Source: Parcubacteria group bacterium (lineage in GTDB: Bacteria; Patescibacteriota; Minisyncoccia; Phycocordibacterales; 21-14-all-47-15). Taken from it: a stretch of 52,447 bases of DNA. The translations under genes and the position numbers were made by a program. Shown here piece by piece: positions 1 through 52,447 of the stretch. The stretch spans positions 1 through 52,447 of the forward strand of contig JACOYO010000006.1 of assembly GCA_016181845.1 (NCBI GenBank), read 5' to 3'. Every line of letters starts with the position of its first letter. Positions within the stretch are counted from its first letter, which is position 1. The notes under the pieces are model-generated. The model was not told where the DNA came from and ran no database searches. It was given only the letters and a program-made list of their open reading frames with translations.

Positions 1-691
1 CCTTCTATCATCGCGACCAGTTTGTTGTTTAGTTGTTCAAGCTTTTTTTCAAGTGTTTCTTCGGAGGTGCCTTGGATGATAGTGGTGATTGGCTTCTCTA
101 CGATGACGCGTTCGGTGAGTTTTGCCGGAGTTTCAATGACAAGCCCGCGCGCTTTGATGCGTGAGAGTTCGGCTTTGAGGTCTGCGATGTCGTCTGCAAG
201 CGTGCGGGTGGAAGTGGTAGCTCCACTTGGAGGTTGAGCCTCCAAGTTGGCGTCGGCGAGAGGCGCGTCCTTTGTCGCAACAAAGGTTCCTCCTTTGTTT
301 TTAATTTCTTGGAAACTCTGCACGATTTGCATTTTTGTTTGTTCAAAGAATGGAGCGAGGGTGAGATACACCGTTCGTGAAGTTTCATTGAGTGCGTTTT
401 GGACGGTGGTGATGACATCTCCCGCCGAGAGAAGAGCGGCTTCCGTGTGTGCTGTTACTTCTCTACTTACTTCTGAACTTAGTTCCCAAGTTGGCGTAAC
501 GAGCGCGAGTGTTTTTTCTTTTGCCTCTGTGAAGAGAACGGCTGCCGTTTTGTTCACGAGTGTTTTGTATCGGACAGGAATATTGATGAAGAGTTCGGCG
601 AGTATTTGACGGCTTCCGTCTGAAACGGAGGAAAGCGCGTTTGTGAAGTTTGGGAAAACGGTGCCTGGTACGACAGCGTTCCGGAAAAAGA
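1..691 (-). CDS. Partial CDS running off the left edge. Coiled-coil-like continuation of the HTH/membrane protein gene, in a different frame.
   Basis: Hand translation of the minus frame (codon first bases = 2 mod 3) finds no stop from ~1043 down to position 3. From ~690 downward it reads FFRNAVVPGTVFPNFTNALSSVSDGSRQILAELF...DIADLKAELSRIKARGLVIE...ETLEKKLEQLNNKLVAMIEG, which is protein-like. It is absent from the ORF track because there is no stop inside the window. Confidence 0.5.
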
Positions 692-1393
692 AGGACGGAT
701 GTTTTCCGCAAGGGCGAGAGCCGACGCGGAAAGGTTGCTTCCGGTTTCCGAAAGATGCGCGAGCGTTTGCTCGGCGCTCTGCCGCATGTCCGCAAACATC
801 GCTCGCGCAAACGGCGTGCCGGAAAAGAAATATCCTCCCGTAACCAAAGAGACGACGGCGATTGATGAAACTATTTTTGAAAGAAGCGCGTGTGAAAATC
901 CTGAAGGAAAAAAACGCGAGGGAGAAGGAACGCGCATTCCATGTGGTTTTGTGGCAACTGACAGTGGGCTCTCTGTCTCCGTTGTCTCTGTCGGCTCTTC
1001 GGCGTATGAGATGCTTCCCCATGCGTTGGTGAGTAGGTCGGAGTTATTTGGGAACTTAGTTCCCAACGGAGCAGTGGGTTTTGGTTCTAGGTTTGGAAGA
1101 ATATCAGTTTGATTGCCATCTTCGTATTTTGGTATTTCCTTTTGTATTCCATTTGGTGATTCTTTTTGGGTGGCGACATCAAGCATTTGTTTATACGAGA
1201 GCAGAGATGCTTCATCAACAAATCTGATACGTCCAATCAATTTGCCTTGCACCTTTCCCGCGCGGCAAAGCTGACCGATATAATCGTTGGTATAACTCGT
1301 TATCTCGCCTGCTCGGCGAGACGAGATATATTTTCTTCCATCTAAAATTAATTCATCATTTGTGCTCATTTTTTGCAAATTTTTTGAAGGCAC
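554..1393 (-). CDS. DNA-binding (excisionase/MerR-like HTH) domain protein with one TM helix. The last ~45 codons are probably out of frame.
   Basis: The N-terminus MSTNDELILDGRKYISSRRAGEITSYTNDYIGQLCRAGKVQGKLIGRIRFVDEASLLSY resembles HTH_17-type domains. A hydrophobic segment IVSSIAVVSLVTGGYFF follows. The tail after ENIRPSF is low quality, while the neighbouring frame becomes protein-like. Confidence 0.6.
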   Translation of the reverse strand: MPSKNLQKMSTNDELILDGRKYISSRRAGEITSYTNDYIGQLCRAGKVQGKLIGRIRFVDEASLLSYKQMLDVATQKESPNGIQKEIPKYEDGNQTDILPNLEPKPTAPLGTKFPNNSDLLTNAWGSISYAEEPTETTETESPLSVATKPHGMRVPSPSRFFPSGFSHALLSKIVSSIAVVSLVTGGYFFSGTPFARAMFADMRQSAEQTLAHLSETGSNLSASALALAENIRPSFSGTLSYQAPFSQTSQTRFPPFQTEAVKYSPNSSSIFLSDTKHS

Positions 1394-1610
1394 TCATATC
1401 CGCCACCAGCATTTATCGCTTTTGTTTGCAAACGTTTGCAAAGCAATCTCGTCATGACGAGATTTAATAGATACCTTTATTTTACAACAAACTGATATAT
1501 TTTGCTTTTATTTTTTGACCAAACTGGGGATAACTTTAAATAAACGAAAAATGATAAGCGTAAAATGAAAAAGAATGACAATCTATCGAGATTTGGCATT
1601 CATTACCCAC

Positions 1611-1740
1611 TTTGAATTACGAAACGCAAAGACGTCCGACCTCTGCAGTGGTAACACATCGGCATTGGCTATAAATAAAGTAATTACCACGTCAGAGGTC
1701 GGACGTCTCGTTAGTGCTGTTGCTTTGCGTTTTTCGATTT
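1611..1740 (+). repeat. Palindromic MITE/REP-like element, copy A (core 1629-1708)
   Basis: Core AGACGTCCGACCTCTGCAGTGGTAA-(conserved ~25 nt CATCGGCATTGGCTATAAATAAAG)-TAATTACCACGTCAGAGGTCGGACGTCT. The outer arm TTTGAATTACGAAACGC is present on the left and degenerate on the right. Confidence 0.85.
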
Positions 1741-1767
1741 GCGCTTTACTTTTTGAACAGCGATACG

Positions 1768-1797
1768 TTGCACGTCATGCCTTGTCGGGTATATAAT
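1768..1797 (+). promoter_or_regulatory. Sigma70-like promoter of the first pilin gene (TTGCAC-18 nt-TATAAT). The ATG lies 7 nt after the -10 box, implying a leaderless start.
   Basis: ttgcac at 1768-1773 and tataat at 1792-1797; ATG at 1805; no SD. Confidence 0.5.
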
Positions 1798-1804
1798 AAA
1801 AACA

Positions 1805-2188
1805 ATGACTAAAAAAACTGCCGTGATTAATCGTATGTTTTGGTCCGTTCTGTCTGCGGCGCTTTTTTTACCGACAATAATTGCACGGGCTGCTAGCACC
1901 GGACAAGTACCAAAGCAAAGCGTATTTAAACTTAAGAACCCGATAGGCGCAGAGTCATTCCAAGAACTCATCCAAAAAATGCTCGGGGTCATGCTTGATA
2001 TCGGCGTGCCTATCGCGACGCTCTTCATCATTTATTCCGGTTTTCTTTTCGTCAAAGCGCAAGGCAATCCGGAAAAATTAAAAGAAGCGAAAGAAACTTT
2101 TTTCTGGACAATTGTAGGCACGGCGGTTCTTCTCGGCGCATGGGTGTTGGCACAGGCGATTAAGGGAACGATTGAGTCGCTCAAATAA
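1805..2188 (+). CDS. TrbC/VirB2-like (T4SS-pilin-type) small membrane protein, paralog 1
   Basis: Signal-like N-terminus, then two TM helices separated by a charged loop (GFLFVKAQGNPEKLKEAKETFFWTIVGTAVLLGAW). Same architecture as the next three ORFs. This small-protein family is abundant in CPR genomes. Confidence 0.7.
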   Translation: MTKKTAVINRMFWSVLSAALFLPTIIARAASTGQVPKQSVFKLKNPIGAESFQELIQKMLGVMLDIGVPIATLFIIYSGFLFVKAQGNPEKLKEAKETFFWTIVGTAVLLGAWVLAQAIKGTIESLK

Positions 2189-2197
2189 AATAGAATC

Positions 2198-2758
2198 ATG
2201 AACCAGGAATCAGAAATCAGAAATCAATTTTTTACAAAACAAATTAAGAAGTCCAACTTCTGCATTGGCATGAAATCGGCATTGACCGTTAAGACGTCCG
2301 ACCTCTGGATTGGTAAAACATCAGCATTGGCCACAAATAAAGTAATTACCACATCAGAGGTCGGACGTCTCGCCGGCTTTTCGCAAGCAGGGCTTCTCAT
2401 TGTGTTGTTTATTTTTTTATCGTTTCCTCTTTCAATTTATGCCGCTAACGAATGTTCTTTCCCACCAGCAACATTCAAAGCTTTTATTTGCGCGACGATA
2501 GAAACGATACTCTCCCCGCTCATCCCCATTCTCTTCGGCCTTGCTCTTGTCGTGTTTCTTTGGGGAGTCGCGAGATATGTGATTAGAGGCGCTAATGACG
2601 AAAAAGAACGAACGCAAGGAAAACAAATTATGCTCTGGGGTATCATCGGCCTCTTTGTGATGGTATCGGTGTGGGGGCTTGTAAAAATTGTTGGTGGTGC
2701 GTTTGGACTTGAAAACACCACTAATCCGCCCAAAGTAAGCATACCGAGAATACCGTAA
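2198..2758 (+). CDS. TrbC/VirB2-like pilin paralog 2. The true start is probably internal (GTG ~2402 or TTG ~2330 inside the repeat).
   Basis: The C-terminal 115 aa align with paralogs 3/4 (FLWGVARYV..DEKERTQGKQIMLWGIIGLFVMVSVWGLV). The first ~60 codons are a read-through of the palindromic repeat (KTSALATNKVITTSEVGRL). Confidence 0.65.
   Translation: MNQESEIRNQFFTKQIKKSNFCIGMKSALTVKTSDLWIGKTSALATNKVITTSEVGRLAGFSQAGLLIVLFIFLSFPLSIYAANECSFPPATFKAFICATIETILSPLIPILFGLALVVFLWGVARYVIRGANDEKERTQGKQIMLWGIIGLFVMVSVWGLVKIVGGAFGLENTTNPPKVSIPRIP
2246..2370 (+). repeat. Palindromic element, copy B: degenerate left half (2246-2288) plus full core (2290-2370)
   Basis: The same ~80-bp core sequence, lying inside the annotated 5' part of pilin paralog 2. 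Confidence 0.85.
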
Positions 2759-2855
2759 AGAGACGTCCGACTTCTTTATCCACAAAGAAAGTTGTCTTTA
2801 CCTGCTGTATATTCTATGATAAAGACACTTGATTATGAGTATCAAATAATGGTCG

Positions 2856-2935
2856 AAGACGTCCGACCTCTGAATTGGTAAAATACCGGCATTTGCCACA
2901 AATAAAGTAATTACCACATCAGAGGTCGGACGTCT
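2856..2935 (+). repeat. Palindromic element, copy C
   Basis: Full core between pilin paralogs 2 and 3. A 15-nt fragment AGACGTCCGACTTCT also sits at 2761-2775, directly after the paralog 2 stop. Confidence 0.85.
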
Positions 2936-2987
2936 TACACGCAGATATCGGACTTCTTTAATGTTTTAACAATTTAAATATAAAAAT

Positions 2988-3326
2988 ATGATGAAAAAAT
3001 TATTTATAATCTTTGGCGTTATCGTCATGCCCTCAATCGCGTTTGCGGCCGGAGAACTTTTTACCAAAGTAAGCGAGCTTCTTAATTCAGTTATCCCAAT
3101 TATTATTACCATCGCGGTAATCTATTTCCTTTGGGGGGTTGGTAAATATATAATGTCTTCCGGAGATTCTGAAAAGCAGGAGGAGGCGCGCGGCATGATG
3201 ATTTATGGTATTATCGGCCTCTTTGTGATGGTATCGGTATGGGGGCTTGTCAATATACTTGTCCAAACAGTCGGGCTTGATAGTGGCGCCATTCCTAATC
3301 TCCCGCAGGTACCTTCTACCCGTTAA
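2988..3326 (+). CDS. TrbC/VirB2-like pilin paralog 3
   Basis: Signal peptide MMKKLFIIFGVIVMPSIAFA, then YFLWGVGKYIMSSGDSEKQEEARGMMIYGIIGLFVMVSVWGLV. Followed by its own terminator. Confidence 0.75.
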   Translation: MMKKLFIIFGVIVMPSIAFAAGELFTKVSELLNSVIPIIITIAVIYFLWGVGKYIMSSGDSEKQEEARGMMIYGIIGLFVMVSVWGLVNILVQTVGLDSGAIPNLPQVPSTR

Positions 3327-3347
3327 TAATTCTACAAAAAGATTTCT

Positions 3348-3385
3348 AAAAACAACCGCGCTTTATAGCGAGGTTGTTTTTTTAT
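3348..3385 (+). terminator. Rho-independent terminator after pilin paralog 3
   Basis: aaaaacaaccgcgc-ttat-agcgaggttgttttttt: GC-containing hairpin followed by a T-run. Confidence 0.6.
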
Positions 3386-3404
3386 ATCGTTCATAATATC
3401 ATGT

Positions 3405-3692
3405 ATGTATATGAATCTCTTTCAAACACCAGTCGCTTACGCCGCAACAGGCATTGAAGACACTATCGGAAAAATCACCAGTAACATCATACAGCCGATT
3501 ATCGGATTTTTGTTTGCGCTTGCGCTCGCTATGTTTCTTTGGGGCATCGTGCAATTTATTGCAAACGCAGAAAATGAAGAAAAGTTAAGCGAAGGCAAAG
3601 AACACATGCTTTGGGGAATTGTCGGCATGGTTATCATGGTGTCGGTCTTCGGCATCATGAATCTCATATGCAAAACCATTGGCGCGTGCTAA
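3405..3692 (+). CDS. TrbC/VirB2-like pilin paralog 4
   Basis: MFLWGIVQFIANAENEEKLSEGKEHMLWGIVGMVIMVSVFGIM has the same two-TM layout. CATAAT at 3392-3397 lies 7 nt before the ATG. Confidence 0.7.
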   Translation: MYMNLFQTPVAYAATGIEDTIGKITSNIIQPIIGFLFALALAMFLWGIVQFIANAENEEKLSEGKEHMLWGIVGMVIMVSVFGIMNLICKTIGAC

Positions 3693-3763
3693 TCACTTGG
3701 AGACTTCGCCTCCAAGTGATTACGAAACACCGACAGGAAGTCTAACTTCGACATTGACCGTTT

Positions 3764-3910
3764 GGACGTCCGACCTCTGCAGTGGTAAAACATCGGTATT
3801 GGCTATTTAGACGTCCGACCTCTGAATTGGTAAAACATCGGTATTGGCCACAAATAAAATAATTACCACATCAGAGGTCGGACGTCTCACACATCAGAGG
3901 TCGGACGTCT
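3764..3910 (+). repeat. Palindromic element, copy D: extra left arm, full core (3808-3886) and extra right arm
   Basis: Left arm 3764-3807, full core, then a second CATCAGAGGTCGGACGTCT at 3890-3910. Preceded by an 11-bp hairpin aatcacttgga...tccaagtgatt at 3691-3721. Confidence 0.85.
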
Positions 3911-3926
3911 TAGTATTTCATAACTC

Positions 3927-3961
3927 AAAGGGGAACACATTTATGTGTTCCCCTTTTGTTT
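3927..3961. terminator. Bidirectional rho-independent terminator between the pilin array and the convergent 141-aa gene
   Basis: aaaggggaacaca-ttta-tgtgttcccctttt followed by gttttt; A-run on the other side. Confidence 0.7.
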
Positions 3962-4387
3962 TTATCCCGCTGGTGGGGCAATCACCTTTTGAATTTTTGA
4001 TTGCCCACCACGAAAAGCATACCTAACTTGCACTTGTACAGGCCTAGTTTCCAAAGATTGGAAATGTAAATCCCTGCCGATATTACCGAGCGCAATATTC
4101 TTGCCCGGACAATCTTTGAATTCTTTCCAGGTATCCCCCCAAGGAAGCCCTATGATAAGCACCCGTTCTTTTATGCAACCATCGGGGACAATGTTGACCG
4201 TCACTCCGAGTGGAACGCGTACCGATACCCACGCCGTTTCTTTTTTGTGCGGTAGTGGCAAGTCTGCTTTATATATCCCACCGCTAAAAAACCAAAAAAG
4301 TCCTATCGCTAAAAGTGCCATAATCACCGCGACAATAAACCTCCGATGGAAAGAAAGAGGATTTTGCGCAATTCCTTTTGAGTGCAT
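3962..4387 (-). CDS. Hypothetical membrane-anchored protein (one N-terminal TM helix)
   Basis: ORF with TM helix FIVAVIMALLAIGLFWFF. A GGGGA SD-like purine tract lies upstream. It sits downstream of the SPFH gene and could be its partner; an NfeD-like role is unverified. Confidence 0.5.
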   Translation of the reverse strand: MHSKGIAQNPLSFHRRFIVAVIMALLAIGLFWFFSGGIYKADLPLPHKKETAWVSVRVPLGVTVNIVPDGCIKERVLIIGLPWGDTWKEFKDCPGKNIALGNIGRDLHFQSLETRPVQVQVRYAFRGGQSKIQKVIAPPAG

Positions 4388-4402
4388 ATTTTCCCCTTTT
4401 CT

Positions 4403-4453
4403 TTATTTCGGCTAGCGAGGAGCGAAATGAGAATCGCAATTCTCATTTCGTCC
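4403..4453 (+). repeat. GAAATGAGA palindrome repeat, copy 1
   Basis: tttatttcggctagcgaggagcGAAATGAGAATcgcaATTCTCATTTCgtcc. The same ~50 nt recurs inverted at 11177-11228. Confidence 0.8.
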
Positions 4454-4505
4454 GAGCGAAGACGAAATATAGGTTAATACCTCGTGGCTTTGCCACGAGG
4501 AACCT

Positions 4506-5447
4506 TTATTTTGACTGATTGATTTGAATAAGCCCCTTGAGCCCTTCAAGACCTTCAAACTCAAAAGAATGCACTTGCCGAGGAGCCGCTTTCCCAAGCA
4601 TAACGTCAGACGCGTTGTTAGCTTGTTCAGGAGTGAGCCCCTTGTCCCCCAACAATTGCATCATTTTTATTTTTTCCGGCATGATATCTGCCCGCGCTTC
4701 CGCTTGACGCTTTTCTTCCAGCGCTTTTTTTGTCGCCGCCGAAAAATCAACCCTTGCAAGAGCGAATGTTACAATATCAAAACCATATCGCTCCTCAATG
4801 GGAGAACGAAGGGTTACTTCTTGCGCTTCCCCGTCAAGCATTTCTCGTATCTTTTTCTTGTTTATTTTGTAAAACTCAATCCTTTTTTCGGGCTGTATTT
4901 CTCCGTTTTCACAATATAAGTCTTCTTGGGTTGAATACTTATGCGGCTCATAATGCGGCGGGACTTTTAATCGCAACACGCAATTGATGAGATTCCCAAG
5001 CTCTTCACGGCTTTGGATGAACACATCCCCTTCTTTACTGCCGGCAATGTTCCCAAGCTCGTATTCTACCGCATCAACCAATCCGACCTTAATGGCATTT
5101 TCGCTCATTTCGGCATATATTTTTTCAAGCAATTCTTTATCTGGCCGAAACTGAACAGAACCTTGCACGGTAATTTCCAGTTTATCGCTGGAAAACACCT
5201 TCACGTCAATCGGAATAGTCGCGAGTTCATAAGGGAACAGTTCAATCTTTTCCAAAAAAGGAATTTTGAGGCGCAATCCTTCGTCGCAGACTCCTTTGCC
5301 GAAAAAAAATCTTCCGACGCCAGACATTTTTGAAATCCGACGTCCAAGAATTAAACGGACTCCGTAGTGCGCCTTTGGAATGATTGCATACGCATCCAAA
5401 AGCAGAAAAACCAGAACAAACAACAACAGAAACGCGATAATCCACAT
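4506..5447 (-). CDS. SPFH/Band-7 (stomatin/prohibitin-like) domain membrane protein
   Basis: N-terminal TM helix, then GLRLKIPFLEKIELFPYELATIPIDVKVFSSDKLEITVQGSVQFRP, typical of SPFH. SD aaaGGAG lies 8 nt upstream. Confidence 0.75.
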   Translation of the reverse strand: MWIIAFLLLFVLVFLLLDAYAIIPKAHYGVRLILGRRISKMSGVGRFFFGKGVCDEGLRLKIPFLEKIELFPYELATIPIDVKVFSSDKLEITVQGSVQFRPDKELLEKIYAEMSENAIKVGLVDAVEYELGNIAGSKEGDVFIQSREELGNLINCVLRLKVPPHYEPHKYSTQEDLYCENGEIQPEKRIEFYKINKKKIREMLDGEAQEVTLRSPIEERYGFDIVTFALARVDFSAATKKALEEKRQAEARADIMPEKIKMMQLLGDKGLTPEQANNASDVMLGKAAPRQVHSFEFEGLEGLKGLIQINQSK

Positions 5448-5475
5448 GACATTACTCCTTTCTTTATTGTTTACT

Positions 5476-5598
5476 GTGAATTACGAAACGCCGACGAGGA
5501 GACGTCCGGCCTCTGCCGTGGTAAAACATCGGCATTGGCCATAAATAAAGTAATTACCACATCAGAGGCCGGACGTCTTTGCGTTTCGTAATTCAAAG
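5476..5598 (+). repeat. Palindromic element, copy E, with complete outer inverted repeat (core 5499-5578)
   Basis: GTGAATTACGAAACGC ... GCGTTTCGTAATTCAAAG flank the core. Both core arms carry the paired change CCGGCCTCTG / CAGAGGCCGG, versus CCGACCTCTG / CAGAGGTCGG in the other copies. Confidence 0.85.
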
Positions 5599-5776
5599 TT
5601 ATTTAATTTTCAAACAACTTTGTTTATTGTTAATATAATGCACCAAAATATAAAAAAGTCAAATACATCCGTTTGTTGGACATTTGTTGGACATCGGATG
5701 TCCAACAATACAAATACGTTCATTCGTTGGGCATGTTGGACATCCGATGTCCAACAACGTGCCCAACAACAATAAA

Positions 5777-6547
5777 TCAGTCATTCGGAATGGCGGTTTG
5801 AAGCATGGCAAGCACGGCGCAGAAATCATCGGGAAGCGGCGCTTTAAGATTCAAACACGCGCCTGAAGGTATTGCGAGTTCAAGAGAATACGCATGGAGC
5901 GCTAGGCGCCCGATACCCCCCTTTTCACGCGGCAGACACGGCTTTCCGGTCGCGTAAAGCGAATCACAAAGCACGGGATAGCCGATGGATTTCAGATGCA
6001 CCCTGATTTGGTGCGTCCGTCCGGTTTTTGGACACACTTCAAGATAGGTAACCGGAAAATCACTTGGGGGTTTAGCCCCCAAGTGCCCGCGCGCGAGCAC
6101 TTTGTATTCTGTTGTCGCCTCACGAAGCACTCCGCGCGCGCCGTATTCAGCCGACCATTTGCGAAAATCGCTCCGGCTCTTCCCTATCGACTTTTCAATC
6201 ACACCTTCGTCTTTTTTCATACTTCCGTATACAATCGCGCGGTACGTTTTTTTAATCTCCCGCGACTGAAATTGTTTTTTCAAAAAGAGAAACGCTTCAT
6301 TTGTTTTTGCTATTACCAAAACACCAGACGTGTCTTTATCCAAACGATGCACAATGCCAGGGCGAAAAATTGTTTCCCCGCTTGTGAGCACGAGCGGTTC
6401 GCCGACATTTTTTATTTCCGGATATTTTTCTAAAATCCAATCCACAAGCGTCCGGTCAGTGCTCCGCCCGTCGGGGTGGACTACCAATCCCGCCGGCTTA
6501 TTTATTGCGATGATATCTTTATCTTCGTAGATAACCGATATTCCCAT
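5777..6547 (-). CDS. RluA-family pseudouridine synthase
   Basis: HRLDKDTSGVLVIAKT catalytic-Asp motif; TGRTHQIRVHL motif. Confidence 0.85.
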   Translation of the reverse strand: MGISVIYEDKDIIAINKPAGLVVHPDGRSTDRTLVDWILEKYPEIKNVGEPLVLTSGETIFRPGIVHRLDKDTSGVLVIAKTNEAFLFLKKQFQSREIKKTYRAIVYGSMKKDEGVIEKSIGKSRSDFRKWSAEYGARGVLREATTEYKVLARGHLGAKPPSDFPVTYLEVCPKTGRTHQIRVHLKSIGYPVLCDSLYATGKPCLPREKGGIGRLALHAYSLELAIPSGACLNLKAPLPDDFCAVLAMLQTAIPND

Positions 6548-6628
6548 ACTTAGCTTATTAGCTTGTTAGGTTTTAGCTTATTAGGAAATTTCTAACAAGC
6601 TAACAAGCCAATTTTCCTAACAAGCTAT
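6548..6628. repeat. Word-type intergenic spacer (TTAGC/TTAGG words) forming a ~17-bp imperfect hairpin
   Basis: gcttattagcttgttag pairs with ctaacaagctaacaagc. The same words recur at 15546-15619, 16905-17010, 48980-48998, 49626-49659 and 52120-52203. Confidence 0.7.
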
Positions 6629-7468
6629 CTAGGTTCGTTTTTTCTTGGTACGGCGAGAGACAATGAGAAAATTGGAATACTTTTTTGGACGGCGAGTTTT
6701 GACTCCGCGGATTCCTCTGCCCCAGAGGTTCTTCGGACGGCGCATGCCGGCTCCTTGTCTGCCTTCTCCTCCTCCAAACGGATGGTCTACCGGGTTCATG
6801 GCAGAACCGCGCACTGTCGGACGAATACCCTTCCATCGCGAACGCCCCGCTTTACCGAAATTAACCAGTTTGTGCTCGGCATTTGATACTTCACCAATTG
6901 ACGCCCATGAAGCATCAGGTATTTTTCGTATTTCCCCTGAAGGCATCTTGATGTGCGCGTAACCGGCATCGTTTGCGACAAGCTCGGCGTAGTTGCCCGC
7001 CCCGCGCACGAGTTTCGCGCCGTTATTCGGCTGAAGTTCAATATTAAAAATAAATGTGCCGACCGGAATAAGTTTGAGTGGTAAACGATTTCCCGCTTTT
7101 AATTCGGCATTTTCAGAAATCAAAAACGTATCTCCGACTTTGAGCGATTTTGGCACCAACACATAGCGGCGTTCTCCGTCGGCATAACAGACAAGCGAAA
7201 TAAAGCCCGAGCGATATGGGTCGTATTCAACCGTTTCAATTTTTGCAGGAATATTTTTTTTGTCGTATCTAAAATCAATCAAACGGTGCAAGCGTTTGTG
7301 TCCGCCTCCTTGATGGCGCACGGTAATCCGTCCCGCGCTGTTTCTTCCGGCTCTATTTGCCCTGCCTTTCGTAAGCGGTTTATACGGTTCGGACGCAGTC
7401 AAGACATCACGATATGAAATCGTGCTCATTTGGCGGCGTGATGGAGTTGTCGGGTGATATTTTTTCAT
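6629..7468 (-). CDS. rplB: 50S ribosomal protein L2
   Basis: Full-length L2 sequence (GRNSAGRITVRHQGGGHKR, MNPVDHPFGGGEG). Confidence 0.97.
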   Translation of the reverse strand: MKKYHPTTPSRRQMSTISYRDVLTASEPYKPLTKGRANRAGRNSAGRITVRHQGGGHKRLHRLIDFRYDKKNIPAKIETVEYDPYRSGFISLVCYADGERRYVLVPKSLKVGDTFLISENAELKAGNRLPLKLIPVGTFIFNIELQPNNGAKLVRGAGNYAELVANDAGYAHIKMPSGEIRKIPDASWASIGEVSNAEHKLVNFGKAGRSRWKGIRPTVRGSAMNPVDHPFGGGEGRQGAGMRRPKNLWGRGIRGVKTRRPKKYSNFLIVSRRTKKKRT

Positions 7469-7499
7469 ATTCTATTCATCAATATATATAGCAAAAAAA

Positions 7500-7775
7500 T
7501 TAAAGCGTTTCAATCGTCTCACCCTTTTTAAGAAATACCATCGCTTTCTTTATTTTGGCGGTAAATCCGACATGACCTCGCATAAATACTTTTTTTGACG
7601 GTACCATAATCATGCGCACTTTGCGCGGCGTAACGTTATACAGCAAATGCACTGCCTTAATAACTTCTCGCTTGTTTGCCTTCTGTGCAACCTCAAATAC
7701 ATACACGCCTTTTTCAGAAAGCGATGTGGCTTTTTCGGTAACGCGCGGACGTTTGATTATAGCGTGTTCTTTCAT
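7500..7775 (-). CDS. rplW: 50S ribosomal protein L23
   Basis: L23-like sequence and its position between L4 and L2. Confidence 0.9.
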   Translation of the reverse strand: MKEHAIIKRPRVTEKATSLSEKGVYVFEVAQKANKREVIKAVHLLYNVTPRKVRMIMVPSKKVFMRGHVGFTAKIKKAMVFLKKGETIETL

Positions 7776-7784
7776 GGTATAAAA

Positions 7785-8447
7785 TTAGAGAGATTTCTTT
7801 GCTAAAAAAGCGATTGAAGATTCCGGATTGGTAATTATGAGATACTTATAACGCAATACTTCCATCGGGTTGATATCTTGCAATGCACTCATGCCGACAT
7901 TGGGAAGATTCTGAAAACTTTTTTGGGTATCGCGAGATTCGCCGTTCATTGCCAAAAGCGCGGCATTCTTTGTTTTTTTAACCAGCCCTGGCATTTCTGC
8001 CACGACGCTCAATGTTTTAAGCATAGACTGCGCCGCTTTTGTTTTGGGAGCTGAAAATGAAATAGCATCAACAAACAAAATTTCTTTATCACGCAATTTT
8101 TGAGAGAGCGCGGAGTAGAGCGCTTTGGTGCGCATTTTTTTGTTTAATTTTTTTGCAAAAATCTTTTCATTTGTCGGCCCGTGCGCCACTCCACCTCCCA
8201 CCCAAATCGGCGAACGTGTTGAACCATGCCGCGCGCGGCCGGTGCCTTTCTGCTTCCACGGTTTTTTGCCTCCTCCGCGAACATCGCCGCGGTCTTTCGC
8301 GTGCGCTACCGGAGTGCGCGCGTTTGCCTCCATGGCAACCACTGCCTGATGCACCAAATCGGCATTCCATTTCACGCCAAACACCGCTTCCGGTAAACTC
8401 ACCGTGCCGACTTCTTTGCCTGTTTGATTGTAGATTGTTGCGTTCAT
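7785..8447 (-). CDS. rplD: 50S ribosomal protein L4
   Basis: GGGKKPWKQKGTGRARHGSTRSPIWVGGGVAHGP. Confidence 0.95.
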   Translation of the reverse strand: MNATIYNQTGKEVGTVSLPEAVFGVKWNADLVHQAVVAMEANARTPVAHAKDRGDVRGGGKKPWKQKGTGRARHGSTRSPIWVGGGVAHGPTNEKIFAKKLNKKMRTKALYSALSQKLRDKEILFVDAISFSAPKTKAAQSMLKTLSVVAEMPGLVKKTKNAALLAMNGESRDTQKSFQNLPNVGMSALQDINPMEVLRYKYLIITNPESSIAFLAKKSL

Positions 8448-8462
8448 GAAACTTAAAATATG

Positions 8463-8561
8463 AAAAAATTTTGAATTTTTAATTTTGAATAAATTTTGAA
8501 TGTCTTAATTTAACATTAGGATTTGATTCAAAATTCAAAATTGGAAATTCAAAATTATTTT
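8463..8561. repeat. Word-type spacer (ATTTTGAA octamers) folding into a ~35-bp imperfect hairpin between rplC and rplD
   Basis: The left arm aattttgaatttttaattttgaat is complementary to the right arm attcaaaattggaaattcaaaatt. Confidence 0.7.
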
Positions 8562-8567
8562 ATTATG

Positions 8568-9206
8568 CTATCCTCTGATTTCCAAAAGCGTGCCTCGGCG
8601 GCCTGGAACCGCGCCAGAAACGATAAGCGTTTGTGCTTCCGTGTCGGTGGCGAGTACCGTCAGATTTTTTATCTGAATTCGGTCGCCGCCCATACGTCCC
8701 GCCATCCGCATTCCTCTGATAACCCTGCCCCCGGCGCGTCCTCCGCCTCCGATAGAACCCGGCTCGCGTTCTGAATGTTTTTGCCCGTGCGAACGCGGCC
8801 CGCCCTTAAATCCATGCCGCTTTACCACCCCTTGAAATCCTTTTCCTTTTGAAACCCCAGCAACGCTTACCATGTCTCCTTTGGAGAAAACAGAAACATC
8901 AATGCTGTTTCCGACTGCGACACCATCCAAACCGCCAGATGTCTTTGGACGAAATTCTTTCGCGTGCTGAAAAAAACCTTTGTCTCCAAAATGCCCTTTT
9001 TGCGCTTTTGTAAGACGTTTGCCGCTTGTTGTCCCATATCCGACTTGCACCGCTTCATAGCCGTCTTTTTCTTTGCTGCGGATTTGCGTGACCACAATCG
9101 GGCCTGCGGAAATAACCGTCGCGGGATGCACCGTGCCGTTTTCATCAAACACTTGCGTCATGTATTGTTTTTTTCCAAGAATGTATTTCATTTTGTTTAG
9201 AATCAT
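8568..9206 (-). CDS. rplC: 50S ribosomal protein L3
   Basis: L3 sequence (GKKQYMTQVFDENG..., FKGGPRSHGQKHSEREPGSIGG). The start could be the second Met at 9191. Confidence 0.95.
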   Translation of the reverse strand: MILNKMKYILGKKQYMTQVFDENGTVHPATVISAGPIVVTQIRSKEKDGYEAVQVGYGTTSGKRLTKAQKGHFGDKGFFQHAKEFRPKTSGGLDGVAVGNSIDVSVFSKGDMVSVAGVSKGKGFQGVVKRHGFKGGPRSHGQKHSEREPGSIGGGGRAGGRVIRGMRMAGRMGGDRIQIKNLTVLATDTEAQTLIVSGAVPGRRGTLLEIRG

Positions 9207-9262
9207 GAATTAGGAAGCAAGAATCAGGAACAAAAAACTGCAAAACAATTTTTTGTAACGGC

Positions 9263-9345
9263 AAGACGTCCGACCTCTGATGTGGTAATTACTTTATTTA
9301 TTATAGCCAATGCCGATGTTTTACCACTGCAGAGGTCGGACGTCT
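9263..9345 (-). repeat. Palindromic element, copy F, inverted orientation, inside the S10 operon between rpsJ and rplC
   Basis: Reverse complement of the core: AGACGTCCGACCTCTGATGTGGTAATTAC...TTACCACTGCAGAGGTCGGACGTCT. Confidence 0.85.
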
Positions 9346-9362
9346 TATGATTCGCGATCCAC

Positions 9363-9758
9363 TTAAAGCATCTTCACGTCAATATTTACCCCCGACGGCA
9401 AGTTTAAGTTTGTCAACGCCTCTATCACGTTTGCCGCCGGATTTAAGATGTCAATCAAACGCTTGTGCACTCGCATTTCAAATTGTTCTCGCGCATTTTT
9501 ATATACGAATGCGGCGCGATTGACGGTGTATTTCTTAATCTCGGTCGGTAGAGGCACCGGCCCAACTATGGTTGCGCCGTACCGAAGCGCGGTATCAATA
9601 ATCTGCTTCACCGAATTATCAAGCACTTTGTGTTCATAGGCCTGAACGCGAATGCGCAATTTTGCGATGGCTTCTTCTTTTTTCTGACGAGGTTTCGCCT
9701 TCAGCGTTGCGGCTTTCGGAGTCTTCGCGATTTTTTTTATTTTTGTTTCAGTGGGCAT
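9363..9758 (-). CDS. rpsJ: 30S ribosomal protein S10 with a ~30-aa Lys-rich N-terminal extension
   Basis: The S10 core begins RIRVQAYEHKVLD. The ORF is 131 aa, whereas S10 is usually ~100 aa. Confidence 0.93.
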   Translation of the reverse strand: MPTETKIKKIAKTPKAATLKAKPRQKKEEAIAKLRIRVQAYEHKVLDNSVKQIIDTALRYGATIVGPVPLPTEIKKYTVNRAAFVYKNAREQFEMRVHKRLIDILNPAANVIEALTNLNLPSGVNIDVKML

Positions 9759-9785
9759 ATCGGTAACCGAAATGATACGGCGATA

Positions 9786-10979
9786 TTATTTTACAATTTT
9801 CGTTACAACTCCGGCGCCGACAGTCTTGCCACCTTCACGGATAGCAAACCGCTGTTTTGCTTCAAGAGCGACAGGTGAAATGAGTTTTACGGTAAATGTA
9901 ACTGTGTCCCCTGGCATAACCATTTCCCGCCCTTCAGGCAACGTAACCTCACCAGTCACATCCGTCGTTCGGATGTAGAATTGTGGTTTATAGCCCTTGA
10001 AGAACGGTGTGTGTCGTCCGCCTTCTTCTTTCTTCAAGATGTAGACTTCCGCTTCAAAGTCGGTGTGCGGAGTTACCGAGCCGATTTTCGCAAGCACTTG
10101 CCCGCGGGTGATGTCTTCTTTCTTGGTTCCTCGGAGGAGGATTCCGGCGTTGTCGCCAGCCATTCCTTCATCAAGCGACTTGTTGAACATTTCAATACCG
10201 GTAACTGTCGTTTTTGCCGTATCTTTGAGTCCGATGATTTCAATTTCTTCTCCTACTTTGATTTTTCCGCGTTCAATACGTCCGGTGGCTACCGTGCCGC
10301 GTCCTTCAATGGAGAAGATGTCTTCCACCGGCATAAGAAACGGCTTATCAACTTCGCGCACCGGTACAGGAATATATTCATCGAGCGCTTTTGCCAAATC
10401 AAGAATCTTTTTTGCCCATTCATCATCAACCGATTTCGCTTCAAGCGCTTTGAGCGCCGAGCCGCGGATAACCGGCGCGGTGTCTCCTTCGTACTGATAC
10501 TTGTTGAGCAATTCTCGAACTTCCGCCTCTACGAGGTCAATCAAGTCAGGGTCGTCAACCATGTCTACTTTGTTTAAGAAGACAATGATTTTTGGCACGC
10601 CGACTTGGCGCGCAAGCAAAATGTGCTCGCGAGTCTGCGGCATCACGCCGTCTGTCGCGGCAACGACCAAAATCGCGCCGTCCATTTGCGCGGCGCCGGT
10701 AATCATGTTTTTAATATAGTCGGCGTGTCCAGGCGCGTCTATGTGCGCGTAGTGCCGAGCATCAGTTGAATACTCGTTGTGTGAAAGCGCGATGGTAATA
10801 CCTCGAGCTTTTTCTTCCGGAGCCGAGTCAATCTGGTCAACTCCTTTTAGTTTTACTTGCTTGCCCGCCAAGTTCAATACATTGAGAATTGCGGCGGTAA
10901 GAGTGGTCTTGCCGTGGTCAACGTGGCCGATAGTGCCTACGTTTACGTGTGGCTTTGACCGGTCAAATGCTTCTGCCAT
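9786..10979 (-). CDS. tuf: Elongation factor Tu
   Basis: [15 protein letters not shown] and NKVD motifs; 397 aa. Confidence 0.98.
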
Positions 10980-11078
10980 AAAGTTTTTAGCGACGAAACA
11001 TTACTCTGCGAGAACAGATGGGTAATGTTTTGCCGTTAGTTACATGCTAAATTATTAATAATATATGTTTCGTCTTCG

Positions 11079-11175
11079 CTCCTTACAGGAGCAGTACACC
11101 TTTTGGATATATTTTCGCTTTCGGCTCAAATCTATCTCAAAAGGTCTTGCGCCGCTCCATGTATTCGCGCCGCAA
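11079..11175 (-). repeat. Three-hairpin structured module (H3-CAGTACA-H2-H1 family), stand-alone copy
   Basis: CTCCTtacaGGAG + CAGTACA + ACCTTTTGGATATATTTT..AAATCTATCTCAAAAGGT + TTGCGCCGC..GCGCCGCAA. Same architecture as the units next to tRNA-Leu(GAG) and downstream of rplK. Confidence 0.7.
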
Positions 11176-11176
11176 C

Positions 11177-11228
11177 GGACGAAATGAGAATTGCGACTCT
11201 CATTTCGCTCCTCGTTAGCCGAAATAAA
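11177..11228 (-). repeat. GAAATGAGA palindrome repeat, copy 2 (inverted relative to 4403-4453)
   Basis: ggacGAAATGAGAATtgcgACTCTCATTTCgctcctcgttagccgaaataaa. Confidence 0.8.
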
Positions 11229-11451
11229 CAACCTATGTCGCATGCAGTGCTTTATTTTTTGTGTTTTTCTTTCAACCCGCCTGCATACACGATGCAGGCG
11301 TCGTGAAAAAACAAAAAAACGCACTTCTGCGATAGTGCGTATATCATAACGCAATAGAAACCCCGCTGTCAAGCAATTGTACAGCGGGGTTAGTTTCAAA
11401 AAATTTTCTGCGAAGTCTGTGAAGGACGGCCCTTCACAGAGATTCTCCTGC

Positions 11452-12636
11452 TCATCTCCTGCGCGGATTAGGCGTCCGAGAGGAAATAGAGGGGTCTCTT
11501 TTTTCAATCGTGACAGACATGGTTTCTTTTTTACCATTTCTCCATATCTCAACAGGAACCGATGTCCCAGGGCGCACCGATGCGACCAATTTTGGGAAAT
11601 CTTCCGATGAAGCAATGGGCACTCCATTGAAAGAAAGAACTACATCTTCGCGTTTGATGCCGGCTTTTTCGGCCGGACCGTCTTTGATTGCCTCTTTCAC
11701 GACCGCGCCAGAATTAGTTTCCAATTTGAACAGTTTCATGAGTTCCGGCGTAACCGGTTGAAACATGATTCCGAGCCATCCGCGAGTGATACTCCCTGTT
11801 TCTTTCAGTTGCGGGAGGGCTTCTTTTATCATATTGATCGGAACGGAAAACCCGATTCCGACATTTCCGCCACGTTCCCCGCCGCCTATAATCGCGGTGT
11901 TCATGCCAATCACCTCACCTTTGGTGTTGATGAGCGGCCCGCCGCTATTGCCGGGATTTATGGAGGCGTCGGTTTGGATAAAGTCGTCGTACGCTTCCCC
12001 TGTCACACCACGACGTCCTTTGGCGCTCACGATGCCTACCGTCACGGAATGATTGAGCCCAAAAGGACTGCCTACCGCCATCACCCATTCACCAACCTTA
12101 AGCGCGCCAGAGTCGCCCATTGGCACGGTCGGAAAAGAAGTTCCTTCAATTTTAATCACCGCGATGTCCGTTGGGGGGTCAGTACCAATCACTTTCGCTT
12201 CATAGGATTTTTCACCGACAAATACTTTGATTTCGGATGCGTCATTTACCACATGATTATTGGTAACGACGTATCCATCCGCGCTAATAATAAATCCTGA
12301 ACCTCCGCCAACACCACCGCGTGGTGGTTGCAGTGGGTCTTCTGGCACATTAAAGGGCGATTGCCCGGGACCGCCAAAAGGCGGTGTGGAAGGAATATCT
12401 TTTCCCCCCGGGTCAGTCGGCACTTCAATAGTTTCTTCTTGTGGCTGTCCACCGTACCTGACTTGGACGCTGACCACAACCGGCAGTGCCTTTTCCGCCA
12501 TTCTCACAAACAACTGTGTATCTGCCATGGCGTTAATACCGACAATCGCGCCATCTTTTGCTATCGGTACCGTGCTACAACCAGCTGCGGCAAAAGATAC
12601 CATTACTGCTACTGCTAAAAGAAAGAATCTTCTCAC
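11452..12636 (-). CDS. htrA: HtrA/DegP-family serine protease with a PDZ domain; lipoprotein-type signal peptide
   Basis: TNNHV, DIAVIK and GNSGGPL catalytic triad context, with a C-terminal PDZ-like region. The best start is GTG at 12636, preceded by aaGGAGGgcaac. Signal RRFFLLAVAVMVSFAAAGC. Confidence 0.85.
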   Translation of the reverse strand: MRRFFLLAVAVMVSFAAAGCSTVPIAKDGAIVGINAMADTQLFVRMAEKALPVVVSVQVRYGGQPQEETIEVPTDPGGKDIPSTPPFGGPGQSPFNVPEDPLQPPRGGVGGGSGFIISADGYVVTNNHVVNDASEIKVFVGEKSYEAKVIGTDPPTDIAVIKIEGTSFPTVPMGDSGALKVGEWVMAVGSPFGLNHSVTVGIVSAKGRRGVTGEAYDDFIQTDASINPGNSGGPLINTKGEVIGMNTAIIGGGERGGNVGIGFSVPINMIKEALPQLKETGSITRGWLGIMFQPVTPELMKLFKLETNSGAVVKEAIKDGPAEKAGIKREDVVLSFNGVPIASSEDFPKLVASVRPGTSVPVEIWRNGKKETMSVTIEKRDPSISSRTPNPRRR

Positions 12637-12747
12637 GTTGCCCTCCTTATGGTTAAAGACAAAAAACACTCACAACGTCTCTTATTCAAGAACTATAGAA
12701 AATGGGATGAAATGTCAATGGCATAACATGACGCGCATTCCTAAGCC

Positions 12748-12784
12748 AAAAATTACTTGGACGTCCGACGTCCAAGTAATTTTT
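12748..12784 (-). terminator. Palindromic terminator-like hairpin downstream of fusA
   Basis: aaaaattacttggacgtc-c-gacgtccaagtaattttt: A-run, hairpin, T-run. Confidence 0.5.
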
Positions 12785-12823
12785 GTGGTTGTTTTGATAT
12801 TTTTATTTTCTTTATTTTTTTCT

Positions 12824-14962
12824 TTATTTTCGCGCTTCAATAATTGTCTGCGCGACATTTTGCGGCACAATCGCATAACTATCAAACTCCATTACATAAT
12901 TAGCGCGACCTTCGGTGAGCGAGCGGAGCGTCGTGATGTAGCCAAACATTTCTGAGAGCGGCACTTTTGCTTTAATGACCTTAAACATCGCGCGGTCTTC
13001 CATGCCTTCAATCTGCGCGCGGCGCGAACTCAAGTTGCCGGTAATGTCGCCCATGAATTTTTCGGGCGTGGAAACTTCCACGCGCATGATTGGTTCCAAA
13101 AGCACCGGCTTTGCTCGTTTTGCCGCGTCTTGAAACGCCATTGACGCCGCGATTTTGAACGCGATTTCTGAAGAGTCAACGTCGTGGAACGAACCGTCAT
13201 AGAGCTCTGCGGAAATATCCGTCATCTTATAGCCGGCAACGACACCGCGTTCCATTCCTTCTTTGATTCCTTTTTCAGATGGAGTAATAAACTCCTGCGG
13301 AATAACCCCGCCTTTGATAGAGTCAATAAATTCAAACCCGGGATATCGTCTAATATTTTTCGGCACCTTCGCTTCAGGGTCAATTTTTTCAAGCGGCTTG
13401 ATTCTCAATCTCACATGTCCGTACTGCCCGCGGCCGCCCGATTGCTTGATGTATTTCCCTTCCGCTTCAGCCGGTATCGTGATGGTTTCCTTGTACGCCA
13501 CTTGCGGCTTGCCGACATTTGCCTCCACCTTAAACTCCCGCTTCATGCGGTCAACAATGACATCCAGGTGAAGCTCTCCCATGCCCCAGATAACGGTTTC
13601 CAATGTTTCCGGGTCAGAGGTAATCCTGAAAGTCGGGTCCTCATCGGAGAGACGTTTCAGCGCCATGCCCATTTTTTCCTGGTCGGCTTTTGTTTTCGGT
13701 TCAATACGCATTGATACCACCGGCTCGGGGAAAACAATTTTCTCAAGAATAATCGGATGCGCTTCATCGCAGAGCGTATCGCCCGTGGTCGTGTCTTTCA
13801 GCCCCACCGCGGCGGCAATTTCTCCCGCGTACACCTGCTTCACTTCTTCGCGATGGTTGGCATGCATCCGCAAAATACGCCCGATGCGCTCTTTTTTGTC
13901 TTTGCTTGAATTGTAGACATACGAACCAGATTCAAGCGTGCCTGAATAGACGCGGAAATAGGTGAGCTGTCCCACAAACGGGTCGGACCACAATTTGAAC
14001 GCGAGCGCAGAAAACGGCTCCTCATCGCTTGAGTGGCGCACTTCCTCTTTGTCTGTTTCCGGATTTATTCCTTTGAAAGGCGGGATGTCCAAAGGCGACG
14101 GCAAGTAATCAATCACTCCATCAAGCACGAGCTGGACGCCGATATTTTTCAGAGCGGAGCCCGCAAACACCGGCACGAGCGCGCCGGTAAGTGTCGCCTT
14201 GCGCAGGGTTTGTTTCAATTCAGCGAGTGGAATTTCTTTTCCCTCCAGATACGCGTTCATTTGCGTCTCATTGTTTTCAACAATTTTTTCAATCAGCTCA
14301 CGGCGATATTTCTCCGCGTCAGATTTCAATTCATCGGGAATAAGAATCTCTTTTATTTCGTTCCCCATGTTTCCTTCAAATAGGTATCCTTTCATCGTGA
14401 GCAAATCAATCACTCCGCGATGTTTTTCTTCTTCGCCGATAGGAATCTGCATCCGCACCGCGTGTTTGGTGAGACGGTCAAGAATCGTATGATAGGAACG
14501 TTCAAAAGAGGCGCCGGTACGGTCCAGTTTATTTATAAAACAGATACGAGGCACATGATATTTGTCTGCTTGGCGCCACACGGTTTCAGATTGCGGCTCA
14601 ACGCCGGCAACTCCGTCAAAAACAACAACGCCTCCGTCAAGCACTTTGAGAGAGCGTTCAACTTCTACAGTGAAATCAACGTGTCCGGGTGTGTCAATAA
14701 TGTTGATGCGATGTTTGAAAGACGCGTCTTTGCCCGCGTAGGTCGGCGTCCAAAAAGCGGTCGTGGCCGCTGATGTAATCGTGATGCCACGCTCTTGCTC
14801 CTGCTCCATCCAGTCCATAACCGCCGCGCCCTCGTGCACTTCGCCGATTTTGTGCGATACTCCGGTATAAAAAAGCACCCGCTCGGTAGTGGTTGTCTTC
14901 CCCGCGTCAATGTGCGCGATGATGCCGATATTTCGTACTTTTTCCAGTGGATAATCTCTCAT
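12824..14962 (-). CDS. fusA: Elongation factor G
   Basis: [21 protein letters not shown]; 712 aa. Confidence 0.98.
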
Positions 14963-15074
14963 TGTTTTATGAATTATGAATCAAGAATCATGATTTATGA
15001 ATAAAAAATCGCAAAGCGATTTTTTACATTTCCAATTCATAATTCCTAATTCGTGATTCTTGATTCCTAACAAA
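14963..15074. repeat. Word-type spacer (GAATCAT/GAATTAT heptamers) forming inverted arms around a central aaaaaatcgc-aaa-gcgatttttt hairpin
   Basis: Tandem heptamers ttatgaa ttatgaa tcaagaa tcatgat on the left; cataatt cctaatt cgtgatt cttgatt on the right. The arms are partly complementary. Confidence 0.7.
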
Positions 15075-15545
15075 CTACCACGCAAAATGGGCAAATGCTT
15101 TGTTTGCTTCAGCCATTTTGTGCGTGTTCTCTCTTTTCTTAACCGACTCGCCTTCGTTTTTGCTTGCGGCGATCAATTCATCGGCAAGACGACGGTGCAT
15201 CGGCACTCCTTTTTTATTTCTAGCCGATTCAACAATCCAGCGCATCGCAAGCGAAAGCCGCCGCTCGGCTCGCACTTCGCGCGGCACTTGATAGTTGGCA
15301 CCGCCGACACGGCGAGACCGGACTTCCATAAGCGGGCCGACATTTTTGAGCGCTTCCTCAAATACTTCAACCGGGCTGGCGTCATTTGTTTTTTCTTTAA
15401 TCAAATCAAACGCGCCGTACACGACATTTCGCGCCGCATTTTTTTTGCCGCGGGTCATAAGGTAATTGATAAACTTCCCCACTTTTGGAGAATCATAAAC
15501 GCGGTCTGGTCCCGGAATATTTCGATTTTTAACTGGTCTTCGCAT
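15075..15545 (-). CDS. rpsG: 30S ribosomal protein S7
   Basis: S7 sequence, 156 aa. Confidence 0.96.
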   Translation of the reverse strand: MRRPVKNRNIPGPDRVYDSPKVGKFINYLMTRGKKNAARNVVYGAFDLIKEKTNDASPVEVFEEALKNVGPLMEVRSRRVGGANYQVPREVRAERRLSLAMRWIVESARNKKGVPMHRRLADELIAASKNEGESVKKRENTHKMAEANKAFAHFAW

Positions 15546-15619
15546 AATATATTAGCTTATTAGGTTTTTGCTTGTTAGCTTTTTAGGAATTCCCATAACG
15601 CCCCTAACAAGCTGAAAAA

Positions 15620-16033
15620 TTATTTTACTTTCGGGCGCTTCGCGCCGTATTGGCTTCGTCCTTTCATTCGTTTATCAACGCCGGTCGCGTCAAGCTTGCC
15701 ACGCACGATTGTGTAGCGCACGCCGATGTCTTTTACCCGGCCGCCACGCACCACCACCACCGAGTGCTCCTGCAACGCGTGACCGATGCCCGGGATATAG
15801 GCTGTGATTTCCATGCCATTCGTCAAGCGCACACGAGCAACCTTTCGGATAGCCGAGTTTGGTTTTTTGGGAGTCGTGGTCGTCACTTTGGTGCACACGC
15901 CGCGTTTGAACGGCGATGGATAAAAAATCGGACGATTTTTAAGCGTATTAAAACCGCGCGCCAAAGCAACCGCTTTTGATTTCCGATTTACTTTTCTCCG
16001 TTTATTTTTTACTAATTGATTTATCGTTGACAT
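15620..16033 (-). CDS. rpsL: 30S ribosomal protein S12
   Basis: [20 protein letters not shown]. Confidence 0.97.
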
Positions 16034-16146
16034 ATCGATACGTTTTCTTTGTTTTTTTCTTCAATCAAGTATCTGTAAAGATAATATATAACACCAAAAA
16101 AGGCAAGCCGCGCTGACTTCGCTAACCTCTCTAACCTCGCTAACTT

Positions 16147-16184
16147 ACTCTTACTATTTTCGCGGTCGCGAAAATAGTAAGAGT
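16147..16184. repeat. 38-bp palindrome ACTCTTACTATTTTCGCG-GT-CGCGAAAATAGTAAGAGT, copy 1, ~115 bp upstream of rpsL
   Basis: Near-identical copies at 43303-43342 (same centre, GT) and 44036-44073 (centre AC, i.e. inverted). Confidence 0.9.
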
Positions 16185-16268
16185 ATGAAAGTCTGTTGAT
16201 GTCTTGTTGGGGTCAAGTTTCAACAGGTTGTGGTCAGACATCAACAGAGTAAGCAACGTGACGGAGTG

Positions 16269-16889
16269 TTAAAAACCGACACCTGCAATCAATCTAAATA
16301 GCCAAAAGACGACCGGCACGACCGATTGCCAAAAGAAAAGGATGAATGAGAGAATTATAAAAACCCAATACGTTTCAAAAAACACTTGCACTTTATGGAG
16401 ATAATATGGAAGAAGCGCGAAAAGCACTTTTGAACCATCTAGTGGCGGTATTGGTATCAAGTTGAAAACCGCAAGTAAGATATTGATAAAGACGATAAGC
16501 GAGATAATTGGTACAGCCATCGGAGAAAAAACGTTTGCCGCAAATCCGAACCGAAGCGTGAGACCAAAAATAAGAGCGACAAGAAGATTCATTGACGGTC
16601 CCGCCAACGCGACGAGCGCTCCTCCCCACTTCCCCCACCGTACATTGTATGGATTATACGGCACCGGCTTTGCCCAGCCAAAAATAAAGCCGCCGAGAAA
16701 AAAAGTCATGACAGGAACAATAAACGAACCGACCAAGTCAAGGTGTTTTATCGGATTAAGAGAGAGCCGCCCAGCAAGACGAGCCGTCGGGTCGCCCAAG
16801 CTGTCCGCCGCATACCCGTGAGATACCTCGTGCGCGATGACGGATATGATAAGAATGGCAATTGCGAAAATGAAATCAAAACCTTGCAT
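16269..16889 (-). CDS. Site-2 protease family (peptidase M50) membrane metalloprotease
   Basis: HEVSHG zinc motif in the first TM region; multi-TM; LNLIPIPPLDGSK motif. Confidence 0.85.
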   Translation of the reverse strand: MQGFDFIFAIAILIISVIAHEVSHGYAADSLGDPTARLAGRLSLNPIKHLDLVGSFIVPVMTFFLGGFIFGWAKPVPYNPYNVRWGKWGGALVALAGPSMNLLVALIFGLTLRFGFAANVFSPMAVPIISLIVFINILLAVFNLIPIPPLDGSKVLFALLPYYLHKVQVFFETYWVFIILSFILFFWQSVVPVVFWLFRLIAGVGF

Positions 16890-17014
16890 AATGTATTTTT
16901 TATGCTACCATAAAAAAGCTTTTTAGTAAGTATGTTAGCTTCTTAGCTAGTTAGATTTAAATTTTTACACTTTCCTAACAAGCTAACAACCTAAAACCTA
17001 ATCAGCTGAATATT

Positions 17015-17218
17015 ATGGCAAAAGCATGCGTTATATGTGAAAAAAGTTCTCAAATGGGCGGCGGCTACTCAAATCGTGTTCGCGCTACCCAATTCAATCC
17101 GACCGGCAAACGCCGCCGAAAACCAAACCTTCAGTGGGCGACCCTTTCCTCGGGTGGGCGCATCAAAATCTGCACCCGATGCCTAAAAGCAAGCAAACAT
17201 CTCTCATATAAAAAGTAA
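17015..17218 (+). CDS. rpmB: 50S ribosomal protein L28
   Basis: MAKACVICEKSSQMGGGYSNRVRATQFNPTGKRRRKPNLQ matches the L28 pattern (C..C..., PNLQ). Confidence 0.85.
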   Translation: MAKACVICEKSSQMGGGYSNRVRATQFNPTGKRRRKPNLQWATLSSGGRIKICTRCLKASKHLSYKK

Positions 17219-17223
17219 GTGAT

Positions 17224-17266
17224 AAAAAAACCGTTCTGTGTATCAACACAACAGAACGGTTTTTTG
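17224..17266. terminator. Bidirectional rho-independent terminator between rpmB and the convergent membrane-protein gene
   Basis: aaaaaaaccgttctg...cagaacggtttttt. Confidence 0.7.
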
Positions 17267-17304
17267 TTTACCACAACTTTGGAGCGAAGCTTCCAAGTTG
17301 GAGA

Positions 17305-17739
17305 TCAAAAAAGATGGATGTTAAAAAAGAGCATGCTTCCCGTTACCGCGACACAAACAAACAATGCAATGGACGCTCGGACGATTGCCACATGCAATGA
17401 AAGATTTTTTGTCCCCGTTATCTTAAACCGCGCGAGCAATAGGGCGCAGGCAAAAGGAATAACGAAAGAAATATGCGTCCAAAAAAGCGCGGGCGAGCGA
17501 TCTGCAAATCCGCCAAGTTTCACAATAATTTCAATGGGAAGAACGGCAAACACCAGACTCCAGAGCATACCGTTTGCGTGCCAACGATGCTCTTTCTTGA
17601 GAAATACATGGCGTTCTTTGTCTTTGTCCTCGCGGCGAAGCTCAACCCCGTATGAAACGGTGATAACAAAAAAACAAACAAACACCGCCGCCGCCAGAAA
17701 AAACCACCAGTTCAATACTTCTAAATGCAATGGGCTCAT
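17305..17739 (-). CDS. Hypothetical 4-TM membrane protein
   Basis: Four hydrophobic helices. A strong SD aaaaGGAGGAgaa lies directly upstream of the ATG. The overlapping plus-strand ORF 17219-1773 has no such support. Confidence 0.65.
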   Translation of the reverse strand: MSPLHLEVLNWWFFLAAAVFVCFFVITVSYGVELRREDKDKERHVFLKKEHRWHANGMLWSLVFAVLPIEIIVKLGGFADRSPALFWTHISFVIPFACALLLARFKITGTKNLSLHVAIVRASIALFVCVAVTGSMLFFNIHLF

Positions 17740-17838
17740 TTCTCCTCCTTTTGAATGTGGAAAAAATCAATGAATCTGCGCAAAGTATACACACAAAAAG
17801 CTCTACGCGCAAAATGGACGTTACCAAACGATAACTGA

Positions 17839-17862
17839 CATTCGGCTATCGCATAGCCGAAT
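17839..17862. repeat. Hairpin repeat CATTCGGCTATCGNATAGCCGAAT, copy 1 (downstream of the malic enzyme gene)
   Basis: The same 24-nt palindrome occurs at 31982-32005, downstream of argS. Confidence 0.75.
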
Positions 17863-17877
17863 TTGAAGAGCCATCAG

Positions 17878-19053
17878 TTATAAGAGCGCCGCCTTGCGCA
17901 CCGCTTCGGCGATATGCGCGGGTACGCGTTTGTCGGTAAGCGCTGGCAAAATATTTTCCAAAGACGGCTCCGGCACAAACGAAGCAAGAGCGCGCGCCGC
18001 GGCTTGTTTCATTGCTGGCGTTATACGAGCCGCGCGCGCCAAAAACGCTCCTTTGAAAATCCCGGGGTACGCGAGCGCGTTATTTACTTGATTTGGAAAA
18101 TCGCTTCGCCCAGTCGCGATGACTGCCGCCCCCGCTTCTTTCGCCAAGTGTGGCAGGATTTCCGGCACTGGATTGGCGAGCGTAAAGACAATCGCTTTCG
18201 GAGCCATACTTCGTATCATGGCTTCTGTGATTACCCCGGGAGCCGACACGCCGATAAGCACATCCGCTCCCACAAGCGCGTCTGAAATAGTTCCTTTCTT
18301 GCCTGAAATATTTGTGCGCGACGCGATGTCTTTTTTTATGTCATTCAAATCAGTGCGCGTTTTTTCTACAATTCCTTTTCTATCGCAGACGATGATATCG
18401 CGGACTGGCGTGCAAGTTTTTTCATCGGCGCCGATGCACGACAAAAGTTTTGTCACGGCAATCCCCGCCGCTCCCGCTCCGCTAATCACTACAGAAAGTT
18501 CGTGCAGATTTTTCCCCACCACTTTGGCGGCATTCATGATGCCCGCGAGCACTACCACCGCGGTCCCATGCTGGTCGTCGTGAAAAACGGGAATGCCAAC
18601 ATTTTGCAGACGCTCTTCTATTTCAAAACACCGCGGCGCGGAAATATCTTCAAGATTGACCGCGCCGATTCCGGGCGCGATATTTTTTACTATGTTAATA
18701 ATTTCTTCAGTATCCTGCGTGGCAAGACATAGCGGAAAGGCGTCGATATCGGCAAACTCTTTGAAAATAACGGCCTTTCCTTCCATCACAGGCAGTGCCG
18801 CTTCCGGTCCGATATTGCCAAGCCCGAGCACAGCGCTTCCGTCAGTCACAATCGCAACCGTATTTCCTTTCCCGGTGTATTCATACGCAAGACTTTTGTC
18901 TTTTGCGATTTCAGAAGACACCGCGGCAACGCCTGGTGTATACGCGACAGATAAATCATCACGAGTCGCGAGCGGCACTTTTGAAACCATCGCGAGCTTG
19001 CCTTTCTTCTCTTTGTGTATACGCAAAGACTCTTCTCCGTAATTCATTGGCAT
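17878..19053 (-). CDS. NAD(P)-dependent malic enzyme (short, MaeB N-terminal type)
   Basis: LSVAYTPGVA, TDGSAVLGLGNIGPEAALPVMEGKAVIFKEFADIDAFP. The likely true start is the third codon (second ATG), 7 nt after TGATATACT. Confidence 0.88.
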   Translation of the reverse strand: MPMNYGEESLRIHKEKKGKLAMVSKVPLATRDDLSVAYTPGVAAVSSEIAKDKSLAYEYTGKGNTVAIVTDGSAVLGLGNIGPEAALPVMEGKAVIFKEFADIDAFPLCLATQDTEEIINIVKNIAPGIGAVNLEDISAPRCFEIEERLQNVGIPVFHDDQHGTAVVVLAGIMNAAKVVGKNLHELSVVISGAGAAGIAVTKLLSCIGADEKTCTPVRDIIVCDRKGIVEKTRTDLNDIKKDIASRTNISGKKGTISDALVGADVLIGVSAPGVITEAMIRSMAPKAIVFTLANPVPEILPHLAKEAGAAVIATGRSDFPNQVNNALAYPGIFKGAFLARAARITPAMKQAAARALASFVPEPSLENILPALTDKRVPAHIAEAVRKAALL

Positions 19054-19062
19054 AGTATATCA
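19054..19062 (-). promoter_or_regulatory. Extended -10 box TGATATACT abutting the malic enzyme ORF
   Basis: The minus strand reads cttgTGATATACT|ATGccaATG. Confidence 0.45.
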
Positions 19063-19065
19063 CAA

Positions 19066-19098
19066 GCCCGCGCGCTTCAAAAAAAGAAGCGCGCGGGC
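19066..19098 (-). terminator. GC-rich hairpin terminator downstream of the DUF3105-like gene
   Basis: gcccgcgcgcttc-aaaaaaa-gaagcgcgcgggc: 13-bp stem. Confidence 0.55.
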
Positions 19099-19109
19099 AA
19101 ATCATTTTT

Positions 19110-19634
19110 TTATCGCCGCACGCGCATAGTAGACGCTGGCACTTTCTCCGGACCTTTGTTTTGATAGCGCGTGATGAAATCGCGTATGCGCGTTTCATCA
19201 AGCAAACCGTTTTCAATGTTAAAAGCATCAACGTGTCTCCACGCGACAAGCGCGATGTCAGTTTCATTTGCCTCGCGCGGCGCAATCACTGTTCGCGCGC
19301 CTGCAAAAGCGCGTAATTTTGCCACTGCATCATCTGCAATGCCCGGACGATACGCAATCCACACATCACCGTGTTCCAAATTATGGATAAAATATTCATC
19401 GGCAACCGCTTCGGCATAAAAGCCCGGGTCTGCCGGGTTTGCGTAGTGCCAACCCGATGACGGCGGATTGGAATTATACGCCGAATGCGCCGTGCCGACT
19501 TGAATGTGCGTCCTCCCTTGGTCGGCGTACGCGACGCTCATATCAGCTCCTGTCGGTGTGTTTGTTTTTACGCCAAGATACAAAAAATATCCGAGCGCGC
19601 CAATAATCAAAATTGCAAAAATATATTTTTTCAT
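19110..19634 (-). CDS. DUF3105-like membrane-anchored protein
   Basis: N-terminal TM helix; conserved-looking HNLEHGDVWIAYRP block. The family assignment is from memory. Confidence 0.5.
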   Translation of the reverse strand: MKKYIFAILIIGALGYFLYLGVKTNTPTGADMSVAYADQGRTHIQVGTAHSAYNSNPPSSGWHYANPADPGFYAEAVADEYFIHNLEHGDVWIAYRPGIADDAVAKLRAFAGARTVIAPREANETDIALVAWRHVDAFNIENGLLDETRIRDFITRYQNKGPEKVPASTMRVRR

Positions 19635-19649
19635 GTGTTTTATAAATTA

Positions 19650-20321
19650 TTAAACGTATAATAAATAATGAAACAAAAACCAAAAATGACTCGCGCTCCC
19701 GAGAAGCACAAAGACGTGGAATATTTCGTGCATGCCAAACCATGCTCGGCGCGGCACAATTTTGTCCAAAGCAAAAAACAGAGCGCCGATGCTATACAAG
19801 ACACCGCCGGCAAAAAGCCACTGAAACGCCGTTGAAGAAAGCGCGGTATTCATCGGCACATACGCGATAATATCAAGCCACCCCATAGCAAGATATATCA
19901 CGCCCGAAAGCCACCCGGGCATTGAAACATTAAGTGTTTTGACCAATACTCCCGCAAGCGCCAGCCCCCAAATCACTCCAAACAAACTCCATCCCCATCC
20001 GCCGCGAATGGCAACTAAACAAACCGGCGTATACGTCGCCGCGATGAGCACGTAAATCATCGCGTGGTCAAGTTTTTTGAATATTGATTTCGCGCGATTC
20101 TCAAACGGCACTGCGTGATAGAGCGTACTCGCGATGTATAAAAGAGTGAGCCCAGTGCCAAATACAGAAAAAGAAACGACATGCCACACCGTGCCATACA
20201 GAGAAGCATACACAACCAAAAGCGCCAGCGCCGCAACGGCAAGCATCGCGCCGATGCCGTGAGTGAGCGTATTTATCAACTCAAATCTGTAATGCAAAAG
20301 AGATTTCTGACTTATGCGCAT
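19650..20321 (-). CDS. Hemolysin III / PAQR-family 7-TM protein
   Basis: LDHAMIYVLIAATYTP and a C-terminal HEIFHVFVLLGS motif; seven hydrophobic segments. Confidence 0.85.
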   Translation of the reverse strand: MRISQKSLLHYRFELINTLTHGIGAMLAVAALALLVVYASLYGTVWHVVSFSVFGTGLTLLYIASTLYHAVPFENRAKSIFKKLDHAMIYVLIAATYTPVCLVAIRGGWGWSLFGVIWGLALAGVLVKTLNVSMPGWLSGVIYLAMGWLDIIAYVPMNTALSSTAFQWLFAGGVLYSIGALFFALDKIVPRRAWFGMHEIFHVFVLLGSASHFWFLFHYLLYV

Positions 20322-20327
20322 GACTTT

Positions 20328-20336
20328 AGTATATCA
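20328..20336 (-). promoter_or_regulatory. Extended -10 box TGATATACT 6 nt upstream of the hemolysin-III ATG (leaderless-type)
   Basis: The minus strand reads aacaTGATATACTaaagtcATG. Confidence 0.5.
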
Positions 20337-20401
20337 TGTTTACTATAACTCGCTAGAAAATACTGGATGTGCTTTTGCAAAGATGAATTCTTTTTCAAGA
20401 G

Positions 20402-20474
20402 GGTGCCTATCCGGATTTGAACCGGAACTGAGAGTTCCACAAACTCTAGTGCTAACCATTACACTATAGGCACC
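20402..20474 (-). tRNA. tRNA-His (anticodon GTG) with genome-encoded G-1; no encoded CCA
   Basis: Cloverleaf by hand: G-1 + GTGCCTA acceptor, anticodon arm AGAGT-TTGTGGA-ACTCT, T arm TCCGG-TTCAAAT-CCGGA, discriminator C. Confidence 0.9.
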
Positions 20475-20550
20475 ATAATTTTTGCCGCCGCGTAGACTGC
20501 GGCGGCTTTTCTTTTATACCACGATTTTTGTTGCTTTGTCGAGTAAACGA

Positions 20551-20595
20551 CAAAAACAAAAATCCGCCGCTTTTATGTTACTAAAAGCGGCGGAT
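20551..20595 (-). terminator. Rho-independent terminator of the histidine kinase gene
   Basis: Minus strand: atccgccgctttt-agtaacat-aaaagcggcggat followed by tttttgtttttg. Confidence 0.7.
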
Positions 20596-20596
20596 G

Positions 20597-21811
20597 TTAA
20601 CATTGTCTGGGCATAGGCAGGTAGACTCGAACGATAGTCTTTCCCTTGCCTGATTTCACTACAGCAGTGCCCCCATGTTTTTCTACAATCATTTTTAGCC
20701 CAGGAAGCCCTAGGCCCGAGCCGCGTATCTTTGTGGTAAAAAATGGGTCAAAAACCTGTTTCAAATTTTCCGGTGGTATTTCGCCACCGTTCTCAACCTC
20801 CACACAAAAGCTGTAATACCCCTTTCTATCGTATATTCTTGTACGGACAATAATCTCACCGTTGTTTTGGGTTGCATCTGTGGCGTTTTGTAAAAGTTCA
20901 TTCATCACATTCCCAATTTGCTTTTCGTCTATCATGACCAGCAAATTGGGGTCTGTTTGGAACATACGCGTACATCTAACGTTCTTTCCGCCTTTTTTCT
21001 TCGGAAACTCATTGATGGCCACAGACAAAAGAGAGGAGATATTTACCGCTTCCAGTTTCGGTGGACGTTGCCCAACATTGAGAATATCTTCGAGCTCTTT
21101 TTCCATTTCTTCATACCCTTTAATAATACGTTCTACACAAACTTCTATCTTTTTAAACTGTTCTTTCATTATGGAATCAAATGTTGAGGTATCCACATTC
21201 CCAAGAAGTTTTTGGGCTCGAATCGCGTGACCGCCGATACCAGATGTTTTATTCCTTACGGCATGAGTTACGATGCCGGCGTGTTCGCTTATCAAGCGGT
21301 ACCTCTCCGCTTCAATTGCTTTTCTCTGAAGCCGCTCCACTTCTTCAGCGTACTCTTTCATCACAATAACGGCAGCCATATTGTTTGCAATGGTGATGGC
21401 CATTTGCTTTTCTTTTTTTGAAAAGGTGTAACCTTTTATTTTTGAATAAATTTGAGCAACACCTTTTGCCTCCCCATTAAAAACGCTTGGCACCGCCATC
21501 ATTGACGTGAATCCCGCATCAAGAATCTTTTGATTGCTGAACCGATCATCTTTCGCCAAGTCTCGCACTTCTTGAATCTTACCGGTTAGCACCGCGTCGC
21601 CTCCAACCGTATGGCTTACCGGAATAGTTTCTTCCATTTCCGGCACATCCGGTGAAGGATCGGCCGAAAATCGAGCCGCTGAAATAAGAAATTTCCCCGT
21701 AACGTCGAGAAACCGAAAACTGCACAGAACCGCATTTGAAGAAAGGTCATCAACTAACGATCTTGTGTTTCCCTCAAACAAACGCTTCAAGTCTTGCTGC
21801 GTATAACGCAT
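20597..21811 (-). CDS. GAF-domain sensor histidine kinase; no response regulator nearby
   Basis: The C-terminal HATPase_c region has an N box (LLQNATDA) and G boxes (GSGLGLPGLKMIVEKHGG). H-box-like THAVRNK. The start is chosen at MRYTQQ because of GGAGGTGG 6 nt upstream. Confidence 0.8.
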   Translation of the reverse strand: MRYTQQDLKRLFEGNTRSLVDDLSSNAVLCSFRFLDVTGKFLISAARFSADPSPDVPEMEETIPVSHTVGGDAVLTGKIQEVRDLAKDDRFSNQKILDAGFTSMMAVPSVFNGEAKGVAQIYSKIKGYTFSKKEKQMAITIANNMAAVIVMKEYAEEVERLQRKAIEAERYRLISEHAGIVTHAVRNKTSGIGGHAIRAQKLLGNVDTSTFDSIMKEQFKKIEVCVERIIKGYEEMEKELEDILNVGQRPPKLEAVNISSLLSVAINEFPKKKGGKNVRCTRMFQTDPNLLVMIDEKQIGNVMNELLQNATDATQNNGEIIVRTRIYDRKGYYSFCVEVENGGEIPPENLKQVFDPFFTTKIRGSGLGLPGLKMIVEKHGGTAVVKSGKGKTIVRVYLPMPRQC

Positions 21812-21972
21812 GTTGACCACCTCCATTCGAGTAAAAATTTATATTTTATTATTGATGTCAAAGAGATTTTATTTGTTTTAATGTTATCACATAATACAAA
21901 AAAGTCAAGGGGCACCGTGTAATGCGCGCGCACAGAGGACTTTCTCTAGATAGATTATAAGTTCCATTTTGG

Positions 21973-22282
21973 TGCGCGGGAGAGGATTTGAATCTTACAG
22001 ATTCAGTACACCTTTTGGATATATTGCTTCGCAAGCTCGCAATCTATCTCAAAAGGTTTTCAAATCCGCATAACGCTTCGCGAAAGCGAAGCTATGCCTC
22101 CCGCGCATATTACGCTTCGCTCCAATATGCGCGGGAGAGGATTTGAATCTTACAGATTCAGTACACCTTTTGGATACATTGCTTCGCAAGCTCGCAATCT
22201 ATCTCAAAAGGTTTTCAAATCCGCATAACGCTTCGCGAAAGCGAAGCTATGCCTCCCGCGCATATTACGCTTCGCCCCAATA
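21973..22282 (-). repeat. Two tandem 155-bp units immediately 3' of tRNA-Leu(GAG). Each ends in a copy of the tRNA's 3' 22 nt and begins with its inverted complement.
   Basis: tgcgcgggagaggatttgaa starts at 21973, 22128 and 22283, giving a period of 155. The units are ~98% identical and differ at about three positions that I saw. Confidence 0.9.
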
Positions 22283-22366
22283 TGCGCGGGAGAGGATTTG
22301 AACCTCCAAGCCCTTGCGGGCGCTACCACCTCAAGGTAGTGCGTCTACCAATTTCGCCACCCGCGC
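22283..22366 (-). tRNA. tRNA-Leu (anticodon GAG), long variable arm; no encoded CCA
   Basis: GCGCGGG acceptor, CTACC-TTGAGGT-GGTAG anticodon arm, variable arm CGCCCGCAAGGGCTT, T arm GGAGG-TTCAAAT-CCTCT. Confidence 0.9.
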
Positions 22367-22378
22367 AAAATTGTATTT

Positions 22379-22384
22379 AGTATA
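22379..22384 (-). promoter_or_regulatory. -10 box TATACT 12 nt upstream of the tRNA-Leu(GAG) 5' end
   Basis: The minus strand reads ccaTATACTaaatacaatttt|GCGCGGG. Confidence 0.35.
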
Positions 22385-22414
22385 TGGTATTTTGTATGCG
22401 GTATCAAGAAAACT

Positions 22415-22444
22415 AAAAACCTTGCGATATATCGCAAGGTTTTT
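22415..22444 (-). terminator. Rho-independent terminator of rplS
   Basis: aaaaaccttgcgatatatcgcaaggttttt, with further T residues. Confidence 0.7.
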
Positions 22445-22451
22445 AGTTTTT

Positions 22452-22916
22452 TTATTCTTTAATTTTATCTGTAGTTTCTGTGATGACGGTTTCTTTTTCT
22501 GTTTCAGAAAGTTCTTTATCAGCACCAAGCGCTTCTCCCGCATCTTCTCTTTTTTCAAACAAAACATGTTTCAATTTTTTGCGGGCTTCTTTTGCGACCT
22601 TTTCACGAATATAGTAGAGCTTCGCTCGCCGCGTTTTTGCGCGTTTTATCACTTCAATGCGGTCAACCGCCGTAGAATAGAGAGGGAAAATACGCTCCAC
22701 ACCAACACCGCTTGCCACTTTGCGCACGGTAAACGTCGCGCCTTGTTCTTTGCCGTGTTTGCGCGCGAGCACGAGCCCTTCAAACGCCTGCAGTCGCGTC
22801 TTGCCTTTCTCTTGTATTTTCTGAAATACTTTCACCGTATCGCCCGACTTAAAATCAAGCGCCGCGCGCTTTTCGGTACCTGCAGGTATCAGAGATATTG
22901 TTTTCCGCTCTGTCAT
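22452..22916 (-). CDS. rplS: 50S ribosomal protein L19 with an acidic/Lys-rich C-terminal extension
   Basis: [35 protein letters not shown]...[17 protein letters not shown] is L19. The start is trimmed to MTERKT; the upstream part of the 238-aa ORF is not L19-like. Confidence 0.9.
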
Positions 22917-23001
22917 AATACGAAACACTCTAGCATGTCTTTGGTAATCACGCAAGAAAAAAGCCCCTTCTGGAAACGGGGCTTTTGATACGTGATACGA
23001 A

Positions 23002-23247
23002 TTATTTCCAACTTGAAAACAGCTCTGTACCCCCGCACGATTTACATCGAAACCGAAGCGGTCCATTGTCCTGTATTTGTTCTCTCGCGCTGTTGTTGCC
23101 GCAACGAGGACAGCAATTATGCTGTTTGGTAAAGTCAGGAAACTTTTCCAACACATCTCCCGGGACATCTTCTTGGTTGGTGCCTTCTTCGGGGTCTTTT
23201 CCCATTAACCTCTTTGCTTCTTCAGGCGTCAGGTGATGGTCAAACAT
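23002..23247 (-). CDS. Small zinc-ribbon protein (CPRC...CKSC), hypothetical
   Basis: Two CxxC pairs; SD gaaaGGAGc lies 6 nt before the ATG. Confidence 0.55.
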
Positions 23248-23284
23248 TGTTTTGCTCCTTTCAAGAAACCAGTTTTTGTCTGCT

Positions 23285-24610
23285 TTAGAGTATCCGTGAA
23301 TTGAGGCGCGAAGTCAACTCCGAAACCGGCACGCGTTCTTGCTTGCCGGTATCGCGGTCGCGCACAGTTACCGTGTCGTCAACGAGCGTGTCAAAATCAA
23401 TCGTCACGCAAAAAGGCGTGCCGATTTCGTCCTGCCTGCGGTAGCGTTTGCCAATATTGCCGTTATCGTCAAACATCACGGCGCCAAATTCTTTTTTGAG
23501 CATCGCGTATATTTCGCGCGCTTTTGCTAAGAGCTCCGGCTTGTTTTTCAAAAGCGGAAAGACGGCGGCTTTCACCGGAGCCAAGTGGGGCGGGAATTTC
23601 AACACAACACGCTTCTCTCCACCCAGCTCGTCTTCCGTGTACGCTTTCACCAAAACAGCGAGGATATGGCGTCCTAATCCAAACGTCGGTTCAAGCACGT
23701 GCGGTATAAATTTCTCATTCGTAGTTTGGTTGAGATATCGCAAATCAACGCCGCTCGTTTCTATGTGTTTCTTCAGGTCAAAATCGGTACGATACGCAAG
23801 CCCGCCGATTTCATCAAACTTGTGCGGATATTTGAAATAAAAATCCAATGTGCGTTTAGAATAATGCGCTCGCTCGCCGTCAGGAAGTTCCACCTCTTTG
23901 ATATCGGATTTTTCAAAACCTAGAGCGAGAAACCATTCCTGTATTTTACCTCTCCAGTATTCAAACAGTTCGTTCCATTGTTTTTCTTCAACAAAATATT
24001 CAAACTCCATAATTTCAAGCTCACGCACTCTGAAAATAAAATCACGCGGAGCAATTTCGTTGCGAAACGATTTTCCTATTTGCGCGATACCGAAAGGCAG
24101 TTTCGGATGAAATGAGTCAATTATATTTTTAAAGTTCACAAACATTCCCTGCGCGGTCTCTGGACGCAGATACACGATTGAGGAACCGTCTTCCGCCGCT
24201 CCGATATTTGCCTTAAACATCATATTAAACTGCCGCTCCTCCCCTAGCTTTCCTCCGCAATCAGGACATTTGTTTTTGTCTTCAAGATGGTCCGCGCGAA
24301 AGCGGCGTTTGCACTTTTCACATTCCACGAGCGGGTCGGAAAAACCGGAGACATGACCGCTTGCTTCCCATACTTTTGGATTCATCAAAATCGCCGAATC
24401 AACACCGTACATATCGTCCCGACTTTCCACAAACATGTGCCACCAAAGGTTTTCTATATTTTTTTTCAGCGCCACTCCGAGAGGACCGTAATCCCAGGTG
24501 CCGGCAAGCCCTCCGTAGATTTCGGAGCCCTGATAAATAAAACCGCGCCGTTTGGCGAGCGATACGATTTTTTCCATTATTGTTGATTCTTCTTTTTTCA
24601 TACTAATCAT
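23285..24610 (-). CDS. glyQS: Glycine--tRNA ligase (homodimeric GlyQS type)
   Basis: RRGFIYQGSEIYGGLAGTWDYGPLG, class II motifs and an anticodon-binding C-terminus. The start may be MEKIVS at 24577. Confidence 0.95.
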   Translation of the reverse strand: MISMKKEESTIMEKIVSLAKRRGFIYQGSEIYGGLAGTWDYGPLGVALKKNIENLWWHMFVESRDDMYGVDSAILMNPKVWEASGHVSGFSDPLVECEKCKRRFRADHLEDKNKCPDCGGKLGEERQFNMMFKANIGAAEDGSSIVYLRPETAQGMFVNFKNIIDSFHPKLPFGIAQIGKSFRNEIAPRDFIFRVRELEIMEFEYFVEEKQWNELFEYWRGKIQEWFLALGFEKSDIKEVELPDGERAHYSKRTLDFYFKYPHKFDEIGGLAYRTDFDLKKHIETSGVDLRYLNQTTNEKFIPHVLEPTFGLGRHILAVLVKAYTEDELGGEKRVVLKFPPHLAPVKAAVFPLLKNKPELLAKAREIYAMLKKEFGAVMFDDNGNIGKRYRRQDEIGTPFCVTIDFDTLVDDTVTVRDRDTGKQERVPVSELTSRLNSRIL

Positions 24611-24645
24611 TGAGGTACAATATGCTCTATCCTACCTTTCAAAAA

Positions 24646-26616
24646 TTATTTCGCAACCACTATTTCATCACCCGGCTTAAAACCCGGGTCAGTGGAAAGC
24701 CGTGTGGAAACGGCGCGAGCGTTCGCGTGTACGTCCCCAAAAGTAAAGTCGTCTTCAGCCGACAACACGGATGGAGAGAGAATATCAGGTATTTCACCCA
24801 CATGCGTTACGCTCGGGAAAAACCCGACTTGAAACGAAACTTCGCGCGCTTTCAGCGATATACCGGCGCCTGACTGCACGCTTCCAAGAGACCACGCGAT
24901 TTCGCCCGATGACGGATTAAAAGATACCGTCTCGCCGGAAGTCACGACTCCTTTCCAACGAACATATGACGGAAGCGTCGCGCGTACTTCCGTGGCAGAG
25001 AGATTGTTTGACGAGTTTAGAGCGGTCCAAATGATGGTGTATGTCGTTTCTTTTTCTGCAACCGGCGGTATCGGTCCGGTGTTGGCAAAAGGTCCTGTAA
25101 AATGAGTCGCCCGTGACATCAGCTGGACTCCAGAAGAAAATTTTATGACGCGCATTGACGAAGTTGTAATTTTCGTCGGCACTTCTGATTCCTCAATGCG
25201 ATTGCCTCCGATGGTGAGAGCCAGAGATACTTCAGGATTGTGTATTTCCTTGTCCGTGCCAAACACTGTCTTTGGTTTGAAACTAAATGACAATCGTCCC
25301 GCGCCGCCTGATTCAATAACTCCAAAAGACGGGTAGGAGCGCTTATCCCACAGTATGGTGTTGCGAGAAGAATCATATACGCCTTTTTCAATTCTGATAG
25401 ATGATTCGTCAACAATATCGCCGGAAAGAGTGATTTCTATACTGCCATCTGTCACTCGCACAGGCAGATTATTCACCCACGCGACATCAACGCGGATATC
25501 CTCTCCGGCTTGCGCGATATATTCTTCGCCGGCACTGCCGTTCACCGCCATTTCAGCGCTTATAAACGGACGGCGCAAGGTCACCTCCTGAAAGAGCGTT
25601 CCGTATGCAACACTAAGTGACGGCTCACCTGAAGCGTTCATTGTCCCCGTGGTAACGCGAAAAACTTTTTTCTCGCCGTCTTGACCGCGCAATACGCCTT
25701 TCAATACAATAGTGCGTGAACCTTTTGTCGGTATGTCACCCAAAAACCAGAGCTTTTCTCCTGACGACGGGGGCGGGCTCGCGTCGTGAAACACAAACCC
25801 AGACGGATAGGCAATCTGCACCGCAAGATTTTGAAGCGCCGTATCGGCATGAGAAACAATTTTTACTTCCATGCTCATTTCCTGATTGACGCTTACTTCT
25901 TTAAGCGCCGAGATTGAGACACTCACCGGAGCGGAGCTCAAACCGATATCATACGTTTTTTCTTTGACAAAAATTGCATTGGACCCTTCCACCCGATATT
26001 CCAAAGAAATTTTAATTTGTTCAACACTTTGCTCCTGACCGAATAAAACCGCCCGCACAACCTCATTCACGGTTTGTCCGGCATTGATATTGCCAAGAGA
26101 TTTTCTGATTCGCGGCAATTCTTTTTCCAGATTGTCTGCCGCGCGAGTGCCGCTCGGATATTCAATAAGCAAATCAGAAAGCTCAAGTGGAACGGTGTTG
26201 TTGTTGCGCACGGAAATCTGAAGGGAAAGCAGTTCTCCGCCGCCGACTGATACGGGACCGGCAACATCAATGACTATATTTTCGGGAGACACGACGTTTG
26301 AGCCACGGAAAAACACGAATGCGGCAACAAAAAGCCCAACGAAAAAGAAAATGATTGAGCCGACAAAAAACCATTTTATCCATCTAAATTTCATAGGGGT
26401 ATTTGGTAATTCTTGAGCGGAAATATCACTTTCCTTCCAACCTTGACTGACGTCATATTTTTTTTCATGCAATTGGTGCAAAGGCGCGCCATCCTGCCTT
26501 GCGGTCGGCGACACCGGCTGTTGCGGAGCGCGATACAGTCTTTTTTTGAGCGCTTCAAGCCGGCTTGGTTTGTTTTCTTCCTGCAATGGTGAACGAAACG
26601 AGTTGTGTGTGTTCAT
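24646..26616 (-). CDS. Large membrane-anchored, probably extracellular protein, hypothetical
   Basis: One TM helix (WFFVGSIIFFFVGLFVAAFVFF), then ~530 aa of beta-rich sequence. The start is trimmed to MNTHNSF. TATACTgaaagca lies upstream. Confidence 0.6.
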   Translation of the reverse strand: MNTHNSFRSPLQEENKPSRLEALKKRLYRAPQQPVSPTARQDGAPLHQLHEKKYDVSQGWKESDISAQELPNTPMKFRWIKWFFVGSIIFFFVGLFVAAFVFFRGSNVVSPENIVIDVAGPVSVGGGELLSLQISVRNNNTVPLELSDLLIEYPSGTRAADNLEKELPRIRKSLGNINAGQTVNEVVRAVLFGQEQSVEQIKISLEYRVEGSNAIFVKEKTYDIGLSSAPVSVSISALKEVSVNQEMSMEVKIVSHADTALQNLAVQIAYPSGFVFHDASPPPSSGEKLWFLGDIPTKGSRTIVLKGVLRGQDGEKKVFRVTTGTMNASGEPSLSVAYGTLFQEVTLRRPFISAEMAVNGSAGEEYIAQAGEDIRVDVAWVNNLPVRVTDGSIEITLSGDIVDESSIRIEKGVYDSSRNTILWDKRSYPSFGVIESGGAGRLSFSFKPKTVFGTDKEIHNPEVSLALTIGGNRIEESEVPTKITTSSMRVIKFSSGVQLMSRATHFTGPFANTGPIPPVAEKETTYTIIWTALNSSNNLSATEVRATLPSYVRWKGVVTSGETVSFNPSSGEIAWSLGSVQSGAGISLKAREVSFQVGFFPSVTHVGEIPDILSPSVLSAEDDFTFGDVHANARAVSTRLSTDPGFKPGDEIVVAK

Positions 26617-26668
26617 ACAAAATATGCTTTCAGTATAGCATTTGCGCCAGCACGCGAGAAATATGCAA

Positions 26669-27259
26669 TCATAAGTGGCTTTCACGAAGAGAGCGCGATA
26701 TGCTCATGACTGCTTTTCTATGATACGGTTCAAATGTTTTCAAGAGCTCCTTATCAAGCCGCGGCAACCCGGCAAACCGCTCTAATGAAAAAGTTTTTTC
26801 TCCATATCCGAGCGCATCCAGAATGGAAAGCGCCGCAAGCGCCTCAACGCACGCAAGTTCTTTCGCGGTAAGTTTTTCAGCGGCCAAAAAAACGGCCGTG
26901 CGAAAAATAAAATCAAAAAGTGCCACATGTTCTGTTTCGCCGACCACGAGCCTTCTCAAGAGCGACGCGATGCGTGCAAATACGCGAAGTTTTTCTCCGT
27001 CAAAAAAAAGCGCTTGGTACGATGAAAACGGAACGGCGCTGGTCACCCGCCACACATCCTTGCCGCGCACCAGAGCAATCTGCGCGTGTGAAAAATCCGC
27101 AAGCGCAAAACTCAATTTTGAACGAAGCTCGCGTATTCCTTGCGCGCGCACACCAAGAAGCCCGAGATTTTTGGTGAGTACATATAGGTATCGGTTGGAC
27201 TCGCCAATTGATACGCTCCCAAGCACAATCCCGTCGGTCGTGTATATATGGTACGCCAT
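26669..27259 (-). CDS. recO: DNA repair protein RecO (short form)
   Basis: The N-terminal OB-fold-like region TTDGIVLGSVSIGESNRYLYVLTKNLGLLGVRAQGIRELRSKL is typical of RecO. Confidence 0.7.
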   Translation of the reverse strand: MAYHIYTTDGIVLGSVSIGESNRYLYVLTKNLGLLGVRAQGIRELRSKLSFALADFSHAQIALVRGKDVWRVTSAVPFSSYQALFFDGEKLRVFARIASLLRRLVVGETEHVALFDFIFRTAVFLAAEKLTAKELACVEALAALSILDALGYGEKTFSLERFAGLPRLDKELLKTFEPYHRKAVMSISRSLRESHL

Positions 27260-27348
27260 AGAAAAAATATAAAATTAAAAAAGCAAAACGCAAAACAACA
27301 TTGTAAAGTTTAAAATATTTTGAATATTAAGTTGTTGTGTTGCATTTT

Positions 27349-30300
27349 TCACTTTTCGTTTTGCGTTTGTATACGCACTCTAAACACCGCATCGTCAACG
27401 GTGATGTCCGCGCCATCTGATACGGCGGCAAAAAATATTTCTCTGGCACGAAGCGCTTTTTTAATATAGGAAAGATACGTATTGATTATTTCTTTTCCAA
27501 AATTATTTGCTTCTATGGTGATAATAATTTCATCGCTCGTGGAAAATTCTTTTTCTTTCCTTATATCCTGCAGGGCGCGGACAAATTCACGCGCCTGTCC
27601 TTCTTGTTTGAGTTCGGGTGTTATCAGCGTATCTAATTCCACATCGTTTTCCATTGAGTCGCTAAATGTTATTTCTTTCACATTTACTTCATCTTTAATC
27701 AGTTGCAATAATTCCTCGTTGTTCCTGATTCCTGATTCCTGATTCCTGATTCTTAATGTCATAAGCGGCTGGCGCACTTTAATTTTTGCTTTCATTCGCA
27801 GGTCAAGCGCGAGCGAAACAATGCGTCGTGCTTCTTTCATTTTTTCTATAATTCCAGTCTCCGCTTTCCAGTTTTCAGTCTCCAGTTTCGGCCATTCTTC
27901 AAAATGGACGCTTGCTTTTACTCCGCCCAACCTTTGATACATATCTTCGGCAATAAACGGCAGTATCGGCGCGATAATTTTTGAGAAAGAGAGCAAGACT
28001 TCGCGTGTGGTATTTCGCGCGTGCTCCTTATCTTCCCCCTCTTCCTTAAATCGATCGCGTGAGCGACGAATATACCACGTGGACAAATCATCCACAAAAT
28101 CGCCGACGGGCTTCACCGCGCGGTCAAGCTCGTAGGCATCGAGCGCTTCTTCAATTTGTTTCCCAAGCACGTTTGCGCGCGCAAAAATCCATTCGTCCAA
28201 AACATTTTTTGTTTTGCGTTTTGCGTTTTGCGTTTTTGAATTTTTATACAGTTCAAAAAAAGAGAGTACATTTTCCAAACGCAGAATAACTTTTTTATAT
28301 ACTTCATCCACGCCTTTTTCTGAAAAAAAGAGTGTTTCTCCGCGCACCACCGGCGAAGCAAGCAGATAGTAGCGGAGCGCGTCAGCGCCATAGGTATTGA
28401 TGATATGCGCCGGATCGGGATAATTTTTAAGACGCTTTGACATTTTTTGCCCGTTTTCCGCAAGAATCAAGCCGTTCACAATCACATTTCTATACGCCGA
28501 TTCTCCAAACAGCCCGATTGAAAGCACGAGCATGTTGTAAAACCACCCGCGCGTCTGGTCCAATCCTTCGGCGATAAAATCGGCGGGAAAATTGGCGCGA
28601 AAGAGCTTGCCTTCTTTGGTTGCGTCAGTCCCCATGTAATGAAACTGCGCGTATGGCATAGAGCCCGATTCAAACCAGCAGTCAAAGACTTCGTGGACGC
28701 GGCGCATCATTCCTCCACACTCACTCCGACGCTCACGGTCGGAGTTCCGACCCCTTTGGGTGTCGGAACAATCAAAAATCATTTCATCAATATAAGGTCG
28801 ATGCAGGTCAAGCTCATAATTGTGATTATGAGGAAACGGCACAAACGATAATGCCATTGAGCCGCCGGTTTTAATAAAATCCTCCCCCGCTTTTTCTTTC
28901 ATGGCGACCGCTTCTTTCACATCAGCTCCAAGCGCTCCCGCCGCAAGCATCCACGACGGATACTCGTGCGTCACTATCAGTATGGTTTTTCCTTGATACA
29001 TGGCGTCCGTTTCAGAAAGGAAATCCATAAGACGATTTTTCATATCAAGCAATGTTTCTCCGCGCGGTGTCGGTTTATAAAATTTTTCTTCCGGCGATGA
29101 AAAATAATCGTGATACACGGACACCGGTTTGCCATCCAAATCGCCCGTGACTAATTCTCTTAAACGATTATCCACGATAATATCAGCGCCCGAAATATCC
29201 AACGCCTCGGCAAGAATATCGGCGCTTTCCTTGGCGCGCACAAATGGCGACGTGAAAATAAAATCAATTTTTTTCTCTTTCAGTTTCTTCGCGGCGGTTT
29301 TCACTTCCTCTTTACCTTTTTCGGTCAGGTGATGCGGAGTATCCGGATTGCCGCTCAACACATTTTCTTTATTGTGTTCCGCTTCTCCATGCCGTATCAA
29401 AATATATTCATTGCGCGGTTTTTTTGCTTTAGTAATATCCGCTAGCGAGCCGACAATGTGAATAGTCGCGCACTTTTCGCATTTCCAAACCGGAATCGGC
29501 GCGCCCCAATATCGCGAGCGCGAGATCGCCCAATCGCGCGCCCCTTCGAGCCACTTGCCAAAACGTCCGTCACGGATATGCTCCGGCACAAAACGGATTT
29601 TTTTATTCGCCTCAATCAGGAGGTCTTTAAATTTTGTCACCCCAACAAACCATGATGACGCCGCATAATTTAGAAGCGGCGTATCGCATCGCCAACAATG
29701 CGGATAGGGGTGTGTTATTTTTTCTTTCGCAAAGAGAAGTCCGCGGTGCGCGAGATTTTTGATAATCATGACATCTGCTTCTTCTGGATTCTCTTTCGGC
29801 TTTACTAACGCTCCGGCAAAATCGGCAACCTCTGTCTTGAACCGCCCGTCCATGCCGACATGCTGAATAAACGGCAAATCATATTTTTTACCGAGCTCCA
29901 TATCGTCTTCACCGAATGACGGTGCGATGTGCACGATGCCAGTCCCGCTTTCCGTGTTCACAAAATCCGCCGCGTACACTTTCCAGCCGTTTTCACGATT
30001 GGAAAGTTTTTCGTCTTTTGAATAATAGTCAAAAATCGGCTTGTATTTTTTACCTATAAGCTCGCTTCCTTTTATTTCTTCAAGAATTTCATACTCTTCT
30101 TTTATTACCGTGAGCCGCTCTTTCGCAATAATATACGAATTCATGATTCCTAATTCATGATTCATGATTCCGATTTTTACATACTCAATATCAGGATTCA
30201 CCGCGAGCGCCACGTTCCCCGGCAATGTCCACGGCGTCGTCGTCCACGCAAGCATGAACGTCCCGGGTTCATCGACAAGTTCAAATTTTACATACACCGA

Positions 30301-30921
30301 AATATCAGTGATGTCTTTATATCCCTGCGTCACCTCGGAAATCGCAAGCGTCGTCTCGCACCGCGGACAAATGTGCATAGACTTGAACCCTTCATAAATG
30401 AGCCCTTTGTCATAAAGCGTCTTGAACGCCCACCAGATTGATTCCGTGTACTGCCAGTCCATCGTGCGGTAGCTTTTTTCCATGTCTACCCATCTCCCCA
30501 TGCGCGGCACCACTTCTTTCCAGTCCGTGTCATACCGAAGCACACTCGCTTTCGCGGCTTCGTTAAATTTTTCAACGCCAAGCGCCTCAATATCTTTTTT
30601 ATTTTTCAGACCGAGCTCTTCTTCTATTAAGTTTTCAATCGGAAGACCGTGACAATCCCAACCCCACTGCCGCCGCACATATTTCCCTTTCATCGTCTGA
30701 TAACGCGGGATGACATCTTTGATGGTGCCGGCAAGCAAGTGCCCGTAATGCGGAAGGCCCGTTGCAAACGGCGGCCCGTCGTAAAAGACAAACGGTTCGC
30801 CTTCTTTGTTTTTTTCAAGTGATTTTTGAAAAATATTGCGCTCGCGCCAAAAACGAAGGATTTCCATTTCCCTTTCAGCAACTTTGGATATTTCTTTTTT
30901 TTGTTCCGGTTCTTTTTTCAT
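27349..30921 (-). CDS. ileS: Isoleucine--tRNA ligase, type 2 (eukaryote-like), with an inserted histidine-phosphatase-like domain
   Basis: PPFATGLPHYGH (HIGH) and KMSKRLKNYPDP (KMSKS), plus editing domain motifs. The insert NEYILIRHGEAEHN...IVTHEYP is at ORF residues ~506-700. An ATG start at 30921 is preferred over the TTG at 30927. Confidence 0.95.
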   Translation of the reverse strand: MKKEPEQKKEISKVAEREMEILRFWRERNIFQKSLEKNKEGEPFVFYDGPPFATGLPHYGHLLAGTIKDVIPRYQTMKGKYVRRQWGWDCHGLPIENLIEEELGLKNKKDIEALGVEKFNEAAKASVLRYDTDWKEVVPRMGRWVDMEKSYRTMDWQYTESIWWAFKTLYDKGLIYEGFKSMHICPRCETTLAISEVTQGYKDITDISVYVKFELVDEPGTFMLAWTTTPWTLPGNVALAVNPDIEYVKIGIMNHELGIMNSYIIAKERLTVIKEEYEILEEIKGSELIGKKYKPIFDYYSKDEKLSNRENGWKVYAADFVNTESGTGIVHIAPSFGEDDMELGKKYDLPFIQHVGMDGRFKTEVADFAGALVKPKENPEEADVMIIKNLAHRGLLFAKEKITHPYPHCWRCDTPLLNYAASSWFVGVTKFKDLLIEANKKIRFVPEHIRDGRFGKWLEGARDWAISRSRYWGAPIPVWKCEKCATIHIVGSLADITKAKKPRNEYILIRHGEAEHNKENVLSGNPDTPHHLTEKGKEEVKTAAKKLKEKKIDFIFTSPFVRAKESADILAEALDISGADIIVDNRLRELVTGDLDGKPVSVYHDYFSSPEEKFYKPTPRGETLLDMKNRLMDFLSETDAMYQGKTILIVTHEYPSWMLAAGALGADVKEAVAMKEKAGEDFIKTGGSMALSFVPFPHNHNYELDLHRPYIDEMIFDCSDTQRGRNSDRERRSECGGMMRRVHEVFDCWFESGSMPYAQFHYMGTDATKEGKLFRANFPADFIAEGLDQTRGWFYNMLVLSIGLFGESAYRNVIVNGLILAENGQKMSKRLKNYPDPAHIINTYGADALRYYLLASPVVRGETLFFSEKGVDEVYKKVILRLENVLSFFELYKNSKTQNAKRKTKNVLDEWIFARANVLGKQIEEALDAYELDRAVKPVGDFVDDLSTWYIRRSRDRFKEEGEDKEHARNTTREVLLSFSKIIAPILPFIAEDMYQRLGGVKASVHFEEWPKLETENWKAETGIIEKMKEARRIVSLALDLRMKAKIKVRQPLMTLRIRNQESGIRNNEELLQLIKDEVNVKEITFSDSMENDVELDTLITPELKQEGQAREFVRALQDIRKEKEFSTSDEIIITIEANNFGKEIINTYLSYIKKALRAREIFFAAVSDGADITVDDAVFRVRIQTQNEK
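27724..27751. repeat. Four tandem heptamers CCTGATT inside ileS (encode RIRNQESGIRN)
   Basis: cctgattcctgattcctgattcctgatt read directly from the sequence. Confidence 0.9.
28211..28231. repeat. Three tandem heptamers GTTTTGC inside ileS (encode KTQNAKRKTK)
   Basis: gttttgcgttttgcgttttgc. The same AAAACGC word builds the spacers at 27283-27365 and 41540-41660. Confidence 0.9.
28828..29412 (-). other. Histidine phosphatase superfamily (PGAM-like, branch 1) domain embedded in IleRS
   Basis: RHGE at nt ~29381-29392, FTSPFVRAKESA, RLRELVTGDLDG and ILIVTHEYP, found in the order expected for His_Phos_1. Confidence 0.7.
30139..30173. repeat. Five tandem heptamers ATTCATG/ATTCCTA inside ileS (encode GIMNHELGIMNS)
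   Basis: attcatg attccta attcatg attcatg attccga. Confidence 0.9.
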
Positions 30922-31112
30922 GCCCAAAGTGCTTTCATCGTATCACGGACGAGAACAGTTGAAAAATCGGTTGTATTCTTTATTTTTCGAAAAATCACCG
31001 CCTGCCGCCACCTTTTAATGACGAGGCGGGATGGCGGGTCATCAAAGAAACTCCGGCTTGAATAAAAACAATCGTAGTGTGCGCGCTTACACTCAAGCTC
31101 CAAAAATTTTAA

Positions 31113-31136
31113 ACCCCAACCTGTGTCGGGGTTTAC
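31113..31136 (-). terminator. Weak terminator-like hairpin after the 179-aa gene
   Basis: aaaccccgacacaggttggggttt, then aaaattttt on the minus strand. Confidence 0.35.
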
Positions 31137-31676
31137 TTATTTCTTTTGCATTGCTCTCGGAGCATGCTCAAGTGTATACACCAAGAGCTGAAGTGCGGCT
31201 TCAACTCGCTTCAAATTACAATTTTTGGCACGAGGTTTACTAAAATGAAATGTGTTTCGAACATCATTTAATTCCAAAATATCGGTCGCTGTCTTTTCTT
31301 TTATAAGCTTCTTCGCTTTAAAAAATATCACGAGATCGTGTAATCCTATTTGATATTCTTGCTTTTCTAGTTTTTCTTGAACGGCTACGATAACTGGCAA
31401 ATTTGTTTTTTCACGATGTCCGTACTCTGGCGGTAAAGTCTGTACAAACTTATATTCAAGATACTCGATTTTTTCTCCCCGCACCTTATAAAAATAAAGA
31501 AGAACAGCTTCTATGGCCGACACAACATATAAAATAATTACTCTGTGCGTTTCTTCTCTATATAGCTCTTTCTGCTCATCGTCTTTTGACCGCTTAAAAA
31601 GCGCGTAAATATACTCTATTGAATCCTCTAGTGTTTTGCGGAGCTCTTTATCTGTAATGAAATCTAGATCGTTCAT
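31137..31676 (-). CDS. Hypothetical all-helical 179-aa protein with an RNxxH motif near the C-terminus; possible HEPN-like toxin, unverified
   Basis: The ORF lies in a lower-GC segment. ELNDVRNTFHF has Rx3H, one residue shorter than the canonical HEPN Rx4-6H. I recognise no homology. Confidence 0.45.
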   Translation of the reverse strand: MNDLDFITDKELRKTLEDSIEYIYALFKRSKDDEQKELYREETHRVIILYVVSAIEAVLLYFYKVRGEKIEYLEYKFVQTLPPEYGHREKTNLPVIVAVQEKLEKQEYQIGLHDLVIFFKAKKLIKEKTATDILELNDVRNTFHFSKPRAKNCNLKRVEAALQLLVYTLEHAPRAMQKK

Positions 31677-31680
31677 GATT

Positions 31681-31854
31681 TCAAGCAGACTTTTTTTGTG
31701 TCATCTTAAGGAGTTTTGAAAGAGACGGGAGACCCTCTTTCTTTAAAACCGTATGCAGTTGCGCATCAGACCTATAGCCCAAATTAACACCATATTTCTT
31801 TTCTATAGTTTTTACTAGGGTATCCTCTCTTTTTTGGTGGATATTTTTACTCAT
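31681..31854 (-). CDS. Hypothetical 57-aa basic protein, possible partner of the 179-aa gene
   Basis: MSKNIHQKREDTLVKTIEKKYGVNLGYRSDAQLHTVLKKEGLPSLSKLLK. Its stop lies 4 nt before the next ATG. The start is uncertain; the ORF track extends to a TTG at 31890. Confidence 0.4.
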   Translation of the reverse strand: MSKNIHQKREDTLVKTIEKKYGVNLGYRSDAQLHTVLKKEGLPSLSKLLKMTQKKSA

Positions 31855-31981
31855 AATTATATGGTAACACGCCTCTCTTAAATTCCACAATTATTCATTG
31901 GCAACGACTTTCAAAAATCACCGTAACTCCATCATAAACCGCATAAGATATTTTTGTATGAAAAATAAAAACGACCGAAAA

Positions 31982-32005
31982 CATTCGGCTATCGTATAGC
32001 CGAAT
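31982..32005. repeat. Hairpin repeat CATTCGGCTATCGNATAGCCGAAT, copy 2 (downstream of argS)
   Basis: Same palindrome as at 17839-17862. On the minus strand it is followed by gttttcggtcgtttttattttt. Confidence 0.75.
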
Positions 32006-32110
32006 TATGATTGAATCATTCCTGTAGTTTTAGCAGAAAAAAGGGAATCGAAATCACCGTCTACAATAAATGTTAAATTGTTTATTTTTTCTCTTGCTTG
32101 CCATAATAAA

Positions 32111-33748
32111 TTACATCTTCGTCGGCGCGGAGATGCCCAGGAGAGAGAGCGATTGCTTGATTGTGGCGCGGGTGAGCAAGGCAAGTTTTAACGCGCCGTC
32201 ATTATATGAATCGTCATCCTGCAGTATGCGGACATCGCGGTAAAATTGAGAAAACGCAGTTGCTAATTCATACGCGTAGGTCGTCAATTTGTGCACTTGA
32301 TAATCATTCGCAATTTCTTCAACCACTTCGGGGAATTCGCCTATTTTTGAAGCAAGCACGCGCGCCGATGGCGCCGCGATATCTGAAAGAACGCTTCCAT
32401 CGGGGACTTTTCCTCGCGTGTTTTCTTCAATGGAGCAAATTCGCGCGTGCGCATATTGCACATAGTAGACCGGATTCTCGGCTGATTGTTTTTTTGCAAG
32501 CTCCAAGTCAAACTCCATGTGCGTACCAAGCGCTTTTTCAAGATAAAACCATCGGAGCGCGTCAATGCCCACCTCACGAACCATATCTTCAAGAAGCACC
32601 ACCGTCCCCGCACGCTTGCTCATTTTTTTTGAGACGCCTTCCTCTTTTAGCGACACGAGCTGGGTAATAAAAATTTGAAAGAGAATATTCCAGCCGAGCA
32701 TTTTTTTCACCGCAAGCATTCGTTTCACATGTCCGTGATGGTCCGCCCCCCAAATGTCAATCAGCCCGTCGTACCCGCGCCCGATTTTATCCGCGTGGTA
32801 AACAATATCGTTCATAAAGTAACTCCAGGTGCCATCGGAACGCTTCACCACACGGTCTTCGTCGTCGCCGTATTCGCTTGTCTTAATCCACCACGCGCCC
32901 TCTTTTTCATATACAAAGTTTTTTTCTTTGAAAACACCAAAGAGCGTCTGCACAATTCCTGAACCGCGCAATTTTTCGTCTTCCGAATACCACACATCAA
33001 ACGGGATTCCCAATGCGCTCTCTATAAAATGGGTATTTTCTTTTTGCACTTCTTTTGCAAGCGAAAATCCCGCGGCGCTCGGGTCATTTTTAAATTTTTT
33101 AATTTCCGATTTGAGATTTGAGATTTGAGATTTGAGATGTTCGGTCAGATATTGTTCTCCTTGCCCCAATGCCGTCTTGCCAAGCTCAATAATCTGCTTG
33201 CTCTCGCGCGAATCATTGATATAAAATTCACGGGTTACCTTTGCGCCGACATACGCCAAAACACGCGCAAGCACATCGCCATAAAATGCTCCGCGTCCGT
33301 GCCCGATGTGGAGCTTGCCCGTCGGATTGACCGAAATAAATTCAAGGTTGACCGCTTCCCCTTTTTTCAATAAAAAGCCGCGCGAAATCTCCAGTCCGAT
33401 TTTCTCCGCGGTTTCAAAAATCGCTTTGTCGGTAAGAAAAAAATTCACAAACCCCGGCCCCGCCCCTTCCACGCGCGCGATGCGCGTGTCTTTTGCTGAA
33501 GCAAGACGCTCCGCAAGCACCCCTGCCAACTCCCGCGGATTTTTGCCGAAATCTTTTGCATACACGAGAGCCGCATTGGTGGCATAATCCCCCTGCGTCT
33601 TGTCTGCCGGACGTTCCAAAAAAGGAGACGGATTTGCTACCCCGATATCGGCAAGTGCTTGGGCAACCATTTTTTTGAGTTCTTCTCGTAACATATCAAG
33701 CATCATAACACGAGAATTATTGAAAATTAAAATACCCCCGCGACGCAA
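32111..33748 (-). CDS. argS: Arginine--tRNA ligase
   Basis: NPTGKLHIGHGRG (HIGH) and KMSKRAGT, with a DALR-type C-terminus. The true start is probably one of the Met codons at residues 15-19. Confidence 0.95.
   Translation of the reverse strand: MRRGGILIFNNSRVMMLDMLREELKKMVAQALADIGVANPSPFLERPADKTQGDYATNAALVYAKDFGKNPRELAGVLAERLASAKDTRIARVEGAGPGFVNFFLTDKAIFETAEKIGLEISRGFLLKKGEAVNLEFISVNPTGKLHIGHGRGAFYGDVLARVLAYVGAKVTREFYINDSRESKQIIELGKTALGQGEQYLTEHLKSQISNLKSEIKKFKNDPSAAGFSLAKEVQKENTHFIESALGIPFDVWYSEDEKLRGSGIVQTLFGVFKEKNFVYEKEGAWWIKTSEYGDDEDRVVKRSDGTWSYFMNDIVYHADKIGRGYDGLIDIWGADHHGHVKRMLAVKKMLGWNILFQIFITQLVSLKEEGVSKKMSKRAGTVVLLEDMVREVGIDALRWFYLEKALGTHMEFDLELAKKQSAENPVYYVQYAHARICSIEENTRGKVPDGSVLSDIAAPSARVLASKIGEFPEVVEEIANDYQVHKLTTYAYELATAFSQFYRDVRILQDDDSYNDGALKLALLTRATIKQSLSLLGISAPTKM
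33108..33135. repeat. Four tandem heptamers GATTTGA inside argS (encode KSQISNLKSEI)
   Basis: gatttgagatttgagatttgagatttga. Confidence 0.9.
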
Positions 33749-33779
33749 TGCGTGCGGGGGTATGCGTATGGTTCTACCA

Positions 33780-34394
33780 TCATGGCAATTCAGGCTTCAC
33801 AATATCCCAAATGTCACGATGGACATCTTCCACTGGTCGATTTGCCAACACGAGAGACCATCCTTCTTCACTCGCTATTGTTAAGTATTGCCTGCGGACA
33901 TCGTAAAGAAGTTTGTTCTTTTCCTCGTGAGCATGCCCGTTTTCTTTTCCTTCCACAAATGGTTTCCCATCAAGCAAAATGGGGATATCCTCTTTGAGAA
34001 AATCTTTATTCATTTCTCGCGCCCGTTTTTCAGGCACTCCGGTCGCTATTCCCCACACGATGCCGCCGTACGTCCAATCTTCGGCGATAACCATGCTTCC
34101 GTTTTCAAGCATTTCTTTTATCCGCGGTTCCGCATCGCGGCGATTTTGCGTGCACAATTCTTGAAATTTTTCCGGAGTAAGCCGTTCGGGGTTGCCTTTT
34201 CTTAAATAATCATTGATACGCGGTCCGGTAGGAAGCAGTGTATAGTTGGGAAATTTCAGATACTGAGCAATCAACCGCCCTGCCTTGTTTATCCTTTCCA
34301 AAAGATTGATAGCTTGCGTCGTCTTTCCGACTCGGTTCGTCCCATAGAGGACTATGAACAGTCCCTTATTTTTCTTTTTTGGGTTATTTTGCAT
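33780..34394 (-). CDS. tmk: Thymidylate kinase-like P-loop kinase
   Basis: FIVLYGTNRVGKTTQ P-loop; size and position after thyX fit. Start chosen at MQNNPKK because of gaaaGGAGGggcc upstream. Confidence 0.6.
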   Translation of the reverse strand: MQNNPKKKNKGLFIVLYGTNRVGKTTQAINLLERINKAGRLIAQYLKFPNYTLLPTGPRINDYLRKGNPERLTPEKFQELCTQNRRDAEPRIKEMLENGSMVIAEDWTYGGIVWGIATGVPEKRAREMNKDFLKEDIPILLDGKPFVEGKENGHAHEEKNKLLYDVRRQYLTIASEEGWSLVLANRPVEDVHRDIWDIVKPELP

Positions 34395-34407
34395 GGCCCC
34401 TCCTTTC

Positions 34408-35232
34408 TTATACTTTCCAGTATTCTGGAACAAACGCGCCATTCACTTCCTTAAAATCTCCGAAGAGCTCCGGGACTTGCGCTATCATAATCTTCCCTAT
34501 TTTTTTGAATACGTGAACAATCTCTTCCTCGGCGCTTGCGTCAGTACGCAAAGCGATGACATGCCGAAGCGCCCGAAGATTGAGTGTCCACACGCCGCCC
34601 GTTGCAACGCCCATGCCGATACCGCGCCGAAATGCGGAGGTAAGCACTTTTTTTGCATGAAACGTGCTAGTCGGAGCCAGCTCTTCTTTCCAAATGTCGG
34701 AAAACGAAGCCATCATCCGCTCCTGGCTCACAAATTGCGCCGTGAGCAAATCTCGGCTTTGCTTTTTCTTGCAAACCACGTCTTCAGTATCGTCCGATTT
34801 TTCACGGAAACATTCCGGCATCCAGAACCGAATATCGGTATACCGGACATACCGCATGCTTCGCTCCGAAATACCGACACCGGCACGATGACGATTCATT
34901 TCTCCGGTAAATACGCGAGAACATCCATTGATACCGAATGTAAATACTGCGTGTTCTAGCACCGAACCGTGCCCCTGTTTTAAAACATTATCCAAATAGT
35001 CAACCATGTCACTGCGGACTTTGTTGACATTCGGGTTAAGTCCGGGCTGAAATGCCATATAACACTGCTTGGCCGAAAGAGCCACGAGAAACGCCGGGTC
35101 AGAAACCGCCTCTTCGGACGGAATTTCAAACTCAAGAGCTCCCATTTCATCAAGCCACGCGCGCACCGCCTCGCGGTCAACAATCGTTTTTGCAAGCACA
35201 TGAATCGTAATTTCATCAAACGCTTTTGCCAT
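34408..35232 (-). CDS. thyX: Flavin-dependent thymidylate synthase ThyX
   Basis: ThyX signature NRHRAGVGISERSMRYV (RHR...S.RY). Start trimmed to MAKAFDE, with aaaGGAGag upstream. Confidence 0.88.
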   Translation of the reverse strand: MAKAFDEITIHVLAKTIVDREAVRAWLDEMGALEFEIPSEEAVSDPAFLVALSAKQCYMAFQPGLNPNVNKVRSDMVDYLDNVLKQGHGSVLEHAVFTFGINGCSRVFTGEMNRHRAGVGISERSMRYVRYTDIRFWMPECFREKSDDTEDVVCKKKQSRDLLTAQFVSQERMMASFSDIWKEELAPTSTFHAKKVLTSAFRRGIGMGVATGGVWTLNLRALRHVIALRTDASAEEEIVHVFKKIGKIMIAQVPELFGDFKEVNGAFVPEYWKV

Positions 35233-35386
35233 AAGACACTCTCCTTTTGTTTGTAAATTGTATAAATAACAAAAAACTCTCTCTTTACTACCTTTTTTAC
35301 AGAGAAAAGTAAAGGTTCTTTCGTTTGGACGTTTGGTGCAAAAAAATACCCCGCAATGTTCTCCCTTGAACGTTGCGGGGTGTATA

Positions 35387-36499
35387 TCACTGAAACTGTT
35401 TTGACAGCACGGGACCGGATTGCACCCGATAGTGCGAGGTATCAAGCGTGTCGTAATGCTCCGAGGGCTCTTCGGACATGCGTTCAAAATAAATTTTTGC
35501 AATCGGCTGACCATGCCTGATGCACAAATCTTCAAACGGGCGGACTTCAAGTGTCAGCGGTCTGCCATTTTTCACCCCGTCAATGCCATACCCCCACCCC
35601 GGGTCAATAAATCCGGCATAGTGCGCGCGAAATTCTCCGCTTCGTTCATCCATCGGCATCATGACACAAGAGAGGTCGGGGGGCACTCGTACGTATTCAT
35701 TCGTGGATAAAATATAAAAACAATTTCGCCGAAGAATGATGCGCCCTTCTTTGGAGCTTGTTTCATTGTTGAGAATCGGATGGAAAAACGTCCGCATATC
35801 CTGCTCCAAAACGGAAAAATCAAAAATCGTATTCGTGCCGCGGCATTCATAACCAACGACAGGTTTTGATGATAAATCAGCCGTCAAAATCACTGATTCA
35901 TCGTTATCGTTGATTTTCAAATCCGTATACGAAAATGGCTTCCCGTCCATGTCAAAGACGAGCCCAGACATGAGGCCGAGCTCCAGTTCGGTTTTCCCGA
36001 GACGGGTATCGGCGTCAAAAAATCTGACCTGCGCCAACCGTTCCCCATCGCGAATTTTCACCGGAAAAGAATTCGGCAAAATGGTCATCCACAGATTCCC
36101 GTCATACCCACGTGGGATTTTGTCATACCGCGGCACCCTGTCGGCCATAAGCCGCACGTGTATATCTGTGCGTCCGGAACTTGATTTTGGATTAGAGAAA
36201 CCATACACTCCTGGCAATTTTGACAAGTGAAATGATTCTCGTACACGCGCCAGATATACGATGCCTTTCTCTAGCGGATTGGAGAGATTGTGTTTGGACG
36301 CGCCGACATGCGGCAATACATCGCGCACGCACTCATTGTCTCGCAGTAAAAAATTGGAACCAAGACGATACACTTCGTCGCCACAAACCGAGATATCAAT
36401 AGACGCTGGATTTATATTCTCTGTTTTTCCGTCAACAATAACACCCTTTTCAAGCATTTTAATAATCGTGTGCGACGGCAACGTTCCCTCTTTTCGCAT
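35387..36499 (-). CDS. dcd: Long-form 2'-deoxycytidine 5'-triphosphate deaminase (DCD family)
   Basis: ~370-aa dUTPase-fold protein: NPASIDISV..., GFIDPGWGY. The assignment to the long DCD family is from memory. Confidence 0.65.
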   Translation of the reverse strand: MRKEGTLPSHTIIKMLEKGVIVDGKTENINPASIDISVCGDEVYRLGSNFLLRDNECVRDVLPHVGASKHNLSNPLEKGIVYLARVRESFHLSKLPGVYGFSNPKSSSGRTDIHVRLMADRVPRYDKIPRGYDGNLWMTILPNSFPVKIRDGERLAQVRFFDADTRLGKTELELGLMSGLVFDMDGKPFSYTDLKINDNDESVILTADLSSKPVVGYECRGTNTIFDFSVLEQDMRTFFHPILNNETSSKEGRIILRRNCFYILSTNEYVRVPPDLSCVMMPMDERSGEFRAHYAGFIDPGWGYGIDGVKNGRPLTLEVRPFEDLCIRHGQPIAKIYFERMSEEPSEHYDTLDTSHYRVQSGPVLSKQFQ

Positions 36500-36576
36500 G
36501 GTTTATTCCTTTTTTTAAGAATCGCTTCTGTTAAAAAACACAGTTCTGTTCTTTGTAATAACATATTTCGACATTA

Positions 36577-36611
36577 AAACAAACTGCCCGCGTATGCGGG
36601 CAGTTTGTTTT
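36577..36611. terminator. Perfect 15-bp palindromic hairpin aaaacaaactgcccgc-gtat-gcgggcagtttgtttt (bidirectional terminator-like)
   Basis: Read directly; A-run and T-run on either side. Confidence 0.65.
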
Positions 36612-36635
36612 AATTATATAATGAAGTTTTTATTT

Positions 36636-36805
36636 CCTTTGAATTACAAAACATCAAGAGGCCAGACTTCTGCATTGATATAAAATCGGCATTCCTTGTT
36701 TAGACGTCCGACCTCTGAATTGGTAAAACATCGGCATTGGCTATAAATAAAGTAATTACCACATCAGAGGTCGGACGTCTTGTCGGCGTTTCGCAATTCA
36801 AAGTT
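36636..36805 (+). repeat. Palindromic element, copy G: outer inverted repeat, degenerate half and full core (36701-36780)
   Basis: CCTTTGAATTACAAAACA ... GCGTTTCGCAATTCAAAGTT flank the core. Confidence 0.85.
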
Positions 36806-37101
36806 ACCTCACTTCAACTCCTTACAGGAGCAGTAGTCACGAATATTTTTCTGTTGAAAAATTTCGCGACCACGACTCACTCGCTCTGGCTCGCTCCGTC
36901 TTTGAATTGCTTCAAGTGTTCGCAATTCAACCTTTTGGACATATTGCTTCGTAAACTCGCAATCTATCTCAAAAGGTCGATTGATGTTTCGTTACCTCAC
37001 ATCAACTCCTTACAGGAGCAGTACACCTTTTGGACTTTTTACTTCGCGCGGCTCGTAAAAATTCTCAAAAGGTCCATCGATGTTTCTTATTTCACATCGA
37101 T
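36803..37101 (-). repeat. Three consecutive hairpin modules of the H3-H2-H1 family, directly downstream of and overlapping the rplK stop
   Basis: GTTACCTCAC(T/A)TCAACTCCTTACAGGAGCAGTA occurs twice (36803, 36991). ACCTTTTGGA...TCTCAAAAGGT hairpins at 36930-36977 and 37024-37072. The terminal hairpin catcgatgt..acatcgatg includes the rplK stop codon. Confidence 0.75.
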
Positions 37102-37506
37102 GCCCATGCTTCGAGCCGTGCCCTCAATAATTTTTGAAGCGGCATCAATGTCGTGCGCGTTAAGATCTTGCATTTTCTTTTCGGCGATTTCTCGGATTTG
37201 CGCTTTGGTCACGCTTCCCGCTTTTATCACTGCGTTTTTTCCGGAACCTTTCTCTTTTCCTGCCGCTTTCAAAATAAGACTTGCCGCCGGCGGTGTTTTT
37301 AACACAAAATTAAAACTGCGGTCTTCAAACACGCTGATTTCAACCGGAACGATATCGCCTTTCATCTGTGCCGTCGCGTCATTAAATCGTTTGACGAATT
37401 CGCCGATATTAATACCCGCTTGTCCAAGCGCCGGCCCTACCGGAGGTGCGGGTGTCGCCGCTCCGCCCGGAATCTGCAATTTAAGTTTTTTTGTTATTTT
37501 TGCCAT
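37087..37506 (-). CDS. rplK: 50S ribosomal protein L11
   Basis: [30 protein letters not shown]. Confidence 0.97.
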
Positions 37507-37521
37507 AAAAATAAATAATTA

Positions 37522-38070
37522 TTACATCTTTTTTACCTGAAGAAAATCGAGCTCAACCGGCGTACTGCGTCCAAACATAGATACCAACACTTTAACTTTT
37601 CCGCGCACCTCGTCAACCTCGCTCACTTTTCCTTCAAGTTCTTTGAAGGGCCCGTCCACAATGGTGACCAAGTCGCCTTCCATGAGGTCAATTTTATGCG
37701 TCGCCGTTTTATCGCCTTCCAGACGAGAAAAAAGTTCGCCGATTTCTTTTTCATCAAGAGGCACCGGGTGCACGCCCGCGCCGACAAATCCGGTTACTCG
37801 CGGCGTATTTCGCACCACATACCACGAATCGTCGGTTACTACCATATCCACGAGCACATACCCCGGATACACCTTCTCTTCCGTTTCCGTGCGCTTGCCG
37901 CCTTTGATTTTAATTTTCTTCTCCGTCGGCACGAGCACATTGAAGATTTTGTCTTCCATGCCGAGTGATTCAATACGCGCTTTCAAATTGCGCGCGACTG
38001 CATTTTCATATCCTGAATATGTGTGAATGGCATACCAATGCCGTTCGTGTTGTGATTCTTGTTTTGTCAT
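37522..38070 (-). CDS. nusG: Transcription termination/antitermination factor NusG
   Basis: WYAIHTYSGYENAV NGN domain and a C-terminal KOW (GDLVTIVDGPFKELEGKV). Confidence 0.93.
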   Translation of the reverse strand: MTKQESQHERHWYAIHTYSGYENAVARNLKARIESLGMEDKIFNVLVPTEKKIKIKGGKRTETEEKVYPGYVLVDMVVTDDSWYVVRNTPRVTGFVGAGVHPVPLDEKEIGELFSRLEGDKTATHKIDLMEGDLVTIVDGPFKELEGKVSEVDEVRGKVKVLVSMFGRSTPVELDFLQVKKM

Positions 38071-38079
38071 GAAAAATAG

Positions 38080-38256
38080 TTAGATGATGAACGCGAGAAT
38101 TTTTGCGAAAATAAAATCAAAAAAACCGAGAAAAGCCGCTGTGAGAAGCGAGAGCGCGATCACTATCAGTGTAAACGCAATCGTCTGTTTTTGCGACGGC
38201 CAGCTCACATGCTTCATTTCGCCTTTGGTGTCTTTGAAATAATTGAGAATTTCCAT
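38080..38256 (-). CDS. secE: Preprotein translocase subunit SecE
   Basis: FKDTKGEMKHVSWPSQKQTIAFTLIVIALSLL plus its position before nusG. Start trimmed to MEILNYF. Confidence 0.8.
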   Translation of the reverse strand: MEILNYFKDTKGEMKHVSWPSQKQTIAFTLIVIALSLLTAAFLGFFDFIFAKILAFII

Positions 38257-38393
38257 AATGCTTTGTATTATATGATTCTTTTGAATTTTGCAAAATTTGC
38301 CATTTTTAAAAGCCCTCTCGGGCTTTTTGATATTTTCAATATACGCCCAGAAAAGAAAAAAGTCAAGCATATTCGGTAATACAAACGACAATC

Positions 38394-38420
38394 AAAAAGG
38401 GCAACATTTGTCGCCCTTTT
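38394..38420 (-). terminator. Rho-independent terminator after the TPR lipoprotein gene
   Basis: Minus strand: aaaagggc-gacaaatgtt-gcccttttt. Confidence 0.6.
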
Positions 38421-38438
38421 ATGCCTCAACGTTTTTTC

Positions 38439-39323
38439 TCACTTATTTAATTCCTTTTCTTGTTCTTGGGTGAGTATTATTCTTTTTTCTCGCTCTGCTT
38501 GCGCGATTTGAGCAGAATCAATCTCAGCGTCCATCTTCTCAAAAAAAGCCCAGCGTTTGAAATGCTCCCACTTCGTTGGGTGCGTTTTTAAGCGCCTAAT
38601 CTCCCGCAGACGTTCCATCACTTTTTCATCCAACATACCCGGATAATCATCCAGTAGATTTTTGAAATGAAGCTCGGCACTCGTGAGCGCCCAAGTACGC
38701 ATATAAAAATCTCCGATAAACAATGAATGCCACGCCAAATTTCGTCGAGCCTTTTCAATCATAAGAGCGGCTTCCACGCGATAGCGAGTATCGGGATAGT
38801 GTAGAAACAACCTATCTTCAACCGTTCTGATAAACCCTTTCGTTTCTTTTTGACTTTTATCCGGCGGATTGATTTGCCGGTAATATGACAGAGCGAGAAC
38901 CCAAACCGCCTCTTCGGTATGCGGGTATGCCCAGGGGTCATCTCCAACAACAAAGTGGTCAAAAAAAATATCAAACGCTTTTTTCACTTTCTGATATTGC
39001 GCCGGTTCCTTATTTTTTTCAGCTTCTAAGAACCGAGATTTTTCCATGTGAAAAAATGCTTTGTGGTCATTCGGATTACGGGAGATAATTTCTTCCAATA
39101 TCATTCGCTCTTGCTTGTAAAAGCCGCCGAACGCTAAGCGGTCCGCTTCCTCCCACAACCAACCAAGAGAGCTTTTCTCAAGCGCGTCAGCGTCTATCCT
39201 TGGAACCGTAGCGCACCCGGCGGCAAAAACAATAATCAAGGTTATCACTGTTAATGATACTGCATTTAGAAACCAACGCGCTTTGCAATAATCACCATAA
39301 ACAACTTCTATTCGTATTGCCAT
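38439..39323 (-). CDS. Lipoprotein with BamD/YfiO-like TPR-type repeats, hypothetical
   Basis: Lipobox VFAAGC. The helical-repeat body with RRNLAWHSLFIGDFYMRTWALTSAELHFKNLLDDYPG resembles BamD. Start chosen at MAIRIE with aaGGAG 8 nt upstream. Confidence 0.45.
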   Translation of the reverse strand: MAIRIEVVYGDYCKARWFLNAVSLTVITLIIVFAAGCATVPRIDADALEKSSLGWLWEEADRLAFGGFYKQERMILEEIISRNPNDHKAFFHMEKSRFLEAEKNKEPAQYQKVKKAFDIFFDHFVVGDDPWAYPHTEEAVWVLALSYYRQINPPDKSQKETKGFIRTVEDRLFLHYPDTRYRVEAALMIEKARRNLAWHSLFIGDFYMRTWALTSAELHFKNLLDDYPGMLDEKVMERLREIRRLKTHPTKWEHFKRWAFFEKMDAEIDSAQIAQAEREKRIILTQEQEKELNK

Positions 39324-39414
39324 GACGACACTCCTTGAAAATTTGAACGCTTGGGAACTAAGTTCCCAAATTTGGGTTATCAAATATCAAATGAACGTAT
39401 AACTATTTGATATA

Positions 39415-39442
39415 ACCATACATTTTATTGTACTTTTGTCAA
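39415..39442 (-). promoter_or_regulatory. Sigma70-type promoter TTGACA-16 nt-TATGGT for the lipoprotein gene
   Basis: The minus strand reads cTTGACAaaagtacaataaaatgTATGGTtat. The ~85-nt leader contains the palindrome TTGGGAACTAAGTTCCCAA (39351-39369). Confidence 0.5.
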
Positions 39443-39512
39443 GATGCACGAGCCAATGCGCACGCATTACAATATCCTGCCAATTAAAAAGAGCCCTTAT
39501 CATTATCAAATA

Positions 39513-39596
39513 TGTCGGAGGGGGGATTTGAACCCCCACGACCTTGCGGTCACTAGCTCCTGAAGCTAGCGCGTCTGCCGATTCCGCCACTCCGAC
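39513..39596 (-). tRNA. tRNA-Leu (anticodon CAG); no encoded CCA
   Basis: GTCGGAG acceptor, CTAGC-TTCAGGA-GCTAG anticodon arm, long variable arm, GGGGG-TTCAAAT-CCCCC T arm. Confidence 0.9.
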
Positions 39597-39692
39597 ACGT
39601 TTACCAATTCTACCAACTTGGACGTCGGGTTTCCAAGTACTTCACTTAGTGGTTGAACCACTAAGTGAATAACATTACATTCAACGCTCATC

Positions 39693-41477
39693 TTACTTCA
39701 CGGTTACAGATTTTGCCAAATTGCGCGGCATATCTGGATTGTTTCCGCGAAACACCGCGAGGTAGTACGCGAGAATCTGAATCGGAATGAGGTTGGCGAT
39801 AGGCGATGCTACTCCGACATCGGGTACCGAAATCCATTTGTCAAAAAGCCGATTGTCTTCAGGCGCGATGCCGATGATGTATGCGCCGCGCGCTTTGAGT
39901 TCGGCGACATTTGAGAGCATATCATCTTTGGTTTCATCGTTTGCCATGAGCGCGATACACGGCGTATTTTTTTTGACAAGCGCGATCGGACCGTGCTTCA
40001 GCTCGCCTCCTGCAAATCCTTCGGCGTGGATATAAGAAACTTCTTGTATTTTGATCGCCGCTTCAAGCGCCATCGGATAGTTTGCCGACTTACCAATGAT
40101 ATACACATCATTTTCATTGAAAATAATCTCGGCGACTTTTTTGATGTATTCCAGATACTTCGGATTGAGCTGGTTATTGATTTTCCCCACCAGTCCGATG
40201 AGGAGCTCTTTTCCTTCTTGTAATTTCCCAGCTGTCGCATACGCAATCAAAAGAAGGAGTGCTAATTGCGAAGTCGCCGCTTTGGTGGAAGCGACCGCTT
40301 TTTCCGGTCCCGCATTGATGAGGAGTGAATAATCAGAAGCCCGCGCGACCGACGAACCGGAAACATTCACTAAAGAAAGCACTTTTGATTTTTTGCGTTT
40401 GGCAACCTTCATCGCCTCAAGCACGTCCGCGGTTTCTCCGCTTTGCGACACCGCGATAAAGAGACTTTCAGGTCTTAAAAAATGGTGATATATGGGAAAC
40501 TCAGATGACGGCGCGAAGTTGGTATGACGTTCCGAAACAACGGAGAAAAAATATTCCGCCGCGGCGCACACCTTCCCCGCCGTGCCGCACCCGGAGAGAA
40601 ATACGCCGCGCGCCTTTTGTATCTCTCGTGCTATTTTTTTGATGGCGTTGTCGTCTTGGTTGATTGCCCGCGCGAGCGAATCTTTCTGCTCAACGATTTC
40701 TTTCAGCATGAAATGGTCCCACTCGCCTTTTGACGCCGCTTCTTTGTCAAAAATAATCGTGATGTCTTTTTTTTGTATTTTTTTCGGTTCAAGAAACGAG
40801 TGAAACTGCGCTTTGGTACGGGAGAGTTTCACGTACTCGCCATCGTCAAGATAATTCACCACCTGCGTATATTCAATGAAAGCGGGAATGTCGGAGGCGA
40901 TAAAGTATTCCCCGTCTCCTTTGCCGATGATTAGTGGCGAACCGGAGCGTCCGGCAAGCAAAAAATCGCTCTCGATATGCATCACCACAAACGCAAAACG
41001 TCCTTTCAGCTCTCCGCATGTCGCAATAAAAGCGTCTTCTAGTGATTTCCCGCTCTGCATGTGGTAATCGATGAGGTGCGGGATGACCTCCGTATCCGTT
41101 TCAGAAACAAAAAGATTCCGCTTTCGCTCCGACAAACGCCTGCGGAGGGCATCGGCATTTTCAATGATGCCGTTGTGCACCACGGCAATAGTTTTGTCAT
41201 GATTAAAGTGCGGATGCGCGTTTTTTTTGGTCACTCCGCCGTGAGTCGCCCAGCGCGAATGTCCGATGGCGGTGTCTCCCGACACATCCGCAAAATCTTT
41301 TTCAGCAATGCCTGAAATTTTCCCGACCTCTTTTCTTGAGTAGAGTTCATTTGTATGCGGATTGCGAACGGCAATCCCCCAGCTGTCGTAGCCGCGATAT
41401 TCCAAATCCTTGAGTCCTTTGACTGTTTTTTGCGCCGCGCGATTATCGGCGCCTATGTATCCAAAAATGCCGCACAT
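39693..41477 (-). CDS. glmS: Glutamine--fructose-6-phosphate aminotransferase
   Basis: MCGIFGYIG N-terminal nucleophile, two SIS domains and a C-terminal NLAKSVTVK(E)-like end. Confidence 0.96.
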   Translation of the reverse strand: MCGIFGYIGADNRAAQKTVKGLKDLEYRGYDSWGIAVRNPHTNELYSRKEVGKISGIAEKDFADVSGDTAIGHSRWATHGGVTKKNAHPHFNHDKTIAVVHNGIIENADALRRRLSERKRNLFVSETDTEVIPHLIDYHMQSGKSLEDAFIATCGELKGRFAFVVMHIESDFLLAGRSGSPLIIGKGDGEYFIASDIPAFIEYTQVVNYLDDGEYVKLSRTKAQFHSFLEPKKIQKKDITIIFDKEAASKGEWDHFMLKEIVEQKDSLARAINQDDNAIKKIAREIQKARGVFLSGCGTAGKVCAAAEYFFSVVSERHTNFAPSSEFPIYHHFLRPESLFIAVSQSGETADVLEAMKVAKRKKSKVLSLVNVSGSSVARASDYSLLINAGPEKAVASTKAATSQLALLLLIAYATAGKLQEGKELLIGLVGKINNQLNPKYLEYIKKVAEIIFNENDVYIIGKSANYPMALEAAIKIQEVSYIHAEGFAGGELKHGPIALVKKNTPCIALMANDETKDDMLSNVAELKARGAYIIGIAPEDNRLFDKWISVPDVGVASPIANLIPIQILAYYLAVFRGNNPDMPRNLAKSVTVK

Positions 41478-41662
41478 ATAATTATATCTTGTCCATTACG
41501 AAACAGTAACATATAAATCCAAATTCTCTGATTGTGACAAAAAACGAAAAACTAAAAATGAAAAGTGCAAAGCAACAACTTAAAATTCAAAATATTTCAA
41601 ACTTTACGATATTGTTTTGTGTTTTTCGATTTACGCTTTGCGTTTTCTTAATTCATGTTTAT

Positions 41663-43117
41663 TTAATGAAAATATTTTCTTACAAAAAGATTAAATTTTT
41701 TGCCGCGGTCAAATTCGTTTTTAAATTTCTCAAAACTTGCCGCCCCGGGAGAAAAAAGAACCGTTTTGTTTCCAGAAATTGAAGCTTGCGACGCGGCCTT
41801 CACGCATTCGTGTAAGGTTTCGTAAACGTGCATATGTTCATTCCAATATCCTCTTTTTTGTAACTCTTTTATCAAGACATCGGTTGCAGAACCAGCCAAC
41901 AGGATGAGGTATTTTGGCAGTATATGCCGTTTAATTTCTTCCGCCAGTTGACAATAACTCAAATTTTTATTGGTACCGCCGGTGATCAGCACGCGCTGTT
42001 TTTTTGATATATAAGAGAACCGCAGAAGTGCGGCGATAGTAGCCTCTTCGGTGGTCGCCGCGGAATCATTCACCACGAGCAATCGGCGCGACCGCAACAC
42101 CACCTCTTGCCGAAACGAAATGGGTGGAAGCGTTTTTAACATTCGTTTTGATAATTTGAAACGCGGACAATAAAGACGGGCCGCGAGCGCCGATGCGAGC
42201 AAATTTTCCAAATTATGCGCGCCGAAACTTCGTTCAAATCCATCCACATTGCCGAGCAAGTGTTGCCCTCCGTCTTTTTGAAATATGAGCTTCTTTTTTT
42301 CCACAAAAATACCGTTCGCGTTTCGCGGAAGCGGTTTTGACGAAAAATAAAAGACACGCGCTTTCGATTTTTTTGCCTGCCTGCCGGTGAGGCAGGAAAG
42401 AAAAAATTTTGTCCATTTGTTTTCATAATTCAAAATCAAAAAATCATCGGCTGTCTGCCATTTGAAAATGTTTGCCTTTGCTTCCGCGTACGCCTTCATG
42501 GATGCGTAGGTGTTGAGATGGTCGAGGAATAGATTAGTTATGAGCGCAATGTGCGGACTTTTTTTCGCCTCCGGTAAAAGTTCCAACTGCCACGATGGTA
42601 ATTCAAGCACCGCGGGCGTATTTTTTTTTAGACTATCAAGGGCTTTCAAAAACGGCCGTTTCGGATTATTGCCGATTGGTCGTATGTCATTGGCGAGCGC
42701 TTGCGACAACAAATGAGATACCCAGTGAACAGTCGTCGTTTTCCCGCGGGTACCGGTGATGCCGATAAGCGGATTTTCTGCCGCGCGGAAAAAGAGCGTC
42801 ATTTCATTTTCAACTGGAATCCCCCGCTTTCGTGCGTACAAAACAAAAAGATTATTGAGCCGCACAGCTGGATTGATAACCAACATATCGCTTTGGGCGA
42901 TATCTTTTTTGCGGTGCTCTCCAAAAATACCCGGCACTTTTTTTGATATTTTTTTAAGCGAATCTTTGAGCTCGTCTTTTGCGCGCAAATCGGTAACCGT
43001 CACCTTGGCGTCGTGTTTCAAGAGCCAATTTACCGTCGCCACCCCTCCGCCAAGACGCCCGAGACCCATCACGAGCACACGTTTATCTTTTAAAAACTTC
43101 TTTGATTCTGATTCCAT
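41663..43117 (-). CDS. murD: UDP-N-acetylmuramoylalanine--D-glutamate ligase
   Basis: VLVMGLGRLGGG Rossmann N-terminus and ITGTRGKTTT P-loop. At 484 aa it is somewhat long. Confidence 0.85.
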   Translation of the reverse strand: MESESKKFLKDKRVLVMGLGRLGGGVATVNWLLKHDAKVTVTDLRAKDELKDSLKKISKKVPGIFGEHRKKDIAQSDMLVINPAVRLNNLFVLYARKRGIPVENEMTLFFRAAENPLIGITGTRGKTTTVHWVSHLLSQALANDIRPIGNNPKRPFLKALDSLKKNTPAVLELPSWQLELLPEAKKSPHIALITNLFLDHLNTYASMKAYAEAKANIFKWQTADDFLILNYENKWTKFFLSCLTGRQAKKSKARVFYFSSKPLPRNANGIFVEKKKLIFQKDGGQHLLGNVDGFERSFGAHNLENLLASALAARLYCPRFKLSKRMLKTLPPISFRQEVVLRSRRLLVVNDSAATTEEATIAALLRFSYISKKQRVLITGGTNKNLSYCQLAEEIKRHILPKYLILLAGSATDVLIKELQKRGYWNEHMHVYETLHECVKAASQASISGNKTVLFSPGAASFEKFKNEFDRGKKFNLFVRKYFH

Positions 43118-43124
43118 AAAAATT

Positions 43125-43133
43125 AGTATATCC
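43125..43133 (-). promoter_or_regulatory. -10 box (G)GATATACT 7 nt upstream of the murD ATG (leaderless-type)
   Basis: The minus strand reads gggaTATACTaatttttATG. Confidence 0.45.
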
Positions 43134-43302
43134 CAACATTTGAGAAATTAAGAAATTTCGTTCTCGCTTGTTCTGATCACTTCTTTTATTTTTATTTTTC
43201 TTATTATTTCACCATTATCAATTATTACTCCTAATACTACTAGCATGGCTATTAACATACTAAATATATATATAAATATATATAATATACATGAAACACT
43301 AA

Positions 43303-43342
43303 CACTCTTACTATTTTCGCGGTCGCGAAAATAGTAAGAGTG
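43303..43342. repeat. 38-bp palindrome, copy 2 (downstream of the PaaX-like gene)
   Basis: cACTCTTACTATTTTCGCGGTCGCGAAAATAGTAAGAGTg. Confidence 0.9.
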
Positions 43343-43433
43343 TGAAATTCATAAGACTCACTCTAAGTTCAATGAAATTTACAAAAAATTTACAATGTGT
43401 TTTTAATTTGTTTATGAATTTATTTAATGGTTA

Positions 43434-44015
43434 TTAGGAAAGATTGAAATGTTTCCGAATAGTTTTGTCATTTTCAAGTTTTTCAACAATAAGATATAGA
43501 ATATCTTTGCCAATCATAAAATCCGCTTTAAGAAGTGATACAAAATCTTCACAATCATACGGGAAAACCCAGACGCTGTCTTGAAGCTTCACAAAACCTA
43601 GACGAATGAGGGATAATCTAAGTTTATCGCGAGTTTTTCTTCTCCTCTCTTTTATATCAAAAATCACAACGCGCCATCTGCCATCCCAACGTTTTGGTTT
43701 TTGAATTTCAAAATTGCCAAGCTTAAGAAGTCGTAATTTATTCTCTCCGGCCGGAGTAAGTCTGGCAAAAGTTCCGTGTTCCGTCTTTTTAAATTCAAGC
43801 AATCCTTGTTTCGCCAGCCGTGATGCTGCCGTTTTAAAATAATATTTTTGATTTTCTCCGCGTCTTCCATTTTTAAATATTTTAAAAATCTGAAGCGCGT
43901 TTGGCGCAATGAGCGCGATGCTCAAAATACCAGCGGCGGCAATTGTCTTTAAAATTACTTCTGTTATTTTATCTCGTCGTTCTTTTTTTATTACCGCTTT
44001 TTCCAAAGTACCCAT
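43434..44015 (-). CDS. PaaX-like regulator: N-terminal TM helix, winged-helix region, and central Cas2-like fold domain
   Basis: RWDGRWRVVIFDIKERRRKTRDKLRLSLIRLGFVKLQDSVWVFP matches the PaaX central (Cas2-like) domain pattern W.G.W..v.fdiPe..R..RD.lR..L..lGF..lq.svWv.P. The segment is AT-rich. Confidence 0.6.
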   Translation of the reverse strand: MGTLEKAVIKKERRDKITEVILKTIAAAGILSIALIAPNALQIFKIFKNGRRGENQKYYFKTAASRLAKQGLLEFKKTEHGTFARLTPAGENKLRLLKLGNFEIQKPKRWDGRWRVVIFDIKERRRKTRDKLRLSLIRLGFVKLQDSVWVFPYDCEDFVSLLKADFMIGKDILYLIVEKLENDKTIRKHFNLS

Positions 44016-44035
44016 AATATTAGTTAGTGTATCAT

Positions 44036-44073
44036 ACTCTTACTATTTTCGCGACCGCGAAAATAGTAAGAGT
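44036..44073. repeat. 38-bp palindrome, copy 3: inverted centre, 21 bp upstream of the PaaX-like ATG
   Basis: ACTCTTACTATTTTCGCGACCGCGAAAATAGTAAGAGT overlaps a TATGAT -10-like hexamer. Confidence 0.9.
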
Positions 44074-44242
44074 ATTTAACATTCAAACATTCGTCTTTCG
44101 TCTTTCAGGCGTTCCGGCTTTCGAGCCGTTCAAGTTTGAACATTCAAGCGTTCAGGAAATTTAATTGTGGTAACAATTTTCGCTTCCTTTATTTTGTCTT
44201 TATCTTTTCTTTCGCCAGTTTACCGTGAAACTAGAGCATAAC

Positions 44243-44274
44243 AAAAAAGGGCCGCTCGGTAGAGCGTGCCCTTT
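44243..44274 (-). terminator. Rho-independent terminator of the PLP-enzyme gene
   Basis: Minus strand: aaagggcacgctctaccgagcggccctttttt. Confidence 0.65.
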
Positions 44275-44283
44275 GAAACTAAT

Positions 44284-45513
44284 TTAACGAAACACTTTTT
44301 CAAACGCCTGTTTGAAGTCGGGTATCAGGTAGCTGCGAAAAGTATCTTCATCTTCTGCACTAGGAGAAACACGAATCAAATTCTCCCTTATCCCCGCCGC
44401 TTTCTGAAGCTCGGGCGGCATATCAGCATGTGATGTTCTGCCTGAACAGTTAACGAGCGTATACCTGCAGTCGCAAATGTGAACCATCACCACTGCATAC
44501 TCAAGCGTGTCAACAAACGCTTTTGCTTTCTCCCTATCTCCTCTTATTTCAAAGGAAAGAAGCGCGCCTCCGTATCCGCTCATCTGGTCGCGGATAATCT
44601 CACTGTCACGGCTATGCGCAAGCGTAGGATAATGAACCATCTCAACAAATTCGCGCTGTTCCGCAAGCCATTCCGCAAGAATGTGGGCATTTTCAGAATG
44701 ACGGTAAATGTTGGAACCGAAAAAATGAAGTCTTTTTAAAAGACCGGCGGCAGTTCGAGGACTCATCACCGGCCGCATGGTGTGGAAAAATTTTGCCGCC
44801 GTCATTTCTTCAAACAATCCTTTTCTCGCAAGAAGTATTCCGCCCAAATCGGTTGAATAGTCATTCAGTCCCTTTGACACAGAAGAAACAACGACATCCA
44901 CCCCCCACAAAAACGGTTTTTGAATCGCGTGGGTCGCGACAGTATTATCAATAACCGTAACCCCTCCGAATTTTTTCGGAAGCTGCGCGAATATCCGTAT
45001 CAAAAACACATCGGCAAGTGGGTTGCTCGGCGTTTCAGCCAAAAACATGCCGATGTCATAACCATCGGCGATAGCCTGGTTCGCGGCCGTTTCCCACGCT
45101 TCTTCATCCGCGGGATTATCAACACGATAAGTCGGTATGCCCAACGCGGGAAATTGTTCGTAACAAGAAACGAACGTGCATCCGTACACTTTGCTTGAGT
45201 AAATGAGTGCTTTTTTTCCAAACGCACAGATTGACAAGACGACCATATAAATCGCTGACATTCCTGACGCAAAAGTGATACCGTCGTATTCATCTTTCCA
45301 CGCGCCGCATTCGCCATCAAGTATTTTTTGAACCAGCGCATAATTTTCCGGTGTATGCCGTCCAACGCCATGATAAAAAAATGGAACCTCTCCCTCTTTA
45401 ATATCTCCGGAAAAAAATCGTTCCAGCTGTCCTTCGCCGCATGGCGGAGCAAACGCAATGCTTGGTCCGGCAGGATTAATGCCGCCATATTTGCCGAATA
45501 ATTTTTTCCCCAT
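44284..45513 (-). CDS. Cys/Met-metabolism PLP-dependent enzyme (cystathionine gamma-synthase / O-acylhomoserine sulfhydrylase / methionine gamma-lyase family)
   Basis: VVSSVSKGLNDYSTDLGG PLP-lysine context; family-typical length; SD GAAGGAG upstream. Confidence 0.75.
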   Translation of the reverse strand: MGKKLFGKYGGINPAGPSIAFAPPCGEGQLERFFSGDIKEGEVPFFYHGVGRHTPENYALVQKILDGECGAWKDEYDGITFASGMSAIYMVVLSICAFGKKALIYSSKVYGCTFVSCYEQFPALGIPTYRVDNPADEEAWETAANQAIADGYDIGMFLAETPSNPLADVFLIRIFAQLPKKFGGVTVIDNTVATHAIQKPFLWGVDVVVSSVSKGLNDYSTDLGGILLARKGLFEEMTAAKFFHTMRPVMSPRTAAGLLKRLHFFGSNIYRHSENAHILAEWLAEQREFVEMVHYPTLAHSRDSEIIRDQMSGYGGALLSFEIRGDREKAKAFVDTLEYAVVMVHICDCRYTLVNCSGRTSHADMPPELQKAAGIRENLIRVSPSAEDEDTFRSYLIPDFKQAFEKVFR

Positions 45514-45650
45514 TTTCTACTCCTTCGTGTTTATATGTGTCAAAGAATTGTTCAAAAACTGTCCTTATTTCTATCACGCTTCAAATGAGACGTCAAATAA
45601 AAGAAAAATCGAACCCATGCCGCTTTTCCAAAAAGAACCATTGACAACAA

Positions 45651-46202
45651 TTACACTCGCAACCCGCGCATAACAAGGGCGCGTTTTTTGAGTTCTTCAA
45701 AAAATTCTTTCGTTTGTTTTTTGTATGACGTGTCTTTTATTCCGCCATTTTCATCAAACATTTCAGCTATATTAGGAAAATAGAGCGCTTGTTTCAGAGG
45801 ATACATGGAAAAATTCACCAATACAGGCAAAAGATTTTCAACCGCCCGCGCGCCGCCAAAATATCCGGCAGAGACTGACGCAATGCCAACCGGCTTGTAG
45901 GCATATTCCTGATACAGCGAATCAAGCAATATCTTTAGTTCTCCCGGATAGCCGTGGTTATATTCCGGCACAACAAAAATAAATCCGTCGGCTCGTCCAG
46001 CGCTTTCTTTCCAAAAAGAGATGTTTGGATTGGAAACCCACGGTGGAACCGTCTCCCCGCTCATTATCTCCTTGACGTCAATCATCTCCGACTCAATGCC
46101 TTCAACGCGCTTCAGTTCGCCAAAAAGGTAGCTCGCGACTTTTTCTGATTGACGTTCCCGCCTGGCAGTCCCAAGCACGATTGGAATAAATAGCGATGGC
46201 AT
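45651..46202 (-). CDS. NADPH-dependent FMN reductase family flavoprotein
   Basis: IVLGTARRERQSEKVA and FIFVVPEYNHGYPGELKILLD. Confidence 0.8.
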   Translation of the reverse strand: MPSLFIPIVLGTARRERQSEKVASYLFGELKRVEGIESEMIDVKEIMSGETVPPWVSNPNISFWKESAGRADGFIFVVPEYNHGYPGELKILLDSLYQEYAYKPVGIASVSAGYFGGARAVENLLPVLVNFSMYPLKQALYFPNIAEMFDENGGIKDTSYKKQTKEFFEELKKRALVMRGLRV

Positions 46203-46220
46203 ATATTTTTTGATTATAGA

Positions 46221-46916
46221 TTATACTAATTTTTTAATTAGAGATTCAGCCTCTTCCGCGGAATCCACTAAATGGTAAATCTCCATATCTTTTTCATCAA
46301 CTGCTTTATCACGCCCGTACACGTCTTTTTTAATCCAATCAAACAAAGGCGTCCAGTATTCTTTCCCGACGGCAATCACCGGAATCGGTTTGATTTTTTT
46401 CGTCTGCACGAGCGTAACTATTTCAAAAAATTCATCAAGCGTGCCGAACCCTCCCGGGAAAAAAATATATACTTCCGAAGCAAACGAGAGCATAACTTTC
46501 CGCGTAAAAAAATAGTGAAATGAAAGCGTGTCGTTCACATACGTATTGAGTACTTGCCCTCCGGGCAATTCGATGTTTAACCCCGCCGATTTTCCTCCAG
46601 CATCAAGTGCCCCCTTATTTGCCGCTTCCATAACTCCCGGGCCGCCGCCAGTGATAACATCAAACCCATCTTTGACAAGCATACCGGCAAGCTTCGTCGC
46701 TTCTTGATATGTCGCGTCGCTCAATGAACAACGCGACGAACCGAAAAAAGTCGCCGTCTTTCCATACTTGCGCAAAAATTCAAATCCGGAAACAAATTCC
46801 GACATAATCTTAAAAATTCGCCACGTTGCCGCGTCTTCTGAATGAATGTCCAACAATTCATCAACACGTGCTTTTGGCAGACACACTTCTCCTTCTTGTT
46901 TTTTGTAAGTATCCAT
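46221..46916 (-). CDS. LOG-family (TIGR00730) nucleotide phosphoribohydrolase
   Basis: ITGGGPGVMEAANKGA and PGGFGTLDEFFE motifs. Confidence 0.88.
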   Translation of the reverse strand: MDTYKKQEGEVCLPKARVDELLDIHSEDAATWRIFKIMSEFVSGFEFLRKYGKTATFFGSSRCSLSDATYQEATKLAGMLVKDGFDVITGGGPGVMEAANKGALDAGGKSAGLNIELPGGQVLNTYVNDTLSFHYFFTRKVMLSFASEVYIFFPGGFGTLDEFFEIVTLVQTKKIKPIPVIAVGKEYWTPLFDWIKKDVYGRDKAVDEKDMEIYHLVDSAEEAESLIKKLV

Positions 46917-46922
46917 TTGTGT

Positions 46923-46930
46923 ATTATATA
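46923..46930 (-). promoter_or_regulatory. TATATAAT box 6 nt upstream of the LOG ATG (leaderless-type)
   Basis: The minus strand reads tagTATATAATacacaaATG. Confidence 0.45.
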
Positions 46931-46972
46931 CTAAACTGTAAGAAAATTAATTTGTATTGAAACGGAGCGCTA

Positions 46973-47596
46973 TTATTGCGAACGATAGACAGAACTCTTC
47001 ATTTTTTTGTAACCGGTAAACAGTACGCCGAAGCCGACTATTCCCGCGACGAGCTGATAATGCGGAGGCAAGGTCGCCGCATAAGAAAAAATAAACGCAA
47101 ACGGAAGAATCCCAAAAATTGTTGAGGAAAGATAAATTCTGAACGGGATTTTTGTAAAAAGCCCTACAGCATAACTCAACACATCTACCGGAAGCGCCAT
47201 ACGCAAAAACACGAGACTCCAAAATACATGCTGTTCGGGCAATATTTTTTCAAACCGTTCAACATTACGCAAATCAACAAACCGATGAATCACCGGCTTT
47301 CCAAAACGTCTCGCGATAAAGAACGCGGCAACCGCTCCGATAGTCCATCCGAAGACGCTCAACAGCGCCGCTGCAAAACTCCCCCACAAACCAACGGCAA
47401 TCGGCAAAAGAGGCAGAGTGCTTACCGGCGCAATAACAACCGCAATTATGGTGACCGCAACATAAACAATCATTCCCTCTAGCCCGAGCACAAACGGAAT
47501 ATCCACAAAAAAATCAGCATATTGCTGGACAACTGCTGATGCACCGATAAAAAGGACAACAACCAATAACGCAATGCCTATTTCTTTTGCCGACAT
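46973..47596 (-). CDS. TVP38/TMEM64 (DedA-related) family membrane protein
   Basis: Multi-TM, with FFIARRFGKPVI...LRMALPVDVLSYAVGL. Confidence 0.75.
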   Translation of the reverse strand: MSAKEIGIALLVVVLFIGASAVVQQYADFFVDIPFVLGLEGMIVYVAVTIIAVVIAPVSTLPLLPIAVGLWGSFAAALLSVFGWTIGAVAAFFIARRFGKPVIHRFVDLRNVERFEKILPEQHVFWSLVFLRMALPVDVLSYAVGLFTKIPFRIYLSSTIFGILPFAFIFSYAATLPPHYQLVAGIVGFGVLFTGYKKMKSSVYRSQ

Positions 47597-47603
47597 TGCT
47601 TTC

Positions 47604-47612
47604 AGTATATCA
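47604..47612 (-). promoter_or_regulatory. Extended -10 box TGATATACT 7 nt upstream of the TVP38-family ATG (leaderless-type)
   Basis: The minus strand reads cgTGATATACTgaaagcaATG. The TATACTGAAAGCA string recurs at 26628-26640, and GATGAAAGCA upstream of ileS. Confidence 0.5.
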
Positions 47613-47624
47613 CGCTGGCAACGG

Positions 47625-47654
47625 AAAACGACACCGTGGAGATGGTGTCGTTTT
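47625..47654. terminator. Rho-independent terminator after the DsbA-like gene
   Basis: aaaacgacacc-gtggagat-ggtgtcgtttttt. Confidence 0.65.
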
Positions 47655-47683
47655 TTGAAAAACTGTGAAAAAGAAACTGCGTA

Positions 47684-48394
47684 TTAATTTTTGAATGCTT
47701 GTTCAAGCAACCCTTTTACCTGCTCAAACGTCAACGCGCCGCTAAACGGAAAAACTCCTCCTTTTGGGGTGATGATGATTGAATACGGCGTGCCGGTGCC
47801 TCCTGACGCAATGGCATCGGAGAGATTTTCAGAAATATGACTGGCATATTTACCGCTATCCAAACAAGATTGAAACACATCTACGTCAAGACCGATATTT
47901 TTTGCAATTACCGGTAATTGATTCATGTCAAGACCATTGTTTGACGGCGTAATAGCGAACACTCCATCAACATAATTCCAAAACGCGACATTCCCGCCTT
48001 GCTCCGCCGCGCATTCTGATGCTTCTGATTCTTTTCGTGATTTTGGATGGATAGAATCCAGCGGAAAATGCCGATACACCCACGCAACTTGTCCGTCCTT
48101 GCCGTATACATCAACAATTTGCTTCATCGTTTGATGAAATACTTTGCAGAACGGACATTCCAAATCGGAAAATTCAATAATAGTAACCGCGGCGCTTGGA
48201 CTGCCCAATAGATGGTCGTTTGCAGTAATCGGTTTCACATTTTCCGCGGAAGCAGATTGCGGAGGCGTGTTTTTTGACCCGTCTTTTTTTGTGTCGCCTT
48301 TTTGTGAAACAAAAACCGCGCCCGCAACGATAAGACCGGCGATAATAATCGCCCCTGGAATCAGGTATGGAATGTTGTTTTGTGGGGTATTCAT
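47684..48394 (-). CDS. DsbA-family thioredoxin-fold protein, membrane-anchored
   Basis: N-terminal TM helix; CPFC active site; thioredoxin-like body. Confidence 0.8.
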   Translation of the reverse strand: MNTPQNNIPYLIPGAIIIAGLIVAGAVFVSQKGDTKKDGSKNTPPQSASAENVKPITANDHLLGSPSAAVTIIEFSDLECPFCKVFHQTMKQIVDVYGKDGQVAWVYRHFPLDSIHPKSRKESEASECAAEQGGNVAFWNYVDGVFAITPSNNGLDMNQLPVIAKNIGLDVDVFQSCLDSGKYASHISENLSDAIASGGTGTPYSIIITPKGGVFPFSGALTFEQVKGLLEQAFKN

Positions 48395-48442
48395 ATGTAT
48401 TTTATTATACGCCGACCCGTTTTATAAGACAAGAACAAAAAA

Positions 48443-48979
48443 TTACTTCTTAAACGGCACTCCCAAGTGTTCAAGAAATGCTGTCGCTTCCTCTTTCTTT
48501 TTTGCCGTTGTAACAATCGTAATCGCGAGCCCGAAAACATCTTTCAAGTCTTCATCGGAAGTTTCCGGAAAAATCACATGCTCTTTTATGCCAAGCGTCA
48601 AATTGCCGACAGCGTCAATGCCGGTTTTGACAAATCCGCGAAAATCGCGCATTCGGGGTACGGCAATGTTGAAAAGCTTATCAAGAAATGCGTACATCCG
48701 CGCCCCGCGCATGGTCACCATATATCCGACAGGGTCGCCCTCCCGCAATTTGAAAGTGGCGATTGATTTTTTTGCTCCGCGGAGCGCCGGTTTTTGTCCG
48801 GTAATTTTTGCCAACCTGCTGGCAACCACTTCATTCCGCTGTTTTTTGTCTTTCGCCGAGCCGGTACCCGCGCTCACTGCAATTTTCACCAGGCGCGGAG
48901 CTTCCATCGCGTTAGTATAACCAAACCGCGCTTGAAGGGCTTTGAATGCTGTTTTTTCGTTTTGTTTTGTTGAAATCAT
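48443..48979 (-). CDS. rplE: 50S ribosomal protein L5
   Basis: L5 sequence, 178 aa. Confidence 0.95.
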   Translation of the reverse strand: MISTKQNEKTAFKALQARFGYTNAMEAPRLVKIAVSAGTGSAKDKKQRNEVVASRLAKITGQKPALRGAKKSIATFKLREGDPVGYMVTMRGARMYAFLDKLFNIAVPRMRDFRGFVKTGIDAVGNLTLGIKEHVIFPETSDEDLKDVFGLAITIVTTAKKKEEATAFLEHLGVPFKK

Positions 48980-48998
48980 GGTGTTGGGTTATTAGGTT

Positions 48999-49238
48999 TT
49001 AGCTTTTTAGGCCGCTTTTCTGGTCAACGAGCATCACATTTGACACATGCATCGGCGCCGGATATTCCACAATCTGCCCTTTTTGCCCTCCGCGTCGCGC
49101 TCGTTGGTGTCTCTTTTTTATATTCACCCCCTCAACAACAACCCGATTTTCTTTCGGGATTGCTTTCAAAATCTTTCCTTTCTTTCCTTTATCTTTGCCG
49201 GTTATGACGGCAACGGTGTCATTTTTTTTGATACGCAT
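48999..49238 (-). CDS. rplX: 50S ribosomal protein L24
   Basis: KOW motif IKKNDTVAVITGKDKGKKGKI. Start trimmed to MRIKKND. Confidence 0.92.
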   Translation of the reverse strand: MRIKKNDTVAVITGKDKGKKGKILKAIPKENRVVVEGVNIKKRHQRARRGGQKGQIVEYPAPMHVSNVMLVDQKSGLKS

Positions 49239-49253
49239 AAAAATAAAATTCAA

Positions 49254-49625
49254 TTACACCACTTCCGGCGCAAGAGATATCACTTTCTGATAACCGGCAT
49301 CGGCAAGCTCACGCGGAATCGGTCCGAATACGCGCGCGCCGCGCGGCTCTTTTTTGTCTGGGTCAACAATTACGACCGCGTTTTCGTCAAACCGAATATA
49401 CGAACCGTCTTTTCTGCGGTATGCTTTTTTCTGACGAACCACCACTGCTTTCAGCACATCTTTTTTCTTCACTTGCTTCCGCGGCTCGGCAACCTGCACC
49501 GAAAGCACGACAATTTCACCGATTTCGGCATAGCGTTTTTTTGAACCGCCGAGCACTTTGAAAATACGCCCGATTTTACCGCCGGTGTTGTCTGCAATTT
49601 TTACGATTGAACGTGGTTGAATCAT
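49254..49625 (-). CDS. rplN: 50S ribosomal protein L14
   Basis: MIQPRSIVKIADNTGGK. Confidence 0.97.
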   Translation of the reverse strand: MIQPRSIVKIADNTGGKIGRIFKVLGGSKKRYAEIGEIVVLSVQVAEPRKQVKKKDVLKAVVVRQKKAYRRKDGSYIRFDENAVVIVDPDKKEPRGARVFGPIPRELADAGYQKVISLAPEVV

Positions 49626-49659
49626 ATGTTTAGCTTTTTAGGTTAATCGACTCCGCCCT

Positions 49660-49929
49660 TCATTTTTCTAAAACCTTAAAATGTTTATCTTTTGAAAGCG
49701 GGCGTGTCTCTTCTATTTCAACCGTATCGCCGACCTTGTGCTTGTTTTCTTCGTCGTGCGCTTTGTATTTTTTGCTCTGTTTAATGTATTTTTGATATTT
49801 CGGATGTTTAACAAAACGGTTCACCAAAACAACGACAGTTTTGTCCATTTTGTCGGACACAACGACGCCGCGAAGTCTTTTGCCTGCGGATAATCCTGTT
49901 TTTTTTGTTGATGCTGTGTTGTTTTTCAT
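49660..49929 (-). CDS. rpsQ: 30S ribosomal protein S17
   Basis: [19 protein letters not shown]...[27 protein letters not shown]. Confidence 0.95.
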
Positions 49930-49946
49930 ATTAAAAATTCTTTGCT

Positions 49947-50141
49947 TTATTTTTTACGGGCGTTCAGTTCGGTTAAAATACGCGCCACCACTTTTCGGCG
50001 ATTGGCTGATTCTTTGATATTTTTTGTCTTGCTTCCGGCAACGCCAAACCGAAACCGCCGCAATGCTTCCCGATTGAGAACAAGCTCTTTTTGCAAATCG
50101 GCATCAGTATTTTTTTTGAAATTGTGTTTTGTTTTTGTCAT
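49947..50141 (-). CDS. rpmC: 50S ribosomal protein L29
   Basis: Size, sequence and position between L16 and S17. Confidence 0.9.
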
Positions 50142-50145
50142 ATCG

Positions 50146-50565
50146 TTATCGCGCTACCACTTTTGATTTGAGCGGAAGTTTTGAGCCGGCTTTTCTAAGC
50201 GCTTCATGCGCAATTTCTCCGCTGATTCCATCAACTTCAAAAATCACCCGACCCGGTTTCACTTCCATTGAATATCCCTCTAAATCTCCCTTGCCTTTTC
50301 CCATTGGGGTTTCAGCGCCTTTTGCAGTATATGGGCGGTCCGGAAAAATACGAATCCACATTTTCCCCGTCTTACCCATCGTCCGTGAAATCACCTTTCT
50401 TGCCGCCTCAATCTGATTTGACCTGACTCGCGCTGGGGAAGTGGCTTTCAACCCAAAAGAGCCAAAAGAGATTTTTGTTCCTCTCGTTTCCGGGCGGGCA
50501 ATCTTCAGCGGGTGTTTGCGTCCGGTTTGCCACTTTCTAAATTTTACTTTTTTGGGAAATAACAT
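50146..50565 (-). CDS. rplP: 50S ribosomal protein L16
   Basis: MLFPKKVKFRKWQTGR. Confidence 0.97.
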   Translation of the reverse strand: MLFPKKVKFRKWQTGRKHPLKIARPETRGTKISFGSFGLKATSPARVRSNQIEAARKVISRTMGKTGKMWIRIFPDRPYTAKGAETPMGKGKGDLEGYSMEVKPGRVIFEVDGISGEIAHEALRKAGSKLPLKSKVVAR

Positions 50566-50571
50566 GTTTGA

Positions 50572-51264
50572 TTATGAATGTTCTTGTCCTCTTACCGGCA
50601 CGTCTTTTTCCGCCTGGAAAACTTCTCCTTTGTAAATCCAGACTTTGATGCCGATATCGCCGTATGACATGTGCGCTTTTTCGCGCGCAAAATCAATATC
50701 CGCGCGAAATGTTTGAAGCGGGATTGTTCCGCGCTTGATGCTTTCTCTGCGCCCCATGTCGGCACCGCCCAACCGTCCCGAAAGCGCGATTTTTGCGCCC
50801 TTCACGTTTCGGTTTGCCATAACTTTTTCAATCGTCTGTTTCAAAATGCGGCGAAATGTCAGCCGTTTTTCCAATCCTTCTGCGACCATTTGCGCGACAA
50901 GGGAGGCATCGGATTCCGGCTGTTTCACCTCTTCAATATCTACCTTGATATCTTCAGGGAGCGTAAGCGCGTGTTTTTTAAAAAAAGTTACAATTTCTTC
51001 TTTCAGTTTTGTCGAGCCCTCGCCGCCGCGTCCTATGATAACACCCGCGCGCGCTGTTTTGATGATAATCCGAAACGTGTTGCGGTTTCTTTCTATTTCA
51101 ATACCGGACACCAGACTGCCGCGCAATTTTTTTTCAAGATATTCGCGGACAAGCACGTCTTCTTTCAGAGTTTTTGCATACCCTTTGCCAACGCCAAACC
51201 AGCGAGATTTCCAATCTCTTAAAATAACGAGGCGGTGTGCGTATGGGTGAACGACGTGTGACAT
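50572..51264 (-). CDS. rpsC: 30S ribosomal protein S3
   Basis: KH domain and the S3 C-terminal domain; 230 aa. Confidence 0.96.
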   Translation of the reverse strand: MSHVVHPYAHRLVILRDWKSRWFGVGKGYAKTLKEDVLVREYLEKKLRGSLVSGIEIERNRNTFRIIIKTARAGVIIGRGGEGSTKLKEEIVTFFKKHALTLPEDIKVDIEEVKQPESDASLVAQMVAEGLEKRLTFRRILKQTIEKVMANRNVKGAKIALSGRLGGADMGRRESIKRGTIPLQTFRADIDFAREKAHMSYGDIGIKVWIYKGEVFQAEKDVPVRGQEHS

Positions 51265-51294
51265 AATAAAAAGGTAAGATATAAAAATATAAAA

Positions 51295-51648
51295 TTATTT
51301 TTTTGTTTTTTTGTTGTTCTCTTTCTCTCCCAAAACAATCGTAATGTGGCTGGAGCGTTTGTTGATTGGTGTCGCACGGCCCATGGCGCGCGGCATGCTC
51401 CGCTTTAGCGTCACTCCCTTGTTGACCTGAATATCTTTCACGAAAAGCGCATGCATATCATTTTTTCCTTCCGTATTTTTTGCGTTTGCAACCGCTGATT
51501 CAAGTAATTTTTTGAGCGGAGTAGTCGCGCGTTTTGGAAGCACCGAAAGAGCAATGAGGGCATCGGGCACTCGTTTGCCGCGTATTGCGTTGGCGACTAC
51601 ACGCACTTTGCGTGGCGACTGTCTATAATTTTTAAGAAATGCGCGCAT
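51295..51648 (-). CDS. rplV: 50S ribosomal protein L22
   Basis: YRQSPRKVRVVANAIRGKRV. Confidence 0.95.
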   Translation of the reverse strand: MRAFLKNYRQSPRKVRVVANAIRGKRVPDALIALSVLPKRATTPLKKLLESAVANAKNTEGKNDMHALFVKDIQVNKGVTLKRSMPRAMGRATPINKRSSHITIVLGEKENNKKTKK

Positions 51649-51672
51649 GGTAAAAAATAATTGGGGAAACTT

Positions 51673-52017
51673 TTATTTCTTGGTGGTATCGGTCGCTGTT
51701 TTTGCGGCTTGAGCGGCGGCAATTTCGGCTTCTTTCTTTTTCTGCTCAATCTCTTTCTGCATTTTTCCGCCGTGCCGGAGAAACTTCTTTGTAGGAGAAA
51801 ACTCTCCCAGCCGATGTCCGACCATTTCTTCGGACACCAACACTTCAATGTGGCTTTTGCCATTGTATATGCCAAAAGTAAATCCGACCATTTCAGGAGC
51901 GATTTGGCTTGCGCGCGCCCACGTCTTAACAACACCGGCTTGTTCCGGTTTCTTTCCCTGAATTTTTTTCAGGAGTTTTTCGTCCACATACGGACCTTTT
52001 TTGAGCGAGCGTGTCAT
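51673..52017 (-). CDS. rpsS: 30S ribosomal protein S19 with a ~25-aa Lys/Ala-rich C-terminal extension
   Basis: [18 protein letters not shown]...[10 protein letters not shown]. Start trimmed to MTRSLKK. Confidence 0.93.
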
Positions 52018-52283
52018 AATCAAATAAAAGCACCCCTGCAAGGGCTGTCTCACATACTAAACAAAACCTTATTTATTGTCAATAAAAATCTGGCTGAATT
52101 GCTGTTTAATCTGTTTTTTGCTATATTTGCTAAGTTGTTAGGTTTTAGGTTGTTATTAAAATTCCTAAAAAGCTAACAAGTTAATTCCCTAATAAGCTAA
52201 TTACTATCGCGCGGGTAGCTGTTTTGGTAGGCTCAAAGGTAAGTAGTACATTTCTTGTAATAAGTTTTGATAAATTAAATATC

Positions 52284-52359
52284 GCGCGCTTAGCTCAGTT
52301 GGTAGAGCAACCCGTTTACACCGGGAAGGTCGGGGGTTCAAGTCCCTCAGCGCGCACCA
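52284..52359 (+). tRNA. tRNA-Val (anticodon TAC) with encoded CCA
   Basis: GCGCGCT acceptor, GCTC/GAGC D stem, anticodon loop TTTACAC, T arm GGGGG-TTCAAGT-CCCTC, then ACCA. Confidence 0.88.
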
Positions 52360-52377
52360 ACGAACGAAGTGAGTGCC

Positions 52378-52447
52378 GTGCGCGCTGAGGCGCAGCTTTT
52401 CTCGCAAGAAAAGCGTAGCGCGGACTTGAAAAGGTTGCCTGCTATTT
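52378..52447 (+). repeat. tRNA-linked structured element (truncated by the window end) whose 5' part is the inverted complement of the tRNA-Val 3' end, split by a hairpin
   Basis: GTGCGCGCTGAGG (complement of CCTCAGCGCGCAC in the tRNA) + hairpin GCGCAGCTTTTC-TCGCAA-GAAAAGC-GT-AGCGC + GGACTTGAA (complement of the T-loop TTCAAGTCC). Confidence 0.75.

Follow-up and report, generated by a model that had tools for sequence, protein, structure and literature searches.

The spacers of a pilin gene array in this contig repeatedly carry the same palindromic sequence, which raises the question of what kind of element it is. A first-pass annotation had placed it among MITE/REP-like elements and listed at least seven copies. 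In the window (the whole 52,447-nt stretch that was analysed, a contig of a groundwater bacterium of the candidate phyla radiation, CPR, whose members are ultra-small), we found seven full copies of a ~80-nt hairpin element, each no more than 1-2 nt from the earlier position. Its core is built as had been described, AGACGTCCGACCTCTG-nnn-TGGTAA...TTACCA-nnn-CAGAGGTCGGACGTCT. At least six lone or partial arms are present in the window in addition to the full copies, these too in intergenic DNA.

Four plus-strand copies lie in the array, whose four neighbouring genes were rightly taken for pilins: they are T4SS pilin paralogs of Pfam family PF18895. Copy 1 (1630-1709; 106.4 bits in the covariance model described below) is located in a divergent spacer, 95 nt upstream of the pilin 1 ATG (1805), while copy 2 (2292-2371; 107.8 bits) has the pilin 1 stop (2188) on one side and the hydrophobic leader of pilin 2 on the other. 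Copy 3 (2857-2936; 108.5 bits) is 51 nt upstream of the pilin 3 ATG (2988), and copy 4 (3809-3888; 108.3 bits) lies between the pilin 4 stop (3692) and a terminator-like hairpin at 3927-3956. The arrangement is thus not one copy after each gene, as had been proposed: pilins 1, 2 and 3 each have a copy ahead of them, pilin 4 has one behind it, and pilins 3 and 4 are not separated by a copy.

The three remaining copies have other neighbours. Copy 5 (5500-5579, plus strand) is contained in a longer form of the element (5473-5599) and lies 52 nt upstream of the start of an SPFH gene (5447, minus strand), to which it is antisense. Copy 6 (9264-9346, minus strand; 102.6 bits) is in the S10 operon in the sense orientation, 16 nt past the rpsJ stop (9363) and 57 nt ahead of the rplC start (9206). 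Copy 7 (36702-36781, plus strand; 111.5 bits), the nearest to the consensus, is contained in a long form at 36638-36803 and is flanked by rplK (37087-37506) and a dCTP-deaminase gene (35387-36499), both on the minus strand; its orientation is antisense. Overall, five of the seven copies are in the sense orientation within co-directional gene strings, and those at 5500 and 36702 run antisense to the genes around them.

These copies form a single family that stands clear of the surrounding sequence. Pairwise identity among the seven cores is 86-95%. When the window was searched with a 15-mer from the arm, allowing up to three mismatches, 21 matches were obtained compared to 0.5 expected, and none of 100 shuffled sequences gave as many. 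In the covariance model the copies scored 102-111 bits and their reverse strands 53-57 bits, while unrelated sequence in the window did not exceed 27 bits. All seven copies are intergenic, which would occur by chance with a probability of ~7e-8.

The core unit comprises two inverted 16-nt arms, an inner stem of 6-7 bp and a 26-nt spacer. Individual copies have folding energies of -41 to -44 kcal/mol (z -6.5 to -9.4), and the stretch 5470-5605, which includes copy 5 and its outer repeat, folds to -69 kcal/mol (z -10.2). Helices 1 and 2 consist of 22 pairs, every one of them Watson-Crick in each of the seven copies; there are no G-U pairs among 154 stem cells, and the sole variation in the stems is one compensatory A-T to G-C pair (A>G / T>C) in the arms of copy 5. 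The loop had initially been described as conserved alongside the stem, but it drifts much faster: variation affects 14 of the 38 unpaired columns and only 2 of the 44 paired ones (Fisher p = 5e-4). Across many metagenome copies, its 3' half (AAATAAAGTAATTACC) has no common variant. Within the arm AGACGTCCGACCTCTG, the 6-mer GACGTC is the only palindrome, and by inspection the arm contains no convincing internal hairpin. Lone arms carry 0-4 mismatches compared to 0-1 in arms that are part of a doublet (Mann-Whitney p = 0.005, in a small sample).

The second, outer inverted repeat that had been reported for some copies (TTTGAATTACGAAACGC) is real and is limited to part of them. This 17-19-nt repeat is complete only around copy 5, where its two halves (5475-5491 and 5581-5597) enclose the core to give the most complete long form, on the plus strand. 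Only its left arm (ACTTTGAATTACGAAACGC, 1609-1627, plus strand) is preserved at copy 1, the right partner at ~1724-1745 being degenerate. Both halves are degenerate at copy 7 (36638-36654 and 36786-36802), whose plus-strand long form also includes a degenerate left half at 36656-36699; copies 2-4 have remnant-like traces and copy 6 has none. The outer repeat never occurs in the window without a core.

Among the partial copies, a degenerate left half at 2240-2284 (plus strand), consisting of the arm GAAGTCCAACTTCTG and the left loop, lies 45 nt upstream of copy 2, and a well-preserved left half at 3757-3806 (plus strand), again arm and left loop, directly adjoins the 5' side of copy 4, with which it shares the GGTATTGGC variant. 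The left halves at 2240, 3757 and 36650 are each 45 nt 5' of a full copy. A lone decayed left arm, GACGTCCGACTTCTT, is found at 2762-2776 (plus strand), a decayed extra right arm at 2942-2956 (minus strand) past copy 3, and a duplicated right arm at 3890-3910 (plus strand) past copy 4.

We then considered whether the family extends beyond the window, using Logan contigs from four groundwater metagenome runs (X1-X4) that contain this contig. In all four runs the assemblies break at the element, and the depth of the core is ~20-100 times that of the flanks; in X1, core depth was 265-940 and flank depth 8-11, with similar ratios in X2-X4. Between 44 and 70 contigs per run carry the element with flanks that disagree with one another. 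This excess of core depth, together with the many different flanks, indicates that copies are dispersed well beyond the window, and the possibility raised earlier that they might be confined to this contig does not hold. The contigs listed with a depth agree in every run with the coverage of the window itself (8.8-17 in X1). Tens of further copies are probably present in the same genome; the copy number of ~20-100 is a rough one, derived from summed contig depths. No presence/absence polymorphism or excision joint was observed in the four samples, as seen in assembled contigs, which hide rare variants. The earlier description of a dispersed, intergenic, palindromic repeat family of the MITE/REP kind is thereby supported.

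No relatives of the element were detected elsewhere. The exact two-arm pattern had no match in GTDB species genomes or JGI metagenomes, patterns of the half-element and of the loop had none in IMG/VR, and blastn against plasmids and phages returned nothing. Peptides from both open frames of the element yielded no candidate among 5.8 billion proteins. When applied to 135 related CPR loci (~1.6 Mb), the covariance model recovered no homologue, its weak matches being generic hairpins. By ribosomal protein L3, the nearest relative in GTDB and JGI is only 64% identical, too distant for orthologous empty sites to be compared, and exact look-ups of pilin 1 and EF-Tu found neither protein on record. 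In an Rfam 15 scan of the window only four tRNAs reached the gathering score, and at the E-value threshold the copies gave sub-threshold matches to generic miRNA hairpins; the earlier suggestion of an sRNA thus finds no Rfam match. We found no description of such elements in CPR/Patescibacteria in the literature.

Signs of a transposition enzyme and of its insertion footprint were also sought. As had been noted, the window contains no transposase: comparison of its 48 ORFs with Pfam identified none, including no Y1_Tnp or RAYT. Inspection for target-site duplications, a check that had been suggested earlier, revealed no direct repeat at the core borders in any of the seven copies, which fits HUH-type or REP-type elements. 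At the borders of the long forms, copy 5 has a possible TTA/TTA, the only one, and copy 7 has TTC/TTA. A conserved target tetranucleotide of the IS200/IS605 style was not seen at the left border.

These features most resemble those of REPINs, in which inverted conserved 16-mers surround a less conserved spacer, compensatory changes occur and singlets are decayed (Bertels & Rainey 2011, PMC3116915). The element described here likewise has an inverted pair of conserved 16-nt sequences around a less conserved spacer, with the whole unit forming a 70-110-nt hairpin whose stem is kept by compensatory changes. It is also strictly extragenic and present in tens to hundreds of copies (here an indirect number, from contig depth), its singlets are more decayed than its doublets, it forms tandem or ordered clusters, and it lacks a target-site duplication. 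It differs in that a cognate single-copy RAYT (a Y1 HUH transposase) flanked by repeats is absent from the 52-kb window, the sole part of the genome read; in that its arms do not clearly qualify as palindromic REPs bearing a conserved 5' tetranucleotide; in its host, a member of the CPR/Patescibacteria; and in having no sequence similarity to any described REP.

The resemblance to Correia (CREE/NEMIS) elements and MITEs is looser. Like them, the element is a short (~80-165 bp), multi-copy, intergenic inverted repeat that is often co-transcribed with its neighbours (here as a prediction), exists in long and short forms and could plausibly supply RNA hairpins or promoter-like hexamers. Unlike them, its core has no TA or other target-site duplication, its internal hairpin rather than its termini is best conserved, and the outer inverted repeat is found in just 3-5 of the seven copies; there is no sequence similarity, and no parent IS is known or present in the window. 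ERIC/IRU, RUP/BOX and RPE sequences are similar in being imperfect palindromes of ~100-150 bp in transcribed spacers of compact genomes. RPEs belong to host-dependent bacteria with reduced genomes, where their sequence can be read in frame, and here too an ORF (2198-2758) crosses a copy into pilin 2, although in-frame use is putative. These families share no sequence similarity with the element, whose copies all lie outside recognisable protein domains.

On this basis, we consider it probable that the element represents a lineage-specific family of non-autonomous, hairpin-forming repeats in a Paceibacteria-like groundwater CPR bacterium, closest in kind to REPINs and more loosely to MITEs. It looks like a new family within the known REP/REPIN/MITE kind of small selfish DNA and not like a new kind of system. 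The replicating unit would be the ~80-bp core, with the longer form adding the 17-19-nt outer inverted repeat, and tandem, partial duplicates of the left half and right arm are present as well. An enzyme whose gene lies in another part of the genome would generate new copies, with intact hairpins as the source; by analogy, this would be a single-strand HUH/Y1 transposase of the RAYT/IS200-IS605 type that recognises hairpins. Copying from intact hairpins would leave intact doublets near-identical while lone arms decay, and copies would survive only in intergenic spacers.

Copies in co-directional spacers (for example the pilin array and rpsJ-rplC) are very likely transcribed, and would then give a long RNA hairpin with perfect pairing. 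An intrinsic terminator can be rejected as its function, since no U-tract follows any copy and one copy is located inside the rpsJ-rplC spacer. A terminator scan flagged none of the copies while identifying true terminator-like candidates at 3927-3956 and 4480-4500; such hairpins adjoin copies 4 and 7. The earlier argument that conservation of loop and stem together suggested more than a terminator finds no support: the loop drifts much faster than the stems, and the element is also not terminator-like. If the element is a selfish repeat, its RNA hairpin would not stop transcription and would be tolerated inside operons such as rpsJ-rplC, whose spacer is often 20 nt or less in relatives, and any effect on mRNA stability or processing would be a side effect or at most a secondary co-option.

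The strict invariance of the stems could equally result from selection for host function. The element may be a host cis-acting RNA module, which we regard as possible but not likely: the hairpin, a near-perfect duplex of ~23-25 bp, would act as a site for RNase III or another double-strand nuclease, or as a 3'/5' stabiliser, and would uncouple and tune the expression of neighbouring cistrons such as the pilin paralogs and rpsJ/rplC, with dispersal perhaps mobile and copies kept by selection. There is precedent for such roles in the RNase III cleavage of Correia/NEMIS elements and in the stabilisation of upstream mRNA by REPs. The prevalence of the sense orientation is consistent with it, as are the location of three copies 30-95 nt upstream of pilin starts and of one upstream of rplC, the strict conservation of the stems with its single compensatory pair, the lack of common variants in the loop 3' half, and the unrelated long hairpins that many Paceibacteria carry in the same rpsJ-rplC spacer. 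So is the occupancy of the pilin-array spacers (4/4; p = 0.0015), which purely random selfish spread does not predict. However, the two antisense copies speak against it, and the complete absence of G-U pairs suggests that the constraint acts on DNA, or on both strands, and not on one RNA strand. The decayed halves and nested or duplicated arms also resemble the debris of a selfish element more than a tuned regulatory site, and the element has no Rfam family match and is not conserved in any related genome.

A further reading, which we hold to be doubtful, combines mobility with host use. Paceibacteria spacers contain native "word hairpins", seen in the window and in loci L003, L049 and L137. 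Like the element, these are long hairpins located just 5' of start codons and in the rpsJ-rplC spacer, multi-copy per genome and lineage-specific in sequence, and the outer repeat of the element's long form (GAATTACGAAACGCAAAG) resembles them. They differ in being AT-rich and made of periodic words of ~8 nt, while the core is unique, GC-richer and has an asymmetric loop. The core might be a hairpin-seeking CPR mobile element that inserts at the apical region of word hairpins and of its own older copies, and that was also co-opted between cistrons, as a modular hairpin for RNA processing or insulation that sets the expression ratios of the T4SS pilin paralogs and of rpsJ/rplC. Insertion into existing hairpins would explain both the outer inverted repeats and the nested architectures of left halves and right arms.

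It is quite improbable that the element is a DNA-level site, whose identical arms would bind a dimeric protein (a nucleoid-associated protein, regulator, or partition or uptake factor) or whose inner stem and loop would form an outward promoter, TTGGTA-16-TATAAA, driving the downstream gene. Some Correia elements do carry outward promoters, the arms are invariant with exclusively Watson-Crick pairing on both strands, four of the seven copies face a downstream gene start, and TTGGTA-N16-TATAAA can be read in three copies (1630, 9264 and 36702). Nonetheless, a sigma-70 scan flagged no copy, with promoter-like sites in the region at expectation (14 vs 14.0); the -10-like hexamer is CACAAA in the genome-wide majority variant, so the promoter is lost there; and three copies face the 3' end of a convergent gene. 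Moreover, the arm motif is confined almost entirely to the 80-nt unit, which is not the pattern of DNA-uptake sequences or operators, and restriction-site avoidance is not apparent, GACGTC being present eight times outside the elements compared to ~10 expected. A TIGR/CRISPR-like array was likewise rejected because the copies are dispersed and have neither variable spacers nor an associated gene.

Finally, the idea that copies arose only by non-mobile local segmental or tandem duplication with gene conversion around the pilin array is hardly credible: the start-to-start distance of copies 2 and 3 (565 nt) does approach the 568 nt between homologous C-terminal pilin segments, and 45-nt tandem duplications of the left half recur, but copies also lie in unrelated contexts at 5.5, 9.3 and 36.7 kb, divergence among the pilin genes far exceeds that among the elements lying between them, and the metagenome depth and varied flanks, which reveal far more copies outside the window, largely refute it.

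The pilin paralogs are mutually 22-43% identical in protein and 48-57% in DNA. Given the 86-95% identity of the cores, either the elements postdate the pilin duplications or they have since been homogenised. The four metagenome samples give no evidence of recombination between these paralogs, which the first-pass annotation had suggested the element could drive; contig joints at the element are accounted for by other loci or by ambiguity of the assembly graph. The spurious peptide ...TSALA(I/T)NKVITTSEVGRL attributed to the element can be read in part, in that its frame is open across the core in copies 1, 2 and 5 only, while a TGA interrupts it in copies 3, 4 and 7. ORF 2198-2758 runs through copy 2 into pilin 2, and the element may supply the start or N-region of that pilin.

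CPR/Patescibacteria genomes are very small and are usually regarded as streamlined. With perhaps 40-90 copies, this hairpin family and the several other repeat families that share its spacers would amount to ~1% of such a genome, suggesting that even reduced, host-dependent bacteria retain palindromic DNA of a selfish or semi-domesticated nature. In practical terms, short-read assemblies break at the element, spurious ORFs arise from it and start codons become uncertain, as at pilin 2; it could also be used to tell strains apart. Discovery of a cognate RAYT-like gene would bring the CPR into the range of REPIN-RAYT systems, and RNA processing of the hairpins, if it occurs, would offer a way to study operon regulation in organisms for which genetic manipulation is not yet possible.

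The palindromic repeat seen in the first-pass annotation is real and multi-copy: a reading of the window and a repeat finder recovered seven full units of ~80 nt, on the forward strand at 1630-1709, 2292-2371, 2857-2936, 3809-3888, 5500-5579 and 36702-36781 (copies 1-5 and 7) and inverted at 9264-9346 (copy 6). The arm 15-mer, GACGTCCGACCTCTG, had 21 matches in the window when up to three mismatches were allowed, compared to a mean of 0.5 in shuffled sequence, with none of 100 shuffles reaching 21. Every copy was predicted to fold into the same long hairpin (-41 to -44 kcal/mol; z -6.5 to -9.4), in which a 16-18-bp outer stem and a 6-7-bp inner stem are separated by a small internal loop and capped by an asymmetric loop of ~26 nt. 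When the seven window cores were used to build a covariance model, they scored 102-111 bits and their reverse strands 53-57 bits, while no unrelated sequence in the 52 kb scored above 27 bits.

The 44 main-helix columns of the core alignment were invariant except for a single compensatory pair (A-T to G-C, in copy 5), and G-U pairs or mismatches were found in 0 of 154 main-helix cells. In contrast, 14 of the 38 unpaired columns varied (Fisher p = 5e-4), so the loop, which had been described as conserved along with the stem, is conserved only in a relative sense and drifts while the stems stay fixed. Arms without a partner carried 0-4 mismatches and were more decayed than arms in doublets, where both arms are present (0-1 mismatches; p = 0.005). 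Pairwise identity among the cores was 86-95%, whereas the pilin genes that they separate were only 22-43% identical at the protein level and 48-57% at the DNA level, indicating that the pilin duplications long predate the arrival or homogenisation of the elements.

The window is a CPR chromosome fragment of the Paceibacteria/Parcubacteria type. Its genes include EF-Tu, rpsJ-rplC-rplD-rplW-rplB, EF-G, S12, aminoacyl-tRNA synthetases, and L11/NusG/SecE, and for ribosomal protein L3 the nearest matches across GTDB genomes and JGI metagenomes came from MAGs of Kaiserbacteria, Paceibacterota, and Patescibacteria and were only ~64% identical. A Pfam scan of the 48 window ORFs, 8 of which had no family at the thresholds used, detected no transposase, consistent with the initial reading. 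All seven copies are intergenic (chance probability ~7e-8), with five in sense and two in antisense orientation relative to local genes. Copy 5 is located upstream of an SPFH-domain gene, copy 6 in the rpsJ-rplC spacer of the S10 operon (16 nt past rpsJ and 57 nt ahead of rplC), and copy 7 in the spacer between rplK and a dCTP-deaminase gene. The remaining copies adjoin the pilin paralogs, four small proteins matching PF18895 (T4SS_pilin; E-values 5e-10 to 4e-12). One copy had been placed after each of these genes, but copy 1 lies upstream of pilin 1, copies 2 and 3 occupy the spacers of pilins 1/2 and 2/3, respectively, copy 4 follows pilin 4, and the pilin 3/4 spacer has no copy. The occupation of all four pilin-array spacers was significant (p = 0.0015) and, more than any other observation, hints at local preference or co-option, although the high density of short, tolerant spacers in this region could also account for it.

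The S10 operon is itself split between 6629-9758 (-) and 50146-51648 (-). The rpsJ-rplC-rplD-rplW-rplB segment stops at 6629, where a pseudouridine synthase gene follows, and the same strand carries rplV-rpsC-rplP at a distance of 43 kb; either a genuine rearrangement or a join made at a repeat during assembly could account for this split. Elsewhere in the window, the catalytic domain of an isoleucyl-tRNA synthetase-like protein of 1192 aa (27349-30927, -) is interrupted by a histidine-phosphatase domain (PF00300, E = 1e-33) that occupies residues 509-673.

Copy 2 may contribute to the coding sequence of its neighbor. An ORF of 186 aa (2198-2758, +), which begins 10 nt past the pilin-1 stop, reads through a half copy and then core copy 2 and continues into pilin 2. 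Downstream of copy 2, the only starts available ahead of the hydrophobic leader are GTG 2402 and TTG 2405, either of which would produce a leader lacking a charged N-region. The other in-frame candidates, TTG 2327 (in the loop), ATG 2270, and ATG 2198, are all within or upstream of the element, and the frame is open for 68 codons. These start-codon choices and the open frame make it possible that the element supplies the N-region of pilin 2, as first suggested, in the manner of Rickettsia RPEs. Initiation within a -41 kcal/mol hairpin is unlikely unless the ribosome comes from upstream.

A second, outer inverted repeat had also been noted in some copies, and this repeat, TTTGAATTACGAAACGC, is real and present in only part of them. 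It flanks copy 5 on both sides, generating a 127-nt long form that folds as a whole at -69 kcal/mol; copy 1 has it on the left side only, copy 7 in degenerate form, and copies 2-4 as what look like remnants, and copy 6 lacks it. It did not occur without a core anywhere in the window. Partial copies were likewise confirmed beside full ones: left half copies at 2240, 3757, and 36650, each exactly 45 nt upstream of a full copy, a duplicated right arm at 3890-3910, and decayed lone arms at 2762-2776 and 2942-2956. Since the outer repeat is identical in sequence at three loci and never empty, it is favored to be part of a longer form of the element. Its resemblance to the native "word hairpins" of this clade, together with the nested half copies, leaves room for a model of hairpin-targeting insertion.

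These word hairpins are inverted arrays of ~8-nt periodic words, such as TTAGCTTA, GAATCATG, and AAGTTCGT, that span 60-110 nt and end a few nucleotides ahead of start codons. They occur in the window at 6545-6632 (-), 14960-15075 (-), and 15544-15589, and in the related CPR loci L003 (7059-7161, 7780-7888, 15234-15355, and 16360-16456), L049 (8 copies), and L137 (16220-18069). They are multi-copy within a genome, their words differ between Paceibacteria genomes, and the rpsJ-rplC spacer holds one in many relatives; we found no description of them in the literature searched.

The spacers that hold the element also carry other repeat families. A dispersed 56-nt repeat containing the hairpin CGAAATGAGAATCGCAATTCTCATTTCG is present at 4399-4454 and 11176-11231 in inverted orientation (95% identity), and it too seems to occur in many copies throughout the genome, since its depth in four metagenome runs was ~17-25x that of the flank, within the range estimated for the element studied here. 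A third family, CTCCTTACAGGAGCAGTACACCTTTTGGA...CTCAAAAGGT (11064-11148, 21973-22282, and 36803-37086), includes a 155-nt tandem duplication (99% identical) abutting tRNA-Leu (22282-22367) and has two copies immediately right of element copy 7. This clustering of different families in shared spacers is reminiscent of BIME mosaics. The perfect 38-nt palindrome ACTCTTACTATTTTCGCGGTCGCGAAAATAGTAAGAGT (16147-16184, 43304-43341, and 44036-44074), two copies of which flank a PaaX-like gene (43434-44015), has the appearance of an operator or of a further repeat family. Beside copy 5, a near-perfect 94-nt hairpin (5675-5768; -54.8 kcal/mol, z -9.9) is made of two GGACATC(G/C)GATGTCC palindromes; this 15-mer pair is also found in L154 (1028-1071), a distant CPR metagenome contig, and a similar motif lies upstream of rplC in the related locus L085 (433-495).

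The window sequence was present in four groundwater metagenome runs (X1-X4), all from one study, whose Logan assemblies break within each element. When summed contig depth over the core was compared with flank depth, the core was in large excess in every run: 265-940 versus 8-11 in X1, 483-1413 versus 23 in X2, 126-271 versus 6-8 in X3, and 553-1784 versus 26 in X4. These depths correspond to ~20-100 genome equivalents of the core (~40-90 at the best-conserved part), and ~6-8 genome equivalents also carried the right outer repeat. Each run contained 44-70 element-bearing contigs, many extending into mutually different flanks, so the copies are not confined to this contig region. Those contigs for which depths were listed matched window coverage (8.8-17 in X1), and most copies therefore probably belong to the window's own genome. 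The metagenome copies had the architectures of the window, with '...CATTGACCGTT' half copies on the upstream side, duplicated right arms on the downstream side, and 45-nt tandem junctions, and the genome-wide majority loop variant was GCCACAAAT. In the four runs, no contig precisely skipped a copy and hence no presence/absence polymorphism was detected, although contigs would hide rare variants.

Outside these runs, no exact match to the two-arm pattern was found in GTDB species genomes or JGI metagenomes, half-element patterns had no IMG/VR match, and blastn against plasmids and phages and an Rfam search returned no match to the element. The covariance model detected no relative in 135 CPR loci around rplC (~1.6 Mb), and the element's translation was absent from all predicted proteins in a 5.8-billion set. 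Within the limits of these collections, the family is thus lineage-specific.

REPINs consist of two invariant inverted 16-mers around a faster-drifting spacer, with compensatory stem changes and decayed singlets; they are strictly extragenic, number tens of copies, lack target-site duplication, and form tandem or nested variants (PMC3116915). Because the element resembles them in all of these features, we think that the core is a REPIN-like, non-autonomous replicator. An enzyme that recognises hairpins, encoded in another part of the genome and by analogy perhaps of the RAYT/IS200-IS605 type, would act in trans to copy intact hairpins, and only intergenic insertions would survive. Where a copy lies in a string of co-directional genes, it is in all likelihood transcribed, and would then form a duplex of ~23-25 bp without stopping transcription. 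The main rival, that the element affects mRNA processing or stability, is plausible, if rather unlikely.

The MITE/REP-like label holds for a dispersed palindromic family, but a classical MITE by the usual criteria was rejected: the best-conserved part is internal rather than terminal, no target-site duplications were found at core borders, and a possible TTA/TTA was seen at long-form borders of copy 5 only. Three copies contain a sigma-70-like TTGGTA-N16-TATAAA, but this goes uncalled in a promoter scan and its -10-like hexamer is lost in the majority variant. We found no avoidance of GACGTC elsewhere in the window. An intrinsic terminator was rejected because a T-run follows none of the seven copies, the terminator scan flags none, and copy 6 lies inside the S10 operon; conventional terminator-like hairpins adjoin copies 4 and 7, and the rpsJ-rplC spacer is <=20 nt in many relatives. 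An origin by local duplication is largely refuted by the divergence of cores versus pilins and the many copies outside the window.

Taken together, the element is a real, dispersed palindromic family, specific to its lineage, of the known REPIN/REP/MITE-like kind rather than a novel type of system. Its interest is modest and lies in its success within a reduced CPR genome and its presence inside essential operons.

Follow-up and report, generated by a model that had tools for sequence, protein, structure and literature searches.

What are the two structured repeats that stand behind a leucine tRNA gene of this Parcubacteria genome, each carrying pieces of that tRNA? The tRNA-Leu(GAG) lies on the minus strand of the 52,447-nucleotide stretch analyzed here (the window), is intact at 22283 to 22366 (ARAGORN, 22282 to 22367; Rfam RF00005, 22283 to 22366, 52.9 bits), and is followed directly at its 3' end, on the same strand, by two units of 155 bp. 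Unit 1 (22128 to 22282), delimited by TRF and repeat search, matches the covariance model R1 over 22136 to 22225 (89.2 bits, E = 8e-20), and unit 2 (21973 to 22127; repeat search) matches it over 21981 to 22070 (90.4 bits, E = 4e-20). An earlier description made from the letters of this DNA (the sequence-only reading) had claimed that the units are almost identical, and this was borne out: TRF and repeat search gave a 155-bp period with 2.1 copies and 98 to 99% identity over 21973 to 22302. Direct comparison found only two internal differences, both G>A in unit 2 relative to unit 1 (one in the linker loop, one at an unpaired position of hairpin H2), plus the base following the last copy. Each unit also ends, as had been claimed, with the last 20 to 22 nt of tRNA-Leu(GAG). 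The 22-nt 3' end of the tRNA occurs three times (0, 0, and 1 mismatch) versus none expected from 100 shuffles, and its last 20 nt (T54 to N73, TTCAAATCCTCTCCCGCGCA, 22283 to 22302) are the sequence copied in the units.

Read along the minus strand, both units have the same parts (positions are given for unit 1 and then for unit 2). A linker (TATT-GGGGCGAAGCGT-AATA, from an inverted-repeat search; 22263 to 22282 and 22108 to 22127) leads into an inverted copy of the acceptor 3' strand (TGCGCGGGAGG; 22252 to 22262 and 22097 to 22107), followed by hairpin H1 (22224 to 22251 and 22069 to 22096) and by an inverted copy of the T loop and T-stem 3' strand (CGGATTTGAA; 22214 to 22223 and 22059 to 22068). 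Next come hairpin H2, a two-part stem with a GAGC..GCGAA apex (22165 to 22213 and 22010 to 22058), and a GTACT junction with hairpin H3 (GAATCT-GTA-AGATTC; 22145 to 22164 and 21990 to 22009). The direct copy of tRNA T54 to N73 closes the unit (22128 to 22147 and 21973 to 21992, the latter followed by CCA), and the final 3 nt of H3 are the initial 3 nt of this copy. The elements named in the sequence-only reading (GCGCGGGAG, H1, GGATTTGAA, H2, TGTACT, and H3) all lie where it had placed them, but H3 is better drawn with the longer stem and GTA loop given above.

That reading had further predicted that a unit can close on itself through an acceptor-like stem. In folding predictions a single unit does so via a 10+9-bp stem (z = -7.8 as RNA and -9.9 as DNA), this closing stem is the copy of the tRNA 3' end, and for tRNA-Leu together with the array the predicted fold is much more stable than those of shuffled sequences (z = -13.9). 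In unit 1, the linker, the tRNA 3' strand, and the inverted copy are predicted to form a 14-bp hairpin. The statement that the units are not tRNAs also holds: ARAGORN and the Infernal tRNA model found no cloverleaf in 21973 to 22282, even at E <= 10, and Rfam 15, run on the window both at the gathering threshold and at E <= 10, returned only noise of at most 18 bits inside the units.

Besides the Leu units, the window contains four further copies or partial copies (behind tRNA-Val, after rplK, and upstream of tuf), so that at least six copies or partial copies lie within 52 kb, a multiplicity of extragenic hairpins like that of REP/REPIN sequences. Behind tRNA-Val(TAC) (52284 to 52359), the start of a unit was read by eye on the plus strand (52360 to 52447), with linker ACGAACGAAGTGAGTGCC, inverted copy GTGCGCGCTGAGG, H1, GGACTTGAA, and the beginning of H2, at which point the window end cuts the unit. 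Immediately 3' of rplK (L11; 37087 to 37506, Pfam match), R1 detects two tandem units on the minus strand (36930 to 37086), with 45.4 bits and E = 6.5e-9 at 36996 to 37086 and 22 bits at 36930 to 36977; their frame repeats the rplK 3' end in inverted and in direct orientation (GATGTGAAATAA / TTGATGTGAGGTAAC). Upstream of tuf (9786 to 10979, Pfam match to EF-Tu), a core copy, H2-GTACTG-CTCCTGTAAGGAG, lies on the minus strand at 11078 to 11148 in a spacer of ~470 bp (R1, 45.9 bits, E = 4.8e-9). The H2 hairpins of the Leu units are 0.86 to 0.92 identical to the rplK and tuf copies, versus 0.61 to 0.63 to the same-locus copy in the nearest relative, L174.

A search of related genomes for further copies, a check that the sequence-only reading had proposed, was carried out with pattern, HMM, and covariance-model searches and recovered homologous loci numbering well over 200, almost all of which belong to Patescibacteria MAGs (lineages of Saccharibacteria and Paceibacteria/Parcubacteria). 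Most stand behind tRNAs: a same-strand tRNA is upstream of 92 of 125 pattern matches, of 122 of 145 nhmmer matches, and of about 85 to 90% overall, including tRNAs for Leu, Ser, Val, Tyr, Asp, Trp, Pro, Met, Lys, and Ala, and unit and upstream gene invariably have the same orientation. Core pattern 1 was found at more than 119 loci and a variant 19-mer at more than 119, the true matches listed being nearly all from Patescibacteria MAGs; the exact 19-mer GTACTGCTCCTGTAAGGAG occurs in more than 119 species-level genomes. A downstream copy of the gene's own 3' end follows 84 of 178 tRNAs in CPR loci, and 376 kb of unbiased loci yielded 26 covariance-model matches. The Leu units are copies of a phylum-wide Patescibacteria family of small noncoding cassettes of about 120 to 200 bp. 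The family is absent from Rfam 15, whose models cover hammerhead, twister, HDV-like, tmRNA, Y RNA-like, and T-box RNAs and CPR motifs such as LOOT (no match to the L025 units, and only tRNAs plus one unrelated LOOT match in 20 variant-core loci), and from the full-text literature searched for a description of such an element.

Across the family, the order of parts is a linker hairpin, an inverted copy usually split by H1, the core H2-GUACUG-H3, and the direct copy. The core comprises the long hairpin H2, the GUACUG junction, and H3 with a GUA triloop; GTACTGAA and the GTA triloop do not vary in the alignment, in part because the search pattern itself required them. H1 is a facultative insertion in the inverted copy (median of 25 nt across the family; absent from L212, L244, and L253). 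In most units, the 13 nt 3' of TTCAARTC are identical to the tRNA up to and including the discriminator base, and the inverted copy is 86.5% Watson-Crick complementary to the 3' 20 nt of the tRNA (75 units). Inverted-plus-direct framing of the rplK 3' end occurs in the window and at L263, L315, and L317, and the terminal inverted parts, 7 to 20 nt of the local gene end, are different at every locus. Because frames taken from non-tRNA gene ends, that of rplK among them, enclose the same core, the tRNA likeness comes from location and does not define the element; conservation resides in the core H2-GUACUG-H3 and not in the tRNA-like ends. The earlier interpretation was partly supported, in that the units are neither tRNAs nor an ordinary scar; beyond the reach of a single sequence were the phylum-wide family with its covariation, the nondefining tRNA likeness, and the optional nature of H1. 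The possibilities that it raised, namely, a miniature tRNA-targeting element, a tRNA-like noncoding RNA, and a cis-acting processing regulator, all stay live hypotheses.

Covariation in related genomes, another proposed check, proved strong and compensatory in both H2 and H3. Bases are paired in 87% of alignment cells versus 66% in shuffles, and the covariation score is 0.517 versus 0.167 in shuffled alignments (0 of 500 reach 0.517), with slid controls at or below 0.165. Double changes occur in 26 of 33 pairs, a pattern of covariation as in structured RNAs, and all 18 pairs of H2 show compensatory changes (55 sequences). Three inner pairs of H3 covary, and the CGGATTTGAA segment of the inverted copy covaries with the T loop and T stem of the neighboring tRNA. 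The H2 outer stem has about 31 G-U versus 2 A-C pairs on the tRNA-sense strand; frame-helix mismatches show little G-U bias (52 versus 36). GNRA and UNCG loops are rare in the family, and GNA triloops are common. The cassettes fold as a single strand of sense polarity. Since the loop-closing pair of H3 covaries, the loop is a GUA triloop, and mimicry by H3 of the tRNA-Tyr anticodon loop or of a TGT substrate was rejected on the same grounds.

The reading that we tentatively prefer, while placing it somewhat short of an even chance, is that the Leu units represent a self-propagating, single-strand-structured repeat cassette. Cores behind different tRNAs of one genome have a median identity of 0.79, with two pairs at 0.98, and the median between genomes is 0.61; the within-genome identity ends at the frame, and the frames match the local gene. 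Tandem homologous units recur in other MAGs (L073, L080, L102, L174, and L213), some homologous loci have inverted, unit-like insertions nested within the direct copy, and truncated copies are present. In an unbiased sample of 52 rplS-linked tRNA-Leu(GAG) genes, 9 have a clear direct repeat, ~10 appear unit-like by eye, and ~30 have none, and some of the unit-free loci carry the same tRNA 3' end. We propose that cores spread from locus to locus of one genome by copying or conversion and that whole units multiply in tandem through recombination or slippage between the 20- to 22-nt direct repeats, which could have given rise to the two nearly identical units in the window; copies may also become nested, truncated, or lost. 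The inverted segment might pair with the gene 3' end and so guide or stabilize placement of a copy right after the gene. Such propagation would require an enzyme encoded elsewhere and acting in trans, which is purely hypothetical, and the active single strand might be either a read-through transcript or lagging-strand-template DNA.

Several observations count against the self-propagating reading. Neither a transposase nor an integrase nor a reverse transcriptase was found near about 210 loci or in the window. The within-genome similarity of cores could stem from gene conversion among functional RNA genes. At the syntenic tRNA-Leu(CAA)-unit-miaA loci L100 and L116, the hairpins are kept while their sequences differ, suggesting selection in place, and selfish DNA subject to drift explains the recurrence of the 19-mer (more than 119 species-level genomes) less well than does a motif to which a conserved component of the cell binds. 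No filled/empty pair with alignable flanks was present among the rplS-tRNA-Leu loci of relatives, so no insertion event was seen directly, and we know of no mechanism that yields both inverted and direct copies of a target.

The main rival, to which we assign a distinctly lower probability, is a cotranscribed, tRNA-like structured RNA. The tRNA promoter would read into the units, a minihelix would carry H1 and a three-way junction of H2-GUACUG-H3, RNase P and RNase Z would excise the unit, and the core would bind a conserved cellular factor. The strong covariation, the excess of G-U over A-C pairs on the sense strand, the constant strand relation to the upstream gene, the conservation of the 19-mer across classes, and the retention of syntenic hairpins despite sequence turnover all argue for such an RNA, as does a closing stem made of the acceptor stem and the discriminator base. 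In the window, a promoter-like site (TTGATA-17-TATACT, consensus match only) lies upstream of tRNA-Leu at 22379 to 22407 on the minus strand, and the promoter/terminator scan found no promoter- or terminator-like site between tRNA-Leu and the kinase promoter (21881 to 21908), so that neither a terminator nor a separate promoter intervenes between tRNA and units. The copies adjacent to rplK and tuf have the sense orientation of those genes, and the rplK units at 36996 to 37086 read as upstream of a terminator-like hairpin at ~36570 to 36610; these copies are therefore probably transcribed. On the other hand, in 40 of 75 first units (53%) a hairpin with a T-run, resembling a terminator, separates the tRNA from the core, and the scan of the window units saw no promoter-like site inside them. 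The closing stems of non-tRNA copies are not tRNA-like, which rules out RNase P/Z processing as a general principle. Many copies are degenerate, truncated, or interrupted, GNRA/UNCG loops are almost absent, and the frame-helix mismatches have little G-U bias, all of which are unfavorable to a functional tRNA-like RNA.

A bolder proposal, which we consider unlikely, is a new kind of guide-directed element, in which a single-strand core of ~70 nt would be copied behind the 3' ends of highly transcribed genes, tRNAs foremost. Guide-directed copying would generate or require duplicates of the final ~20 nt of the target in both orientations, inverted and direct, and the resulting self-closing hairpin cassette could amplify in tandem. 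The nearest analogy would be a protein-less, integron- or CTX-like system of single-strand cassettes targeted to tRNA T loops and served by a hypothetical CPR enzyme; alternatively, the core might act as the sensor in a riboregulator that controls tRNA maturation from the 3' end.

Doubtful, in our view, is a cis-acting switch, in which the inverted copy would pair either with the 3' half of the tRNA itself (or the stop-codon region of rplK) or with the direct copy that closes the core downstream, and a core-bound factor would pick the pairing and thereby control tRNA 3' maturation, termination, or read-through. Both pairings are predicted and mutually exclusive, ACTTGAA and ACTGAA (the latter in GTACTGAA) compete for the same TTCAAGT, and perfect 10- to 12-bp hairpins surround the rplK stop codon in three genomes. 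Terminator-type linkers, however, would stop transcription ahead of the inverted copy, and tRNAs normally fold cotranscriptionally, before the trailer exists. Also difficult to reconcile with a switch are the roughly 30 of 52 orthologous tRNA-Leu(GAG) genes that do without a unit and the tandem and nested copies.

Still less probable is that the units are remnants of site-specific integration (attL/attR, CIME-like), with crossover in the T loop and arrays built by repeated integration. As in integrase-mediated insertion, a direct repeat of the tRNA 3' end flanks the insert (20 to 22 nt, three copies in the window), and it spans the T loop to the discriminator base, a block reportedly classic for T-loop-type integrases (Williams 2002). 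Consistent with this, there is a recurrent breakpoint just 3' of TTCAARTC, islands of 1.3 kb (estimated from coordinates only) and 5.3 kb lie between units at L068 and L102, and linkers often give the tRNA a terminator. Yet no integrase was found in or near any examined locus: none was present among 52 ORFs of the window or near about 210 loci. Clustering of neighboring proteins (about 90 plus 119 loci) gave housekeeping genes only, with no conserved neighbor as a partner gene except rplK at one recurrent position, and 2.9 million viral contigs gave only chance matches inside ORFs. The earlier conclusion that this is no ordinary integrase scar agrees with the lack of an integrase in about 90 loci and the window ORFs and with the absence from viral contigs. 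Decaying att arms would not be expected to show covariation and strand asymmetry, and they account poorly for the same core in frames from rplK and other non-tRNA sequences or for near-identical cores with different frames in one genome. Finally, an assembly artefact or chance repeat is hardly credible: the source is probably a metagenome assembly, L174 has a suspicious fusion of a tRNA 5' part into a unit, and metagenome scans found no independent assembly of the window-specific junction, but the two copies differ at two sites, homologous single and tandem units occur in more than 200 independent MAGs, and 22-mer copies arose in 0 of 100 shuffles. The exact window proteins are elsewhere not on record or only on 1.6-kb contigs.

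Several known types of element and RNA were considered and rejected. A prophage or ICE attachment site lacks an integrase here, the viral-contig matches being chance matches in ORFs; a retron lacks a reverse transcriptase, a TnpB/IscB guide RNA lacks a nuclease gene, and a permuted tRNA or tmRNA was not detected by ARAGORN. An L1-binding leader does not fit, as rplA is absent here and the same core stands behind dozens of tRNAs; a hammerhead differs from the core in junction lengths and sequences (by-eye comparison), and a dif-like site is partially resembled by one H3 variant only.

Among known systems, the cassettes resemble the REP/BIME/REPIN-RAYT sequences of Enterobacteria and Pseudomonas, which are short, noncoding, hairpin-forming extragenic repeats present in many copies per genome, after gene ends and inside operons; in both, single-strand structure matters and evolution is concerted within the genome, and some REP copies are co-opted for mRNA 3'-end stability. 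REP sequences, however, are constant and have no locus-specific frame, whereas cassette flanks copy the upstream gene end and about 85 to 90% of cassettes stand behind tRNAs; no Y1 (RAYT-like) transposase was found within the 52-kb window. Like MITEs (Correia, RUP, and ERIC), the cassettes are small, nonautonomous, and structured, with nested or tandem copies, and would be cotranscribed when inserted in operons, but MITE terminal inverted repeats are the same in all copies and their target duplications are short and of fixed length. Neither the window nor the 8-kb loci contained an autonomous transposase partner or tnpA. With integrase attL/attR sites, tandem accretion, and CIMEs, the cassettes share a direct repeat starting at the T loop, arrays, an intact tRNA, and a supplied terminator; they differ in having neither integrase nor cargo, in measuring only 120 to 200 bp, in carrying hairpins that covary and, within the unit, the att core in inverted orientation, and in occurring at non-tRNA gene ends as well.

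A further likeness is to integron attC, CTX-phage attP(+), and the ends of IS200/IS605 elements (PATEs), all of which are strand-specific folded imperfect palindromes with structure conserved above sequence and with arrays of small units; in IS608, moreover, a short guide beside the hairpin pairs with the target. By this analogy, the order of tRNA, linker, inverted copy, core, and direct copy might be the expected leftover of CTX-like hairpin-attP integration. In contrast to these folded sites, the cassettes have no attC GTTRRRY boxes, dif-like arms, or TTAC/TCAA cleavage sites, and no IntI, Xer-exploiting phage, or TnpA is adjacent to them. The palindrome bases are TTCAAGT / ACTTGAA, which derive from the T loop, and not the R''/R' core sites of attC (RYYYAAC ... 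GTTRRRY), and no integrase is nearby. The likeness to PATEs, namely, that the segments on either side of H1 are complementary to the end of the upstream gene, is topological only. PATEs have neither terminal inverted repeats nor a target-site duplication, and the cassette frame does carry local sequence in inverted and direct copies. To our knowledge, a circle of about 155 nt is without precedent. The tRNA-like domain of tmRNA, mascRNA, viral TLS, and plant mitochondrial t-elements share with the cassettes an acceptor/T-stem minihelix extending to the discriminator base, at a position that would permit release by RNase P and RNase Z. In the cassettes, however, either all of the T loop is paired or an insert of ~75 nt takes its place, D and anticodon arms are lacking, non-tRNA copies lack a tRNA-like stem, and the Rfam tRNA and tmRNA models and ARAGORN gave no match.

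Patescibacteria genomes are tiny (about 1 Mb) and are thought to be poor in repetitive DNA. In our sample, which is biased toward carriers, roughly half of the tRNA genes precede at least one cassette, and conservation of the core extends at least over the Saccharibacteria and Paceibacteria lineages. If the cassettes are RNAs, they would be among the most widespread unannotated structured RNAs of the phylum, tied to tRNA and translation genes; if they are mobile single-strand elements, the target copies in both orientations would imply an insertion or conversion mechanism without described precedent. The repeats break MAG assemblies at tRNA loci, with several contigs ending inside units, and units can destroy or mask tRNA calls, as at L174; annotation of CPR genomes should mask or model them. 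Encoded CCA is rare everywhere (11 of 94, 11 of 84, and 14 of 84), so its position is uninformative as an insertion test; as an anecdote only, the CCA in the window follows the last copy and not the tRNA.

Two almost identical 155-bp units follow the tRNA-Leu(GAG) gene (22283-22366, minus strand; ARAGORN, with an Rfam tRNA match of 52.9 bits) without a gap, unit 1 at 22128-22282 and unit 2 at 21973-22127 on the same strand, as the sequence-only reading had described. TRF (period 155, 2.1 copies, 98%) and a separate repeat search (99%) both recovered the array, and direct comparison found only two internal differences between the units. The duplication of the tRNA 3' end claimed in that reading also held, with the last 22 nt of the tRNA occurring three times (0, 0, and 1 mismatches) and no occurrence expected in 100 shuffles, and all of the sub-features it named are present in the window sequence. 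Its proposal that a unit can close on itself agrees with the predicted single-unit fold, in which a 10-bp acceptor-like stem leads to a 9-bp stem containing the T-loop copy, the hairpin H1 branches between the two, and the hairpins H2 and H3 lie inside; the folding z-score was −7.8 as RNA and −9.9 as DNA for one unit and −13.9 for the tRNA plus array. Upstream of the tRNA lie rplS (encoding L19) and a bidirectional terminator, and downstream of the units a GAF-histidine kinase gene begins with its own promoter. A promoter/terminator scan placed a promoter-like site ahead of the tRNA and detected no promoter-like or terminator-like site within or after the Leu units. The closest L19 in the genome collection (81% identical) belongs to a Candidatus Lloydbacteria MAG, which places the source of the window among the Patescibacteria (CPR), in a lineage of Paceibacteria/Parcubacteria type. 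The L19 ORF (22452-23168, minus strand) encodes 238 aa with the L19 domain only at residues 98 to 198, so that, should translation begin at the first start codon, the protein extends well beyond the domain at both termini.

On the sense strand, a unit comprises five parts. Right after the discriminator base comes a linker hairpin, either short (a GAACGAAGTGA/GCGAAGC-type loop) or, in 40 of 75 first units, a longer hairpin with a T-run that resembles an intrinsic terminator. Next is an inverted copy of the last ~20 nt of the tRNA (86.5% Watson-Crick with the tRNA 3' end over 75 units; at least 17/20 in 50 of the 75), into which H1 (median, 25 nt) is usually inserted; H1 is optional, and loci L212, L244, and L253 from other genomes have an unbroken 18- to 20-nt inverted copy. 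The core consists of a two-part H2 (GAGC..GCGAA apex), a (G/U)GUACUG junction, and an H3 whose GUA triloop is invariant; the unit closes with a direct copy of the tRNA 3' end. That TTGAA, GTACTGAA, and TTCAA do not vary is due in part to the search patterns. In 55 diverse sequences, 87.3% of cells were paired versus 66.1% in column shuffles, 26 of 33 pairs had changes on both sides, and the covariation score was 0.517 versus 0.167 in shuffles (0/500 reached 0.517) and at most 0.165 with partners slid; RNAalifold independently recovered the same helices. By our own count, the H2 outer stem has ~31 G-U versus 2 A-C pairs, and this bias indicates selection for the fold in the sense single strand, be it RNA or DNA, rather than in a cruciform or duplex DNA. 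The bias is weak in the frame helix (52 G-U versus 36 A-C), a pattern closer to that left by copying from a template and later decay than to that of selected RNA pairing.

The Leu units are members of a family and not a local curiosity. A first architecture scan (tRNA 3' end, gap, reverse complement of the tRNA 3' end) found a matching arrangement behind tRNA-Leu in one Paceibacterota MAG and one Saccharibacteria MAG. Searching with the interior common to these units (TTGAA-N40-70-GTACTGAA-N9-TTCAARTC) gave at least 119 stretches; among the matches listed, ~100 were in Patescibacteria MAGs and the remainder were chance hits in other phyla, and 92 of 125 had a same-strand tRNA ending <400 nt upstream. 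These tRNAs include Leu (5 anticodons), Ser, Val, Tyr, Asp, Trp, Pro, Met, Lys, and Ala. Of 145 matches from an HMM search, 122 had a same-strand tRNA no more than 700 nt upstream, and 10 others were at locus edges. An exact tRNA copy, running from the T-loop through the discriminator base, follows the core in most units. Any downstream copy of the tRNA's own 3' end was present for 84 of 178 tRNAs in the collected CPR loci, and 19 of these 84, with other T-loops, carry “type B” units that have different interiors and the same frame logic. An unbiased sample of rplS loci (376 kb) held 52 tRNA-Leu(GAG) genes after rplS, of which 9 have a clear direct repeat, ~10 more appear unit-like by eye, and ~30 have none, including genomes with an identical tRNA 3' end; in the same sample, the covariance model R1 had 26 matches at E < 0.01. 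No Rfam 15 family matched the units of the window, those of L025, or 20 variant-core loci, and no description of the element was found in the literature searched in full text. Nearly all sequences compared are MAGs, and the totals from both collection scans are lower bounds for the lineages sampled, Saccharibacteria and Paceibacteria. CPR tRNA genes, with or without units, mostly have C-A-A/G right after the discriminator base, with a full CCA in ~12 to 17%. An Rfam match to LOOT RNA (RF03000; 66.5 bits) in one CPR locus, at L267 5843-5962, is unrelated to the element.

The tRNA likeness stems from the frame, not from the core. Within the window, R1 located minus-strand core copies after rplK (36996-37086, 45 bits, and 36930-36977) and in the long spacer upstream of tuf (11078-11148, 46 bits), none of them adjoining a tRNA. 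The rplK copies are two tandem units directly 3' of the gene, with a variant H3 (CTCCTGTAAGGAG) and a frame in which the last rplK codons recur once inverted and once direct. On the plus strand, the region 52284-52447 comprises tRNA-Val(TAC), with its CCA encoded, and behind it the first part of another unit, which differs in H1 and in H2 class (AAGGTTGCC...) and is cut off at the window edge. A scan with the 19-mer GTACTGCTCCTGTAAGGAG added at least 119 further loci, almost all from Patescibacteria among the matches listed, in three contexts: frames on tRNAs with TTCGA-type T-loops; the site just after rplK in L263, L315, and L317, at which the rplK end of the respective genome takes part in perfect 10- to 12-bp hairpins around the stop codon; and a third frame type, GGTGAG-hairpin-CGCAAGACC. 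No protein family except L11 recurred as a neighbor at the 19-mer loci. In the window at 35387-37506 (minus strand), repeats, a terminator, and a dCTP deaminase gene come after nusG-rplK in place of rplA, and the absence of an L1 gene beside L11 fits the Parcubacteria lineages without ribosomal protein L1 that Brown and colleagues reportedly described in 2015.

Core identity between units on different tRNAs of one genome had a median of 0.79, reaching 0.98 in L045/L103 and in two L062 copies, versus a median of 0.61 (95th percentile, 0.77) between genomes. This identity ends at the frame, the linker, inverted copy, H1, and direct copy being locus specific, and in the within-genome comparison H2 and H3 were exchangeable independently of each other. 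The H2 of the window Leu units is 0.90 to 0.92 identical to that of one rplK unit and 0.86 to 0.88 identical to that of the tuf copy but only 0.61 to 0.63 identical to that of the same-locus unit in the nearest relative, L174, where two units are likewise present but H1 and H2 are different. At L174 3253-3530 (Candidatus Lloydbacteria JACROH010000003), the 5' two-thirds of tRNA-Leu(GAG) continues directly into the first unit at mid-H2, and ARAGORN detected no tRNA-Leu at this orthologous locus; the fusion reflects either a misassembly that collapsed the repeats or a genuine deletion that destroyed the tRNA. Tandem arrays also occur in L073, L080, L102, and L213, and some copies are truncated by adjoining genes. 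Unit-like elements in opposite orientation are nested in the direct copy in L025 (660-905), L060 (5752-5838), and L136. The nested element (~88 to 150 nt; TCTTACAGAAGCTGT ... GTCTTGC-hairpin-TTTTCA) breaks the copy at position 61/62 or 65/66. Read as its reverse complement, it resembles a unit, with an H1-like hairpin looped by TGGGA, an H2-like hairpin whose apex is GAGCGAAGCGAGG, and a hairpin with a GTA triloop, and is therefore probably a unit in opposite orientation. Units also flank islands of 5.3 kb in L102 and ~1.3 kb (estimated from coordinates) in L068. In L102 (1-5620; Saccharibacteria CAYWWH010000004), the flanking units are near-identical, the junctions have only ACCGCGCA in common, and the island ORFs, read by eye, resemble nitroreductase, MarR, HlyD-like adaptor, and MacB-type ABC transporter genes, with no recombinase ORF evident.

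The best fit to these data, which we favor tentatively, is a self-propagating, structure-dependent repeat cassette comparable to REP/REPIN, MITE, or attC elements. Cores would spread or become homogenized within a genome, units would multiply in tandem via their 20- to 22-nt direct repeats, and copies would nest, decay, and vanish; tandem amplification through the direct repeats is the simplest origin of the two window units. The frame is the unusual and puzzling part: at every locus, the end of the upstream gene is copied on both sides of the core, inverted on one and direct on the other. The inverted segment may pair with the gene end and so direct or stabilize placement, and palindrome correction against the constrained gene might keep the copies matched. 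Integration of a folded single-strand circle, as in CTX-phage, would leave the order tRNA, linker, inverted copy, core, and direct copy seen in the units; no enzyme, circle, or insertion event was observed for the cassette.

Two observations argue against pure junk. L100 and L116, at the syntenic position tRNA-Leu(CAA)-unit-miaA, keep all hairpins in place with different sequences, and the close pair L126/L133 differs by a GCG..CGC to GTG..CAC double change. In L097, L100, and L116, which belong to different CPR classes, the unit just before miaA stops at TTCAAGTC, without the acceptor-strand copy, and a breakpoint right after TTCAARTC recurs in L052, L055, L061, L068, and L088.

Such in-place conservation at syntenic loci, together with the sense-strand covariation and the deep conservation of the 19-mer, speaks for the main rival reading, a tRNA-like structured RNA made by read-through and freed by RNase P and RNase Z, with a core that binds a conserved factor. 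We consider this reading possible but less likely than the cassette. Against it, half of the units have terminator-like linkers, no promoters were seen, some frames are not derived from tRNAs, many copies are degenerate, and the loops are rarely GNRA or UNCG (6 of ~200) and often GNA triloops. A switch acting on tRNA 3' maturation is unlikely, integrase att remnants are slightly less probable still, and an artefact is very unlikely.

Beyond the repeat cassettes, the window holds an unrelated second family of short repeats with the core CAGAGGTCGGACGTC, in direct and inverted copies, which lies between the pilin genes (2244-2329 and 3761-3910) and again downstream of the rplK units (~36690-36790). 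Four consecutive small ORFs at 1805-3692 (plus strand), separated by repeat-rich spacers, all match the type IV secretion pilin family (PF18895 T4SS_pilin/TrbC-VirB2). The ORF at 27349-30927 (minus strand) encodes a 1,192-aa class I aminoacyl-tRNA synthetase of the Ile/Val/Leu type (PF00133 plus Anticodon_1) whose catalytic domain is interrupted in the middle by an inserted histidine phosphatase domain (His_Phos_1, residues 509 to 673).

Follow-up and report, generated by a model that had tools for sequence, protein, structure and literature searches.

Few enzymes are as strongly conserved as aminoacyl-tRNA synthetases, and new catalytic domains within them are rare in bacteria and usually signal new biology. 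The question raised by this Parcubacteria locus is why a second enzyme, a branch-1 histidine phosphatase, should be nested within an isoleucyl-tRNA synthetase (IleRS). The gene lies in the window, by which we mean the whole 52,447-nucleotide stretch of DNA that was analysed. A sequence-only reading of this DNA had placed an in-frame histidine-phosphatase domain at positions 28828-29412 within ileS; the domain, its borders and its coordinates all proved accurate, with the 195-aa segment by itself matching Pfam PF00300 at E=3.8e-35 (121.8 bits, cut-off 21.7). The minus strand of the gene had been left unstated. The same reading knew of no aminoacyl-tRNA synthetase with such a domain, and in the literature searched no IleRS or other synthetase with a histidine-phosphatase domain has been described. 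The host gene and its synthetic-site signatures are as follows.

27349..30921, minus strand: ileS, type-2 isoleucyl-tRNA synthetase, complete, with nested phosphatase (1190 aa, protein P0001)
30739..30750, minus strand: HYGH, the HIGH signature of the synthetic site (from translation)
28432..28446, minus strand: KMSKR, the KMSKS signature (from translation)

The mechanical open reading frame (27349..30927, minus strand) begins at a TTG, and translation likely starts instead at the ATG at 30921, giving the 1190-aa database protein P0001, to which the window ORF is 100% identical across 1190 aa. The window protein scores 865.6 bits against the TIGR00392 ileS profile (cut-off 621.4), and the eukaryote-like, type-2 character assigned to it earlier is borne out by its nearest solved IleRS, which are human and yeast cytoplasmic, Priestia IleRS2 and Thermus thermophilus. 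In phmmer searches the human, Priestia IleRS2, yeast, Candida and T. thermophilus enzymes matched at E=1e-220 to 1e-203, whereas type-1 IleRS matched only at 1e-92 or weaker; the Foldseek order of IleRS structures agrees, with type-2 first, and the closest PDB folds to the P0001 model are IleRS2 8c8v and yeast IleRS. The CP1 editing motifs TTPWT and GTGIVH were found, as was PF19302, the DUF5915-type C-terminal domain, in place of the bacterial zinc-binding domain, and the AF2 model of the full-length protein has pLDDT 90.3 and pTM 0.84. The window gene, which sits at the orthologous single-copy position of the argS-ileS-recO cluster, is the housekeeping type-2 IleRS of the organism, with synthetic and editing motifs and both zinc sites intact. 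It is not a mupirocin-resistance allele of the MupA or MupB type, because both exception models score far below cut-off (732 and 770 bits, respectively, against 1900).

The inserted domain and its catalytic residues are located as follows.

28828..29412, minus strand: inserted histidine phosphatase (branch 1) domain, P0001 residues 504-698 (Pfam PF00300)
29386..29394, minus strand: RHG motif with the nucleophilic His (R510-H511-G512; 100%, 100% and 99% conserved among the best 120 homologues)
29371-29373, minus strand: N517, catalytic (translation and alignment)
29236-29238, minus strand: R562, catalytic Arg (translation and alignment)
29155-29157, minus strand: E589, catalytic Glu, proton donor (translation and alignment)
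28966..28968, minus strand: H652, second catalytic His, in the THEYP motif (translation and alignment)

In the whole ORF, His_Phos_1 (PF00300) matches residues 509-673 (E=1.2e-33, 116.8 bits, cut-off 21.7) and cuts the tRNA-synt_1 match into two parts. R510, H511, G512, N517, R562, E589 and H652 are all present, are 99-100% conserved in the best 120 homologues and, as verified by translation, lie in the order earlier read for the RHG His, Arg, acidic residue and second His. Modelled alone by AF2, the domain reaches pLDDT 90.5 and pTM 0.87, which is consistent with an autonomous unit, and it is predicted to have the alpha/beta PGM-type fold, matching structures of PhoE, phosphoserine phosphatase (PSP), CobC and dPGM; the top Foldseek matches to the model are 9mmh, 4ij6, 1h2e and CobC (TM 0.73-0.81, probability 1.00). 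Its earlier description as PGAM-like holds at the superfamily level but fails for dPGM itself, and a true dPGM or glycolytic role was rejected, with NF038349 at 95 bits against a cut-off of 225 and TIGR01258 at 57.8 against 81.7. The family profile searched against the PDB is led by PhoE (E=1e-22) and aligns almost full length to PhoE, PSP and CobC, but to dPGM only over positions 6-116 of 189. Judged by its sequence, the domain is a small phosphatase of PhoE/CobC/phosphoserine-phosphatase type and not a true phosphoglycerate mutase; it is whole, and its catalytic set is intact. No NCBIfam equivalog model reaches its cut-off on the insert, and neither sequence nor fold singled out a substrate, as PhoE, phosphoserine phosphatase, CobC, GpgP and the riboflavin-pathway HFP, its closest characterised relatives and all metabolite phosphatases, are about equally close. 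Mean identity to the window protein is 50% in the insert, 55% in the anticodon domain and 39% in the C-terminal domain, with the catalytic columns invariant, and the insert is under purifying selection. The pI, a proxy for RNA binding, is 5.4 for the window insert and averages 6.5 for fused domains and 9.1 for standalone proteins, a contrast that is suggestive but undecisive.

Branch-1 enzymes also include protein phosphatases such as Sts and PGAM5. The domain could accordingly be a regulatory module, either removing phosphate from Ser, Thr, Tyr or His of IleRS or a partner, or serving as a sensor whose phospho-histidine state reports a phosphorylated metabolite and tunes charging to the energy state. 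The partial match to the SixA model (47.5 bits) would fit such a role, as would the full-length model, whose pTM of 0.84 suggests defined domain docking, and the embedding of a histidine-phosphatase domain in the tRNA-gene transcription factor TFIIIC. The SixA match is, however, under cut-off and covers the N-terminal 75 residues only, and the conserved cluster contains no kinase partner. Both variants together appear very improbable, none of the results speaking for them directly.

Where the domain sits in the synthetase can be read from the following features.

29503..29541, minus strand: CP2-CP3 linker ARDWAISRSRYWG (from translation)
29413..29502, minus strand: CP3 N-terminal half with the first zinc-knuckle pair, CEKC (C481, C484; cysteines 99% conserved)
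28687..28827, minus strand: CP3 C-terminal half, with the conserved return linker (P)HN..YELDLHRPYID and the second pair, C718 and C735
28723..28767, minus strand: 15-aa loop SDTQRGRNSDRERRS between the third and fourth cysteines of the zinc knuckle (45-nt twin hairpin)

Alignment to Priestia IleRS2 (8c8u) equates query 488 with chain 464 and query 706 with chain 486, such that about 217 residues stand where Priestia IleRS2 has about 21, and in 80 related loci the spacing from ISR..WG to D.WF.SG is bimodal, at 53-69 aa or 246-267 aa. IleRS alignment upholds the extra segment of about 195 aa and places it more exactly, at the tip of the zinc-knuckle subdomain of CP3, which is variable. The segment cannot be a mere connective peptide common to most IleRS, because insert-less IleRS carry just 53-69 aa there. 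The CP3 nomenclature and the CP3 zinc motif of T. thermophilus IleRS are taken from PMC7191050, according to which CP3 topology differs among all solved IleRS. The loop SDTQRGRNSDRERRS is restricted to P0001, P0002 and P0005 and is thus lineage-specific, with pLDDT <50; its encoding DNA holds a palindrome (2 matches against 0.02 expected) and has a fold z-score of -3.3. The insert begins about 30 residues past the CP2-CP3 linker, and in yeast IleRS the homologous segment, 453-ARDWNVSRNRYWG-465, forms part of the pocket for reveromycin A, which lies where tRNA binds (PMC7955072). Embedding was at CP3 in all 97 of 97 IleRS-embedded representatives, and none had the N-terminal fusion that would be trivially reachable, which suggests that geometry matters.

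The nested architecture is present in all of the best 120 homologues and in 30 GTDB species genomes, all Patescibacteria and mostly Parcubacteria, and across more than 120 independent protein clusters; these clusters and genomes come from many studies. Misassembly is excluded because these clusters and species genomes share the architecture, and G+C across the insert junctions is unremarkable. Nor is the insert an intein, as it is wholly covered by His_Phos_1 with no Hint or endonuclease family found, and its junctions, which had earlier been read as not of intein type, have an invariant Asn as first residue and, after a conserved C-terminal PHN, a residue that varies among H, A, E and K and is not Cys, Ser or Thr. 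Apart from the unusual architecture itself, nothing speaks for an assembly chimera, for an intein or for the in-frame capture of a mobile element, while the identical junctions across clusters and species, the purifying selection with invariant catalytic residues, and the lack of Hint, endonuclease or transposase domains in P0001 all argue that any such artefact or selfish origin is almost certainly wrong. The nested phosphatase is clade-wide, already present in public protein databases without comment, and no one-off.

Some IleRS hold two to four phosphatase copies in tandem, and of the 16 positions that the alignment covers in these proteins, 15 keep the R-H-N-R-E-H set; one copy has Ala replacing Asn517, and one is cut off by a contig end. 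Two relatives of the window protein, P0110 and P0185, have a GNAT domain besides the phosphatase, and the same IleRS lineage tolerates in-frame GNAT and even IS200-like Y1 transposase domains. Some Patescibacteria IleRS (L033, L036 and L049) lack the insert and also have no phosphatase gene closer than 6 kb. In other phyla, 50 insert-less ileS loci were examined to a distance of 6 kb and showed no standalone homologue. For the best-scoring short relative, P0126, perhaps a fragment, a homologue search returned only itself, on a 1049-bp contig.

In sister lineages the phosphatase is encoded apart from ileS and next to it, in a cluster whose other members in the window are the following.

32111..33748, minus strand: argS, upstream in the argS-(phosphatase)-ileS-recO cluster (Arg_tRNA_synt_N, tRNA-synt_1d and DALR_1 Pfam matches)
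26669..27259, minus strand: recO, downstream in the argS-(phosphatase)-ileS-recO cluster (Pfam RecO_N)

The closest free-standing relative, of 186-211 aa, lies immediately 5' of an insert-less ileS at all seven loci looked up (7/7), the two genes overlapping by as much as 4 bp or standing up to 5 nt apart, and these juxtaposed proteins share 34-67% identity with the reference standalone protein. The standalone-phosphatase loci L081-L089 and the window have argS–ileS–recO synteny in common, and in L091 the phosphatase remains beside argS with ileS gone from the cluster. Relatives of the domain occur in C-terminal fusions as well, with ArgRS, where trivial read-through of adjacent genes could be the cause, and with Sua5/TsaC, at an unrelated locus on a single 3.7-kb contig. 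In a neighbour-joining tree of the IleRS core, insert-bearing and insert-less forms are interspersed, and in a domain tree, built without support values or outgroup, 45 of 49 standalone proteins form one clade. The window itself, over its 52 kb, contains no further His_Phos_1 gene, no pyrophosphatase and no kinase. The nested form is the covalent version of a phosphatase–IleRS partnership that is conserved in Parcubacteria.

These data suggest that the phosphatase is active and probably functionally coupled to synthetases and tRNA-adenylate enzymes. In the explanation that we favour, the domain would be a phosphomonoesterase working with IleRS, ArgRS and TsaC, its seat in CP3 having been selected, and would hydrolyse a phosphorylated nucleotide-type ligand of the adenylate site. 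The ligand might be a reaction product or an inhibitor, with AMP, a 2'- or 3'-phosphorylated adenine nucleotide and PPi as candidates, and its clearance could keep aminoacylation going in metabolically minimal cells. IleRS, ArgRS and TsaC share ATP-dependent acyl-adenylate chemistry, in which ATP enters and PPi and AMP leave, and this is the reason for the nucleotide-ligand guess; that specific class of substrate is put forward tentatively, and the whole explanation, coupling and ligand clearance together, seems to us evenly poised between right and wrong. In its favour are the identity of the domain, its intact catalytic set, purifying selection, confidently predicted autonomous fold and clade-wide conservation, as well as its exclusive siting at CP3, the standalone relative directly 5' of ileS, the ArgRS and Sua5/TsaC fusions (the latter at an unrelated locus), the retention of catalytic residues in tandem copies, the orthologous single-copy cluster position of the window ileS, and the part played by the CP2-CP3 linker in the tRNA-site pocket of yeast IleRS (PMC7955072). 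Against it, AMP and PPi are diffusible, such that a tethered enzyme would be needless, a general pyrophosphatase would serve all 20 synthetases, and PPi hydrolysis by branch-1 histidine phosphatases is not established; moreover, the ArgRS fusion is perhaps read-through, the TsaC fusion is a single short contig, L033, L036 and L049 do without the phosphatase nearby, and the domain is equally close to several enzymes with unrelated substrates.

Alternatively, the domain may be a phosphatase for an unrelated metabolite of housekeeping, for example a sugar phosphate, phosphoserine or a glycerate phosphate, that accompanies translation genes only for co-expression, with CP3 of this IleRS lineage as no more than a permissive landing pad for extra domains. 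Its nearest characterised relatives are enzymes of this kind, GNAT and Y1 transposase domains also enter this IleRS lineage in frame, the topology of CP3 is different in each solved IleRS (PMC7191050), L091 shows the phosphatase kept by argS after the departure of ileS, and tandem copies are compatible with substrate diversification. Such a role would nevertheless leave unaccounted for the tight adjacency in 7/7 look-ups among members 34-67% identical to the reference standalone protein, the siting at CP3 only, with a conserved return linker, and three independent covalent linkages, all to adenylate-forming enzymes of tRNA pathways and one at an unrelated locus, and we consider it unlikely. 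The main rival to the nucleotide ligand is a phosphate on the tRNA acceptor end itself: the domain would strip from A76 a 2'- or 3'-phosphate that metal-independent RNases leave behind or that CCA-phosphorylating toxins add, so that the tethered synthetase could charge the tRNA. Toxins can pyrophosphorylate the CCA end of tRNA. The start of the insert soon after the linker that lines the tRNA-site pocket is consistent with this activity, as is its strict siting at CP3 rather than in an N-terminal fusion; of the partners, IleRS and ArgRS both engage the 3' end of tRNA, and TsaC takes part in tRNA modification. However, TsaC is not known to handle the tRNA 3' end, nor is any branch-1 histidine phosphatase known to act on RNA ends, the acidic to neutral fused domain (pI 5.4 in the window, 6.5 as the family mean) is atypical of nucleic-acid binders, tandem arrays of two to four catalytic copies make little sense for end healing, and PADLOC gave no match for a defence or antitoxin idea, nor was any other defence link found. 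Acceptor-end healing is unlikely, and we retain clearance of an adenylate-site ligand as the preferred reading.

A phosphatase inside or beside IleRS suggests that tRNA-charging enzymes have a helper activity which has yet to be described. A second whole enzyme is maintained in the catalytic body of an essential synthetase over much of Parcubacteria, and the same phosphatase is elsewhere an operon or fusion partner of IleRS, ArgRS and TsaC, which predicts a physical and functional partnership. This partnership may reveal a missing housekeeping activity of organisms with a minimal metabolism, for example the repair of tRNA ends or the clearance of products or inhibitors. Less probably, the phosphatase, at CP3 or bound to IleRS where it is free, would add a step to aminoacylation, shared with ArgRS and the t6A enzyme TsaC, in which erasure of an acceptor-end or adenylate-site nucleotide phosphate would license charging; we think this rather unlikely, but if true it would be a repair or quality-control activity new to any aminoacyl-tRNA synthetase. 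The protein is also a natural case of stable domain insertion at CP3 that could inform synthetase engineering.

Several known systems resemble this one in part. A precedent for a bacterial IleRS with an extra catalytic domain is NF040702 (ileS_w_GNAT), in which the IleRS lineage, the added domain and its site are all different; the window protein belongs to another IleRS lineage because it scores 323.7 bits against the cut-off of 1999 and was rejected as a member. In the RNase H / acid phosphatase proteins (NF005567, Rv2228c type), a CobC/PhoE-like phosphatase is likewise joined to a nucleic-acid enzyme, with the link unexplained, but there the fusion to RNase HI is end to end rather than nested in a synthetase, and the insert scores 78 bits on that model, under its cut-off of 326. 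Yeast TFIIIC tau55 also has a branch-1 histidine-phosphatase domain within the machinery of tRNA production, with no settled role, but it is a eukaryotic transcription factor and evolutionarily independent of the window synthetase. PhoE (Geobacillus stearothermophilus YhfR; 1EBB/1H2E), the Hydrogenobacter phosphoserine phosphatase (4IJ5) and the alpha-ribazole phosphatase CobC are, like the insert, branch-1 phosphatases of about 200 aa, with full-length alignment, the same R-H-N-R-E-H set and TM of 0.73-0.81. Their identity to the insert is only 21-30%, however, and the insert family differs from them in having T/S-H-E-Y-P at the second His in place of the usual S-H-G, and in being nested in, or operonic with, a synthetase. 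None of the solved IleRS structures has a nested phosphatase. The domain order of type-2 IleRS (Priestia megaterium IleRS2, 8C8U/8C8V; T. thermophilus, 1ILE) is that of the window protein, namely Rossmann fold, CP core, CP1 editing, CP2, CP3, anticodon-binding and DUF5915-type C-terminal domain, with Foldseek TM of 0.81 (normalised to target) between these structures and the window model, and the CP3 zinc knuckle of the T. thermophilus enzyme is likewise present. In contrast, CP3 measures about 250 aa in the window protein and 53-69 aa in insert-less type-2 IleRS, because a whole phosphatase fold is nested between the two halves of the zinc knuckle.

The sequence-only reading had claimed a histidine phosphatase nested in frame within ileS, and both translation and Pfam comparison place such a domain there, in the following setting. 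Residue numbers are those of P0001, the IleRS protein of the window; numbers in the ORF are higher by two.

27349-30927, minus strand: ileS ORF, a single ORF holding the whole region, with TTG as a mechanical start
30921, minus strand: ATG start of P0001, two codons into the ORF, giving a 1190-aa protein present in a public protein collection
29503-29541, minus strand: CP2-CP3 linker ARDWAISRSRYWG, just upstream of the insertion and homologous to a yeast segment
28828-29412, minus strand: the inserted phosphatase domain, residues 504-698
28723-28767, minus strand: 15-aa loop SDTQRGRNSDRERRS, a 45-nt in-frame insertion between the last two zinc-knuckle cysteines of CP3

Pfam divides the whole ORF into tRNA-synt_1 in two pieces, Anticodon_1 and DUF5915, with His_Phos_1 (PF00300, E=1.2e-33) between the two tRNA-synt_1 halves, and the 195-aa segment on its own matches PF00300 at E=3.8e-35. 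Judged by every sequence-level feature tested, the host is a type-2 IleRS, as had been proposed: it scores 865.6 bits against the NCBIfam ileS model TIGR00392 (cut-off 621.4), and HYGH, KMSKR, the CP1 editing motifs TTPWT and GTGIVH and both zinc-site cysteine pairs were all found. This IleRS is intact. The same NCBIfam comparison rejected its assignment to 'ileS_w_GNAT' and its identity as a MupA/MupB allele. When aligned to Priestia IleRS2 (8c8u), ORF residues 488 and 706 correspond to chain residues 464 and 486, so that about 217 residues of the window protein stand where IleRS2 has about 21. The insertion lies between CEKC (C481, C484) and C718/C735, the zinc knuckle of the CP3 subdomain, and its point is identical in every domain-bearing IleRS compared. 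CP3 is zinc-binding in T. thermophilus IleRS, and its topology differs among all solved IleRS (PMC7191050). The yeast CP2-CP3 segment homologous to the linker forms part of the reveromycin A pocket, identified as the tRNA binding site (PMC7955072). The spacing from ISR..WG to D.WF.SG, taken at 80 loci from GTDB species genomes, is bimodal: 53-63 aa where the domain is absent and 246-267 aa where it is present. In the two measurable cases of an insert-less ileS beside a phosphatase gene it is 58 and 69 aa, and the insert is therefore no ordinary connective peptide (53-69 aa without it vs 246-267 aa).

The 15-aa loop makes C-x16-C out of C-x-C in the CP3 zinc knuckle, is disordered in the AlphaFold2 prediction, and is shared only by P0002 and P0005 among 119 aligned homologues. 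Its DNA holds two adjoining hairpins with the same arms, TCCGAC/GTCGGA (2 matches vs 0.02 expected; MFE -27.7 kcal/mol, z=-3.3), and has the look of a very small palindromic element that became fixed in frame. A small additional loop (AHSTGSGQD) occupies the same spot in the IleRS of locus L033.

By profile, catalytic residues and predicted fold, the insert belongs to branch 1 of the histidine phosphatases. AlphaFold2 models it alone with pLDDT 90.5 and pTM 0.87, and within the whole protein (pLDDT 90.3, pTM 0.84) its part reaches 91-97; the phosphatase nested in CP3 is intact and, on these predictions, folds autonomously. The nearest solved proteins by sequence are PhoE, a Hydrogenobacter phosphoserine phosphatase, CobC and a riboflavin-pathway histidine-family phosphatase, and Foldseek returns the same four with almost equal scores (TM 0.73-0.81). 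Small histidine phosphatases are also the nearest NCBIfam models, every one under its equivalog cut-off. The description 'PGAM-like' holds at the level of the superfamily, but not for dPGM: all dPGM models fall below cut-off, and the family profile can be aligned almost end to end with small phosphatases but only at positions 6-116 of 189 with cofactor-dependent mutases. The domain is therefore a PhoE/CobC-type phosphatase, for which neither sequence nor fold points to a substrate.

All of the 120 best homologues carry PF00300 (55-83% identical; NCBI, JGI, ENA and Logan assemblies), and in 30 GTDB species genomes the match spans both junctions. These come from Lloyd-, Wolfe-, Giovannoni-, Nomura-, Specht-, Ryan-, Yanofsky-, Doudna- and Moranbacteria and include the near-complete RAAC4_OD1_1 genome and a closed 827-kb chromosome. 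Since the homologues and these genomes share one architecture, chimeric assembly is excluded. The domain lies within one long ileS ORF in 29 of the 30, the other (L024) having an ORF split at the insert by a frameshift. Across the alignment of 120 homologues N504, R510, H511, N517, T533, S558, R562, E589, E622 and R630 are invariant, and conservation is at least 98% at G512, G536, D584, R586, Y603, G621 and H652, so that the catalytic residues (R510, H511, N517, R562, E589 and H652) are intact. Mean identity to the window protein is 50% for the insert, about 72% for the Rossmann parts, 55% for the anticodon domain and 39% for the C-terminal domain. By these comparisons the insert is real, conserved and under selection. 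Its junctions are unremarkable in G+C, and an intein is ruled out, there being no Hint or endonuclease domain and no intein-type junction residues. In two metagenome-assembled genomes ileS is split by apparent frameshifts, inside the insert in L024 (ORFs 2-2002 and 1884-3638) and near the N-terminus in L087 (6640-6942 and 6908-9568); these are either assembly errors or pseudogenisation.

A phmmer search with the insert against 1.84 billion cluster representatives gave 14,788 matches, of which the best 150 comprise 97 IleRS-embedded copies, 43 domain-only proteins and 10 with other flanks. Every one of these 97 sits in CP3, and none is an N-terminal fusion. Other Patescibacteria (Staskawiczbacteria, 'Parcubacteria group') have a genuinely free-standing family, whose proteins are 186-211 aa long and share 31-41% identity with the insert; at E<=1e-15 it numbers 2217 members. 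In all seven loci looked up the free-standing gene lies directly upstream, on the same strand, of an insert-less ileS of 954-987 aa, with a junction that varies between an overlap of 4 bp and a spacer of 5 nt; a seeming ORF between the two in L087 is the frameshifted ileS N-terminus. The free-standing members of these loci are 38-67% identical to the reference standalone protein. The order around the pair is argS-(phosphatase)-ileS-recO-DUF11/CLIPPER-like-class II aaRS, and the window has exactly the same gene order. Covalent linkage also takes other forms: in P0177 (L091, 6001-8070) an ArgRS ends in the phosphatase, its gene being followed directly by recO in a cluster from which ileS is absent, and P0260 is a Sua5/TsaC with a C-terminal phosphatase (L090, 977-2140) in an unrelated neighbourhood, flanked by a HAD/P-type ATPase fragment upstream and a PD-(D/E)XK nuclease downstream. 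Sua5/TsaC is the threonylcarbamoyl-AMP synthase of the t6A pathway. Some IleRS (P0130, P0152, P0160, P0208) repeat the phosphatase two to four times in tandem at CP3, and R-H-N-R-E-H is kept in 15 of 16 alignment-covered positions of the tandem-copy proteins, leaving out of the scoring a short fourth stretch of P0130; one P0130 copy has Ala for Asn517, and one P0268 copy ends at the contig end. P0110 has a GNAT domain in the CP1 region, and P0185 an IS200-like Y1 transposase domain together with GNAT; with the tandem copies, these mark the IleRS lineage as a hot spot for the in-frame acquisition of domains.

When the domain sequences are arranged in an NJ tree, one clade takes in 45 of 49 standalone proteins and no fused copy, consistent with a single main switch between the adjacent-gene and inserted-domain states. 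The NJ tree of the IleRS core, which carries no support values, has both forms interspersed. Three patescibacterial loci (L033, L036, L049) have neither insert nor phosphatase gene within 6 kb of ileS, and the nesting of L033 among insert-bearing IleRS in the NJ tree suggests secondary loss there. Mean pI is 9.1 (basic) for free-standing phosphatases vs 6.5 (neutral to acidic) for IleRS-embedded domains, the window's being 5.4, so that charge shifts systematically with architecture.

Between argS and ileS, where sister lineages have the standalone gene, the window has a 179-aa ORF (31137-31676, minus strand; G+C about 0.35) with no Pfam match and no RHG motif; ORFs of 214 aa in L081 and 237 aa in L087, similarly placed, also lack a Pfam match. 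The ribosomal-protein clusters of the window are rearranged (6629-16033 and 48443-51264, minus strand). S12-S7-EF-G-(HtrA-like protease)-EF-Tu-S10-L3-L4-L2 runs from 16.0 to 6.6 kb, with the trypsin/PDZ protease gene (11452-12669) between fusA and tuf, and S3-L16-...-L5, usually found after L2, lies at 51.3 to 48.4 kb, more than 30 kb from the L2 cluster and ahead of it on the same strand. In a region of otherwise housekeeping genes, two adjoining plus-strand ORFs, 1805-2188 and 2198-2758, match PF18895, a type IV secretion system pilin (E=4e-12 and 3e-11).

The partners of the phosphatase, in its conserved gene pair as in each of the three types of covalent fusion, are tRNA-pathway enzymes that form adenylates with ATP. 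Genes that are conserved in tight pairs or fused generally encode proteins that interact or share a pathway, and from this we infer that the candidate phosphatase is active and functionally coupled to IleRS, ArgRS and TsaC. The free-standing protein probably binds IleRS, a contact that insertion would fix at CP3. It is rather doubtful that the enzyme is an unrelated metabolite phosphatase, merely co-expressed, for which CP3 is a permissive landing pad, and a regulatory or protein-phosphatase role is very improbable. ATP, AMP, PPi and the tRNA pathway are common to IleRS, ArgRS and TsaC, and our tentative proposal is that the phosphatase may clear a phosphorylated compound of nucleotide type, either a product or an inhibitor of the adenylate site, such as AMP, 2'/3'-phosphorylated adenine nucleotides or PPi. 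Stripping of phosphate from the tRNA acceptor end is unlikely; the position in CP3, beside the linker of the tRNA-site pocket, speaks for this explanation, but it is weakened by the TsaC fusion, by the tandem copies and by the acidic pI that the fused domain has.

The initial observation and its interpretation stand. The finding is stronger than first noted, because the link between phosphatase and aminoacyl-tRNA synthetase recurs as gene pair and fusions across a large clade, and less unique, because the window shares it with many other carriers. Sequence databases already contain the architecture as 'class I tRNA ligase family protein', and a full-text literature search found no paper describing it, in agreement with the earlier statement that no characterised aminoacyl-tRNA synthetase is known to have this domain. 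The phosphatase is a real and testable candidate for an undescribed accessory enzyme of the tRNA-charging machinery. Comparable in concept are the bifunctional RNase H/acid-phosphatase proteins (NF005567) and TFIIIC tau55 with its histidine-phosphatase domain, in both of which the role of the phosphatase is likewise obscure.

Follow-up and report, generated by a model that had tools for sequence, protein, structure and literature searches.

Structured, modular gene-end cassettes behind rplK and tRNA-Leu and upstream of tuf in a Parcubacteria genome, and their family in Patescibacteria

Genomic context

The window, i.e., the whole stretch of 52,447 nt analysed here, carries the genes rplK, nusG and secE on its minus strand, as well as a tRNA-Leu(GAG) gene and a tuf gene preceded by a gene of an HtrA-like protease, as revealed by the Pfam matches of the neighbouring genes. 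The closest relative of its rplK belongs to a Candidatus Lloydbacteria genome (91% identity) from groundwater, of the Parcubacteria group of Patescibacteria, and the sequencing runs containing the window are groundwater DNA metagenomes only. A non-coding module with three hairpins, H1, H2 and H3, recurs in the window. It was read throughout on the minus strand, on which rplK, tuf and tRNA-Leu are in sense.

The gene following rplK encodes a dCTP deaminase, not rplA, and the block of hairpins between them had been noted, from the sequence alone, to occupy the place of rplA. Protein uL1 is missing from many candidate phyla radiation lineages (PMC9297842). Among 80 rplK relatives, rplA directly follows rplK in just two, regardless of the element, and the others possess assorted genes there, with the element present or absent alike. 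The position of the block is incidental, and its role as a replacement of rplA was ruled out, since the gene after rplK varies with or without it.

Copies of the module and their parts

The exact flanks of H2, ACCTTTTGGA...TCTCAAAAGGT, occur five times in the window (11098-11145, 22010-22057, 22165-22212, 36930-36977 and 37025-37073). A covariance model of J, H2, the linker and H3 (R1), built from 109 family members, recognised four full copies with scores of 79-84 bits (11079-11151, 21991-22063, 22146-22218 and 37006-37079). It also matched an H2-only copy at 36930-36977 (43 bits, model positions 7-55 only) and a degenerate sequence at 36818-36875 (weak match, 23 bits). In the full module, the order on the minus strand is J (CGCAAG or UCGAAA), H2, GUACUG and H3. 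Every unit in the window folds far better than its shuffled versions (z about -5, with 0 of 200 shuffles as good). The features are as follows.

37087..37506, minus strand: rplK (ribosomal protein L11); Pfam Ribosomal_L11_N and Ribosomal_L11, E 1e-27, and ORF list
37075..37102, minus strand: H1 of rplK unit 1, comprising the gene end X1 (CAUCGAUGU), a 10-nt loop with the stop codon and the inverted arm ACAUCGAUG; sequence and MFE fold
37025..37073, minus strand: H2 of unit 1, with outer stem ACCUUUUGAGA/UCCAAAAGGU with a bulged A, inner stem UUUUUAC/GUAAAAA and loop GAGCCGCGCGAAG; covariance model match of 80 bits and fold
37006..37024, minus strand: linker GUACUG (37019-37024) and H3 (37006-37018, CUCC-UGUAA-GGAG) of unit 1; covariance model match and H3 covariation
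36981..37005, minus strand: H1 of unit 2, a displaced, diverged copy of the rplK end (UUGAUGUGAGGUAA, which reads I D V R stop) and the arm ACAUCAA; sequence, compare X(2) in loci L004, L042, L107 and L123
36930..36977, minus strand: H2 of unit 2, with no linker or H3 of its own directly behind; covariance model match of 43 bits
36902..36930, minus strand: extra hairpin UUGAAUUGC...GCAAUUCAA between the H2 of unit 2 and core-B; MFE fold
36836..36901, minus strand: core-B module including the long hairpin GUCGCGAAAUUUUUC-AAC-AGAAAAAUAUUCGUGAC, with one G.U pair on the minus strand; alignment with loci L117, L134, L137 and L155, and fold
36803..36835, minus strand: UACUG linker and third H3 (36818-36830), then the oldest rplK-end remnant UUGAAGUGAGGUAAC (36803-36817); weak covariance model match of 23 bits, sequence and alignment
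22282..22367, minus strand: intact tRNA-Leu(GAG) gene ahead of the two units; ARAGORN, Rfam tRNA 52.9 bits
22128..22282, minus strand: tRNA-Leu unit 1, 155 nt, in the order spacer, complement of the acceptor 3' strand, H1, complement of T-loop/T-stem, H2, GUACUG, H3, second copy of the tRNA 3' end; direct repeat D4 of 99% identity, covariance model match at 22146-22218, closed multi-helix fold
21973..22127, minus strand: tRNA-Leu unit 2; direct repeat, covariance model match at 21991-22063
11079..11175, minus strand: stand-alone "generic" copy between the HtrA-like protease gene and tuf, comprising H1 (11147-11175, class b loop GAAUACAUGGA), J (CGCAAG, 11146-11151), H2 (11098-11145), linker (11092-11097) and H3 (11079-11091); covariance model match of 84 bits, fold z -4.9, Pfam of neighbours

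The sequence-only reading had described a small hairpin, CAGTACA, a long hairpin and a third hairpin recurring at rplK, tuf and tRNA-Leu, and the four full copies found by the model agree with it. It had counted up to three copies behind rplK; two H2 copies are indeed present there, but the third (36803-36915) is a related module with a different core, core-B, fused to a tail of UACUG and H3. According to the alignment, it is homologous to the elements following rplK in loci L117, L134, L137 and L155. The last hairpin contains the rplK stop codon, as proposed, and has it in its loop (37087-37089), though it spans 37075-37102 rather than 37074-37101. In the H1 upstream of tuf, 8 of 9 pairs are complementary and one is a C.C mismatch. 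The H2 loop consensus GAGC-N4-CGAAG is conserved in part: the form GAGY-N3-6-RCGAA is present strictly in 33 and loosely in 63 of the 109 members. H3 in general is best regarded as a GUA triloop closed by a stem of 5 bp.

Fold and covariation of H2 and H3

In the H3 stem all four types of Watson-Crick pair are encountered at the stem positions, and the GUA triloop is invariant; the inner stem of H2 co-varies in the same manner. Taken together, H2 and H3 show 240 double-change cells versus 61±6 in shuffled alignments, none of 500 shuffles reaching as high, and versus 26-47 in controls with slid pairing partners. The covariation score is 0.31, as compared to 0.075 for shuffles and 0.055-0.073 for slid partners. 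The invariance of the outer H2 stem in the alignment was imposed by the search pattern, and in divergent copies found by the model this stem co-varies too, e.g., ACCCUUUGAGGG/CCCAAAGGGU and AUUCAUUGAGAG/UCCAAUGAAU. The suggestion of a conserved fold with variable stems holds for H2 and H3, whose helices are supported by covariation far above the controls, as is required of a structured RNA motif in general. Both hairpins have the character of a conserved fold made for recognition, and the bulged hairpin H2 is most likely a site of protein recognition, be it as RNA or as single-stranded DNA.

Several narrower readings of the fold were rejected. Hammerhead and other three-way-junction ribozyme cores do not fit, by eye, the junction strands CGAAA, GUACUG and A, and the internal loops of H2 do not fit a kink-turn. 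Mimicry of a Shine-Dalgarno sequence by H3 (UAAGGAG) was discarded, as about 100 nt separate it from the start codon of tuf and H3 stems vary. A DNA-uptake sequence represented by the conserved pair of 10-mers would leave H1, H3 and the covariation unexplained. Terminators downstream of the element show no overall enrichment, and a closing stem between the outer flanks is weakly enriched (p = 0.02).

Distribution of the family

An exact-pattern scan over one genome per species placed the module in more than 115 genome loci among the matches listed, nearly all of them in Patescibacteria/Parcubacteria. The GTAC linker context is present in 112 of the 121 matches listed, copies of the window included. 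The record labels of the matching loci include Kaiser-, Nomura-, Taylor-, Vogel-, Zambryski- and Lloydbacteria, Paceibacterota and Minisyncoccia, and many matching assemblies are labelled "Saccharibacteria" in their records. The covariance model built on the alignment found 119 copies in 677 kb of the listed loci, whereas 315 kb of control loci, proteobacterial and others, gave no matches. Viral contigs searched with the pattern gave no matches, which rules against a phage origin.

At the gathering threshold of Rfam 15, only tRNAs were recognised in the window and four related loci. Permissive scans of 36500-37150 and 21950-22300 gave matches of chance level, none of them on the module, and the module matches no Rfam family, including those of self-cleaving ribozymes, group I/II intron parts, Y RNA and tmRNA. 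The module sequence was not found in the literature searched, and the family is apparently undescribed so far. One and the same core turns up in many different gene contexts, and different cores use one common frame (e.g., in L073, or core-A and core-B at rplK). This is a real and widespread family of structured, modular gene-end cassettes.

H1 and duplicated ends of protein-coding genes

The differences between H1 stems had initially been taken for compensatory changes. These stems turned out not to be orthologous: at rplK and tRNA-Leu, H1 pairs the 3' end of the local gene with an inverted arm. At rplK, lepA and tRNA genes, H1 is made of the last 9-24 nt of the gene paired with a matching inverted arm, and in ORF-linked copies the stop codon lies within the loop. 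The generic H1 hairpins form a few inherited classes, and the H1 upstream of tuf belongs to a separate inherited class.

In the window, the last codons of rplK, GGC AUC GAU GUG AAA UAA, constitute the 5' arm and the loop of the unit 1 H1, and the sense strand after the gene reads GGCAUCGAUGUGAAAUAA, GAA, ACAUCGAUG, G, H2, GUACUG, H3. Behind this H3 lie a diverged second rplK end with its own arm (UUGAUGUGAGGUAA...ACAUCAA), another H2, core-B and a third remnant (UUGAAGUGAGGUAAC). The architecture of gene-linked copies may be written as X(1), loop, rc(X), core, X(2), old terminator, where X(2) is a decaying second copy of the gene end located after H3 and ahead of the original terminator. At rplK this frame is found in the window and in loci L004, L042, L107, L123, L164 and L188. 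The cleanest cases are L004, L042, L123 and L164, in which X(1), rc(X), core and X(2) are followed by an ordinary Rho-independent terminator. The same frame occurs at lepA (L099, with four units) and at another ORF (L010, with a 35-nt repeat).

For 76 of the 80 rplK relatives, the stem across the stop codon could be analysed. A stem of at least 7 bp is present at 15 of the 76 loci, 12 of which contain core-A or core-B, as judged by the pattern or by reading the sequence, and three of which do not. At element-free loci, the stem spanning the stop codon is generally 5 bp or shorter and an ordinary terminator comes next, and among the relatives the stop-codon hairpin of 9 or 12 bp is confined to loci bearing the element. 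Long stop-codon stems are thus found mostly at element-bearing loci, and it seems, therefore, that the arm arrives with the element. Core-A lies right after rplK in about 10 of the 80 relatives and core-B in at least four, and the X(2) copies differ in age. Two cores and X(2) copies of different ages suggest several independent events at this site, which speaks for integration of a cassette.

In two loci, the carried gene end does not match the resident one. In L137, the arm equals X(1) at 12 of 12 positions, and X(2) resembles the rplK end of relatives. In the distal unit of L099, a serine codon TCT is accompanied by a matching arm, versus AGT in the gene. Across the family, an ORF stop codon is located at most 25 nt from J in 13 of 109 copies, which is roughly the expectation from random insertion with purifying selection. 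Flanking direct repeats of at least 10 nt accompany 9.5% of copies and 0.8% of controls; most "generic" copies have no detectable flanking repeats.

tRNA-linked units

In 15 tRNA-linked units, the stretch ahead of H2 can pair with 13-24 nt of the upstream tRNA, within its T-loop, T-stem and acceptor 3' strand. This complementarity reaches two bases beyond the discriminator and is usually interrupted by the inherited hairpin AAAGC..GGGA..GCUUU. Behind H3, the tRNA sequence recurs from the T-loop through to its 3' end. According to the predicted fold, such a unit can close on itself as a mimic of the acceptor/T-arm minihelix, in which H2 and H3 stand where the T-loop would be. All 12 copies with a called neighbouring tRNA share the orientation of that tRNA and are located about 25-180 nt on its 3' side. 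At some loci, a 5' tRNA fragment precedes the element and an intact tRNA follows it. The association with tRNA genes concerns about 16% of copies and is far above the expectation from random insertion with purifying selection.

The window contains two 155-nt units, 99% identical, behind tRNA-Leu, and unit 1 has 23 bp of complementarity to the 3' part of the tRNA. The CCA is present only after the most distal copy of the tRNA 3' end, which marks that copy as the original gene end. The sequencing depth of the units is 2.3-5.3 times that of their flanks in four groundwater DNA runs.

Strand of the functional form

The upstream ORF is co-oriented with the element in a ratio of 43:14, and the downstream ORF shows no bias (40:36). 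The sense strand is the more stable one in 98 of 105 copies, by a mean of 5 kcal/mol, and the H1 loops are often GGGA on this strand. Together with the sense orientation of the tRNAs, these observations are in favour of a sense-strand RNA. In H2 and H3, G.U pairs are as rare as A.C mismatches (16 versus 10 of 981 cells), which is in favour of DNA or of templated pairing. In H1, a strand-neutral stem finder gave 30 G.U versus 21 A.C; a strong G.U strand signal obtained earlier from MFE folds (108 versus 34) had been inflated by the flanks and was dismissed. No RNA run was found to contain the window, and metatranscriptomes from the sample of locus L020 contained nothing at that locus.

Comparison with known systems

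In integrative elements targeting tRNA genes, attP contains the 3' end of the tRNA, and CTX phage with XerCD, as well as integron attC, use folded single-strand att sites. The tRNA-linked units resemble the former in that a direct repeat of the 3' part of the tRNA flanks the insert, with an intact gene at one end (the 15 units and the tRNA-Leu array of the window). The intact gene would likewise be rebuilt and the old 3' fragment displaced downstream, and the duplication begins in the T-loop. A conserved hairpin shape with variable sequence is common to the cassettes and folded att sites. Unlike tRNA-targeting integrative elements, the whole element here comprises about 100-155 nt without an ORF or integrase, is found at the ends of ORFs (rplK, lepA) as well and carries the inverted complement of its target.

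The "t-elements" at the ends of plant mitochondrial mRNAs, bacterial Y RNA/YrlA and mascRNA are tRNA mimics. Similarly, the tRNA-linked units fold as an acceptor/T-arm mimic just past the gene and are candidate substrates of RNase P, RNase Z or the CCA-adding enzyme. However, H2 and H3 replace the T-loop, most copies of the family are not tRNA-like and there is no Rfam match. The IS200/IS605-derived PATE have subterminal hairpins, insert 3' of a fixed tetra- or pentanucleotide and are not known to duplicate their target. The present elements have hairpins and a conserved TTAC(A) by one junction, but also target duplications, and neither TnpA nor TnpB was seen at the listed loci.

BOX of Streptococcus pneumoniae and BIME of enterobacteria are also short, non-coding, multi-copy mosaics of hairpin modules (reviewed in PMC2229807 and PMC3184786), intergenic, located downstream of genes, co-transcribed and devoid of a gene of their own. 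Their sequences are unrelated and belong to another taxon, and they are not reported to carry the end of the neighbouring gene with an inverted arm, or a duplication of 14-35 nt. Bacterial MITEs (Correia, ERIC, RUP, Nezha) are likewise small, non-autonomous and structured, with flanking duplications, and sometimes lie inside gene ends (PMC3184786). They differ from the present elements, which have no constant terminal inverted repeats and whose end sequences change with the target; here the arms match the local target and not each other, and the duplication is 14-35 nt versus 2-9 nt. The REP/REPIN sequences mobilised by RAYT (Y1) transposases are extragenic palindromes of conserved fold, often past gene ends and possibly recognised as single-stranded hairpins (PMC3733652). 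A REP is a single imperfect palindrome of 20-40 nt with a conserved GTAG or CGTC head (PMC3733652), and the module does not conform to this: it comprises three hairpins in 75-155 nt, has no such head, as H2 begins with ACCU and ends with AGGU, and possesses target-matched arms and a duplicated gene end. No RAYT gene was seen among the 40 ORFs of the window or at the 115 listed loci.

Integration of non-autonomous cassettes as the favoured explanation

The observations are best explained, with a probability of about 0.5, by an array of small (about 75-155 nt), non-coding, modular and non-autonomous cassettes that integrate via a carried gene end and are co-transcribed in sense. Such a cassette would consist of a conserved core (H2, the linker GUACUG and H3) and the 5' hairpin H1, and would already bear, before integration, a gene-end copy X with its inverted arm rc(X). 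Integration would proceed by strand exchange inside the carried copy, either as a folded single strand in which the H1 duplex mimics the target, or by homologous recombination following DNA uptake, anchored in the conserved gene. The exchange would rebuild the gene end and displace the previous one downstream, and an exchange within X would yield exactly the order X(1), loop, rc(X), core, X(2) and old downstream sequence. Polarised arrays may be built by repeated events or by unequal crossing-over. Being placed past the stop codon or tRNA end but ahead of the terminator, the cassette would be co-transcribed in sense, and its transcript could fold as an RNA, the tRNA-linked units as a mimic of the acceptor/T-arm minihelix. 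The gene ends of L137 and L099 and the position of CCA in the tRNA-Leu array suggest that the copied gene end is supplied by the cassette itself.

No protein family is linked to the element: the 686 ORFs around the elements at the 115 listed loci, once clustered, proved to be housekeeping genes only. No transposase, integrase or reverse transcriptase was found among the 40 ORFs of the window. The Y1 (RAYT/TnpA-like) transposase that had been suspected from the hairpins is present neither among these ORFs nor near the 115 listed loci. A long, ORF-containing version, sought as split halves of H2 in 195 loci, was not detected, and contigs of four groundwater DNA runs showed neither filled/empty polymorphism nor alternative joints. 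For the copy upstream of tuf, a search for empty sites by a scan for the HtrA-like neighbour returned distant proteobacterial homologues only.

Tandem duplication could produce some of the arrays without transposition, which counts against the integration of cassettes. The inherited classes of generic H1 and the missing flanking repeats in most generic copies also count against it, as do the negative searches for an enzyme or partner and for filled/empty polymorphism, and the sense bias and the better folding of the sense strand are equally compatible with a selected RNA function.

A bolder form of the explanation, possible though with the odds well against it, is a new class of mobile elements that would home to gene 3' ends, at stop-codon regions and tRNA 3' ends, by target-complementary, guide-like arms in folded single-stranded DNA or RNA and would rebuild the gene end on insertion. 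The arrays behind conserved genes would then be a polarised fossil record of earlier gene-end alleles, and a Patescibacteria-wide protein would bind H2.

Alternative explanations

An RNA element kept by selection and acting in cis in 3' UTRs and tRNA trailers, where it would serve processing, stability or 3'-end definition in the manner of "t-elements", is a serious alternative, though it appears rather unlikely. It would be inherited mostly vertically, with its hairpins maintained by selection on the RNA, and the duplicated ends would be by-products of local tandem duplication. The element always lies in sense behind tRNA, rplK and lepA genes and ahead of the terminator, and the 43:14 orientation bias with the upstream gene, the stabler sense strand (98/105 copies) and the GNRA-like GGGA loops of that strand all agree with an RNA, as do the minihelix-mimic fold of the tRNA-linked units and the direct and inverted repeats, which permit two alternative pairings of the arms. 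However, a vertically inherited function accords poorly with the patchy occurrence at the rplK site (about 14 of 80 relatives, with two different cores), where empty sites work with an ordinary terminator. G.U pairs are no commoner than A.C mismatches, and the gene ends in L137 and L099 are not derived from the resident gene.

The almost strictly Watson-Crick stems, with very few G.U pairs, would be natural for a single-stranded DNA hairpin element mobilised in trans, either by an HUH/Y1 enzyme, as in REP/REPIN-RAYT or the IS200/IS605-derived PATE, or by a tyrosine recombinase acting on the folded strand, as for integron attC or CTX-phage attP. H2 and H3 would then bind the protein, and the enzyme would cleave at, or target, the TTAC of the H3 loop; TTAC is the target of IS608. 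Consistent with this, the conserved loop TTACA adjoins the right junction and a conserved GTAC stands at the foot of H2. Besides, the order X(1), loop, rc(X), core, X(2) is precisely what a folded single-stranded circle bearing X and rc(X) would leave after exchange in X. IS200/IS605 elements are not known to generate a target duplication, whereas target duplications are present here. No Y1, RAYT or recombinase gene lies near any listed copy or in the window, and the hallmarks of REP, i.e., a palindrome of 20-40 nt with a GTAG or CGTC head (PMC3733652), are absent. We regard this mechanism as a serious alternative, though quite unlikely.

Less probable still, and in our opinion doubtful, is an RNA-mediated, guide-like element whose arms would pair with the 3' end of the target, as the IGS/EBS of group I/II introns do, and whose cDNA would be installed at gene 3' ends. 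This would account for the left junctions, which coincide with the tRNA discriminator or lie 0-3 nt past stop codons. On either side of the element, H1 and part of H3 provide arms complementary to the flank, the sense strand is favoured and the tRNA duplications begin in the T-loop, where reverse transcriptases may tend to stop. On the other hand, a reverse transcriptase was found neither near the listed loci nor among the ORFs of the window, and Rfam scans gave no ribozyme or intron signature. The overlap with stop codons (13/109) is close to that of random insertion with purifying selection, and CCA is missing from the tRNA-end copy that the cassette carries.

A chance resemblance, or a small number of recent local duplications devoid of conserved structure, might be supposed from the two tRNA-Leu units, which are 99% identical tandem copies, but this is refuted by the more than 115 listed loci in different genomes, by covariation far above shuffled and slid controls, by fold z-scores of about -5 and by the lack of matches in 315 kb of control DNA.

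Significance

The tiny genomes of Patescibacteria are streamlined and nonetheless hold a family of structured repeats across many lineages, and the element sits directly on essential genes (rplK, lepA and tRNAs). It breaks assemblies and confuses the annotation of tRNAs and gene ends in metagenome-assembled genomes. If the cassettes are mobile, as the favoured explanation of integration via a carried gene end implies, their insertion into essential genes would be harmless because the element supplies a replacement gene end, and datable remnants of older gene ends would be left behind. If they are functional RNAs, they may represent a lineage-specific system by which the 3' ends of RNAs are processed or marked. 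On either reading, the H2 hairpin would provide a handle toward a putative nucleic-acid-binding protein of uncultured Patescibacteria.

Generic elements beside tRNA genes and at the ends of ORFs

At five of the related loci (L089, L094, L012, L036 and L040), a 5′ fragment of a tRNA gene, which reaches as far as the D-arm or anticodon stem, is followed by a generic element, the three-hairpin cassette lacking a host-gene-derived H1, and then by an intact tRNA gene of the same kind. The arrangement occupies positions

3290-3470 in L089
4293-4480 in L094

Next to the L094 arrangement, a tRNA-Thr(CGT)-like gene (4486-4612) is missed by ARAGORN; its T-loop appears to be interrupted by an inserted stretch of roughly 52 nt.

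Several generic copies contain the terminus of a long ORF entering from upstream, at

L020:1062
L022:3898
L027:3177
L103:3347
L018:7373

For its stop codon, such an ORF uses the UGA within the conserved GGUGAG or a codon inside H1. The element is therefore able to provide the last codons and the stop of a protein.

Other repeats of the window

A second repeat family is represented by a palindromic element of 80 nt, AGACGTCCGACCTCTG...CAGAGGTCGGACGTCT, with perfect arms of 16-17 bp and at most 149 nt including flanks. Behind four tandem T4SS-pilin paralogues stand four of the copies, and one directly adjoins the cassette block 3′ of rplK.

T4SS-pilin paralogues
1805-2188
2198-2758
2988-3326
3405-3692

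80-nt palindromic element
1630-1709
2292-2371
2857-2936
3809-3888
5500-5579
9257-9345
36702-36781

The perfect palindrome ACTCTTACTATTTTCGCGGTCGCGAAAATAGTAAGAGT, which looks like a repeated hairpin of the terminator type, has three copies:

16147-16193
43304-43350
44036-44082

The repeat block at rplK is spanned by an ORF of 267 aa (36737-37540, plus strand), antisense to rplK, which is almost certainly spurious and a possible trap for gene callers.

Units behind tRNA genes

In four groundwater DNA runs, the depth of the 155-nt unit of the tRNA-Leu array (21973-22282) was 2.3-5.3 times that of its flanks; in the population, the array may be longer or may vary in length.

Locus L073 has, on its minus strand (1800-2720), two tRNA-Met genes with units behind them that share the frame of the tRNA-linked cassettes: the 3′ part of the tRNA in complement, then a hairpin, then the tRNA end once more. 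The cores of these units are unrelated, so the frame is common to several element families.
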